Positions 1 through 64,000 of a stretch of 64,000 bases of DNA are shown here, one piece after another. The DNA is from Bugula neritina (taxonomy: Eukaryota; Animalia; Bryozoa). The translations under genes and the position numbers were made by a program. Within the stretch, counting starts at the first letter, position 1; each line of letters opens with the position of its first letter. The notes under the pieces are model-generated. The model searched no databases, was not told where the DNA came from, and saw only the letters and a program-made list of their open reading frames with translations. The stretch is taken from assembly GCA_964035545.1 (NCBI GenBank), contig OZ037767.1, positions 16,672,581 through 16,736,580 on the forward strand, in the 5' to 3' direction.

Positions 1-196
1 TAAAATTATATACCAAAAACTATTTAGAACTTTATAATTTTCTTTATAACATATTGTGTAACAGTAGACAACCACAATATTTCAAATAAAATTATCATAG
101 CATTAGTACAAGTATTAATGTAATTAGCTTAAGGTATCAGAGTATATTATGTAATTACAGCAACTCATTTTATATTTCATACAAACTTTGTTGAAG

Positions 197-3100
197 GAGA
201 AGGAAAAGAAGAGTTCAAGGGCATCAGAGACACACAGAGGTGTTCGCGGAATATCTTTGGTGTTCTGTATCATAAATCTTCTCCTGTGGTTTTGCTTACT
301 GCTCTACGGTGTATTTGAAGTATCAAACTTGTACAGAGAAGTTGATAGTCTCACAGCTGCTACTAGAGAGAAACCGTCTGTTGCGACCTTGACCCAAACT
401 AAACAGGAAGTAGAAGAGAAACTCATAGTGAGGCTCACAGATGAGATCAGAAGTGTAAGAAGAGAGAGTAAAAGAGAAAGAAAGAGTATAGAAGAAGAAA
501 ACAAAGTGTTGAAGGAAAAGTTGCTCTCACTAGAAACACAATATGATAACTTCAAGAGATTCTGGAAGGAGATGGTAGAGAAAGTAGGTAGTTATTAGTT
601 TACTTATTCGCATGAAACAAGCATAGCCCCATTTCTTGGTATATAATCGAATAATTTTACTTTAGGTTGTCTCCCATGAGAATAAAAGTGAAGTGAGAGT
701 TGAAAGACCAGAAGTAACTACAAGTTCTGTGTTTATTATGACTAACACCTCGACTGGGAGTGAAAGTACTGACTCAGGGAGTGGCGAATCTCCATTTCTG
801 ATTGGTGGAGAGGTGGGATATAGTATATTGTGTTAATGCAGTAATGATAAATATATATTTTACTTACCTGAAATTGCAATTACAGAGTAATCTATTCCAT
901 TGGTTGCAGGTGCTGTTTCATGAGAATAGAGAGGGAAATGAGTGGATAACTCCAGTCAGTACTTCTGACTCAACTACATCTGAACCAACTAGTATAGCAG
1001 AGCTGGGTAGTGGTGAAACTGAGTTGCATTTAACCAATGAGAGCGTTCCATACACATACACACAAAGTTCAGCTAATAGCAACAGCTCTAAGACAGAAGA
1101 AGGGGACCCCACAGTTCTCCTCCCCACTTCTTTTAAAAATATGGAAAGTTCCTTGGGCTATGATGACACAGAGCTGTCTTTACCTGAGCAAATTGTTGAA
1201 CTTTTAGGTAAATTGTATAATATTCATGTAATATTGTACATTAATACAAATAAGCAAGTTTATGTTGCTTTATTCAAGATATGCGTTATTTATTGTTTTA
1301 TTCTGTTTTATAGCTTGTAGACAAGGACCAAAAGGTGAAAAAGGGGTTACTGGAAAAGATGGTCATCCAGGTATTGACGGTGCAACCGGGGAGAAAGGAG
1401 AACCCGGCATTATGGGAGAGAAAGGAATGTCAGGAGAAAAAGGAGAAAGTGGACTTCCTGGTGTTGATGGCAGAATTGGTAGAAAAGGAGAACCTGGTAA
1501 TAATGGTGAAGTTGGGGTGTCTGGAACAAAGGGTGAAAAGGGAATATCTGGAAATCATGGAGAAAAAGGAGCTCCTGGTAGAAACGGAGCCGATGGAGAA
1601 AAAGGAGTTCAGGGTTTGAAAGGTGATAAAGGTTTGCCTGGAGAGAATGGACTGCCTGGTGTAGATGGCATAGCTGGTGAAAAAGGAGAACCTGGTCGTT
1701 TTGGCTCAGCCGGCACACCAGGACCAAAAGGCGATAAAGGAATGTCTGGAGAAAATGGAAGAAATGGAGCACCTGGTAACACTGGTGCTAAAGGAGATCC
1801 AGGTGAACCTGGAGCTCAGGGAGACAAGGGAATGATTGGTCAAAAGGGATCAAAAGGACTACAAGGACAGACTGGAGTAAGAGGAGTGGCTGGTTTGAAG
1901 GGAGATTCTGGTAGAACTGGTATTCCAGGAGTCAAAGGTGAAAAAGGTGAATATTGTATTACACAGTATATATATTATATTGTTTAATATGTCGTATTAC
2001 ATATAGTAGAATATATTACTATCATCAGCTTGGCATGTGAGTTTACATTCAAACTGTTCCTTAAATTCCAACTAATTGAAATCGCTAATCTTCAAGTGTA
2101 AAAATCAAGTCCTTGCTTAGTATACGTTTGATTAGAGAATTAGGGGTTTTTTTAGTACCTATATGGTATAGAATTTTTGCACTTCTCACAGAATATTCTT
2201 AACCACTCATGTTTTTAGGAAAGTATAAATCATTGTTAGAATGCTTTTCTTGCAGGTGGCAGGGGAATAATAGGTCTGACTGGTGCTAAGGGAGTTCAGG
2301 GTGTCAGTGGAAGAAAAGGAGATAGAGGACCACCAGGTGCTACAGGAGCTTCTGGAAGTGTTGGCAGACCAGGTTTGAAAGGAACAGCTGGAATTAATGG
2401 CATAACTGGTGCAAAAGGTGCAAAAGGTGCTTCTGGTAGACCCGGTGCTAAAGGTGCCACAGGTACTTCCGGTGTTAAAGGTGCAAGGGGAGTTCCTGGA
2501 CTCAAAGGAGCACCAGGTATAAACATTATGCATGTGGGTCACCATGAGGTTCCATATTCAAAGTCATATTTTAGTAACAGCCTAATCTGATATTGAAACA
2601 CTCTTTCCCTCACATGTATTGCAACGTTAGAAATTTTCATGCACACTGTTTATTGTAGGAGAGGATTGTCCAGTTGAAGATATTTTAGAAGTGATTTTTG
2701 GTGGTAAGTGTTTATCTATAAATTTTGTTCATTAATAATTGGTAGTCTTGTTCGGTGAACACACTATGCTGGTTGAAATCAATAGTTTATGAACTGATAG
2801 AAACTTAAATTTGATTGGCTAGTAACCTGTAATGACATGGAACTTGTAAATGTGAAATGAAGGTATGGTATAGCTGTGTGGAATGATTAGTTATATTGAA
2901 GTTGCAATTTTGAAATTGCTGAGTTTAAAAGCCTTTGTCATGATCATTTTTAAAATTTTGAGCTGTAAGTGTGACTTTATTGGCACTTATAAACAATTGA
3001 ATATCTTATTACTGTATTGGTTCAGTTTTATACCAATTACACTCACAAGATTCACCAGGTTAATCGTTTTTCAGGAAAAGTTTTTAAAGTTGGCAGCACT

Positions 3101-4183
3101 TATTATAATTACCATGAAACTCCTAAGAAAAATTGGCAAGATGCCAAAAACTTCTGCACACAGAGAGCAGGTGGAAAACTCGCACAGTTACCAACTTCAA
3201 GTACAGAACGCCAAAGTTTGCGGAACAAGCTGGAATCTGTTGCAGGTGTGTACAAATCATAGAACCACATATACTTTACTAAGTCTAGCAACCTACAGTT
3301 GAGTCTCACTACTTTGATTATCTAATAAACACTAGAAGCTCAGTTTCTATAATTCAGTATATTACTTTTCAGTACAGAGTGGACGGTACTGTTGATGTAG
3401 CATTATATCTCTAACACTCAGATTTTTTATGCAATGAAATACATACGCATACATACATACATAATATATTATGATAATGAAGGTAGAAAAGCAATATATA
3501 CGTAGATCAAAACACAAGTAAAGCAAAGAAAATAAATTGAGTATAGCTGAGTTATCTATAGCTAACCTATTTTAAAAGATAAAATGGTTTGGCTTTGCTC
3601 TAGGTTAGACATTGCTTCAGTTTAATACCTTTCATAATTCTACAGCATTGCGTTTCTATATATATTACTACATATACTGAAAGTTTGTTGTCAATTACAG
3701 GCTATAATTATAATCTTTGGAATTATGATCGTGTTTGGGTTGGAGCAAGTAGAGTTTATGCTGGCACTTTTAAATGGAATGATGGTAGTTCTATTGCTAA
3801 CTCTCTCTGGTTTTCTGGACAGCCAAATAATTATGGTAAGGTTTTCTCTGTACATTACTTTGTTTATAACAAATATAGATTAGACAGTCTGAGAACGTAA
3901 AGAAAGTTATCTTGCCTTATTACTGCACCAGATAAACCTGTCATAATTATATATAAGAAACCATCATAATATAGCATAGAGTACAATCTGCTACAAAAAA
4001 TCAGTCAACTTTTTCTTGCTGAATCACTGAAGCTCTTAGTAAACTATTGCCCAATAATAAAAGATGTCCTTTGCTGTTCTAGGAGGCCAACAGAACTGTG
4101 CTGAATTGGCGCTCAACCATGGAAAACTCAATGATCGTAGATGTGATGTTCTTCGGCCATTTCTCTGTCAAATATCTAGTTAG
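197..4183 (+). CDS. Copy 1: type II transmembrane collagen / C-type lectin receptor (collectin-12 / class A scavenger receptor-like); ATG exon lies upstream of the window
   Basis: Exons 197-583 (TM ISLVFCIINLLLWFCLLLYGVF plus coiled coil), 666-812, 910-1207 (S/T stalk), 1314-1946 and 2256-2516 (Gly-X-Y), 2659-2703, 3075-3245, 3701-3835, 4083-4183. All GT-AG and phase-compatible with no stops. CTLD motifs NWQDAKNFC, VWVG, FKWNDGS, GQPNN, NC, LND, C, FLC. Confidence 0.9.
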
Positions 4184-4708
4184 GAAGTGAGTCTACACAT
4201 CAACCAATCAGCATCCAGTGACAAGCTTAGAGTAGAGTGAATTTGTAGTACTCTAGAAATATTTGTTATAGACTACATCATACTGTAATATGATATTATC
4301 ATACTATATCTTACCGTAATATGATAGGATTATATACTATGTTATACTGCACTATGATTCCTATACATATATACCTGACGAATATACAATCTACATTGAA
4401 TAAAATAGACTGTGCTAGTTTATAATATTTCATCTTAATGAGGTGCTTTAGCTGCTGTTTTATAAGTATTATTATACATATAAGTTACAATTATTGAATA
4501 CAATAACATGTATATCTAGTAAATAAAATTTAAAAAATACCTAACTTGCAGCATTATATTATCTGTAAATTGCCAAATCAATGAAAAGTTTATTGAAATA
4601 GAAATTAAAGTGTTCTATTTCATCAACTGTATAACACTCTGAAATAAATAAAAAAACATATAATAATTCTACAAGTTTTTAATAGCATAGCAAATTGTAT
4701 ATTTTCAT

Positions 4709-4960
4709 TAATGAGAAAGTGGTACTATATAAGTTCTATATTGAATAATAATGTCTGCTTTTTGAGTTACTGTTATATAATCACATCTCAACTTATCTGA
4801 CAGCTGCATATGGTGGGAATGTGAAAGAGAGCACCTGCTTTCCCTGTCAATCTGATATATTCTCATTTACTACAATGACTCATCCTTATATCAGCCAATC
4901 ATATAAGTTTATCATAGATTGTTATTAAATTCCCAAAGTAGCTGTCAATTCGAAATTCCC
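4709..4960. promoter_or_regulatory. Conserved ~250-bp non-coding block downstream of each lectin-type gene (also about 11143-11400 and 20308-20560); candidate enhancer
   Basis: Near-identical in three units while the flanks diverge; contains CAGCTG and CACCTG E-boxes, TGACTCA and CCAAT. Confidence 0.45.
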
Positions 4961-6257
4961 AAATATATAATACAGTTTAGTTATTATAACACTGAGATTT
5001 ATATGGGTTGTAATAACTTAATTGAATAACTCATCAGCTGTTGAATTATTAAAATCTATTACAACTTATAGATTAAATTATATTTACAATATTGCCAGGA
5101 TTAAAACTAAAACACAATTTTTGCTCAAACACTTGTTTCCGGACCTTGAATACTCAAAATAAATAGCTTTGAATATAAACGGAATCTGGAATCTTCCATT
5201 ACTAACAAAACAAAAGCCTTCAATAAAAAGACCAAAGGCAAGGATAACATTGGAGTTGACTAATAACAATAGAAGTAGAATTTGGCTAGTACAGGAAATT
5301 AAGACTGTAATTTCCTCTCAAATGGGGGGTTGTCACAAATTATACTTTATAAACTGTATTATATATATCTCTCTTTTGTTATTTAGCTTACGCCCATAAT
5401 TAGTATGGCACACAAGTCTATGCAGGTATTATTGCGCAATAGTTGTTTACATTCTTAGTCACTTTTTATTGGCTAATGAATAGTGCCTATTCTGCACGAG
5501 TCATGCACAGTGTCGAATGTGGTAGTATTTTCTAGACTTATCAATTTAGTATAAAAGCAGATGCTTTACTTGTAAAAGTAAGTTCATTTTCATAAGTTCA
5601 TCTGTCCATATCTTGCTGGATAAATAAAGCCTACTTATATTTATAAATCTATTTACTCTCAACTGGATTAGCAAGCTGATGCTACTTGTCTACACACTGC
5701 TGACTACCAGACTTTTCGAACTCGTCACACTACAACCATAGTTTTGTGACAATAACTAATGTTTACACAAACTAAATCTAAATATAAAGTTCCCAGCAAA
5801 CTTAGCCATGTTATCTACACATCTGTGTAGATCTGTAATTCCAATACTCAAAGGTTATCAATATATTATTTTCTCTATCGAGTTCCTTTTCAAAATTTTT
5901 GAGCGTCACATTAACTGGGAGTGTATTTCAAATTATAGAAAGAGTGAACTTTGGTTTGAGTAAACCTTTAAAATAATTTAACTTGACTTTTACTAAAATA
6001 AAAGAGCGGATTAAGTTTTAGAAACTAATAATTGGGGGTTGCATTATATAATTATTATAATCTATCATATCAATTATAAAACATATTATTCTAAAACTCG
6101 CTAAAGTTTTACTATTATTTTCCTTCAACAAAGTGCATTGTTTGCATTATGATACATCGACATACTTTTTAGAACAAAATAAAACTATTATCTCTCCCCC
6201 CCCCCTCTTCTATCCATGTGTTTGTATTATATAATGTGGTTTTGTTTTAGTTCAACA

Positions 6258-6333
6258 TATAAAACAGAAGACTCAGTGACATCTAACAGTTACTCTCACT
6301 TTCATCAGAGTGTACGACTTGACCATGGTAAGT
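6258..6333 (+). promoter_or_regulatory. TATA promoter and ATG-only first exon of copy 2
   Basis: TATAAAA-cagaagactcagt...catcagagtgtac...ATG|gtaagt; the same module precedes copies 3, 5 and 6. Confidence 0.7.
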
Positions 6334-9300
6334 TCCCGGTATATTTTAGTGTATTCCAACTATTTTATTCCTATAATATTTATTTTCATTAATGCAAACA
6401 GATATAACAATTTGTTTCAAATTTATTGAATAGGGAACTTTTTTTTACAAAACATAGCAATAATAATTTAACAGATTTGTATCAATACTATAAAATTGAT
6501 AATTCATAAAAACTTTATGAAATGTGAATTAAATCTCTGTAATAACTTTTTAGTTAAAATTTTTGTTCATCAAATTCAACATCTTATAGAACTTTATATT
6601 ATAGTTTATAAAGATTAAATGTTTTACACCATTGCTTTGACTTGTTAATATTTTAAAATACAGCAATTACCATAATAAAAGCGTTTAAAAAACAAAACTA
6701 AAAAAAAAATTAATTATTATGTGAAAAAGCTAGTAAAATATATAAACTATGGAGTATGGAGTATATAGTAAAGAGCAACTGTAATTATAGTTTTGCATTT
6801 TCAAGTACATAATGAAAATTTAGCACAAATATATAACTATTTGAAGTTACATCTTTCTAAAGTATATAATAGATTAACAATTGAACAAAGATGAAATTTA
6901 TTAAACAAGTGTTGCTTACACTGATCTCATGTAAACTAATTGAAATTATTTGTTTTTTTGTGAAACTTTTAATTTATGTTTATAGGAATTTCAACACAAT
7001 TATGCAATTAAATGATTGCAAATCTCAACATTTATTTCTTTGCTGCATTCATGTTCTCGAACAGTAAATTAAATCAATATATTAGTACACAGGCAAATTC
7101 TTGAAATTATATTATAAATTTTCTAGTTTTATACATATAGACATGTAACACTATATCACGTATAGTTAAATGATTTCACATCTCAATATATATTTTTATA
7201 CTGAATCCATGCTCTCCAACAGTACATTAGATAAATATATCAGTACACAGGATAACTCTCTTCTTCAACCAATATAGTACTTGTTGGCTATAATATCTTA
7301 CAGACTATATCCTAAATCCTTAGGCTATGCATGTCATTGTAATCATTGCAATAAGTTTTAACTGAGAATAACAGTACTGACTCAGGGAGTGGTGAATCTC
7401 CATTTCTGATTGGTGGAGAGGTGGGATATAGCTTACGGTGAAAAGCAGTAGAGATAAATATTATATATTTTACTTACCTGAAATTGCAATTACAGAGTAA
7501 TCTATTCCATTGGTTGCAGGTGCTGTTTCATGAGAATAGAGAGGGAAATGAGTGGATAACTCCAGTCAGTACTTCTGACTCAACTACATCTGAACCAACT
7601 AGTATAGCAGAGATGGGTAGTGGTGAAACTGAGTTGCATTTAACCAATGAGAGTGTTCCATACACATACACACAAAGTTCAGCCAATAGAAACAGCTCTA
7701 AGACAGAAGAAGGGAACCCCACAGTTCTACTCCACACTTCATTCAAGAATATGGAAAGTTTTTTGGGCTATGATGACACAGAGCTGCCTTTACCTGAGCA
7801 AATTGTCGAACTTCTAGGTAAAGTATATAATATTTATGTAGTATTGTGCGTTAATATGAATTAGCAAGTTTATGTTAATGGTTTATACACGATTAGCATT
7901 ATTTATTATTTTATTCTGTTTCATAGCTTGTAGACAAGGACCAAAAGGTGAAAAAGGAATTAATGGAAAAGATGGACATCCAGGTGTTGATGGTGCGACA
8001 GGAGAGAAAGGAGAACCTGGCATTATGGGAGAGAAAGGAGTGTCAGGAGATAAAGGAGAGCACGGACTTCCTGGTGTTGATGGCAGAATTGGTAGAAAAG
8101 GAGAACCTGGAAATAATGGTGAAGTTGGAGTGCCTGGATCAAAGGGTGAAAAGGGAATCCCTGGAAATCATGGAGAAAATGGAGCTCCTGGTAGAAACGA
8201 AACCAACGGAGAAAAAGGAGTTCAGGGTTTGAAAGGTGATAAAGGTTTTCCTGGAAGGAATGGACTTCCTGGTGTAGATGGCATCGCTGGTGAAAAAGGA
8301 GAACCTGGTACTTCTGGCTCAGCCGGCACACCAGGATCAAAAGGTGATAAAGGAATGCCTGGAGAAAATGGAAGAAATGGAGCACCTGGTATAACACTGG
8401 TGCTAAAGGAGAGCCTGGTCAACCTGGAGCTCCGGGAGACAAGGGAATGATTGGTCAGAAGGGATCAAAAGGAATACAAGGACAGACTGGAGTAAGAGGA
8501 GTGACTGGCTTAAAGGGAGATCCTGGTAGAGCTGGTAGTCCAGGAGTCAAAGGTGAAAAAAGTGAATGGATGATGTACATACAATACCCATCAATCTAAC
8601 TTTTACTCTCATCAAGTTGTTTCTACATAGCAGATTACATTATACAAATACTATACTAAGTAGCATATTGTATTATATGTAATATATTATCTTTTATTTT
8701 TTAACTTATTGTATTGCATTTAGAATATATTTCTATCAGTTTGGCATGTGATTTTACATATTTTAAACTATTTCTAAAGCCCCAACTAATTGAAATTGCT
8801 ATTCTTTCAAGTTTAAAAGTCAAGTCCTAGCTTAGTATACATTTGATTAAAGAATTAGTGGCCTTTTTAGTACGTATATGGTATAGAATTTTTGTACATT
8901 TTACAGAATATTTTAACCACTCATGTTTTTTATGAAAGAAATCATTGTTAGATTGCTTCTCTTGCAGGTGACAAGGGAATAAGAGGTTTAAATGGTGCTA
9001 AAGGAGCTCAGGGTGTCACTGGAAGAAAGGGAGACAGAGGGCTACCAGGTGCAAAAGGTGCTTCTGGAGGTGTTGGCAGACCAGGTTTGAGAGGAACACC
9101 TGGACTTAATGGCATACCTGGTGCTAAAGGTGCAAAAGGTGCTTCTGGTAGTGTTGGTAGACCCGGTGCTAAAGGTGCTACAGGTACTCCCGGTGTTAAA
9201 GGTGCAAGAGGAGTTCTTGGACTCAAAGGAGCACCAGGTATATACATTATGCATGTGGGTCGCCATGGGATTCTATATTCAAAGTAATATTTTAGTAACA

Positions 9301-10761
9301 GGCTATTGTGTTATTGAAACACTCTTTCCTTATATGTCTTGCAGCATTAGAAGTTTTCACCCAAACACTGTTTATTGTAGGAGAGAATTGCCCGGTCGAA
9401 GATATTTTAAAAGTGATTTTTGATGGTAAGTATTTATCTATAAGTCTTGTTCCTTAATAGTTGGTAGTCTTGTTTCCTAATAGTTGGTAGTCTTGTTCAC
9501 TAATAGTGTATGCAGCATTTTAGTCACACTCGCCCTAATTCATAATATCAGCAGTTTAGAAACTATAATGCAAGTTTGAAGAGTTTGACCAGTAACCTTC
9601 ACTTAATTCGCAATGGTAATTGAAGTATATAATTATTGCATTTGTTCAGTTTTTTACCAATTGCTCTTATTTCCCAGGCTTCACCAATGTATGTGTTTTT
9701 AAGGGGAAGTCTTTCAGATTGGCACCACTTATTATAGTTACCATGAAAGCCCCAAGAAAAACTGGCAAGATGCCAAAAACTTCTGCACACAGGAAACAGG
9801 TGGAAAATTTGCACAGTTACCAACTTCAAGTACAGAGCGTCAAAGTTTGTTGAACAAACTGAGATGTTTTTCAGGTGCGTGCAAATCATGGAAATACAGA
9901 TCTTATTTTATTACTTTTCAGTACAGAGTGGGTGGCACTGCTGATTTAGCATTATTTCTGTTACATTCAGATTTTGTTATGCAATGAAATACATACGCAT
10001 ACATACATACATATTTTATGATACTGAAGGTGGAAAAGCAATACACATAGATCAAAGCACAAGTAAAGCATTTGCTTAAATATGTTAACAGAATAAATTG
10101 AGTATAGCTGATTTATCTATAACCTATTTCAAAAAATCAAATAGCGTCTGACTTTGTGCTATGTTAGAAATTGATTCAATTGAGTTCCATTCATAATTCT
10201 ACAACATCGCGTCGTTATACTGGAAGTTTGTTGTCATTTGCAGGCGATTATAATCGTGTTTGGGTTGGAGCAAGAAAAGTTTATGGCACTTTTAGATGGA
10301 ATGATGGTAGTTCTATTGCTAACTCTCTCTGGGATCCTGGACAACCAGATAATTGGAGTAAGGTTTTCTCTGCACATTCCTTTGTGTATAACAAACACAG
10401 ATTAGACAGCTAGAGAGTTATCTTGCTGTGTTGATAATTATTACGTAATAATATACTAGTTAACAGTATAATAGTTATAATTATACTGTATCAGATGAAT
10501 ATGTCATATGTATATTATATATATATAACCATCATAATAGCACAAAGTATAGTTTGCTATTATAGTTTGCTAAGAAAGGCAGTCCACTCTTTATGGTCCA
10601 ATCACTGATGCTCTTAGTAAACTATTGCCCTATAATAACTGACGTTCTTTGTTGTTCTAGATGACCAAGAGAACTGTGTTGAATTGTTGCTCAACTCTGG
10701 AAAACTCAATGATCGTGCATGTATTGGAGAGCTGTCGTTTCTCTGTCAAATATTTAATTAG
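6325..10761 (+). pseudogene. Copy 2: collagen/C-type lectin paralogue lacking the TM exon and frameshifted in the collagen exon; 3' exons intact
   Basis: ATG|GT at 6325-6327. Exon 2 and the 5' part of exon 3 are deleted (junction about 7361 versus copy 3). Exon 7520-7817 is present. Collagen exon 7927-8561 has a 2-nt insertion near 8391 (ggt-ata-aca versus ggt-aac-act), giving a stop at 8448-8450. Exons 8968-9237, 9381-9425, 9704-9874, 10244-10357 and 10661-10761 are open (QPD...LND). Confidence 0.8.
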
Positions 10762-12923
10762 GAACTGAGTCTACACAGCAACCAATCAAAATCTAGCTAT
10801 AACTTTTTATATTAGAGACATCAGTGTCCAGTGACAAGCTTAGAACAGAGTGACCATTGCACGTCACTCTAAAGTCTAAAGTTTAAAAAATATTCTTATA
10901 TAGCTTACTATCTTATTGTATGTTATGATAATATATTGTACTGTAATATTATATTATAGTAATTATACTGTCATATTTCTAATATGATTTATTTTATTAT
11001 ATCTTGCTGGAATATTATATAATATTATTATACTATTTTATACTGTAGTAAGAATTATATACATATATTTGACGGATACTGAATGAAGTAGACTGTGTTA
11101 GTTCATATTTTAGTTCAGTGAGATACTTTGGCTTGTGATCATCAATGAGAAAGTGGTACTAGTAGTTCTATATTGAATACCAATGTCTGCTTTTTGAGTT
11201 ACTGTTATATAATCACATCTTAACTCATCTGACAGCTGCAAATGGTGGGAATGTGAAAGAGAGCACCTGCTTTCCCTGTCATTCTGATATATTCCCATTT
11301 ACTGCAATGACTCATCATTATATCAGCCAATCAAATAAGTTTATCATAGATTGTTATTAAATTCTCAAAGTAGCTGTCAGTTTGAGATTCTCAAAGTAGC
11401 TGTCAGTGTAATTACTATAATACTAAAATTTGTGGATTATTGTAACCTAATTGAATAATTCTTCTGCTTTTGTATTGTTAAAATCTATCACCCACAATGA
11501 ACTGTATTTTGACATAAAGTATTGTCAAAATGAGAAATAAAACACTTTTTTCAAACTTGAAATACTCAGAATAAATATTTTTGTATGCAAATGACAATCA
11601 GAAACACAGAACACTGATTTATTGGTCAGTATTCAGTTGTTTGTGCAGAAATATCAAATAGTATGTACAACAAGTTAAAAAAGTGTCACAGTGGAGCAGC
11701 TGATACTATCTTTTCATAGTATAAATTATATGTTGTTGCCTCGTCGTCATGGTTACAACTCTAGGTTATATTTATGAATCATAAAAGAAATTGGGTAGTA
11801 GAAGGGGTACTATAGGAGGTGCTAAGAGGGTGGTAGAGATTAGGAGTGATGGGGGTAGCAGAGGATGGAAGGGGATGCTAGAGGATAGAATGAGGTGGTA
11901 AGGGGTGGATGGATGTGGTAAAGAGATAAGTGGCTACTATAATATATAAATATGCAAAAATATAAATAATGTTTATACAAACTAAATCTTATCCTTAGCT
12001 ATGATATAAATAAATACAGTATACAGTATAACTAACTTTTTCTATAGTTATAGTAGATCAGAATAAATTATTACATAATTTAGTAAATAATTGCTAGAAA
12101 AACAATATTTACATTTCAAGTATAGCATATGATCAGAAGAATGCTACATTACAAATGATTATATTATTGTATTAGTATTGTCTATAGCTGTATATATGTA
12201 ACTATTTCAAATAATTATAATAATACTATAATATAGTCTGTTAGTTCTATTGTACTGAACTCTATTTAAATAATTATTCAGTTGAAGTTGTATTGCTTGT
12301 ATGAGAAAGTTTATATTTCTATTTATATACACGATAAAATAAACAGTGTGTATCTAATAACTTCTACAGATATGAAACATGTTAAATATATTTTATTAAA
12401 AATTAATTAAATTATGTAAAAAATCACTGACACTTTTTTATAAAGTTCCCAGCAAACTTAGTCATGTTATCTACATTATATCTGTGTAGATCTGTAATTC
12501 CAATACTCAAAGGTTATCAATATATTATTTTCTCTCATGAGTTCCTATTTTCAAAATTATAGAACGTCACATATTATTCATGGGAGTGTATTTCGAATTA
12601 TAGAAAAACTGCATTTTGATTAGCTAGACATTCTAAACTCTTTACAATATGACTTTCACTAAAATAACAAGCGGATTGAATATTACAGACTAATGGGGTT
12701 CTGACTAATATAATTACATAAATATTCAATATATTATAGTAATTATAAAACATATCATTCTAAAACTACTAGAATTTTACTATTATTTTCCTTCAACAAA
12801 GCACAGAGTGTTTGCATTATGATACATCGACATACTTGTTAGAACAAAATAAAACTGTTATCCCCCTTCTTTTTATCCATGTGTCTACTATATTATATAA
12901 TATATCATTGTTTTAGTCCAAGG

Positions 12924-13005
12924 TATAAAACAGAAGGCTCAGTTACATCTAACAATTGCTCTCATGCACTTTCATCAGAGTGTATACAACTTGAGTATGG
13001 TAAGT
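12924..13005 (+). promoter_or_regulatory. TATA promoter and ATG-only first exon of copy 3
   Basis: TATAAAA at 12924 and ATG|gtaagt at 12997; conserved among paralogues. Confidence 0.75.
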
Positions 13006-16000
13006 TCTGAAGTATATACTCTAGTCTCTTGCAAACATTTTATTCATATAACTTATTAAATTTGCAATAAATGCATCGACAATCTGCATCAAGTTTATAG
13101 AATAGGAATTAAAGTTCTCTAGAACAACAAAAAATACATATTTATTGAAAATTTGATTTTTTTCTTGTTTATAGAAGTCAGACTATGCACTATTGTTCAT
13201 CAAATTCAACATCTTACAGAACTTCACATTATAGTTGAATAAGATGAACTGTTCTAGTACACTACTGATTTGGATTTTTAATATTTTGTAATTTAGCAAT
13301 GACATTAAAAACATTTAGAGAGCAAAATTAAATGCGAACAATTATAATTATTATATGAAAAAACCTAATAAAATATATGAATTATAATTTTTTATGGGGT
13401 ATAGCAACTAAATATAAATGAGAACATAGAACTTTGTATTTTGGAGCTATACTAATAAAAATATAGCATACATATAATATTTTAAGTTACATTTTTCTGT
13501 AAAAGTATAATAAATTACAAATTAGACAAATATACAAATATACAAAGATGAAATAATCTATTAAACAAATGTCCAACCCATTTACATGTTATATTTACAC
13601 TGTTATGTAAACTTATTGAATTGATTTCTTTTTTATATGAAAGCTTGAATTTATGTTAGGAGTTTTCTAACTTTACATTTACATGTAGTCATGTAGTTGA
13701 ACGATTCCAAATTTCAACATTTATTTCTTTACTGCATTCATGTTCTCTAACAGTACATTAGGTCAATCTTATGGTACACAGGATAGTTCTACTCAATAAC
13801 CAGTAAAATACTAACTGGCTATATGATATCTCATAGACTATATCCTAAACCCTTATAGGCTAATCGTGTCAATGTAATTATTTTAATTAATTCTAGCATT
13901 TAAAATAACTTTCTGTCAAATCTAAATAGTTAACACAACTTTTTTTATAATACCAAATTAATTTGTGTTTTTTTTCAATAAGAAACAACCTCTATAAAAA
14001 TCATTGAAATAAGTATATAACTTGCTTCTGGTAAAATTTAGGTGTCTACGTAGTTAAAGAATTGTTTATGTTGTTATGTTAAAAATATTGCTTGAAATTA
14101 TATTTTATTTCTATACCATAAATTATTTAAGATCTTTGTGATTCTGTTTTAAAATATTGTGTAATAGTAGACAGCCACAATAATTAATATAAAATTATTA
14201 TAGCATTAGTACAAGTATTAATGTAATTAGCTTACAGAGTATCAGAGTATATTATGTAATTACAGCTATTCAATTTATATTCCTATAAACTTTATTGAAG
14301 AAAACAGAAAAGCAGCGTTCAAAGACATCAGAGACACACAGAGGTGTTAACGGAATATCTTTGGTATTCTGTATTATAAATTTTCTCCTGTGGGTTTGCT
14401 TACTGCTGTACAGTGTATTTGAAGTATCAAACTTGTACAGAGAAGTTGATAGTCTTACAACTGCTACTAGAGAGAAACCGTCTGCTGCGATCTTGACACA
14501 AACTAAACAAGAAGTAGAAGAGAAACTCATAGTGAGGCTCACAGAAGAGATAAGAAACATAAGAAGAGAAAGTGAAAGAGAAAGAAAGAGTATAGAAGAA
14601 GAAAATAAAGAGTTGAAGGAAAAGTTGTTTTCACTAGAAACACAACATGATAACTTCAAGAGATTCTGGAAGGAGATGGTAGAGAAAGTATGTAATCATT
14701 AGTTTACTTATTCACATGGAACAAATGTAGCCAAGATCTTGTTAGTATATAATAGAATAATGTTCCTGTAGGTTGTCTCCCATGAGAATAAAAGTGAAGT
14801 GAGAGTAGAGAGACCAGAAGTAACTACAAGCTCTGTGTTTATTATGACTAACACCTCTACTGAGAGTGACAGTACTGACTCAGGGAGTGGCGAATCTCCA
14901 TTTCTGATTGGTGGAGAGGTGGGATATAGTTATTGTGTGATGCAGTAATGATAATTGTATATTTTACACACCTGAAATTGTCTTCACAAAGTAATCTATT
15001 CCATTGCTTTCAGGTGCTGTTTTATGAGAATAAAGAGAGAAATGAGTGGATAACTCCAGTCACTAATTCTGAACCAACTAGCACGGCAGAGCTGGGTAGT
15101 GGTGAAACTGAGTTGCATTTAACCAATGAAAGTGTTCCATACACACAAAGTTCAGTCATTAGAAACAGCTCTAAGACAGAAGAAGGGAACCCCACAGTTC
15201 TACTCCACACTTCATTTAAGAACTTGGAAAGTTCTTTAGGCTATGATGACACAGAGCTGCCTTTACCTGAGCAAATTGTTGAACTTCTAGGTAAATTATA
15301 TAATGTTTGTTTTGTAATATTGTGCAATAATGAAAATTAGCAAGTTTATGTTGCTTTACACAAGATTGGCATTATTTATTATTTTATTCTGTTTCATAGC
15401 TTGTAGACAAGGACCTAAAGGTGAAAAAGGAGTTAACGGAAAAAATGGACATCCAGGTATTGATGGTGTGACTGGAGAAAAAGGAGATCATGGACTTCCC
15501 GGTGTTGATGGCAGAATTGGCAGTAAAGGAGAACCTGGTAATAATGGTGAAGTTGGGGTGCCTGGAACAAAAGGTGAAAAGGGAATCCCTGGAAATCATG
15601 GAGAAAAAGGAGTTCAGGGTTTGAAAGGTGATAAAGGTTTGCCTGGAAGGAATGGACTTCCTGGTGTAGATGGCATAGCCGGTGATAAAGGAGAACCTGG
15701 TATTTCTGGCTTACCCGGCATACCAGGATCAAAGGGTGATAAAGGAATGCCTGGAGAAAATGGAAGAAATGGAGCACCTGGTAATACTGGTGCTAAAGGA
15801 GAGCCAGGTCAACCTGGAGCTCGGGGATACAAGGGAATGATTGGTCAGAAGGGATCAAAAGGAATACAAGGACAGACTGGAGTAAGAGGAGTGACTGGGT
15901 TGAAGGGAGATTCTGGTAGAGCTGGCAGTCCAGGAGTCAAAGGTAAGATTTTCTGTACGTCTAACAAAATATTCAACTACTCATGTTTATAGGAAAGTAA

Positions 16001-19000
16001 CCGTTGTTAAAATGTGTTTTATTGAAGGTGACAGAGGAATAAGAGGTCTAACTGGTGCTAAGGGAGTTCAGGGTGCCACTGGAAGAAAGGGAGACAGAGG
16101 GCTACCAGGTGCTACAGGAGCTTCTGGAAGTGTTGGTAGACCAGGTTTGAGAGGAATACCTGGAATTAATGGCATACCCGGTGCTAAAGGTGCAAAAGGT
16201 GCAAAAGGTGCTTCTGGTAATGTTGGTAGACCCGGTGCTACAGGTACTCCTGGTGTTAAAGGTGCAAGGGGAGTTCCTGGACTCAAAGGAGCATCAGGTA
16301 AATATCGCGGAATGGAGGTTACCATGAGATTAACTAAATAAGTTCCATGTTCAAAGTCATAATATTTTAGTAACACTTTAATGTGACATTAAAACACTCT
16401 TTTCTTTCCATATGTATAGCTATTGCATCATCAGAAGTTTTCATAAAGTCTGTTTATTGTAGGAGAGGGTTGTGCAGTTGAAAATATTATAGAAGTAATC
16501 TTTGGTGGTATGTATTAACTAGTCTTAGTGTACACATGACTGTGCTGGTCACAATCAATAGTTTAGAACCTAATGTGAAATTAGATTTGATTGGCTAGTA
16601 ATCTGTAATGACTTGAATCTTGTAAATGGTATATGCTGTGTAGAATGATCAGTTATTAAAGTTTTAGCTTTGAGCTTGCTGAGTTTTATAGGCCAGTTAT
16701 GATCATTTTGAATAATTTTACCTGTAAGTTTGACTTTATTGGCAATGATAAACAAAGTATATAATTATTGTATCTGTTCAATTTTATCCCAATTACTCAT
16801 ATTTTCTCGGATTCACCAATCTATATGTGTTTTTAAGGGAAAGTCTTTCAGGCTGGCTCAACTTATTATAGTTTACATAACACCCCCAGAAGAAACAGGC
16901 AAGATGCCAAAAACTTCTGCACACAGAAAGCAGGTGGGAAACTCGCACAGATACCAACTTCAAGTACAGAACACCAAAATTTGCTGAATAAGCTGAGATC
17001 TCTTCCTGGTGTGTACAAATCATAAAATTGTAGATTTTGCTAAGTTTAGCAACCAGTATATTCATATTCAGAATACAGAGTGCGCAGTATTGTTGGTGTA
17101 GCATTATTTTCATTTAGATTTTCTAATGCAATGAAATAAATTATTACGTAAATATTTTATAACAAAAGTGTAAATCTATATAGATCAAAACAGAAGTATA
17201 ATATATGTTAAGAGTATAAATTGAGGATTAACATTAACGGATATGCTGCAGCTAACTAATTAGTCTATACCTTTTTTTTTTTTTAAAATCCAATTTCCTT
17301 CAGCCTGGTTTCAGTTGCTTTGCATAATTCTACAATAATGTGTTTGTAAGGGTTTGTGTACGGAGTCATCTTGTTATTGAAAGGACAACTCTCCTGCTCT
17401 TTTTGTGTTATCGAAATGCGTAGTGTCCATCATCTATTCTGCCTACTAAGCTACTAACATACGCTATGGACAAGGGGAGGAGCCTAGAAATTAGAGCTGA
17501 CAGCTATAACGCTAGGATAGCCGGCAGTCAGACAATAGAGTAGTTATTGTTAGGTTATGTACGCTCTGTCTGAATTATGTAACGTATTTCTGTAGTTGAT
17601 GTACAGTTTTACTTGTGCATCCCGGCACTAAATAAACACATATTACCTGCTTTCAGTAAGATAGCTGAAAAGATTTTAAATAAGCAAATAGTAGATTTTC
17701 TAGAAAGCAAAAATTATTTAACTGATAAGCAGTACGGCTTTAGACGAAATAGAAACACAAATATTGCCTTAATTAATCTAACAAATAAGGTTTTAAATGC
17801 CATGAACAATGGTAATTCTGTAGCCGGAATTTTCCTCGATTTTAGTAAGGCCTTTGACACAATAAATCATGAAATCTTATTAGCTAAATTAAAAATGCTC
17901 CACTTTTCAAGTCACAGTGTGAAGCTAATTAAAAATTATCTGTCCAATCGACAACAGTCTACTATTATTAACAACACATATTCTGACTTTATTCATATCA
18001 CATGTGGAGTACCACAAGGATCCATACTTGGTCCCACACTATTCCTAATTTATATAAATGATCTTCCAGATGTAACTATGCATTTAGACCCTATATTATT
18101 TGCCGAGGATACGAACCTCTTCTTTGAATCAAAAAATCTATTAAACAATATGGACATCATAAACTGTGAATTAAAGAAAATTGAAACTTGGTGCAATAAA
18201 AATAAATTAACTGTAAACATGAGTAAAACAAACTATATGATAATCAAAACAGCGCAAAATAAACAAGATTTAAATGGCTTTGCCTTAGAAATGTTCAACA
18301 AAAAATTAGTGGAGGTAAAATCAACTACCTTCCTAGGTATTATAATAGATTCACATCTTTCTTGGCAACAACATTGCAGTAAACTTTGTCAAAACCTAAG
18401 GCCCTTAGTAGGCTTGATAAGTAAATGTTCCCATCACCTACCTAGAAAAATTCTAATACAAATATATAACTCTTTTGTAAATTCTAAGATAACATATTGC
18501 CTAGAATCGTGGGGTAATGCAGCAAACATTTATCTTGAACCATTACATTTACTACAAAAGAAAATACTGAGAATTATCTATAAAAAGCATCACCTTTCCC
18601 CATCTAAACCACTGTTTCTTAGTTCTTCAATCATGCCTATTCACACTCTACACCAATTCAAACTAATACTGCTCTCACATAAACTTTACTACTCTCAAAT
18701 TAACTAACACATCTCACACATAACTATCCCACAAGATTTTCAGAGTTCAGCCTACAAACTCCTCCATCATCAACTGCTGCAGGTCAACGAAGAGTGGAAT
18801 TCCAATGTTCGTCGCTATGGAATAAATTGCCTAGTTCTATTCGTGCTGTGGAGAGGGAGGCTGGTTTCAAATTTGCCCTGAGAGACCACCTAATGGCAAA
18901 TTTCCAGATAAAAAAATAAAACTCTTTGAGTTGCTAAAACTTCCAAAAACCTAAACAAAAATCTTATATAACTGTCAACCATTCATGGCTCGGCGCCTCG

Positions 19001-19718
19001 ACTAGCTACAGTGCTATTGCGCCATAGGCCCTGTCATTTTGTTTATTTTTTCTCAATTAATTTTTTTTCTCCAACTACGACAAAATAAAACAAACAAACA
19101 AACAAACATATAATCTACTTTAACTTGGCAGTGTTGCATTACTTTAAATACCCAAATAATTAGTGAATGCACAGTTTCACAACACATTGTTATACTGAGA
19201 GTTCGTTGCTAATTGCAGATTATCCTGATTATGTTTGGGTTGGAGCAAATAGAGTTTCTAACACAAGTTTTAGATGGGATGATGGTAGTTCTGTTCCTGA
19301 CTCTCTCTGGATTCTTGGACAACCAGATAATTGGAGTAAGGTTTTCTCTGTAACAAACACAGATTAGACAGTCTGAGAGTGAAGGAAGTTATCTTCTCAT
19401 GTTAATAATTATTACGTAATAATATAATAGTTATTAGTATATAATAGTCATAATTATACTGTATCAGATAAACCTGTCATATTTATATTATATAAAAACC
19501 CATCATAATGGCGTAAAGAACAGTAATTGCTATTAGTTTGGTAAGAAAAATCACTCAACTCGTTATTGCCAAATAACTAATGCTATATTAGTAAACTATT
19601 GTTTTTTGTTGCTTTAGGAGGCCAACAAGACTGTGTAGACTACTTGTTAGATTATGGAGAACTCAATGATATTCAGTGTGATATACAGCTGCCTTTTCTC
19701 TGTCAAATATCAAGTTAA
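12997..19718 (+). CDS. Copy 3: complete type II transmembrane collagen / C-type lectin receptor
   Basis: Exons 12997-12999 (ATG), 14301-14687, 14772-14918, 15014-15290, 15400-15942, 16028-16297, 16463-16507, 16838-17008, 19219-19335, 19618-19718. Frame is continuous. CTLD has QPD...LND, and the conserved W before helix 1 is replaced by R (NRQDAKNFC). Confidence 0.9.
17341..19184 (+). mobile_element. Probable solo LTR (17341-17639 plus 19108-19184) interrupted by the LINE
   Basis: Absent from the equivalent intron of copies 1 and 2; TGTT...AACA termini; internal AATAAA; degenerate 5-bp flanks taatg/cattg. Confidence 0.45.
17640..19107 (+). mobile_element. 5'-truncated non-LTR retrotransposon (CR1/L2-group-like RT) in a CTLD intron of copy 3
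   Basis: ORF with ILPAFSKI, QYGFR, FLDFSKAFDT, GVPQGSILGP, LFAED (catalytic DD altered) and FLG; 3' UTR ends in AATAAA plus (CAAA)n. Confidence 0.9.
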
Positions 19719-21271
19719 GAACTGAGTCTACACATCAACCAATCAGAGTTTAGCTGCTTTCCATATTAGAGACACCAGTGTCCAGTGACATGCTTAGAAC
19801 AGAGCGATTATTGCACGTCACTCTAAAAAATATTATTATAGCTACTATATCATACTGTAATATGATGTTAGAATACTATATCATACTGTAATATGATGTT
19901 AGAATACTATATCATACTGTACAAAGATTCCTATATAATACATATATACTTGGCAAATACACAATATATATACCTACACTGAATGAAATAGACTGTGTTG
20001 TTTATAATATTTTACTTCAATGAGATGCTTTAGTTTGTTTTTATAATAATTATTATATATAGTTATAATTATTGAATACAATAACATATAAGTAAATAAA
20101 ATTATAAAAAAATACTAAATTTGCAGTATTATATTATCTGTAAGTTGCCAAATCAATGAAAAAGTTCTTCTATTAAAAGGGAAATTAAAATGTTCTATTT
20201 TATCAACTGTGTATAAATACTTTGAAATAATGAACGAAACAAAAACATTGTAATGCTACAATTATTTAATCATCATTATATTACATGTATTATATTATTA
20301 TCTTTATCAATGAGAAAGTAGTACTATATAAGTTCTATATTAAATACTAATGTCTGCTTTTTGAGTTACTGTTATATAATCACATCTCAACTTATCTGAC
20401 AGCTGCATATGGTGGAAATATGAAAGAGAGCACCTGCTTCCCCTGTCATTCTGATATATTCCCATTTACTACAATGACTCATCGTTATATCAGCCAATCA
20501 TATAAGTTTATCATAGATTGTTATTAAACTCCCAAAGTAGCTGTCAGTTTGAGATTCCCAAGTATATAATACAGTGTAATTATTATAACACTGAAATTTA
20601 TAAGTTGTAATCACTTAATAGCTTTGAATGGGAACGGTTATCAATAGTACAGAATCCTGATTTACTGGTCAGTTCAGTTGTTTGCACAGAGATTTTAACT
20701 TTTTTCGTGAAAAGCTGAGAAAATATCAAAATGGAGCAATTAATGCTCTCCTTTCCTTTACCCCATTGTCATGGATACTGTTTCCTGGTGAAACCTTCAG
20801 TTATAGCTAAGAGTCATATAAAGCGGATAGAGGTGGCAGGTTGAGGGTGGAAGGGGGGTGATCGGTGGTGGTAGGGGGTAAAGCAGAGTAGCAGGGATGG
20901 AAGGGTAGGTAGGGACTAAGTGGCTACCAAGATAGAAATATGCAGAAATATAAATGATGTTTATCCACAAACTAAATCTTATCCTTAGTCATGATCCAAA
21001 TAAATACAGTACTTTAACTTGTTTGCATTAGTCAGGTTCTGAGGTTAGTAGAAAAGAACAGTTTATTATATTATGACGTAAATTAATGGCGGAAAATTGG
21101 AAATAAAATTTAAATTTCAAGTATAGCATATGATCAAAAGAATGCTACATTACAAATGATTATATTATTGTATTAGTATTGTTTATAGCTGTATATGTAA
21201 CTGTTCCAAACAATTATAATAATACTATATAGTCTGTTAGTTCTACCGTATTGAGCTTTATTTAAATATTA

Positions 21272-21548
21272 AGCCTAGGGCCACACGGTGCGTATTTTCG
21301 CATGCGAAAATTGAAACCACAAGTAGCAAAGGCGTCCACTGTAGCGTCAGTGATGCGTGATAAATAAAGCTTTCATTTTTAAATTGCACTCGCTTTCAAT
21401 AAAACGCAATTTACTGGAATTTAGCACTAAAATAAAGAAATTGGGCTCGCTTAATAACTACCAGCCAATTAGGTGACGACGACAGAGACGATTCGCACTT
21501 GCGTTGAAAATGCAGAGCGACAAGTGCGAACGTTTTCCCAATTGAGTA
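21272..21548. mobile_element. One-ended DNA transposon/MITE-like fragment replacing the promoter and exon 1 of copy 4
   Basis: CpG-rich segment starting ttaagcctagggccacacgg. Homology to the paralogous upstream region (about 25560) stops at its left edge and resumes at the exon 2 acceptor. Confidence 0.5.
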
Positions 21549-21570
21549 ATTCATATGAACTTTGTTGAAG

Positions 21571-24189
21571 GAAACAGAAAAGAAGAGTTCAAGGACATCA
21601 GAGACACACAGAGGTGTTCACGGAATATCTTTGGTATTCTGTATTATAAATCTTCTCCTGTGGTTTTCCTTACTGCTCTACGGTGTATTTGAAGTATCAA
21701 ACTTGTACAGAGAAGTTGATAGTCTTACAGCTGCTACTAGAGAGAAACCATCTGCTGCGACCTTGACACAAACTAAGCAGGAAGTAGAAGAGAAACTCAT
21801 AGTGAGGCTAACAGAAAAGATAAGAAACATACACAGAGAAAGTGAAAGGGAAAGAAGGAGTTTAGAGAAAAAAGTTGAAGTGTTGGAAGAAAAGTTGCTT
21901 TTAGTTGACAACCAGTATGATAACTTTAAGAAATTTTGGAAGCAGATGGTAGAAAAGGTGACTTTTATAAAATATGCTGCTTATACACAGAGATTTACTA
22001 AATTCAGAGGGTTAATAACTATAACAAAAGATGCATATATAATCATATTTTACTTAATTGAAGTCGCCATCACAAAGTAATCTATTCTGTAATTGTTTAT
22101 AACAGGTGCTGTTTTACGAGAATAAAGAAGGAAATGAGGGGATATTTCCAGCCAAAGCATCTGACCCCACTACATCTGAGCCCACAAGTACACCAGAGAG
22201 GGGTAGTTCAGCCAATAGAAACAGCTCTGAAACAGAAGAAAGGAACCCCACAGTTCTACTCCACACTTCCTTTAAGAACTTGGAAAGATTTTTGGGCTAT
22301 GATGACACAGAGCTGCCTTTACCTGAGCAGATTGTTGAACTTCTGGGTAAATTATATAATATTTATTGTGCAATATTTATTATGTAATAACTTACTTTAA
22401 TGTCAAATGAGTATGTTCTTGTTGTTTTGTTCAAGACTCATAAAAACTGTTTTTTATTCTGTTTCATAGCTTGTAGACAAGGACCAAAAGGTGAAAAAGG
22501 GGTTACTGGAAAAGATGGACATCCAGGTATTGACGGTGCAAATGGGCAGAAAGGAGAGCCTGGCCTTATGGGAGAGAAAGGAATGTCAGGAGAGAAAGGA
22601 GAAAGTGGAATCCCTGGTGTTGATGGCAGAATTGGTAGTAAAGGAGAACCTGGTAATAATGGAGAAGTTGGTGTGCCTGGAGCAAAGGGTGAAAAGGGAA
22701 TCTCTGGAAATCATGGAGAAAAAGGAGCTTCAGGTAGAAACGGAACCAATGGAGAAAAAGGTTTGCCTGGAGAGAAAGGGCTTCCTGGTGTAGAAGGTAT
22801 AGCTGGTGAAAAAGGAGAACCTGGTATTTCTGGCTCAGCAGGCGCACCAGGATCAAAGGGTGATAGAGGAATACCTGGAGAAAATGGAAGAAATGGAGCA
22901 CCAGGTAACACTGGTGCCAAAGGAGATCCAGGTCAGCCTGGAGCTCAGGGAGACAAAGGAATGATTGGTCCAAAGGGATCAAAAGGAATACAAGGACAAA
23001 CTGGAGTAAGAGGAGTGACTGGCTTGAAGGGAGATCCTGGTAGAGCTGGTAGTCCAGGAGTTAAAAGTGCAAAAGGTAATGAATTTTTTACATGTCCAGT
23101 GTTGGTGGTTGCTGTAGAGCTCTAGAATTTATGTTAATTATTTTAGCTAGACTACGTACATTATAGCTTATATTCAGTAATAAGTTATATTACACTATGT
23201 AGAACAGATGATATTACATAGCAGAACATATAATTATAGCATTAGTAAGTGACTTAAAATGTAACCTAATTTTAAAGAGTCTCTGATAGCGCTTTACATT
23301 TTCACAACATCAGGTTATCAACATAAAACTGAGCTACTACCTAAATACAACTCCAGGGCAGTATGCTTAAGGAACCTTGTTTTATAATAATTTAAAAGGA
23401 AGCAACGGTTTGCCTGGAGAAAATGGACATCCGGGTGTAGATGGCATAGCTGGTGGTAAAGGAGAACCTGGTATTACTGGCTCAGCAGGCGCACCAGGAT
23501 CAAAGGGCAATAAAGGAATACCTGGAGAAAATGGAAGAAATGGAGCACCTGGTAACAATGGTGCTAAAGGAGAGCCAGGTCAGCCTGGAGCTCCAGGAGA
23601 CAAGGGAATGATTGGTCAGAAGGAATCAAAAGGAATACAAGGACAGACTGGAGTAAGAGGGGTGACTGGTTTAAAAGGAGATTCTGGTAGAGCTGGTAGT
23701 CCAGGAGTCAGAGGTGCAAAAGGTGATTGATTACATTTGATAGTAATCATGTGCTTTGCTTTTAATTATACTTTTATTTACTTTAGTGTTATCTATACAG
23801 CATATTGTTTAACTTCATATGATGTATTACATAATATATAATAATCCTTTAATAGTATGCATACTATCAAAGTTGTATTTAGCCAAGATGCGTGTGAATA
23901 ATTTGATACTGCATAAATTTGAGTGTCAAACTATAACCAATATGGATAACTTAAAAAGTAATTGAAAAACAAATGTATTATTTCGTACCACTCACAGACT
24001 TTTCAATCGCTGATGTTTATAGGAAAGTAGTCTTTATCAAAATACATGCATATTTCTGCAGGTGACAAAGGAGTAAGAGGTCTAACTGGTGCTAGAGGAG
24101 CTCAAGGTGCCACTGGAAGGAAGGGAGACAAAGGAGCAGTTGGAAGTAGCGGAGGAGACAGAAGGAGAGGAGATAGAAGGAGAGGATAA
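21571..24189 (+). pseudogene. Copy 4: lectin-less transmembrane collagen with RGD tail; own promoter and ATG exon missing
   Basis: Exons 21571-21957, 22106-22346, 22470-23075, 23399-23722, 24062-24189 are open and in phase, ending GSSGGDRRRGDRRRG*. There is no TATA/ATG exon upstream (replaced by a foreign fragment at about 21272-21548). Two Gly substitutions interrupt the helix (GVKSAKG, GQKESKG). Confidence 0.65.
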
Positions 24190-26222
24190 AGTATTCCCCA
24201 CCCTCATTACTACGTGGTCTAATTTGGCTGTTTTCATTAGAAATTTTAAACTAATACACTTGGTATTAGTTATATGATGTAACAGACCACAATTATATAG
24301 TGACAACTCACACACAGTCATTGAGCGAAATAGATATACGTTATTACATACAAAACTGATTGAACTATGTTAATACCACTTACATATTATTAAAGTTCTT
24401 TGCAAACTTAGCCATGTTACCTATATATTTGGGTGGATCTGTAATTCCAATACTCAAAGATTATCAATATATTATTTTCTCTGATGAGTTCCTTTTTTAA
24501 ACAATGAAATAGCAAATCACTTGGGAGTGTTTTTCAAATTATTCGAAAATACTGAGCTGTGATTCGCTAAAAATTATGCAATGGTTTCGCTTGATTTTTA
24601 ATGTTTTGAGTTTTAGCGACCTATAGGGTTATATATTGATACATTTTCCATTCCGTTGCAACTAAATATAGTCTATATTGCATGGTCTGTAGATGCAACT
24701 GAGTGTTTTATGAGCATACCATATGTTTATATAATACTTCATATCACAAAACTTCTTGTTATTGAATTAGAAAAAAAATGTTATTTTTCTGCAAGCTATA
24801 GAAATTGGTTATAATCTTCTTATTGACTTCACCACATGTTTAGTGCTGAGTAATTGCTGACGGTTGTTTGGTGTCAGAATTGAGACTGTTTCATTGATTA
24901 CTGCAGTGACTTTATGCAATAAATATACTTACCACTGTAAAACATGTCTATGTCTATTGTAATCAAAGCTATAGTTATATATATTCTACATTAGGTGACA
25001 CTATTGTGTAGAGGAATTCAGTATGTGTTGAATATAATTGAGAATGAGTCATATAAACATCAGTTCACGCATAATAATATTGAAAAATAACTGCCCCCCC
25101 CTCACCTAGGATTCGAACCCCAGATCTCCAGGTTGCAAGTAGGTTTCTGAATCATGAGAAGGAATTGAGGTAGCAGCGGGAGGTAGAGGGTTTGGGGTTA
25201 AGACAAGGTGGTAGGGTGGAGTGAGTATAAGCTATGACAAAATATAAATAATGTTGACACAAACTGAATCTTATCCTTAGCCATGACCCAAATAAATACA
25301 GTGTAACTAATTTGTTTGTATTAGCCAGGTTTTGAGGCTAGTAGATCAAAGAAATTTATTAGATTATTTCATAAACAGAGAATTACTAGAAAAATAGCAT
25401 TTATACATTTCAGTTGGTAAAATCAGAAAAATGCTACACGGACTGTAAATGATGATATTATCGTATTAGTATTGTCTATATAGCTGTAAATATGTAATTG
25501 TTTCAAATAATTATAATAATACTATGTAGTCTATTAGTTCTATTATATTGAGCTTTATTTAAATATTTAGTTAAAGTTGTGTTGCTTGTATGAGAAACTT
25601 TACATTTCTATTTATATACTGTACGTGCTAATATGGAAAGTATATATTATATATTATAACAACAATAAATATATTTTATTATTCAAAACTGATAATATTA
25701 TCTTAATATTATTACATTATTAAAGTTCCCAGAAAACTTAGCCATGTTATCTACATATCTGTGTTATAGATCTGTAATTCCAATACTCAAAGGTTATCAA
25801 TATGTTATTTTCTCTTACGATTTTTTTTTCAAAATAACAGAATGTCACATTAACTGGGATTGTATTTAAAAATGTAGATAGATTGACTGAACTTTGATTG
25901 GCTAGAAGTTCTAAACTTTTTACAATGACTCTCACTAAAATAACAAGCGGATTGAGTGTTAGAGATTGACTAATTAGGGGGTATAGCATTGATGTAATTA
26001 TAATAAAATAACTATATTTTTTTACCAGTTATAAAACACATCATTATAAAACTTTTTACTATAGCTGTACTACTATTTACATTTAGCAAAAACATGGAGT
26101 CGATGTATTTTGCAATATGGACATAGTTTTTAGAACAAAATAAAGTAGTATCTCGCTTCCCCTTTTCAATCCATGTGTTGATACTATATAGTGTTGTATT
26201 GTTTTAGTTCAACATATAAACA

Positions 26223-26298
26223 TATAAAACAGATGACTCAGTTACATCTAACAGTTACTCTCACTTTCATCAGAGTGTACAACTTGAACATGGTAAGT
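26223..26298 (+). promoter_or_regulatory. TATA promoter and ATG-only first exon of copy 5
   Basis: TATAAAA at 26223 and ATG|gtaagt at 26290. Confidence 0.75.
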
Positions 26299-28586
26299 TC
26301 CCGGTATATTCTAGTGTATTCCAACTATTTTATTCATATATCATTTTTTTATTTTCCTCAATGCAAATAAATGACGATTTATTTTAAATTTCAAATAGGG
26401 AATTTTTTTTTACAAATTATAGCAATAATAATTTATTCAAATTTGCTAGTTTTGAGTAAACATTGTTTAATAAAATATTTTACTTTGCTATAAAGTATGT
26501 TTTTGGGATCTGAATAATTTAAAAAAAAGTACAAGTATTAATGTAAATAGGTTAGAGTATTAGTATATTATTGCTCAGTATTTAGCCTACAGCTATAATT
26601 CAATTTATTCAATTTATACTCGTATAAACTTTGTTGAAGGAAGAAGAAAAGAAGAGCTCAAGGACATCAGAGACACACAGAGGTGTTCACGGAATATCTT
26701 TGGTGTTCTTTATTATAAATCTTCTCCTGTGGTTTTCCTTACTGCTCTACGGTGTATTTGAAGTATCAAACTTGTACAGAGAAGTTGATAGTCTTACAGC
26801 TGCTACTAGAGAGAAACCGTCTGCTGCGACCTTGACACAAACTGAACAGGAAATAGAAGAGATAAAAAAGATACACAGAGAAAGTGAAAGAGAAAGAAAG
26901 AATTTAGAGAAAAAAGTTGAAGTGTTGGAAGAAAAGTTGCTTTTAGTTGACAACCAAAATGATAAATTTGAGAGATTCTGGAAGGAGATGGTAGAAACGG
27001 TGATGTCTATAAAATATGTTGTTTATATACAGATATTTACTAAATTCAGATAGTTAATAAATATAACAGAGAATGTACATAATTCTATGTTAGTACTCAC
27101 TTGAAGATGTCATTACAAAGCAATCTATTCCCTTGCTTACAGGTGCGGTTTTATAAGAATAAAGAAAGAAATGACTGGATATTTCCAGCCAAAACGTCTG
27201 ACTTCACTACATCTGAGCCCACAAGTACATCTGAACCTACACCAGAGAAGGGTAGTTCAGCCAATAGAAACAGGTATAAGAGAGAAGAAGGAGGCCCCAC
27301 CGTTTTACTCCACACTTTATTCAAGGATATGGTAAATTCCTTGGGCTATGATGAAACAGACCTGCCTTCACCTGAGCAAATTGCTGAACTTCTAGGTAAA
27401 GTATATAATAATCATTAAATAATCATTTACTCGAAAATCAAATAAATATATTCTTAATGCTTTATTCAAGATTTTCACCATTTATTATTTTATTCTGTTC
27501 TGTAGCTTGTAGACAAGGACCAAAAGGTGAAAACGGACTTAACGGAAAAGATGGACATCCTGGAGTTGACGGTGCAACTGGGGAGAAAGGAGAACCCGGC
27601 ATTATGGGGGTTAAAGGAATGTCAGGAGAGAAAGGAGAAAGTGGACTTCCTGGTGTTGATGGCAGAATTGGTAGTAAAGGAGAACCTGGTGCTGATGGAG
27701 AAGCTGGTATGCCTGGAACAAAAGGTGAAAAGGGAATCCCTGGAAATCATGGAGAAAAAGGAACTTCCGGCAGAAATGGAGAAAAAGGTTTGCCTGGAAT
27801 GAATGGGCTCCCCGGAGCAGATGGCATAGCTGGCGACAAAGGAGAACCTGGTATTTCTGGCTCAGCCGGCATCCCAGGACTAAAGGGTGATAGAGGAATA
27901 CCTGGAGAAAATGGAAGAAATGGAGCACCTGGTAACACTGGTGTTAAAGGAGAGCCTGGTCAACCTGGAGCTCAGGGAGACAAGGGAATGATTGGTCAAA
28001 AGGGATCGAAAGGAATACAAGGGCAGACAGGAATAAGAGGAGTGACTGGTTTGAAAGGAGATTCTGGTAGAGCTGGCAGTCCAGGAGTCAGAGGTGCAAA
28101 AGGTGATTGATTACCTTTGATAGTAACCATGATGCTTTGCTTTTAATTATACTTTTATTTACCTAAGTGTTATTTATACAGCATATTGTATGATATAGTA
28201 AGATATATTACATAATATATAATAATCCTTCAATAGTATGCATACTATCAAAGTTGAATTTAGCCAATTGATGAGTGGAAATAATTTGATGCTGCATAAG
28301 TTTAAGCGTCAAACTATAATCAATATGGATAATTTAAAAGTAATTGAAAAATAAATGTATTATTTTGTACCACTCACAGACTTTTCCATCGCTGATGTTT
28401 ATAGGAAAGTAGTCTTTATCAAAATACATGCATACTTCTGCAGGTGACAGAGGAGTAAGAGGTCTAACTGGTGCTAGAGGAGCTCAGGGTGCCACTGGAA
28501 GAAAGGGAGACAAAGGAGCCGTTGGAAGTAGCGGAGGAGACAGAAGGGGAGGAGACAGAAGGAGAGGAGATAGAAGGAGAGGATAA
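26290..28586 (+). CDS. Copy 5: complete lectin-less type II transmembrane collagen with RYKR stalk site and RGD tail
   Basis: Exons 26290-26292 (ATG), 26640-26999, 27143-27395, 27506-28102, 28444-28586. Open frame ending GSSGGDRRGGDRRRGDRRRG*. TATA box at 26223. Confidence 0.85.
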
Positions 28587-30267
28587 AGTATTCCCCACCC
28601 TCATTACTACGTGGCCTAATTTGGCTGTTTTCATTAGAAATTTTAAACTGATACACTTAGTATTAGTTACATGATGTAATAGACCACAATTATATGGTAA
28701 CAACTCACACACAGTCATTGAGCGAAATAGATATACAAAACTGATTGAACTATGTTAATACCACTTACATATTATTAAAGTTCCTAGTAAACTTAGCCAT
28801 GTTATCTATATATATGGGCAGATCTGTAATTCCCATATACTCAAAGATTATCAATATATTATTTTCTCAGTATATCTATTATCCTATACCACTATAGAAG
28901 TCGTAGAGAACTTCGGGTCAATCAGTGGTAATGGGCTTTGTATTGAGTTATATAGAAATGGTCATCAATGTTCGCCTAACGAGGCGCAATCGTTATGAGT
29001 AATTGATTGGCTGTAGCTACAGCCAGTTTAATTTCATTGGCTAGGTGATGATTATAGCAATTAGAACAAGTGGTGGATAAAGTTAGGGGTGATATCAATA
29101 CAGATATTCTTAGCAGTAACTGTATTTTGAAAAAATATTTTCTTCCAAAATATTTCAAAAGCTATGAGTTATGAATAAAAATTAACAAAATTTATCACTT
29201 TTGAATGAAAAATCTTAATAGATGCAGGTCTGACTTTTTGATATAAATCCACTCCTTTTAGACTTTGTTCTAGAGAAAGGCTCATATCACTGTATCTATT
29301 GGATAGGAACTTGGTCTTATAGTTTTACTTGAAGCATAATTGTCTTCTCACTCTATTTCAATTCATATATGTTTATAACTCCTTGAATCTATCTGCATGA
29401 TTAAAACATAATTGTCTTCTCATTAAATAATAGTTTTGCAGACTGAATGCCACCATAATTCATACACTCTTGTAAAAAATTAAAATGTTATAACAGTTTT
29501 TGGTTTATTAATATAAACTCTCAAACTCTTTTATATAAAAAAACAATTTTCAAGCTGATGAGAGAAAATATAATTTTAAGAAATATATATGTATAAATAA
29601 TTTTTGGCATATGAATAAATGTAAAACAATATTGCATATGGAAAGCTTTATAATGCCCAAAATTGAATTTCAATAGTAATTTATTTGCTTGTAAACATTA
29701 ATTCTTTTCTTGTTTTACTATACTTTTACCAGTTGTACAGGCACATGTAACCATTCTATTTCACACCTATAGATGCACATATAAATTATTACGTAGAATT
29801 TAGAAAATGAGCAAATGGCACAGATGAAAATTGAGTCGACCTATAATTTTTGACATTTTAGTAAATATCTGTAACCCATTGAAATACAACACTATAGTAA
29901 AATTTGTTTCACATTTGAGTTAAAATCTTGCATTCATGCATGCTATTTAAAATATATGAATATAATTTAATATTTTTGATTAGTGGTAACTATACATGTG
30001 CAGCATTTTTTGCTATGCTATGCAATTTATTATCACATACCATTTATTTGCAATAAAATAACTTATAACACTTTTTTATTATATAGAATATTATTTTTTA
30101 GCCTGCACTTGCATAACAAACTCTTGTGACTATGTCGCCATGCCATACGCCATGCATATAAACTAACACAATTCATGGCACATATCGATCTCAGTATGTG
30201 CCATGTTGTGTTCTTGCACAGACATCCACACGCATGCGTGAACATAAACATGAGCAAGCATATATTA

Positions 30268-33200
30268 TACTTCTCTATTGCTCTTATAAAAATTACAGCT
30301 TATTCAATTGTTGAAATATTTACAGTTAATAATTAAAGGGGCGAGCCCACCATCTGTTGTTTAGCCTCAGCATCACAACTCTATAAAGGCTGCTAATTCA
30401 CTAAATACCATTTAGAGAATTAGCTGCCCCTATAATAGAGTTGTAATATGCTGAGGCTAAACAACATTTGCAAAGATTTAACTTAAAATACATGTTGGCA
30501 ACCACATACAAGTATTGGCAGATACAAAAAAAAACATTGAGCAACATATGCTTTTAGGAGTTGCATTATCAACTTCTTCCTCAGCATCATTAAAAATATA
30601 TCATTGAAAGAAGACAATTTTGGCTTTGTGTTTTCTATATGTTTATTATTGTTATAGGTCCTTATAGATACACGCGCACACACACGTCTATATACATATA
30701 TATAATATATTAATAAATAATCTAATACAATATAAGCATGATTTATTATTTTTAAAACTTTTTTCCTTGAACTGCTATAGATGCATTTTTTGACTGATGG
30801 TTACTGCAATTTCAAAGTTAACAGATAAAGCATGTTCGAGTATTCTAGTGTTCTAGTATAATATACTAGAACATATACATGAACATATTATGTTCATGTT
30901 GAAACGTAGCAAAAGAGTTTATGTTTTCACAAGAATTTATATGAGCAACGTAAACTAGAACTTATTAGGCAAGCTCAGTTTTATTATTTATATAGTTACT
31001 GCATGCACCTAAATGGTGACAATTAGAATATAATATATATTCAAAGCATGAAATTATCTCAACTGGCCATTCAATCCTTTTTATTGCAGTTTGTATATGA
31101 ATTTTAACAGCATTCTAGCTCAAAGCTTATGTTGATCAATTTAATTCACAGTTAGTTTGAGGTCGTGCTTTTCAGTTTCTGGCTGTTTGCCAGGTGCTTT
31201 ACGTTCTATATGAACAATGTTCCACTGATACTCTATATTCCAACCTGCTGCCTAGCTAGTTCTATTTTCTTATCATAATCTTTGATGTAATTACAGAATT
31301 GGTGTGATACATTTTTTTGGCAACCATCAGAGTTATTAAATACAGTAATGGTACCTATAATAATATATTATTATCATTATAATATATTATAATATAGTAT
31401 CATGTGTTTTTTATCATATTGCGCATAATATATATTTTATTATTGTTGTTGCGCAAACAAGTGCAATTAACCTAGTTTTTAAAATGTACCTCTAAATTAT
31501 CAGAATATTAGTTTAAATATTTTCATAGTTTGTTAGGTAAACCTAAAAAAAGAGGCTGTATTCCCAAAGTAAAGGGTGTTGAAATATGAACTATATTAGA
31601 TTAGCCACTCTGCTACCAAGTGCATCAGTATATAATATATGGCTAGCTGTAATGCTTTGTCTCCTGTGGCTGGCTGTGATCTGTTAACTTGGCCAACTTC
31701 CAAGAGTTTAAAATTGGCGCAATTATTCAAGAGGTTAGTTATATACACACTGCAGAGAGCCAGCACGTGGTCATACTAACCTTGCTATTATCAGTACTTA
31801 TTATATACAACTGCCAGTTGGGGTAGGCTACCAACACCAAATTTTGCTCCATAATATACCTTAAACACAATGCAGCAACATAATTTTTAGTTTCAAATTA
31901 CAATGCCACCCTTACAGGAGCTGTGGGCTTCATAAACATTCATATGATTAGAGAGTTATGCTATAGGCCCTATAACTGTGCTAGTCTATGAAGAAAAAAC
32001 ACACCATTGTCAAAGTTTACTTCAAGTATGTTGTTTTCCAAAAACTCAGTTTTGTCCATCACTCTTTTGCATACAAATACTTATGTAATAACATACAGTT
32101 CAAGTTTTATTTTGGAGCACATCTGCAAACTCTACAATAATAGGCAAGAGCATGCTTTACCAGTCTATTTCAGACCTGTTTTTGTAGCTAGTAATATGCA
32201 AGCTATACTTATTTTTTAACTTTTGGGTTATTTGTTCAAAACCATTAGCTTTGCTAGTAACCCGAGACTATTGCAACAGTTTATGAAAATAGCTAGCCAC
32301 TGCTATAGTCAACATTAATTGACAGCCTAATAATTAAAACCCATATTTTGAGGCTCCAAATATTTATGTAATGATAGTTTCTAATATAGTGCTCATACTA
32401 TTCATGATGGCTGTGTGGTCCAGAGGTTAAAGGCGCCAGTGATGTGTTTGTTGGTGGTGGTTCAACCCTACTCTGTGGCAAATTTTTTTGTCAACTTATG
32501 CAAATCCTACTCATGCATAATAAATATGGCTATTTTGAAATATTATTATTCAACAGGAGGACAACATACATGCATACTAATTAGTTACTGAACACTGCAT
32601 GGGCTAAACCTTAAATTGATTTTATGGAATACAATGTACATAAATGAATTATATGTGAGTTAGAGAAACTGAAAGTGCACCTGCTGCACTATAGACAGAC
32701 CTTTACTGACAAGACTGCAAAGTGAAGTGAGGTGATTTAGCTGAAATTAACTCTGCCAAACAAACGAAGAACTATGTTTTGCTGAGGCATTTTCAACAGA
32801 TTGTAACATGGTGAGAAGATGCAACTAACTGCTAATGTAAAATAGGGTACATTACATTGGCAGATATCCAATATATTGCCAATTTGTGCGAGAGGGTACT
32901 ATATGTTATTGTGATAGCGCACAGAGCAGCAAACGTACTAGGAACGTTATAATTAGTCACAGGAGCGTAACTAGAACCACTATATGAAGAATTTAGATAA
33001 TTGCAGTGAAACTTGAAAAATGGTGTACGTTTTGACCAAATTGTGAAGAGCATAAACATAATTTCGAAAAACAAAGAAAGATATTAGAGAAAACATATCA
33101 AGGAATGTCAAGTTTGAATTTCATCATTAAAATAGGAATTAGATATCATATTATGTGCAAACTTTCATAATTGTAAGCTGATCACTGTAGCACTTCGAGT

Positions 33201-33964
33201 ATTCATGACTTTCATCATTCCAAAGCCATCCACTATAGCAAATTTATGTTCTGAAACCTACTAGCAGTTGCTGGCATGGGCTACTTGTTTGTGTTACTCA
33301 AGTGATAAGAGCATTGTGTGAACTAATTAACAGCTATGTGCAATTCCTATTCAGATTTTATTACCAACACTTGTTGCTGCTATTATCATTTGCGGTTGCT
33401 TCATTAAATAGGTTGTCTGGAAATTCACTTATTACTAGTAAGTATGTACATGCTATAACTGGGAGAACTAGTATATCTTCATACAGCAATTATATTATGG
33501 CTGGCCAAGCATTGATCAACCTTTATCAACAGCTCCTCAATTTCTGCAAGTGCACATCAAAATGTACATCACAAATCAATGTTTTATAAACTAAAATGTC
33601 AAAGCACATTAGCGTCAGAGTTCATGCTGCAGTGGGTTACCAACATGTAAACTGGGCAAGTGGCTGAGCCAGCAGTTTATAATATCAGTATATTCATTAT
33701 GCTTTGAACTATAAAATCTTAGCTAGAACTTTATTATAGCTCTTCGACTTTAAAAAATTCAAGCTGCATATATTAAACTAAGATATGGTCATACCAGTTA
33801 TGTAAACATAAACTAGAATAACCTGGTATTCAGTGAATTAGCAGCCTCTATAGAGTTATGATGCTGAGGCTAAACAACGGATGATGGGCTCACCCCTTTA
33901 ATTATTAACTGTAAATATTTCAACAATTAAAAGCTGTAATTTTTATAAGAGCAATAGAGAAGTA
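30268..33964. mobile_element. 3.7-kb segment bounded by ~140-bp inverted repeats (possible nested TIR element)
   Basis: 30268-30410 is the reverse complement of 33824-33964; flanked by TTA on both sides (or TA, if the ends are drawn 2 bp inward). Confidence 0.55.
32408..32485 (+). repeat. tRNA-derived SINE head
   Basis: A box-like TGGTCCAGAGG and B box-like GGTTCAACCC; no complete cloverleaf. Confidence 0.5.
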
Positions 33965-35758
33965 TTAAATAAGACAATCAGCATGAATCTCACAAATCCT
34001 TTATTCAGTGACTGAGAATAATTTGTATAATAATTATTTGCTGTGAAAGATTCAAGCACTTAGAATGCTTAGGTTCAAAGTTAGTGTCATTTCCTGAGGC
34101 AAGTGAAGTGATATGAAAATTGAGAAAAACATGTATTATACAGGTTATAAACTTAGCAAGAAAAGTTATGTTATTGCGATAATTAGGAAAATTAAAGACC
34201 TTAGTCTATCTCAATTTCTCCACTAATGCATCTACATATCAGCCGATTTCTTCACCACTTATCAGGAGCAAACTGGGAGGCAGACCAAGATATCTACAAT
34301 AATAAAAATAACATGGGGAATTAAGAATTTATATGTACAGCTTTTCTGAAACAACTTGTTTCTATACCAGAAATCGATTGACAATGACCATTAAAGCAGT
34401 AATTAGTGAAACTGAAAAACCTCAAAACAAAAATTTCATAAAAAACATAACACTTGTGGTAGAACTATGAGTACTAGTAGATGAGACTACAACAAAACTT
34501 TACTTTTTAGCACAATGGCTGGTATTTTATGTAATGAATCTGCAAAAGCAAATATCCAAATTATTGTATGAGCTATGTACAATGAAGGGAGAGTAGACAG
34601 TCTTCTATGTAGGCAGTAAGTTGGGGGTTAATGGGGTTGACCAGCAGTGAGGAACACCTTGAATGGCAATAAAGACTGTAGGTCAGAGCATATTGATAGG
34701 TTGTAAACATAAATTTACATCAGAGGTTACTTGCTGCAACATAATGACAACGTAATATGAACCTGGTTTTTACCACTATTGTGAATTTGTCAATGCACTA
34801 ACTTGAGTGGATGTTTACATGATCTAAATGCAGAATTGCACTAAATAACCCCTAGAAATGATCTGGTACGTTCCTGGTAAACCTAACAAATAAATATTTA
34901 GACATGACATTCCTAAAATGTTGCAAATTGGAGTTTTGAAGTCAATCTCAAATCCTAAAACACCAAAAATGCAACACCTAATAAAACGCTTACAGAAAGC
35001 GAAAATAATGTATATAATTGGCTGCTTGTGACACATTATTAAAAGAATAATTCATTTCCAAATGCTAATTTACATTTTCAATGGGGTTATATAGGTGATT
35101 TCAGACCTGTACTAAAAAGTCTATCACAGCAGCATATTGTTAAACTGGAGCAGATGTGAAAAAACTAAGTATTTTCACTAAATATGATTGATGTTATACA
35201 CTAAGTTACCAAGCATTGCATTTCCAAATTGATTTTTCATTAAAATATGTTTGGAAAGATGAGACCCCAACCATAAGTAAATGCAAACCACAAGCACAAG
35301 TCCATATGTATGAGCATCCATTCCCATAATGCAAAATCAAAATGGAATGATAGTAAGTTTAAAACCTTGCACCATTATCATGTAGCCAGTTTACCTGAAC
35401 TGGTGTAGAAAACCCTTGTGCTAACCTCTTCTATGCTATAATTCAAATATCGGAGCTCTTAGTTTTCCTGGTGAAAGATGGATCGGGCAACTTTCCTTCA
35501 ACACTAAAAAGAAATAATAGTACATGAGAATATTATACACTAACCATTAAAATGACAATCAAAAATACCAAATATGAATTATGAAGTTTTGGGAAAATAC
35601 AAACAAGATCAGCCAACATTAAATATGAATTAGCCACCTTTAGGGTCAAAACAATTATCAACAACCTATGAAGCCCTTTATCAAACTATAAACAATGAAC
35701 CAATGGCTGCCAGGTCTGCTTTCTACATTGAAACAGATTTTTAAGTTTCTGGCAATAT

Positions 35759-35882
35759 GACCAACAAGTTTTGCAGAGTCTGAGATGGTTAGGCCAAGTG
35801 TACAGAATGGGAAATAGTTGGTGACCAAGACAGCTGCTTTACTCTCAATTGAAAGATGAAGAAAGAAATAGGGGAGGCCTAG
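35759..35882 (+). mobile_element. RTE-clade LINE fragment
   Basis: Translates LRWLGQVYRMGNSW*PRQLLYSQLKDEERNRG, resembling the RTE C-terminal LRWxGHVxRM...P+QLLY motif. Confidence 0.6.
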
Positions 35883-36538
35883 AGAGAGGGGGGGGAGGCA
35901 GAGAGAGACCTAGCAATATCAAAATTAGCTATACATGCCGAGTCTCTGCCACTTGCTACTGTAGCATTTTAACGATATTGCGTACCATTATAATAATTTA
36001 CTACTATTTTTGTAAAGTTATTTGATGCAAAATTAACAAGTGACTAAAAATAATACATGAAACATAACATGATACATTTACAGCATTGAACTCAAATAAT
36101 TCAAAACCTACACTGAATAATTGTTCAACTAACATCACATGAAAATATGTGTCTATTCCTACATATGTTCAGCTGGTTTTAATGCATGGTTGCCTCTTCA
36201 GCATTACATCAGAGAGCAGCATTTTGCGATAGCCTCTGGAATAGTTAATCGGAATTTAAACTTAGTGAACACAAAACAATAGATTACGTACTACAATGGT
36301 GCTCACTACAGATTAGACATCTGCTCAAGTAGATACTGGAGATTTTAGGTTTTTCATAGCATTTAACACCTACCCACACTTTCTGAGCTTCAAATTTGTA
36401 CAACATTATTTTGTTTTCCTCTAGTTTCATAGTTCTTTTGATAGTCTATTAGTGGTTAGCAAACAGACTAAAAAGAAATGATCTTCATTTCCAATGGTCT
36501 AAAATATAATACAAATAGATATAAATTTCATTACAAGG

Positions 36539-36615
36539 AGCAGCTGTGGCCTAGGGTTTAGAAATCTGGTTTAGTAAGCCAGTAGTCATGGGTTCACTGC
36601 CCAGTAAAAGCCATC
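36539..36615 (+). repeat. tRNA-derived SINE head
   Basis: GTGGCCTAGGGTTTAG ... GGGTTCACTGCCC; degenerate A and B boxes. Confidence 0.45.
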
Positions 36616-39600
36616 TTTGATGTTAAGCATCCACATCCAGTAAAACTGTGCAGGGGAGTAATAAATTATGCTAACTTCTTTTAGCATGCAAATTTACGAT
36701 TATAAAAAGCTTATAAATGAATGCTACATTTTAACAGTGAACAAATAGTAAATGAACAAATGTGTTCGAAAGCATTAAAAACTAATAAAATTAACCCTGC
36801 CATCCAATACTGCCAAGAACTTTAGACTAGAGAACAAGCGTTTCATGCTTAAAGTTGGAGAATGATGCTGTAAGGTGCTGATGTGTAACAAATAACTGAA
36901 GGTCACGAATACTTTTCCTTGGGGAGTTAGTGGCCACAGCCTGAGTTTAGGAAAATTTTCACTCACTTGAACACGTGTCCATGAGCATAGCTCACAATAA
37001 GGAGAATCACCGTTTCAGTGCGCCCTAGAAAAAAGATAGTGTCAATATATGAAATTGTGAGAAGCAAATTATAACAATAGCTAAATAAGGCAAAAATGTT
37101 AAGAAATTATATGTATACTCTAGAAGTTATCATGTAACAGATAAATGCATAATTGACAACTGATTGAATAAACATAGATGACCAATAATTTCACTTCACT
37201 TAAATATAATATAAAATACTAGCGATTATTTGAAACACAAATGACCCAAATATTTTTTAGAATTTGATTGGACAATTTGAATAATTTACCATTGATTATA
37301 GAGATGACTTTGAGGGTGTAAGCTACAAATTTTTTAACCATTGTATTGTTACACAATTGGCAAGTTGATGGGAGTAGAGACAGCCTTTCACCTAAAACAT
37401 AGATTACAAGCTAAAACAGTGTTTTAGCTTAAAACAACACATTATAAATTGTTGGGTATAAAAAATGCAAAATAATAGTAACAACACCTAAAATTGGTGA
37501 TGGCTGGTTAATTAAAATAAAAGTTACTAAAAATTACCTACTAATCAAGAGTTTCCTAGTTCCCATGCCAGTAATTGTATTCCTATGAAGAATTGATCGG
37601 ATTTTGTCCCATTTAACTGAGGTAGCCTCTATATACATTGGTGCTCTTTGAGGCTGTCGGGCATACTGCTCAAGGAGTTCTAACAATTGTTGAACATCTG
37701 AAAACATAAACAGCCTTAAATTGTAGTAAAAAAGTTAGCATATATATAGGTGTCTGACAGTATTTTGAAAGTGAGATAAAGAAGTTGTATGTACAATTCA
37801 TTACATTCTATGAGCCATAAATACATGAATATTATCAGGTGCTTATTGGCTGTAAAAAGCCTAATTTGGACTTAATATTATTTATTCGTGTTTTTACAAG
37901 TTGATTAGGTGGCTAAAATACAAAATTAGGTAGGAAACTTTACGTTCACGCAATAATTTTTCATTTTCGCCATTTACAGTACTACAACATTTAGGATCAT
38001 TGTGTGATGGTTATGTTTATCAAAATCTAAAATGAACATATCAAAATTGTGCAGCAAAAATTGTGCCAGTACAAAAACAACATTTATGTATTCACCAGAA
38101 CTTTTCTTTAGAATAGATGTAAAAATAACCTGTCAATTGCTCTGAGGCAGCTTTTTTCAACTCATCACTTATATTTTCAGCTTGGTCTAACAGGTTTGTG
38201 ACAATTCTAAAAGATTGAACAAATTCAATATTGTGTATGGAGAAAACTGATTAAAAACCAAGCTACAAAACTCATCATAGTTAGTATAACATGCACTTAC
38301 TTTCTTGACGCCTTTTCAATCATCGTTTTTCAAGTTGCAAATTGTTTCAGTACCATTTTTGATTTTATCTTCCTCGATACCTTTTTCTGCCAAAGCCTCA
38401 AGTTGGGATAAACAGACTGAATAGCTTTATTCATCGTTATCCATGGTCTATAAATCATTTTAAACAAATATTTTCAACTTGTTAATGGTTATGCATATAT
38501 TTTTATATTTTGAGAATGACCATTATGAACATCTTATTTTCAACTATGACTAGGACACTCATAGTAATAGTGAACCCTAATTATCTATACACCAATATTG
38601 TTCACTACATTCTTAACAGTTAAATACATATAATAATATTCAGAAACATAATATACCCCGTGTTAATTAGCTATATGCAATTTCACCAGCTCCAGGCTAG
38701 GATCCCAATTCATTGCAAAACTTCTTTTTATTACTATTGCGTCGATTATAAGTGAGTAAATACTTATAGTTATACTCATAGTGTTTTCATCAAGAATGAA
38801 CCTAAATTGTAGTTAGTTAGTCACTCACACTGGGTAACTTTTAAATTTATTGCATTATGATTATAATTATTGGAACAGAAAACAACGAAGTTCCAAATTG
38901 AAAGAGAAAGAATCAGTACTGTAAGTGATTATAACTAAATATAAGTTAACGGACTGAGACTACCATTAGATTTTTCTTAGTAAACAAACGCATAATCAAT
39001 TAATAATGAAATATAACTTGATACCAACTCATAGTCATAGGGCGTAGTGATAGTCATAAAAATTATCTATTACAGCATTAGATTAGACTTACTCTTACTA
39101 CCTACTGGTAATACTAATTGAGTAATCAGTAATAGTAATAACTAACTATTAAGGTATTAGACATCAGAACTACTAGTAGGTCTACTAGTACTACTACTAG
39201 TAACTAGAGTACTACTACTACTACTAGTACTACTGTACTACTACTACTACTACTAGTACTACTACGTCTACTGTACTAGTAGTAATAATAATTTATATCA
39301 AAAATGAGCACATTGTTTTACTAATAATATTATCAACCTAATAGCAATAGTACCAACCTGATTCGTAATGGGTTTTCTTGAAGAATGGAACTAGATTGTA
39401 ATTACTAACATGTGTATACTGTACATACTAAATTAGTCTCTAATAATATATTATTATGAAACTTATGATTATCGCCCCATTTGCGGAGCAGTTAGGCCGA
39501 ATTTATTATGAACACAAGAGGCGAGTAAGCTTGCGCAGATAAATTACTGGCCACTATGATAGACTAGACCTGTTTTGACCGAATATCGGTTTTACTTGAA

Positions 39601-42309
39601 CCTCGCCCCAAGGTCCAATGCCTAATCGGAGTCCGCTGCTCCTTTGATCAAATGACCCAAAGATCCAATTTAAATTAGGAATACCATAGGCGTACTCAAA
39701 CTTATAGGCTAGGGCATATGCATGGTTATTATTGAAAAATAGATTAATAATTATTAGTAATACTACTACTAATAGTAATACTAATACGAATGCACTAATG
39801 GTAATAGTTATAATGTCACGATTAGACATTACATTTGCTCTTACTCTTAGTTAATGTTATACTTATAATAATAATAATCATATTTATAAATATGAATATC
39901 ACTCTCTCTCTGACTCTCACTCTAAGTCTAAGTCTATCAGTATCACTATCAGTATCACTGCCAGTATAGCTATAACTATTACTATAAGTATCACTCAATC
40001 AGTTTCATTATGACTATGATAAAATCATAAAATGATAAATAATTCACTGATAGTCATAGTGATAACAGTTACTGATTAGAGTGATATTAAATTAGTAATC
40101 AGCATAAATGTGGGTATAACTATCACTGTAGTACTCTTAATCATAATCATAATGATTATGATAATCATAATGGTAGTGATATGAGTATCACTATCAGTAT
40201 GGGACCAACTAATACTAATAGTAATACTGTAAAGTGTAATACTAATACTAATAGTGATAGTATCAAATCGAAATTGATCAATAGTAAATATAGTTATACT
40301 TAAACTTAAAGACTTATACTTATAGTAGTAATACTAATAGTAATAGTTATGCTTATAGTATTAGAACCTTATACTATGTCTATAGTCTATGACGGTATGA
40401 CATACCCATAAATGGTGATGTCTAAGTCCTACTTTAAAGTAGCAGTTAAACTTAAAGTTTGATATTCTACTCTGTATAACTGAGACTGAGTATCATACAC
40501 CTTACATGTCATGCTGAGTATCATTATGATTATCACTTTAGGTTTATGAGTATCACTTTCAGTAAGATACTCATACTGTGACTATGAGTTATACTTATAG
40601 TCATACCCCGATACCCATACTTCTACTACTAGTGATCTACTCCTACTCCTAGTTCTACGGGCAAGGCTACTCACTCATATTCATAGTCATAGTAATTGAT
40701 AGTGGTGTAACCTAAACTAATACAATAACCAATGCCAAAAGACAAGGTAAAGCTAAAATTAAAAGTAGAAACCTAAGGGTCATAAATCATATATGTAATG
40801 GTGTTTTAGTTTATGTTTGTTTATGCTCATTTTATGTTTATGCTACCAAGTACCAACTCATCAGTCACTTAGTTTTATAGTGATAATTATACTTATACTT
40901 ATAGCCTACGCCCTATAGCTTATTTAATTTTGACTCTACCTTGCCCTTTGGCATTGATTTAGTTTTGATTAAATTGTTATATTTAATGTTTTTCATGAAC
41001 TTTATGAAGTTTTATTGATAAGTTATCATATAGTAATACTAATAGTAATAGTGATAATTGTATCATAATGATGATATTGATATATAAAATATTATGACCA
41101 TCAATGTATCACTGTGAATGTAATAATTTTTATATAAGTAAATTAATTTACTATTAAATAAAACTTGTGCAAGTTTATAGTTGGCATCCCTGTGAGAAAC
41201 CCCTGATGGGAAAGGTTTTTTTGTTAAATGGGGCTAAGGAATTATTTATTTGGAGCATAGGAGCAATTATGACTGGATGCTTTTCCTAACAAATGGCAGT
41301 AATGAAAAATTGAATATGATTGTTATCTAATCATTATGTGAGGTTAACCTTTATGTTAGGAATCTCAATAGCACGAGCATACAATTCAATCATCGCCATG
41401 TTGGCTGTGATTTTCTTAATCATACTTATTAAGTTTGCAGTTTTTGATATTTGATGGATATAGTATTCATAATAATAGTCACTTAAATTTGATGGTAATA
41501 TTGATCAATAAATTTCAAGTACACTGACTAAATCTAATGACTACTGGTAATGAAACTAACGACACTCAAACTGATTTGCCTCAAGACTGAACTATGTTTT
41601 CTAAGTGATGACAGACTAAGATTAAGTTTAATAATAGGGCAGTAGTACATTTAACTAGAAGTATAAGCTAAAGTATACAACCATAAGTGAGTAACCATGA
41701 TGTTATCTCGACCAACGCAATCTCAATACTAATACCTGATTTATTGAGAATGTTACTATATATTTGAGTATGAGTATGTAACTGTATCAATATGATGAAA
41801 CTTATACAGTTATGCACATAGTGCTAGTGAAAGTATCTCAAACCGTTGCAAAATCCAACTTTATTCAAAACTTTGCTACAAATACTTGAGTTTTAATTTT
41901 AAGGTTGATCATAAAGGGTTAAAATTATTGTGAATAAATTTATTTTAACTGTTCATTTTGCTTCAAAATTATCTTTTAATTCAATGAAGTTTTAATGAAT
42001 ATTAATTTATTTATATTTCAACAAGTCACTGTTTTAATTAATATAGGTATAAGTTTAGGTATCTAATAACTTTAACCATCATTACATTCATCATTTTTAA
42101 TTTTTATGCCAATTGCTAAATTATAATACCCATACTGATATCACCACTATTGAATTATTTTTCTCATTCACCTATGTTTGTAATACGGTTATTGCTTGTT
42201 AGTTAGTAGCATATATAACAACTATAGTAATAGCTATAACTACAAGCATATTTAATATGCTAAGGTATATTGAGAGATTGTCATAAATATCTCAGTGATC
42301 ATATGCATG

Positions 42310-42870
42310 ACACCCTTAGCATTCATGTCTTGAACATCTAGCCATGGATCCCTTTATATTGTTTTCAGTGTTGAATGCCCATCCTGCATGAATGCTTTGC
42401 CTTCATTTGGGAGGTGGTAAATTGATTGGATTTTATGTAAAATTCCTTAAGCTCTTGTTTCAGGACATCCTCAAACCTTAGATATAAGTTCTTCTAGCTG
42501 GATGAGTTCCTTTTGATATTAATGCATGCAATCGAGTGCGGTGGATGAGATACTTTGGCATGTTGACCAGCCCAGTGAAGACAGAAGAAATTCAGTTTTG
42601 ACGATGGAGAATCCGGGTCTGTGATTTCAAATACATCTTCATTTACCATTTTATCTTCCCAGATTTTACTCAACATGCATTTTAAACTCCAGGTATGAAA
42701 AGTGCTGAGCTTTGATTCTTGCAGTCCACATGTTGCCCATTTTTTTCATCCACAAGGAAGAATGCTGAGAACACAAAATGCGTAGACTTTTCTATTGGCG
42801 TGAATATTAGGGTGTTTGTCCATATTTGCTAGTTCACAAAGCGGAATTATTTTGGTATTTGTCATATCCT
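42310..42870 (-). mobile_element. Degenerate RTE-clade LINE 3' region
   Basis: Minus-strand remnants IWEDKMVNEDVF, LHWAG and RFEDVLKQELK, with frameshifts. Confidence 0.6.
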
Positions 42871-44689
42871 GCAGAGCCCATTTAAATGTTTGAGCAGAAA
42901 AAGTAAAAATAAATATTTTGCAGTGTGTTTACTGTTTTGATGATGGTTTTAGGGAAACATCTAGATTTACCATTCATGTACTTGTGACAGGCCTGTGTTT
43001 CAGCGATTATAGGAGAGTATAATTTTTCTTTAATAGAAATTGAGTCATGCAAGGGAAGCTGGTTTCCTTACTTTATTAAGCAAAATTTGCTATCACAACA
43101 ACAGAAGTGTTGCTAGCCTTGATTTGGAAACATTTTATATTTATAACTCTGAAGCTTATTTTGAGACATTTGGCTGCTTGTTGGATAGATTGCATAGCAT
43201 CTTTACTTGCACTAATACTTAGAAGCATTTACTTGGTTTTCCTATAGTTTTATTTTGAATGTTTTTATGATATATTGCAGAACTGTGGGTTCATTCTACT
43301 TGTAAGTATATTCCATAGGTCTAACTCAAACCCTGTGAATTTTCAAGTTACTATGGCAAGCTATGATGAAAGAAATGCTAAACTGGACAGGTAATAGAAA
43401 AGAAAGTCCGATAATTTTTTTAATTGCAATTTAAATTACTTAGCTTGCATTACTCAGCAGTATGGTAGCAGTGGTAGAACCAGCAGCAGTAGTAGATCAT
43501 AGTATAGTAGTATTGATAAAATGATTGATAGATTAGAACTGTAATTTTGAATATTAAAAATATGACAATGCCACTGTGCGCCATAAATTTCTTGTTGGCC
43601 ATTAAAATCAGCCATTAAATCAGTTTTCTTTTGGCTAGAACAAGCACTGCTGCCTGGACATAGTAATATATTATATGTATGGACTGTATGTTAATTATAT
43701 GTAGAGGAATTATTTTTGCTAGCTTTATTAAAAAACCCTGCTTGTTTCTCATATTATTGTATTGTCAGTTTCAGCAATTTCAGGCCAGATAAATTTAAAT
43801 TATACCTTGCAAATTTTAGGCCTGTTCCAGTCTACCTGTCAACACATTTGTTTGATCTAATCTAATTATGATGGCCTTCCAAGCAATGTAGTTAGCAAAA
43901 GTGAGAGAACTAATATTGCTTTTTCAGCCTATATTATGTTTAAAACCAGTAAAATAATAGAAATCATGAAACTAGTAATAGGCAATCCTATAATGCTGTT
44001 TAATAAACTTATTTGCGCTGTTACTTTAGTGATTTCGACGCTGTTTTATAAATTATTAGCAATCTTTCAAAGATGAATAAATATACATTTTCTTTTAGTA
44101 TGTCACCAATTGGAATATTTTGACCTGTATACCTATCTAGTGGAGGTGTTAATTTGTAAACATATTGGTTTTGCCAAGATTATTGATTAAAGCAGTTGCT
44201 GAAAGCCAAAATAAAATGCTAACCAAAGTTCATATCTAGTGGGCTACAATTTGCCAACTTCTATAAAGCATATAATAGCTAGTAATTGTTTCTATGCTGT
44301 ACCACTTGACGGTCTGTTCTCTTTTACCTTACTCTATATTATGCTGTATAAATTCTAGCACACTTATCTGGTTTTTAATCATTTCTTGCACCATATGCCA
44401 ATAATTTTTACGTAGATGCATACAATCGGACAGCTGGATGGCCTGGCCATTGTGGAGAAGCATCATAACCACCTGCTTGGTGTTGGAGCTGAGTGCATAT
44501 CAAGGTGGGTAGCACAACTTCTTAGTTCATAAGTAGCAGCCTAGTTTTTTAAAAGGTTTGACTATATTAAAATATAAACATTTTGTTATTGCACTAATAC
44601 AATGATAAAATGAGCAAACAGTTTCCAATATAACTTGCTGCTGGTAAGATTTACAGTACTTGTAGTAGAAACAATATTAGTAGTGGTGG

Positions 44690-45186
44690 TGGCGGCAGTA
44701 GTGGTAAAAGTAGTAGTAGCAGCAGTACTGGTAGTAGTAGCAGTAGTAGTACTAGTTAGTAGTAGTAGTAGTAGTAGTAGAAGTAGTAGCAGCAGCAGCA
44801 GTAGCAGTAGTAGCAGCAGTAGTAGTAGCAGTAGTAGAAGTAGTAGTAGCAGTAGTAGTAGTAGCAGTAGTAGTAGCAGTAGTAGAAGTAGTAGCAGCAG
44901 CAGTAGCAGTAGTAGTAGCAGTAGTAGAAGTAGTAGCAGCAGCAGCAGCAGCAGCAGTAGCAGTAGTAGCAGCAGTAGTAGTAGTAGTAGCAGTAGTAGA
45001 AGTAGTAGTAGCAGTAGTAGTAGTAGCAGTAGTAGTAGCAGTAGTAGAAGTAGTAGCAGCAGCAGTAGCAGTAGTAGTAGCAGTAGTAGAAGTAGTAGCA
45101 GCAGCAGTAGCAGCAGTAGTAGTAGTAGTAGTAGTAGTAGCAGTAGTAGTAGTAGTAGTAGTAGCAGTAGTAGTAGTAGCAGTAGC

Positions 45187-45223
<37 letters not shown>

Positions 45224-45290
45224 TAGTAGCAGTAGTATAGTAGTAGAAGTAATAATAATAAAATAATAACATTATTAGTAGTAGTGGTGA
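44690..45290. repeat. Compound (AGT/AGC)n trinucleotide microsatellite
   Basis: About 600 bp of agt/agc repeats with periodic aga interruptions. Confidence 0.95.
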
Positions 45291-46890
45291 AGTTGCTTTT
45301 GATTCTGACGTTAGTACTGTTAGTGGTAGAGATGGTGTTGGTAGAAATAGGATTAGTGGTTGTGCACTCATAGTTAAAGGCATAAAGCATAAACCAGAAT
45401 TGAATACATATATAACATAGATATGATATGACTCCTTATTTATATTGATTTACTATCTTGCATGAACATGGCATTTTCGCTATCAACATTAGTGTTTGTA
45501 TTATACACTTTCACTAAACAAGCTTGTTAAATTTATAAAAAATTATGTAGGTGATGACTTTTGCATATCTGTGTTTAATTTTAAAAATATCATGTTGCAT
45601 AATTATTTTTTAGGTGTCTGGTGAGCGGACGACTTCATTTTCGGCTGCTTCATGGCACTTTTATTTTCGGAAAAGATGTAACCACTTGTAAAATCAGTTT
45701 TTTTATGGTGAACTAAACAATATAATGTTTAACAAAATTCTTTTTTGGTTAAAAATAAAGGTATACTGTCTTTGGCTTTCTGTTATTTCTATATTGTGTT
45801 CTTCTGTTGCTATGTGTAATTGATGAGATGACTCCAAACTCTTGCACATCCGCCACAATAAAGTAGATAATTTTGCTATGTGCATCAAGATTTTGTTATA
45901 AGTAGATATAGTTTTGCAATGATAGTGTTGATGCTGCAGCAGGTAACATTCTAGTAGGATAAACCAAACAGAATTTAAGCTAAAACATTCTAAAAAAATA
46001 CAGGATTGCTTGAGCCACCTTACCTTTGCTTTTTTCTAGGCAAAAGTTGTTAGCTAAATAATAAAAAGACAAATTAATGATTTCTGTGAGAGTTGTCTAC
46101 TACAAAAATTACGTAGCAGATCATCATTAGTAACCATAACAACACGTACATGTTTACAGCACTCATGTGCTCTCTTTGTTCTGATTCGTCAACAGTAGCG
46201 CCCTAGACAGTCGATGTTATCGCACGAAAATATATTGTTTATTGCGGCTAATATCGCGAAATGGCAAAATGAGGATCGACCCTGACAGTCGTAAAAGCCG
46301 TGTGATGCACTGTATTTTCTCTGATGAGTTCCTTTTTAAACAATATAATAGCAAATCACTTGGGAGTGTTTTTCAAATTATGCGAAAATACTGAGCTGTG
46401 ATTCGCTAACAACTGTGCAATGGTTTAGCTTGATTTTTTAGAGTTCTGAGTTTTAGTGACCTATAGGGTTACATATTGATACATTTTCCACTCCGTTGCA
46501 ACTAAATATAGTCTATATTGCATGGTCTGTAGACGCAACTGAGTGTTTTAATGAGCATACCATATGTTTATATTTCATATCAGAAAACTTCCTTGTTATT
46601 GAATTAGAAAAAATTGTTATTTTTCTGCAAGCTATAGAAATTGTTTATAATCTTCTTATTGACTTCACCACATGTTTAGTGCTGAGTAATTGCTGATGGT
46701 TGTTTGGTGTCAGCATTGAGACTGTTTCAGTGACTTTATGCAATAAATATACTTACTACTGTAAAACATGTCTATGTCTATTGTAATCAAAGCTCTATAT
46801 AGTTATATAAATTCTATATTATATATTCTATATTATATTATATTCTATATTATATTATATTATATTCTATATTAACACTATTGTGTAGAG

Positions 46891-48581
46891 CAGGGGTGTC
46901 CAACCTTTTCAGACCAAGGGCCAGTCTGCAAGTTTCAACTTGAGCTGGGGGCCACAACATTTTTTTTTGTTTTTAAAATAAATTTTCAAGATTCATTAAA
47001 CATCTGCAGGCCATATGTATTGTAATTATAAGCAAGGGCTAGGCTTTGCATGTTTATTAAAATCATAACATATTTGAATAGATATATATTATTTATGTGT
47101 GTATGTGTGTATATATGCATTTAATTAAAATAGGTAAACAAGAAACATTTCATTTTTATTACTTTCATAATCAATAATTATATATGCATTTATGTTTGTG
47201 CAAAAAAATTATACATATATATTCATACAAAGTATATATTCATGATTGTACATGCAAATTTAAACAAGATGTGCCAGTGCTAAGAGTCTGGACTCATATC
47301 AGTATAGTTATATTTTACAACCATCAGTGAAACACTTGTAAGTACACAGTGAGTACTGTTTGCCTTGAACAATTCTGTTAATATCTGGTTTCGTATCAAA
47401 ACATATAACCCTTAGTTGCTGGACTAAGTGCTGACTAGTGAGTGAAGTGTAGTATTTATTTTGTGTATTTCATTTGACTGAAAATTGAAAGTTCAAAGTT
47501 CAAACCTTCAAGCCATCTCAGTGCAGTGCAGCATCTAACAAGCAGTCAAAGGTCAAAGGTCAAGGCAATCACAAATCCCAAATAATTTCAGTACATACTC
47601 GCACAAAATTCATTATAAAAACAAAATTTTTTAGACATCTAACCTTAAAACAGTATGTAAAGGAAAACTAACATATACATAATAATATTTTAGTACTGCA
47701 TAAGTGAAGTGTGCCAGAGATTCTTCAACTACTTATCTTTCACAATACAGTCAATAAAAGTGAGATCTCAGTTATACTTTCAAAAAAGTCTTGTCTCTAT
47801 ATGGCCTGTCCTGATTAAATGTCTTTGAAATACCTGTCTGCACAGGATAGCTAAGGGCAACTTTTTAGCTGCAACTGCCTTGCTGAGGTTTGCATTGTAA
47901 CTGTGTAAAAATTCAGTACCAGTAAAAACAATCTTATTTAATTGAAGGCTACTAGAATCAAAATTTAAAAACTATGGTGTGAATCTTATTTTTTCTCAGT
48001 GCAGCTTTTTTGGAATTTTTTCATTCTTTTGCAAAGTTATAGAAAAAAACTGCACATTTTTGGCTAATTTTGCCTCAAAAGTTGATTTCTGTAGTACCAG
48101 TAAAATATCTTAGCAGGAAAACATGATATCTGAATAAAAAAGCAATGACTTTTAGATTTTATATAAATTGTGGATTTATACGCGGGAAATGGTATATTTC
48201 TTTTTTAGTAGTAAGCACTGTGCATCACTTCACACTTCAGTGAACGCGTAGAGATGAGCATAATATTATAATATAGGCGTCTACATTACTATAAGTCACA
48301 GGCTTGCTATAGCTAACAGACTATAATGACTATATAGCTTGCTGTTATTAGTTGTAGTTTGATCTCAGGCTAAACAATGACAAGTAGGCAACACACATGC
48401 CACCCACAGAGCAATATTGTAGAAGAACTTAAACTACATTTTAATAGAAATTCTTAGTGGGATGCTTTCAACTATCCTATGTGCTGCTGTTTCAGGCTAG
48501 TTAGCAAATTTGATGTACAAAAATTTGTAACTTGCTATACCTTTGGGGGGCCACACAAATATAGCTGGAGGGCCAAATCCA
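46891..48581 (-). mobile_element. One-ended hAT (Charlie/Buster-like) non-autonomous element, copy 1
   Basis: TIR CAGGGGTGTCCAACC follows gtgtagag (empty site at about 25005 and 51504). Minus-strand transposase C-terminal remnant SLTSQHLVQQLRV...KPDINRIVQGKQ at about 47355-47450. GGGCC subterminal motifs at both ends; distal TIR missing. Confidence 0.75.
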
Positions 48582-49230
48582 GTAAACTTAGCCATGTTAT
48601 CTATATATATGGGCAGATCTGTAATTCCCATACTCAAAGATTATCAATATATTATTTTCTCTGGTGAGTTCCTTTTTAAACAATTAAATAGCAAATCACT
48701 TGGGAGTGTTTTTCAAATTATGCGAAAATACTGAGCTGTGATTCGCTAACAACTGTGCAATGGTTTAGCTTGATTTTTTAGTATTTTGAGTTTTAATGAC
48801 CTATAGGGTTATATATTGATACATTTTCCATTCCGTTGCCACTAAATTTAGTCTATATTACATGGTCTGTAGACGCAACTGAGTGTTTTAATGAGCATAC
48901 CATATGTTTATATTTCATATCAGAAAACTTCTTGTTATTGAATTAGAAAAAAATTGTTATTTTTCTGCAAGCTATAGAAATTGGTTATAATCTTCTTATT
49001 GACTTCACCACATGTTTAGTGCTGAGTAATTGCTGATGGTTGTTTGGTGTCAGCATTGAGACTGTTTCAGTGACTTTATGCAATAAATATACTTACTACT
49101 GTAAAACATGTCTATGTCTATTGTAATCAAAGCTCTATATAGTTATATAAATTCTATATTATATATTCTATATTATATTATATTCTATATTATATTATAT
49201 TATATTCTATATTAACACTATTGTGTAGAG

Positions 49231-50921
49231 CAGGGGTGTCCAACCTTTTCAGACCAAGGGCCAGTCTGCAAGTTTCAACTTGAGCTGGGGGCCACAACAT
49301 TTTTTTTTGTTTTTAAAATAAATTTTCAAGATTCATTAAACATCTGCAGGCCATATGTATTGTAATTATAAGCAAGGGCTAGGCTTTGCATGTTTATTAA
49401 AATCATAACATATTTGAATAGATATATATTATTTATGTGTGTATGTGTGTATATATGCATTTAATTAAAATAGGTAAACAAGAAACATTTCATTTTTATT
49501 ACTTTCATAATCAATAATTATATATGCATTTATGTTTGTGCAAAAAAATTATACATATATATTCATACAAAGTATATATTCATGATTGTACATGCAAATT
49601 TAAACAAGATGTGCCAGTGCTAAGAGTCTGGACTCATATCAGTATAGTTATATTTTACAACCATCAGTGAAACACTTGTAAGTACACAGTGAGTACTGTT
49701 TGCCTTGAACAATTCTGTTAATATCTGGTTTCGTATCAAAACATATAACCCTTAGTTGCTGGACTAAGTGCTGACTAGTGAGTGAAGTGTAGTATTTATT
49801 TTGTGTATTTCATTTGACTGAAAATTGAAAGTTCAAAGTTCAAACCTTCAAGCCATCTCAGTGCAGTGCAGCATCTAACAAGCAGTCAAAGGTCAAAGGT
49901 CAAGGCAATCACAAATCCCAAATAATTTCAGTACATACTCGCACAAAATTCATTATAAAAACAAAATTTTTTAGACATCTAACCTTAAAACAGTATGTAA
50001 AGGAAAACTAACATATACATAATAATATTTTAGTACTGCATAAGTGAAGTGTGCCAGAGATTCTTCAACTACTTATCTTTCACAATACAGTCAATAAAAG
50101 TGAGATCTCAGTTATACTTTCAAAAAAGTCTTGTCTCTATATGGCCTGTCCTGATTAAATGTCTTTGAAATACCTGTCTGCACAGGATAGCTAAGGGCAA
50201 CTTTTTAGCTGCAACTGCCTTGCTGAGGTTTGCATTGTAACTGTGTAAAAATTCAGTACCAGTAAAAACAATCTTATTTAATTGAAGGCTACTAGAATCA
50301 AAATTTAAAAACTATGGTGTGAATCTTATTTTTTCTCAGTGCAGCTTTTTTGGAATTTTTTCATTCTTTTGCAAAGTTATAGAAAAAAACTGCACATTTT
50401 TGGCTAATTTTGCCTCAAAAGTTGATTTCTGTAGTACCAGTAAAATATCTTAGCAGGAAAACATGATATCTGAATAAAAAAGCAATGACTTTTAGATTTT
50501 ATATAAATTGTGGATTTATACGCGGGAAATGGTATATTTCTTTTTTAGTAGTAAGCACTGTGCATCACTTCACACTTCAGTGAACGCGTAGAGATGAGCA
50601 TAATATTATAATATAGGCGTCTACATTACTATAAGTCACAGGCTTGCTATAGCTAACAGACTATAATGACTATATAGCTTGCTGTTATTAGTTGTAGTTT
50701 GATCTCAGGCTAAACAATGACAAGTAGGCAACACACATGCCACCCACAGAGCAATATTGTAGAAGAACTTAAACTACATTTTAATAGAAATTCTTAGTGG
50801 GATGCTTTCAACTATCCTATGTGCTGCTGTTTCAGGCTAGTTAGCAAATTTGATGTACAAAAATTTGTAACTTGCTATACCTTTGGGGGGCCACACAAAT
50901 ATAGCTGGAGGGCCAAATCCA
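49231..50921 (-). mobile_element. One-ended hAT element, copy 2 (duplicate)
   Basis: Appears identical to 46891-48581. Confidence 0.75.
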
Positions 50922-51593
50922 GTAAACTTAGCCATGTTATCTATATATATGGGCAGATCTGTAATTCCCATACTCAAAGATTATCAATATATTATTTTCT
51001 CTGGTGAGTTCCTTTTTAAACAATTAAATAGCAAATCACTTGGGAGTGTTTTTCAAATTATGCGAAAATACTGAGCTGTGATTCGCTAACAACTGTGCAA
51101 TGGTTTAGCTTGATTTTTTAGTATTTTGAGTTTTAATGACCTATAGGGTTATATATTGATACATTTTCCATTCCGTTGCCACTAAATTTAGTCTATATTA
51201 CATGGTCTGTAGACGCAACTGAGTGTTTTAATGAGCATACCATATGTTTATATTTCATATCAGAAAACTTCTTGTTATTGAATTAGAAAAAAATTGTTAT
51301 TTTTCTGCAAGCTATAGAAATTGGTTATAATCTTCTTATTGACTTCACCACATGTTTAGTGCTGAGTAATTGCTGATGGTTGTTTGGTGTCAGCATTGAG
51401 ACTGTTTCAGTGACTTTATGCAATAAATATACTTACTACTGTAAAACATGTCTATGTCTATTGTAATCAAAGCTCTAGTTACATATATTATATATTAACA
51501 TTATTGTGTAGAGGAATTCAATATGTGCTGAATATAATTGAGAATGAGTCATATAAACATCAGTTCATGCATAATAATATTGAAAAATAATTT

Positions 51594-51670
51594 TCCCTCA
51601 CCCAGGATTCAAACCACAGATCTCCAGGTTGCAAGTAGGTGGGCTAACCAATTACACCACAGAGGCTGCT
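51594..51670 (-). repeat. tRNA-derived SINE head (truncated paralogous copy at about 25098-25145)
   Basis: Reverse complement GCCTCTGTGGTGTAATTGGTTAGC...TTGCAACCTGGAGATCTGTGGTTTGAATCC; the 25.1-kb copy has GGTTCGAATCC. Confidence 0.6.
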
Positions 51671-52124
51671 GGGTTAACTCAATGCTATACAAATATAAAT
51701 AATATAATATGCTATAGATTAGTCATGCAACTTTAATGCAGCTGAAAATATTTATTGATTGCTTTGCCTTATAAAATTCAACTTATAAACATTGGCAGTT
51801 ATATTATAATATAATATAATATATATAATATAATATATAATAACAATATTATTGTTATTCAGCTATTATAGCTGTGTATAAATCAGTTTTTGCACATAAT
51901 ATACTTATGTGATACAAATAGAAAACTTGCAGCAAAATTCATCTTTCTTTATAAAACTTGAATGGCTCATGGCTTTCGGTGCCACTTTTCATATATTGCT
52001 ATAGAGTTGAAAGCTAATTTATTATTGGCAGCTAAAGTAGCCAATCAGCTCTACCAGTTGTCTTCTTTGTGTCCAAATCTTTGAACCTTTGCCCAAAGAA
52101 TGAGTATAAAAAGATGGTCCAGTC

Positions 52125-52202
52125 TATAAAACAGACGACTCAGTTACATTTAATAATTTTTCTCTCATTTTGATCAGAGTGTACAACTTGAACATGGTAA
52201 GT
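52125..52202 (+). promoter_or_regulatory. TATA promoter and ATG-only first exon of copy 6
   Basis: TATAAAA at 52125 and ATG|gtaagt at 52194. Confidence 0.7.
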
Positions 52203-55200
52203 TTCCTAAATATCCTAGTGTATTTTAATTACTTTATTCATATACAATATATTGATATTTGCCTCAATACCAAATAAATAATAATTTCTATTAAATTTAT
52301 AAACTAGGGGAAAATGTTTCACAAAACACAGCAATAATAATTTATTCAAATATATCAATAATGCTTTAAAACAAAATAATAGTATTTTGATTAAATTTAT
52401 AATAAATATCAAATAAAATTAAATTATCAAGACAAGCCATTCCTTAGCAATCAACACTTTAATACAAATTATTCAACTACTAAGATTTTACTACAAGACA
52501 TATATTGGAGATTTGTGTTGAGAAGGAAAGCAGAGTTGACTATATATGATTTTTTTTGAATTCAAAAAGATTTATAATATACTGCTAATAACCTTTATTC
52601 ATTGATCCTAATCACCATATCACATTAATTAATGGGAAACAACTTCTATAGAGCGAATTAGTGAAAGACCATTTGGTTATTTTTGTATTTAAATTCAATT
52701 TATTCCTTCTGAATTCATGATATCTACATATATTCATATAATCTTTGTTTAAGGAAACAGGAAAGAAGAGTTCAAGGACATCAGAGACACACAGAGGTGT
52801 TCACAGAATATCTTTGGTGTTCTGTATTATAAATCTTCTCCTTTGGTTTTCCTTACTGGTCTACGGTGTATTTGAAGTATCAAGCTTGTACAGAGAAGTT
52901 GATAGTCTTACAGCTGCTACTAGAGAGAAACCATCTGTTGCGACCTTGACACAAACTAAACAGGAAGTAGAAGAAAAAATCACAGTGAGGCTCACAGAAG
53001 AGATAAGAAACATACGAAGAGAAAGTGAAAAAGAAAGAAAGAATTTAAAAAGAGAAACTAGACTATTACGAAAAAAGTTGCATTTACTTGAAACACAATA
53101 TGACAACTTTAAGAGATTTTGGACGGACATGGTGAAAAAGGTGATTTCTATAAAATATATTGTGTAATACAGATAGTTATTAAATAAAGCAGTTTACTCA
53201 CTTAGAATTGTCTTCACAAAATAATATATTGTATTGCTTACAGGTGCTGTTTTATGAGAATTATAAAGAGAAAAATGAGTGGATAACTCCAGTCAGTACT
53301 TCTGAACCAACTAGCACATCTGAACCAACTAGCATGGCAGAGCTGGGTAGTGGTGAAACTGAGCTGCATTTAACCAATGAGAGTGTCCGATACACACAAA
53401 GTTCAGCCAATAGAAACAGCTCTAAGACAGAAGAAGGGGACCCCACAGTTCTACTTCACACTTCATTTAAGAATATGGAGAGTTCTTTGGGCTATGATGA
53501 CACAGAGCTGCCTTTACCTGAGCAAATTGTTGAACTTCTAGGTAAATTATATAATATTTGTTATGTAATACCATATATGCGCTGGTATCAATTCAGTATG
53601 TTTTTTGTTTTGTCCAGGATTTATATTCTTTGTTTGTTTTGTTCAAGACTCATATAAATTATAATTTTATTCTGTTTCATAGCTTGCAGACAAGGACCAA
53701 TAGGTGAAAAAGGAGTTAGCGGAAAAGATGGACATCCAGGTGTTGATGGTGTGACTGGAGAGAAAGGAGAACCCGGCATTATGGGAAAGAAAGGAATGTC
53801 AGGAGATAAAGGAGAAAGTGGACTTCCTGGTTTTGATGGCAGAATTGGTAGTAAAGGAGAACCTGGTGCTGATGGAGAAGTTGGAGTGCCTGGAGCAAAG
53901 GGTGAACAGGGAGTTCCTGGAAATCATGGAGAAAAAGGAGCTCCCGGTAGAAACGGAGCCAACGGAGAAAAAGGAGTTCAGGGTTTGAAAGGTGATAAAG
54001 GTTTTCCTGGAAGGAATGGACTTCCTGGTGTAGATGGCATCGCTGGTAAAAAAGGAGATCCTGGTAGTTCTGGCTCAGCCGGCACACCAGGCTCAAAGGG
54101 TGATAGAGGGATGCCTGGAGAAAATGGAAGAAATTGAGCACCTGGTAACACTGGTGCTAAAGGAGAGCCAGGTCAACCTGGAGCTCAGGGAGACAAGGGA
54201 ATGATTGGTGAGAAGGGATCAAAAGGAATACAAGGACAGACTGGAGAAAGGGGAGTGACTGGCTTGAAGGGAGATTCTGGTAGAGCTGGTATTCAAGGAG
54301 TCAAAGGTGCAAAAGGTAATGAATTTAAATGCTTGTTCGATATTGGTTCTTGTTCAAGCCACAATTTAGTTTATTTAGTTTAGATGTACATTACATGTAA
54401 ATTATATCCTATGATACAACTTCAGCACACTATGCTCAAATAACTTTTTTTATAATTATTTAAAGGCAACAAAGGTTTGCCCGGAGAGAGCGGACTGCCT
54501 GGTGCAAATGGCATAGCTGGTGAAAAAGGAGAACCTGGTATTTCTGGCTCAGCCGGCACACCAGGATCAAAGGGTGATAGAGGGATGCCTGGAGAAAATG
54601 GAAGAAATGGCGCACCTGGTAACACTGGTGCTAAAGGAGAGCCAGGTCAACCCGGAGCTCAGGGAGACAAAGGAATGATTGGTGAGAAGGGATCAAAAGG
54701 AATACAAGGACAGACTGGAGAAAGGGGAGTGACTGGCTTGAAGGGAGATTCTGGTAGAGCTGGTATTCAAGGAGTCAAAGGTGCAAAAGGTAATGAATTT
54801 AAATGCTTGTTCGATATTGGTTCTTGTTCAAGCCACAATTTAGTTTATTTAGTTTAGATGTACATTACATGTAAATTATATCCTATGATACAACTTCAGC
54901 ACACTATGCTCAAATAACTTTTTTTATAATTATTTAAAGGCAACAAAGGTTTGCCCGGAGAGAGCGGACTGCCTGGTGCAAATGGCATAGCTGGTGAAAA
55001 AGGAGAACCTGGTATTTCTGGCTCAGCCGGCACACCAGGATCAAAGGGTGATAAAGGGATACCTGGAGAAAATGGAAGAAATGGAGCACCTGGTAACACT
55101 GGTGCCAAAGGAGATCCAGTTCAACCCGGAGCTCCGGGAGACAAGGGAATGATTGGTCAAAAGGGATCCAAAGGAATACAAGGACAGACTGGAGTAAAAG

Positions 55201-55829
55201 GAGTGACTGGATCGAAGGGAGATTCTGGTAGAGCTGGTAGTCCAGGAGTCAAGGGTGCAAAAGGTAATGACTAATGTGTCTTCAATACTGCTAATTGCAT
55301 AGCCAGCTATAACTTTATAGTTTAATTATAACTTTAGGCTAAATCACAGACTACATTTTCCATTATATTTCATATAATAAGTTTTTTAGTAGAATATATC
55401 ATTTAGTATACAGTCTACTATTCCACTAAATTTACCCTATTACAATGTTTTAGATCATACTACATAGTATATATTACTAGACCTAATAAATCATGTTACA
55501 TAACATTTTATTTTATAATACGTATAAGTTTGTATTTGATTAAGAAAGTACAAACCTTTCATTTATATTACTTAGTTGATTACTTTGCATTTTTGTTGTT
55601 TAGTGATTTTTATAGGATTGTAGCCTTACATATTTCTGCAGGTGACAAAGGAGTAAGAGGTCTAACTGGTGCTAGAGGAGCTCAGGGTGCCACTGGAAGG
55701 AAAGGAGACAAGGGATCAGTTAAAAGTAGCGGAGGAGAGGGAGGAGGGGGAGGAGGGAGAGGAGGGGGAGGAAGGGGAGGAGGGGGAGGAGGATCATGGG
55801 GAGGGGAGGATCATGGGGAGGGGGAGTAA
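52194..55829 (+). pseudogene. Copy 6: lectin-less transmembrane collagen with amplified collagen exons and a premature stop
   Basis: Exons 52194-52196, 52754-53140, 53244-53541, 53683-54315 (GGA>TGA at 54135-54137), 54466-54789, 54940-55263, 55642-55829 (Gly-rich tail). Confidence 0.8.
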
Positions 55830-57047
55830 GACCATTGAGAATAGGGGAACGAGAGCCCGAGCTGTTGAACCTACATGTATGAAAAATTTTAAATTTCTAG
55901 TGCTTGATATTAACCACATGTCACAACAGACAATGATTTAATTATATAGCTACAACTAACACAGATATGAGAGCAATGGGTTTATTTTAATTTTTATCAA
56001 ACTAATTAAACTATGTTAAAATAGTAGCTAATAATATTGTTAATACAACCGACATAATATTATTAAAGTTCCCAGCAAACTTAGCCATGTTAAATCTATA
56101 ACATATATGTGTAGATCTGTAATTCCAATACTCAAAGATTATCAATATATTATTATTTCAACAGAATGTCACATATATTCTTTTCTATGATGAGTTTCTT
56201 TTTAAACAATGAAAAAGCAAACTGGGAACACATTTCAATTTGTAGGCATGCTGAGCTGAGATTCGCCTAAAACTGTGCAATATATTTAGCTTGACTTTTA
56301 CTGAAATAAACAAAGTTTTAGAGACTGTTGAAGGGGCAGTATTAATATAATTATTATATTCTGTTAACAGGTATAATAATACATAATATATATACGTCAT
56401 TATAAAATTCACTAGCATTTCACTACTATTTCCAAAGAAAAACAAAGGGCATGCAATATGAAAAGTATAAGGAAATGTAAAACAGATATAGACAAAATAA
56501 AACTGGTATAGTGTCTTCTCTTTATGGCTTTCACTGAAATAAACAAGTGGATTGCACTTTAGTCACCGATAATGGGGTTATATTAATATAATTATACACC
56601 CATTGCATTCTGTTATTATAAGTTATAAAATATAATACATATTATTATTACAAAACTCACTGGCACTTCATAAATATTTTACTCCAACAAAACTCACTTC
56701 AAGAGTATATAATGTGCAACATGAAGTGAATGTATAACATTTTTCAGAATAATCGAAGCTTGTTTCTTCCTTTTTCCTGTGCTTTTTTATGTAAACAAAG
56801 CCTGTCTAGCTTTTATGACAATCAATTGTTTGTATATAACATAGTTGAGCTTTTAGAATTGCATGCAACTTTCTAGCATTTATTTATGCTGAATTTGCTT
56901 TTGAATTTAAGGCTATTCACTAATAAATAACTTAATTGCAATAATTTACCATCAATATTTTAATTGAGAGTTGTCAGAACATGTACTAACTCAAAAATTG
57001 TACAGCTATGCACAAATAGTATAACGCTGGAGCTAGTACAAATTGCA

Positions 57048-57162
57048 TGTTTGTTTGTTTGTTTGTTTTTATTTTGTCGCAGTCGGGGAAAAAATTAATT
57101 GAGAAAAAATAAACAAAATGAGAGGGCCTATGGCGCAATAGCACTGTAGCTAGTCGAGGCAC
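57048..57162 (-). mobile_element. 3'-terminal fragment of the same LINE family as 17640-19107
   Basis: Reverse complement matches 18994-19107 (cctcgactagctacagtgctattgcgccataggccct ... (CAAA)n). Confidence 0.85.
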
Positions 57163-57619
57163 CAAAGGTACAGAAGCTTTTAAAAGACTGTGAATATAAA
57201 GGGGTTGGAGATAAGTAATCACACTGTCATGCGTTGGGCTATCAATATTACAAATATGTTTGTTTTTCAAGACAAATTGATTTCCAATTCTTCCAAATAT
57301 ACACAACTGAAAAATGATTTCCACACCCCACAGGTACTAATTAGATGGATGGTCAATTATAACTAAAAGTACCACCTGAGAAATATTGTGTTTAATTTCA
57401 TATTTTTGTGAACATAACAAAACTGAGTGCCAAATCAGAAGTTTATTTAATACTGAATAGTATTTAGTTTAGAGTAAAGAATAGATGAACAGTGGGATAA
57501 TAATTAATGAAAAGTAAAAGAAATAGTAATTAATATAATACACATAGTTCAGTTATACGGAGTATTCATTAATACTGTGAGATTAATAGCACCAGGTTCA
57601 TTGGAACATGTAGATACAC

Positions 57620-60600
57620 TCAGGTAGAAGGCTGGTCGGGGGTGGAAGGTAGGGTACTCAGTCTATCACTACTGGCTGTTCCATCGAGGAGTGTAGTTGA
57701 CGGGGCGATGACATGCTGACTATTTCCGTCAGCTCCAGGTGAGGCACCCTGCAGAGGGACTGAAGATGAGTGGAACACAAGTATATATGAAAGAAGTAGA
57801 ATGTTAATATAACAGTACTACACCAACAAGGTAGCTTATGTATTGCCTATAGCACTTGTTTATAATACTTTTACCCAACAGAGTTCAAGACTTTACTGCA
57901 TCAAGTACCCAACAACACGCATCATCATAATTATCAGCAAAACCGATGAATTGCAAAAACCACCAGCAATGAGTGTAACAGCACGCTGGTTCTGATAAGA
58001 CTTTGGTCCCTAAGTGCACAGCACATGTGACATAGATACAACACACTAGAACCTGAGCTAACATACTTACAGATTTGATCAGCTTCCAGTCAAACACAGA
58101 GTCATACGTATAACCTAGTCTGTGAGATAATTTGCGAAACAGCTGACGAAGATGGGTGTAGTTGGGCTTGTCAGCGAACTTCAACGATCGACAAGAGGTT
58201 AGACAAGTTGCGAACTCGGCTACAGATTTAAAAGCAATATACGCATCCATTTGAACAAAACACAAAAATCATGAATATTCTGAAGTATAAGAGAATTATT
58301 AAGTGATTGGAAAGAATAAAAGAAAATTTAGCTAAAAATTTTTACTTACAAGGGAAACCTTTACATAACTCCTCTAATGGAGTGGATATTTTCTTGTCGA
58401 AAATATGTCTTTTAGCTGCTGCTTTGAGTCCCTGCCACGGTAAACGTCCTCTCAGAAAGTATATCAACATGTAGCCTAAGGACTCCATATCGTCTCTACG
58501 ACTTTGCTCTGTAAGGGAATAACTCACTATACGACAGGTGGTGTCACTATGTGACAGGTGGTGTCACTATATGACAGGTGGTGTCACTATATGACAGGTG
58601 GTGTCACTATATAACAGGTGATATCACTATATGACACATGGTGTCACTATATGCCAGGTGATGTCACTATATAACAAGCAGTGTCACTATATGACAAGTA
58701 GTGTCACTATATGACAGGTGGTGTCACTATATGACAACTTGTGTCACTACATAACAGGTACGTGTCACTATATAATGCTTATATCAATATATTACAAGAA
58801 AATGGTGTCCTCAACGCAAAAAAGTTAGAATAAAAAGTACTGTTATGATGGTATTCTGGAACTATACATACCGATACCAAGATGTGTGTTTAGACTGACA
58901 TATCTGGGTGTTCCAGCAAGGTTCTTGTTCTCTCTATAAGCAATATGCTCACGTGTCTTACTATCTCTATACTTCTTAGCTAAACCAAAGTCAATAACAT
59001 GTACTAGATTGTCTCTCTCTCCAAGTCCCATCAGGAAGTTGTCTGGCTTGACATCTCTGTGTAGGAAGTTTCTTGAGTGAATATATTCCACTCTGCTTAT
59101 CTACAATATATATAATTACTTATCTATAATATAATATATAGTTATTAATATATAATTATATAATATACAGTTACTAATATATAATTATATAATATACAGT
59201 TACTAGTATATAATATACAGTTACTAGTACATAATATACAGTTACTAGTATATAATATACAGCTACTAGTATATGATATACAGCTACTAGTATATAATAT
59301 ACAGTTACTAGGATATAATATACAGCTACTAGTATATAATTACATAATATACAGTTACTAGTATATAATATACAGTTACTAGTATATAATATACAGTTAC
59401 TAATATATAATATACAGTTACTAATATATAATATACAGTTACTAATATATAATATACAGTTACTAATATATAATATACAGTTACTAATATATAATATACA
59501 GTTACTAGTATATAATATACAGTTACTAGTATATAATATACAGTTACTAGTATATAATATACAGTTACTAATATATAATATACAGTTACTAATATATAAT
59601 ATACAGTTACTAATTTATAATATACAGTTATTACTCTATGGTATACAGTTATTAATATATAATATACAGTTACTAGTATATAATATACAATCACAAATAT
59701 ACATTACACAGTTACCAACCCTAGAATATATTATGCGAATACCAACTTTACTGAGTAGGTATATGCAGTAACAGCTAGTGCCTAATGCATGGCTATAAGT
59801 ATTATATATAAACTACTCAACTCAATGCTATAGTACCACATTGTTGAAGCATTCAACACCACTTGGTAAGTAACTAATAATCTCTTGCCTTATTACCCTA
59901 TGCAGTTTGAAATAACTGGAGACTAGACACAACACACAACTATTATACTATTTATTCACAGAACATCAGCATGGCATTACCATAACAGCTACCATATTCA
60001 TAAGCTCATTCCACTACCACCTCAACATGCCTAGAGAATGAGATAGTCATGTGACTTCTACATGATTAGTCATGTGACTTCTATATGACGAGATAGTCAT
60101 GTGACTAACCAGCTGATCAGCCAACAGTAAAACTGTCTTCAAAGAGAACTTCCTGTCGCAGTAGTTAAATAAATCTTCCAGACTCGGTCCGAGAAGCTCC
60201 ATCACCATTACTCTGTAATCACCCTCTATACCACACCATCTGATGGCCGGTATTCCCACTGTAACATACAAAAGTAGTATTTGGAGTTGTGTTAGCTTAT
60301 AATGCGTGTAGACTTGTTGCTTTGGGTTAGAGAAAATATCTACTAGTTTTTTGGTACACATAATCATTTTGAATTAACTTCCATTGTACTTACCACCCCC
60401 TCGCAGTATTTTATATATTTTACTTTCAATATGGAGTTGGGGGTGCTTCGATTTAACACATTCTAATTTCACACCAACCTCTTCCCCTGTTGAAACATCA
60501 GTGCCTATAAATTAGGAATAAAAAACTGTTGAATGAAGAACAAAAAGGTTATGTAACAAATTTTAACTTCTTACAGGGTGTTACAGTTGAGCAATCTGAC

Positions 60601-61038
60601 CTTATGTCTATCATAAAACATGTGTTAGGATAGTATTGGCTAGAATAATGGCAATGATACATATTCGTGATTAGTTATAGCCAGCTTAGAAATATAATAC
60701 ATGTTTGTGCGTAGAAAAAAATGTATTAAGACCAAGATTAAAACACACTGTTGATAGCTACACCTTGCCATACTAACTTGCAATCTTACTCCAAGAAACC
60801 GTAAATTGTGAAGGTTGCAAAATAAAGTTAAATTGCGTGTGATGGCAATGATGATAAATTATTTGAGTATAATGACAGGTGCAGTAATGGTTTGTGGTTT
60901 CTAATATCTCCATTACTGCACCTACCTCTAAAAAGACAGATTGTAGAAGTGTACAAACCAACCGAGGTAGATGTCTCCAAAAGATCCACTGCCAATTTTT
61001 TTGCCTAATCTGTATTTACTACCTACCCGTAGTTCCAT
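57620..61038 (-). CDS. CSNK1D/E-like: Casein kinase 1 delta/epsilon-like kinase, divergent paralogue (about 333 aa)
   Basis: Exons 61038-60963 ([26 protein letters not shown]), 60504-60394, 60258-60110 ([10 protein letters not shown]), 59100-58872 ([11 protein letters not shown]), 58508-58350 ([15 protein letters not shown]), 58219-58071, 57748-57620. GT-AG introns and an open frame. Confidence 0.93.
58524..58772. repeat. 20-bp minisatellite in a CK1 intron
   Basis: (gtgtcactatatgacaggtg)n, about 12 units. Confidence 0.95.
59110..59690. repeat. 21-bp minisatellite in a CK1 intron
   Basis: (tataatatacagttactagta)n. Confidence 0.95.
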
Positions 61039-61797
61039 GCCAGGAACTTAATGGGGTAGGATGGCTCACGCTTTTAGGAATGAAGAGACTGAAAGTATAT
61101 TATTTATTATTATATTATACTATTTATTTTTCTCATTTGCTCAAATCTGCTTAAGTTGTTAAGAGACTTAATTTGACTTCAATTTTTCTGTAAATGTAGC
61201 CTAAGCCTGAACTATGAATCATGAAATTTGAGTAGGTTAAACTTAATGTTATCCAATAAACTGACAAAGTTGATTTGCCCAAGAACCAGATTGAACAGTC
61301 ACTTAGCACTCATAAGTCATAGTCATACTGATACTAAACAAAATTAAAATGACAATCATAATCATATTGATAATCAATTTAATTTTTATCAAAACCAGTA
61401 ACACAATTACATTAATTATACAGATAATAATCATAATTATATTATTGTTATTAATATCTATATTAATATTATTGTAATGTCAATGAATATGATAATTCAT
61501 AAATTGATTAAATGATAATTGCTAATAGTAATACTAATAGCAATTGCAATTAATATTATATAACACATAAAATTTTAAAATTAAATTCAACAATTATCAA
61601 GTATTATTTTATTTATTAGCTGCAATAAAAATTATTATCAACTGGAATTTATAAAATTGGATGAAATGGCAATACTAGGATTAAGTGTGATAGTAACTAT
61701 AGATACCTGATCATTTTGTAAGACGTTAGAAAAAGCTCAGAGTATGGAGTGACTGACAGCAAGGTTTGCGAAAATATTACGTAGCCTAGGCCTATAG

Positions 61798-62959
61798 CAG
61801 GGTTGGGGTCAATTACATGTAAATGTAATTAATTACAATTACAATTACATGAAGATTTGTCAATTACAATTATAATTACAGTTAAAAATAAATGTAATTA
61901 ATTACAATTACAATTACATGGCAATGTAATTAATTACAATTACAATTACTTTTGTTCTCACAAGGAATAAATAGAAGTCACTTCTCGGGTCCAACTACCA
62001 GAGGCAATGTTGACAGTGGTGAACCTCTTTTGTTTTCTACAGGGATACTATTATGTCATTCCATACCAAATCAACCAACTTTCAAGGGGTCCCAAGTCTT
62101 TGTGTCTCAGATTTTGCTCATATTTACACTAAATGGACCTACACATGTTCAGATTACCATTCGTGAATATTTCTGGCCTGACACAAAAAAATTTTGAGAA
62201 ATTACTACTTTGGTGAACAAAGGTTGGAAAATATTTTGAGGAAAATTTGTGATTTATACTTTTAGACCAATTTATAAGTAATTTAAAATTTGATTAGGCG
62301 AGTATTTGAAATTTTTCAAAATTTACAAAGATTTGTTCATATTCAATGACTTTGCATATATGCACACAAAGTATTCTGTAGTATGTGTTGCTACTAGTGC
62401 AAATTGATAGGTATTATCAAATCACACAGCAAATTTTAAGGCTAAGTCTAGAAAATTGATTGAGATATAGACGTTTATAGATTAGTCTAAAAGTAGAAAT
62501 CACAAATTTTTCTCAAAATCTTTCTCAACCTTTGTCCACAAAAGTAGTCAGTTCTCAAAAAAAATTTGTGTCAGGTCAGAAATACTGAAGAAGAGTACAT
62601 GAGGCACAGGTAGGTCTGTTTGGTGTAAACATGAACAAAATCTGAGACGCAAATAGACGCGGGCAATTCGGTGAGCTGGCATGGAATGACCCTACTATAT
62701 TGACCTAACTATCTGAACTTGTTATTTAACAGTAGGCATTGTAGAAAAAGAAGGAGTTTTTTAAGATTTAAAAGTTTGAAGTAATTGACATGTAATTATA
62801 AAGTAATTGCAAAAATCAATTACATTAGATATGTAATTAATTACAATTACAATTACAATTACATTTTTAAACCTCAATTACAAATTACACTCAATTACTT
62901 GAAAAAATGTAATTAATTACAGCCAATTAAAATTACAAATTACAATTACCCCAACCCTG
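61798..62959. mobile_element. Non-autonomous hAT element with 8-bp TSD
   Basis: TIRs CAGGGTTGGGGT / ACCCCAACCCTG; TSD GCCTATAG at 61790-61797 and 62960-62967; subterminal (AATTAC)n arrays. Confidence 0.92.
62041..62692. mobile_element. Long-inverted-repeat MITE nested in the hAT element
   Basis: About 62055-62290 is an imperfect reverse complement of about 62460-62692 (gtcattccat / atggaatgac; ctcagattttg / caaaatctgag). Confidence 0.65.
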
Positions 62960-64000
62960 GCCTATAGTACTTCAATAAATCATTGCACTTCAAGTGACCA
63001 CGAACTCGGTGCTGCTTCAAGCAGTTTTTTTATCTCTATTGCGCGCGTCGCTGCTGAGTAATGACTAATGAGTATTGCAATACTGTTACTTCATTTTAGT
63101 TTAATTTTTTAATGAAAGTGTTGCCTATGTAAATTTGTTCTTTATTTTACAAAAAATCCATCTAAAGATTAAATAACAAAAAAATTGAATATAATTATCA
63201 AAATCGAACCAATTATTGCGGCACATTGTAGAGTTATCTTTTCTTCCCAAAATCTCCTATATGCTTTAGACTTTAGAGTATAGTAGCAGTAATAACAATG
63301 ATTTTCAAATTAGTGAATTTCATGAATATTTAATACAATATTTTGATGAATCAATGTATCTATAGAGCAATGATTCTCACAAGGAAGCCATAGCTGCCAA
63401 ATGTGAAGTAGAGGACAGTATCTATTAAATATAAAAAGCCTAGGCAGAGTGTCACTTGACAGTTTCATTTATTTTTATATACGCTTAGAAAAATATATAC
63501 CTATACGGGCTATATACAAAATATGCTCAACTATAATATATAGTATATGGCTGATTTATTAAACTGCATGTATCAGAATAACTGTTTTTATTTGTAATAT
63601 GGTAAGTAATCAGTATTCACCATCACATTAATGTTGGCATAGCCTAGTATATGAAATGACCATATTTTATGCAACGAGCAAAAAGTAAATGGCAAGTTTG
63701 TGAAAAAAGTTTTGTCTTAAATGTGACTGCTGCATTATTTAATAATAGGCTGTCTAGTGGGCTGTTTGTGTTAATGAAGATGCAATTTCTTCAGGGGAGA
63801 CTACACACTCTCTAGCTAGTGCTTTTTCACCAACATCAAAATAGTTAATCATGATTATTCATTTTGAATATTACATTATATACATACACACACATAGATG
63901 TTTTTTATATTATTCTAACTTGACTGCGAATCTAAAATTGTTTAATAAATATATTGTAAATTCACCAATTAAAAACAGCTTAGTAGTATGTTTTAAGAAA

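Follow-up and report, generated by a model that had tools for sequence, protein, structure and literature searches.

The closest described systems to the insertion reported here are the KDZ elements. The transposases of Zisupton are spread over several exons and can reach 1,400 aa (PMC9297572); the target-site duplications (TSDs) measure 8 bp for Zisupton and Dileera and 7 bp for Kyakuja (PMC12730594). Terminal inverted repeats (TIRs) are undetectable in some mobile KDZ elements (PMC11343200) and likewise in Kyakuja (PMC12730594). The giant KDZ elements of Ectocarpus and Chlamydomonas range from 10 kb up to ~30 kb, bear accessory genes and often a pseudogenized transposase, and contain nested unrelated TEs that are fixed among copies—meaning that transposition continued after their arrival (PMC12477816). 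The mobile Cryptococcus elements KDZ1-3 and KDZx1 are called "gigantic" at 6.4–11 kb, make 8-bp TSDs and carry extra genes, with KDZx1 lacking detectable TIRs (PMC11343200).

The window—the whole stretch of 64,000 nucleotides of Bugula neritina DNA that was analyzed—harbors a 17,445-bp insert at 28868-46312. With a probability of roughly 85%, we read it as a non-autonomous and internally rearranged copy from a young family of giant KDZ transposons, with an interior that is not host cargo. With the Zisupton/KDZ elements of animals, as far as PMC9297572 and PMC12730594 convey the description by Bohne et al. 2012, this family has in common that the PF18758 transposase is split into many exons, that the TSDs measure 8 bp, that activity is recent and that the host is a marine metazoan. 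It departs from Zisupton in that a working transposase is missing from the window copy, the TIR is limited to a 7/9 match over 9 bp, and family elements reach 17–32 kb. The canonical Zisupton architecture is CxC4+SWIM (PMC11343200) and that of the window family would contain a CxC3 cluster, so that the assignment is to be read at the level of KDZ and not of a clade. In contrast to the algal elements, the host is an animal, and the non-autonomous subfamilies are mosaics with complementary relics of a second, divergent transposase lineage. The Cryptococcus elements differ in being fungal, in their CxC1 or CxC4+SWIM architecture and in their few copies; their mobility is experimental (PMC11343200), whereas that of the window family is suggested by sequence comparison.

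Insertion site and ends of the element

The insert splits a spacer downstream of a collagen-repeat membrane-protein gene, inside a tandem gene array with a host unit of 2,340 bp. The left flank runs to ...caatatatTATTTTCT and ends at 28867, and the right flank resumes at 46313 with TATTTTCTctgatgagttcc. At four paralogous sites within the window the spacer is intact: the unbroken reading ...CAATATATTATTTTCTCTG(A/G)TGAGTTCC is found without mismatch at 24473, 48653 and 50993 and with one mismatch at 12526, where zero matches are expected by chance. Against these empty sites, the two flanks align along their whole length and overlap by 8 bp alone, which bears out the exact 8-bp TSD and the in-window empty sites proposed in an earlier note on this DNA. 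The site and the element are laid out as follows (positions in the window).

28860-28867, no strand: left copy of the TSD, TATTTTCT, from comparison of the flanks with the empty sites
46313-46320, no strand: right copy of the TSD, TATTTTCT, from the same comparison
24473-24480, no strand: paralogous empty site (others at 48653, 50993 and 12526)
28868-46312, plus strand: entire element of 17,445 bp, assigned to subfamily A of a KDZ/Zisupton-type family, from end pairing and copy comparison
28868-28935, plus strand: left terminus, starting CAGTATATC, 68 bp without a difference from the masters that carry the transposase
45238-46312, plus strand: right terminus, last 1,075 bp, ending GATGCACTG, one difference from the master copy C8:974067-1000164

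The terminal inverted match of 7/9, confined to the first 9 bp, proved real on recheck of both ends. The subterminal motifs that had been described as shared between them (GGGTCAATC/GATCGACCC and AGTCGTA) are present; their number is at chance level, as ~0.5–0.9 matches are expected between two 100-bp ends by our own arithmetic, and an 8-mer scan of the terminal 500 bp yielded no repeated motif and no repeated GC-containing 8-mer.

Two further candidates at this site were rejected. A 1.44-kb match between the host unit and a master element, suspected to be a transposon fragment, belongs to a dispersed repeat that is unrelated and occurs in at least 40 copies. In run X6—the sole run containing the window stretch, stored as short contigs—one contig continues for 9 letters past 28868 into empty-site letters; a graph path via the in-window paralogs suffices for this, and it is hence not counted as an empty allele.

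The family and its transposase-bearing copies

Each end of the element recurs ~35–40 times in the 216-Mb genome, and the ends pair at distances of 17–32 kb. This yields ~33–35 full-length copies, ~0.6 Mb together, in three groups: group A with ~10–11 copies of 17–20 kb, including the window copy; group B with ~17–19 copies of 17–18.6 kb; and group C with five master copies of 26–32 kb. Perfect 8-bp TSDs flank 21 of 24 end pairs, a clean TSD being missing in three; all 21 are different, and 14 of them have T as the second base. This count leaves out 7–9 pairs, among them seven right-end flanks and the A-type copy on C7. The earlier note had named the co-occurrence of both ends at other loci with different 8-bp TSDs as its own test, and the outcome supports its view of a giant, non-autonomous cut-and-paste DNA transposon.

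The A copies are 99.9% identical to one another, and their amplification is therefore very recent; over 17.4 kb, the window copy differs from its sisters by eight substitutions (C8:1850866-1868320) and three substitutions (the C6 copy). Contig depths in run X6 of ~100 for host DNA, ~1,000 for the A-specific part and ~3,500 for the first 130 bp fit with 10–11 A copies and ~35 family copies.

In a genome-wide profile search, PF18758 KDZ matches of the lineage of the window element fall exactly in the five 26–32 kb copies. Read exon by exon, these masters carry on the element's minus strand a multi-exon KDZ transposase gene with a putative CxC3 cluster and a predicted catalytic KDZ domain; a zinc-ribbon gene is the second gene. 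The KDZ match comprises three collinear exons (profile positions 55–106, 119–165 and 165–205), one of which alone lies above the curated cut-off. Between the five copies the catalytic exon does not differ at all (100% identity), and the exon-like frames are open and 96–100% identical in three masters. The window copy itself has no KDZ domain match and is accordingly a non-autonomous member. It retains instead the following remnants.

36778-37008, minus strand: relic exon for a putative CxC3 cluster of KDZ-transposase type (PF18804 at E 2.3e-4, short of the curated Pfam threshold), 69% identical in aa to its counterpart in the master
37273-37398, minus strand: relic exon of the transposase, 50% identical in aa to its counterpart in the master
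37528-37710, minus strand: relic exon of the transposase, 66% identical in aa to its counterpart in the master
38346-38447, minus strand: probable remnant of coding exon 1, matching exon 1 of the related metagenome lineage L079 at 53% aa identity

The CxC3 matches (24.6 bits, E 2.3e-5 in the master; 21.4 bits in the window relic) both stay under the cut-off of 26.6 bits; CxC3 is listed in the precomputed Pfam record of the metagenome relative P0002. An exhaustive protein search with the master CxC3 exon returned 23 matches, all nameless exon-sized fragments of 82–181 aa. The relic at 38346-38447 has no significant match to exon 1 of the master. Hence, the statement that the insert holds no transposase ORF stands as regards an intact gene and fails as regards the four relic exons, and the decayed, intron-containing gene that had been taken for a host gene consists of what is left of the N-terminal exons of a divergent KDZ transposase. 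Less likely still than the end conversion considered below, these CxC3 exons, which lie downstream of the conserved right arm, might yet give rise to a truncated DNA-binding regulator.

Judging from the identical ends, the window copy was probably moved by the five larger master copies. The master transposase would bind the family ends in trans, cut at CAG...CTG and integrate with an 8-bp staggered cut. The window copy landed very recently in the spacer of the tandem array; the four N-terminal exons decaying inside it come from a second KDZ transposase, divergent from that of the masters. The ends common to A and the masters comprise exactly 68 bp on the left and 653–1,075 bp on the right. Past this 68-bp stretch, identity of the left arm to the masters falls to ~78%, as far as 29517; on the right, the last 653 bp are identical to those of C8:974067-1000164. 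As the arms are near-identical to the masters and the gene relic is only 50–69% identical, subfamily A most likely represents a chimera, which might have arisen, e.g., via template switching in gap repair.

The same divergence can be read differently: subfamily A might be, or formerly have been, moved not by the five C-type masters but by a divergent KDZ transposase of its own, the one whose relics it carries; the master of this kind would be unassembled, polymorphic or just lost. The low identity of the relic exons and of the left arm beyond 68 bp would agree with this, as would additional relatives of the CxC3 exon at C8:5178281 (92%) and at C7:11757582 and C7:11695427 (59–62%). On the other hand, no further loci with KDZ catalytic exons of the master lineage were found in the genome, the amplification of the A copies is very recent, and 653–1,075 bp of their right end are exactly as in the C masters, which makes a separate transposase improbable.

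The relics of the second KDZ lineage (38–69% aa identity to the master) are distributed in a complementary fashion: subfamily A keeps N-terminal exons, subfamily B catalytic ones. The mosaic arms match the master at up to 100% across the last 653 bp and become steadily less similar inwards. A and B might tentatively be seen as "end-swapped" mosaics with remnants of a transposase lineage that is now missing, i.e., dead giants rescued by conversion of their ends to those of the living master, e.g., by template switching during gap repair—a possible scenario, though one we hold to be doubtful. If true, end conversion would explain why the 17-kb derivatives outnumber the master by ~6 to 1. Internally deleted or chimeric non-autonomous elements such as Ds (of Ac) and KP (of P) likewise keep the autonomous ends, have lost the catalytic part and outnumber their master; such derivatives probably stem from aborted or template-switched gap repair and are usually much shorter than the master. 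In contrast, the derivatives described here stay at 17–20 kb, and their gene relic is from another lineage than their ends.

Interior of the window copy and other readings

Apart from the transposase relics, the interior consists of sequence specific to the subfamily, of an arm common to other subfamilies and of nested repeats.

29518-36711, no strand: subfamily A-specific interior, matching the ~10–11 A copies only, nested repeat aside (best 34 of 953 candidates scored)
30261-30410, no strand: left arm of an internal 150-bp inverted repeat, ~93% match to its partner at 33824-33971
33824-33971, no strand: right arm of this internal inverted repeat, partner of 30261-30410
31233-33121, no strand: nested 1.9-kb dispersed repeat, at least 30 other genome copies at 83–89% identity
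39148-46312, plus strand: right arm common to other subfamilies, 87–99% identical to B in 250-bp windows
41166-43003, no strand: nested 1.84-kb LINE/SINE-like debris, in 26 A and B copies, absent from the masters
44697-45251, no strand: (AGT)n microsatellite of ~185 units, in all subfamilies, its length differing between copies

Compared with the master, the right arm climbs from ~50% identity at 39148 to 97–100% from 42989 onward. The LINE/SINE-like debris opens with a ~123-bp high-copy repeat; scans of the element for tRNA/SINE and Rfam matches found nothing. The nested repeats of the window copy were fixed before the amplification. Long ORFs of the window copy and of four other copies are low-complexity or microsatellite frames only, and 13 ORFs of the window copy contain no Pfam domain besides the CxC3 relic.

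Most of the 17 kb is thus without recognizable coding capacity, and the A-specific 7 kb are without homology to the master copies. Both properties would also suit a Pack-type or composite element, i.e., two transposon ends that moved captured ordinary host chromosome including a host gene fragment, as the earlier note had supposed. Pack-MULE and other Pack-type elements are indeed alike in being large non-autonomous DNA transposons with a non-transposase interior. The window element differs from them: neither a captured host gene fragment nor a donor locus lacking the element ends was found among the best 34 of 953 genome matches scored, the A-specific interior matching only A copies and dispersed repeats. 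Its sole gene-like part is the transposase relic, and the LINE-like debris and the microsatellite are common to subfamily B, the latter also to C. An interior that is family-specific and present in all copies of the subfamily likewise speaks against a composite of two distant ends, and we regard captured host DNA as quite unlikely.

A non-autonomous hAT element, moved by a hAT transposase encoded elsewhere, would account for the 8-bp TSDs and the CAG...CTG termini. The termini of hAT elements follow the rule YARNG. The left end reads CAGTA (4/5 to YARNG), and the right end, CAGTG in reverse complement, fits it fully (5/5); T is favored at TSD position 2, and intact-looking hAT ORFs are present in the genome. 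As 8-bp TSDs are also made by KDZ/Zisupton elements (PMC12730594, PMC11343200) and YARNG-like termini are common to both, these features do not discriminate between hAT and KDZ. The coding content does: a genome-wide PF05699 search for the hAT dimerization domain gave 14 matches, none of which lies inside any of the ~35 copies, whereas copies with identical ends encode a KDZ transposase instead and the window copy holds KDZ-type CxC3 relics. The hAT membership suggested earlier is, hence, very improbable. Segmental duplication or an assembly artefact, for which the tandem duplication of the host region might speak, can practically be dismissed, as the copies lie on eight large contigs (C1-C3, C5-C9) and on the two smaller contigs C112 and C143, their flanks are unrelated, the 21 perfect TSDs all differ, and homology ends exactly at the CAG and CTG termini.

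Implications for giant KDZ transposons

The classification as hAT or Pack-type was plausible but wrong, and a 17-kb "gene-less" insertion can now be tied to its probable masters. Annotators gain one family of ~35 copies; unlinked, these would pass for ordinary chromosomal DNA dotted with odd pseudogenes. From algae and fungi, giant KDZ elements that contain nested TEs and a dead transposase gene were known before, whereas the mosaic construction of non-autonomous subfamilies is a mildly new point.

The clean empty sites, the 21 TSDs and the minimal shared end (68 bp on the left, ~650 bp on the right) provide the ingredients for a transposition assay. Situated in a rapidly evolving tandem array of collagen-repeat membrane-protein genes, the insertion is perhaps polymorphic there and might be usable as a marker. 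For the family as a whole, an animal example is added of a young giant KDZ family that is probably still active, and its mosaic structure offers a concrete case for the origin and persistence of giant non-autonomous DNA transposons.

An insertion with exact borders in a collagen-repeat gene array

The left flank of the insertion ends with base 28867, reading ...caatatatTATTTTCT, and the right flank resumes at 46313 as TATTTTCTctgatgagttcc; the insert between them (28868-46312, 17,445 bp) starts as CAGTATATC and ends as GATGCACTG. An allele without the insert is expected to read ...CAATATATTATTTTCTCTGATGAGTTCC. The 20-mer of this empty site is found without mismatch at 24473, 48653 and 50993 and with one mismatch at 12526—where chance would provide none. 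In a multiple alignment with the paralogous sites, the two flanks meet end to end and have only 8 bp in common. This confirms the insertion with its exact borders and the 8-bp target site duplication (TSD) that an earlier note on this DNA had claimed. The terminal inverted match of 7/9 described there is also present. The subterminal motifs exist as well, but about 0.5-0.9 such matches are expected by chance between two 100-bp ends, and a k-mer scan of the element ends revealed no repeated subterminal motif. One contig running nine letters into the empty-site sequence was considered as an empty allele and rejected, as it can be explained as a path through the paralogs.

In the host region, plus-strand genes are repeated in tandem, with copies starting at 21562, 26631, and 52745; each copy combines collagen-repeat exons with an exon for a transmembrane or coiled-coil segment. 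About 190 bp separate the insertion from the final exon-like frame of the second gene copy (start 26631). A 2,340-bp tandem duplication begins at the insertion, its units being 98.6-100% identical:

46313-48652, first tandem unit
48653-50992, second tandem unit
50993-51497, partial unit

Each 2,340-bp unit contains a 1.44-kb dispersed repeat (e.g., 49226-50664) with at least 40 genome copies at 83-97%. The array genes at 21562-28674 and 52745-55941 also have an acidic exon; their collagen-repeat exons are long (Pfam Collagen, E 1e-36) and have undergone duplication of their own (54477-54857 and 54951-55274). A C-type lectin exon was seen neither in 24300-26650 nor in 46313-52750.

A family of three groups with KDZ genes in its longest copies

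Searching the 216-Mb genome with the first and the last 250 bp of the element gives about 35-40 matches for each. These ends form same-strand pairs spaced 17-32 kb apart, and homology among the copies breaks off exactly at CAG and CTG. Recurrence of both ends with different 8-bp TSDs, which the earlier note had proposed as a check, was found: 21 of the 24 pairs with both flanks readable show perfect TSDs, each of them different (position 2 is T in 14/21), which rules out segmental duplication. Contig depths in the sole run containing the stretch—about 100 for host DNA, about 1,000 for the subfamily-specific part, and about 3,500 for the first 130 bp—agree with these copy numbers, yet do not constitute independent support, since the run may derive from the very sample that was assembled.

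Groups of the family from whole-copy comparison
Group A: about 10-11 copies, 17-20 kb, non-autonomous, including the window copy
Group B: about 17-19 copies, 17-18.6 kb, non-autonomous
Group C: 5 copies, 26-32 kb, masters with a transposase gene

Over 17.4 kb, the window copy differs by eight substitutions from the copy at C8:1850866 and by three from a copy on contig C6; it is very young.

The earlier note had likened the element to hAT transposons. This is not borne out, as none of the 14 genome-wide matches to the hAT dimerisation domain lies inside any family copy. Of the ten genome matches to the KDZ profile PF18758, five lie within family copies, one in each of the five longest:

C8:974067-1000164, minus strand of the element, master with KDZ match
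C7:12121255-12147360, minus strand of the element, master with KDZ match
C8:3598894-3625026, minus strand of the element, master with KDZ match
C5:3307951-3340418, minus strand of the element, master with KDZ match
C2:21304383-21332982, minus strand of the element, master with KDZ match

In the C8 master, the KDZ match is split into three collinear pieces (profile positions 55-106, 119-165, and 165-205), and a minus-strand, exon-sized open frame matches CxC3, a cysteine cluster that accompanies KDZ transposases (E 2.3e-5, below the curated Pfam cut-off). The predicted catalytic exon is 100% identical across all five masters, and the exon-like frames are all open and 96-100% identical among the three masters compared. 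On the plus strand, the masters carry another gene, which encodes a double zinc ribbon. Transposase searches were performed exon by exon; an exhaustive search with the CxC3 exon gave 23 matches, all of them exon-sized fragments. The 1.44-kb repeat of the host tandem units is also nested in all five masters.

The literature agrees with the KDZ assignment. Zisupton elements share the 8-bp TSDs of the present family (PMC12730594), and their transposases, which are found in marine animals, are multi-exonic and up to 1,400 aa long (PMC9297572)—the masters described here likewise bear a multi-exon KDZ transposase. In Cryptococcus, too, mobile KDZ elements generate TSDs of 8 bp, one of these elements lacking detectable TIRs (PMC11343200).

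The interior of the window copy

Features inside the window copy
36778-37008, minus strand, relic transposase exon, 69% aa identity to the master exon, CxC3 match below the curated cut-off (E 2.3e-4)
37273-37398, minus strand, relic transposase exon, 50% aa identity to the master exon
37528-37710, minus strand, relic transposase exon, 66% aa identity to the master exon
38346-38447, minus strand, probable fourth relic exon, matching exon 1 of a related metagenome-contig lineage
31233-33121, nested 1.9-kb dispersed repeat, at least 30 copies at 83-89%
41166-43003, 1.84-kb LINE/SINE-like block, in 26 A and B copies, absent from the masters

A decayed gene is thus present in the insert, as previously noted, but it consists of relic KDZ transposase exons and is not a host gene. 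No catalytic exon remains in the window copy. Subfamily B shows the complementary pattern: it lacks N-terminal exons but retains three catalytic exons with 38-60% identity. The CxC3 relic of diverged A copies has 92% protein identity, against about 97% in the adjacent DNA, which suggests neutral decay.

Compared with the master, the first 68 bp are identical, after which identity is about 78% as far as element position 650. No equivalent of positions 651-7844 exists in B or C, and positions 7845-8843 align with the N-terminal transposase exons of the master at 70% nucleotide identity. From position 10281 onward the right arm is shared; its identity to the master starts at about 50% and reaches 97-100% in the final 3.3 kb, with one difference in the terminal 1,075 bp and none in the terminal 653 bp. 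An (AGT)n array is present in all groups. Besides the nested 1.9-kb repeat, the A-specific interior matches other A copies only. No donor locus for it was found among the best 34 of 953 genome candidates, and scanning of the window copy revealed no tRNA or Rfam family and no Pfam domain apart from the relic exons. Hence, rather than the ordinary chromosomal DNA assumed earlier, the interior appears to be family-specific sequence that harbours old nested repeats. Old nested repeats are likewise found in the giant KDZ elements of Ectocarpus (PMC12477816).

Within the A-specific interior, and in A copies only, the two arms of a 150-bp inverted repeat (30261-30410 and 33824-33971, about 93% match) lie on either side of a 3.4-kb segment that contains the nested 1.9-kb repeat; these arms may be the ends of an older nested element. 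Two sister A copies carry further insertions: C143:38635-58714 a 2.5-kb one with an inverted copy of the 1.9-kb repeat, and C6:2324864-2344268, which lacks a clean TSD, two of 1.16 and 0.79 kb.

Related sequences also occur elsewhere. A metagenome contig (L081, JGI sample 3300002729) matches the master's transposase region at 94% DNA identity over 8 kb, with exon frames at 84-100% save one overlapping alternative frame (70%). Two others (L079 and L080, samples 3300002729 and 3300003318) represent a third lineage with only five N-terminal exons at 38-73% aa identity to the master. In the window's own genome, a high-copy repeat at about 75 loci (e.g., C1:33472104, C6:415977, and C8:1217332) encodes 46 aa that share 43-48% identity with the CxC3 relic, and a single in-frame TAG is present in almost every case; it is probably a separate, abundant KDZ-derived family. 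Open frames related to the CxC3 exon outside all recognised copies (C8:5178281-5178514, 92%; C7:11757582-11757806, 59%; C7:11695427-11695633, 62%) are possibly fragments belonging to this KDZ group or further lineages within it.

Probable mobilisation and proposed mosaic origin

Directly demonstrated are the insertion, its family, the 8-bp TSDs, the KDZ genes in the long copies, and the identity of the A and master ends. The masters' KDZ transposase probably mobilises A and B in trans via these common ends and would integrate them with an 8-bp stagger. Alternatively, an unassembled master of the divergent lineage could move A; this is unlikely because the assembly contains no such catalytic exons. 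A and B are inferred to be mosaics, in which relics of a second, divergent KDZ lineage were joined to arms of the active lineage—perhaps by template switching or conversion while excision gaps were being repaired, which fits the steady rise of identity toward the right end.

The element is best described as a giant non-autonomous DNA transposon of the KDZ/Zisupton kind. The earlier interpretation holds for its size and non-autonomous nature, and fails for hAT membership and host cargo. Giant KDZ elements with nested transposable elements and dead transposase genes are already known; what is modestly novel is that the non-autonomous subfamilies would have arisen as mosaics.
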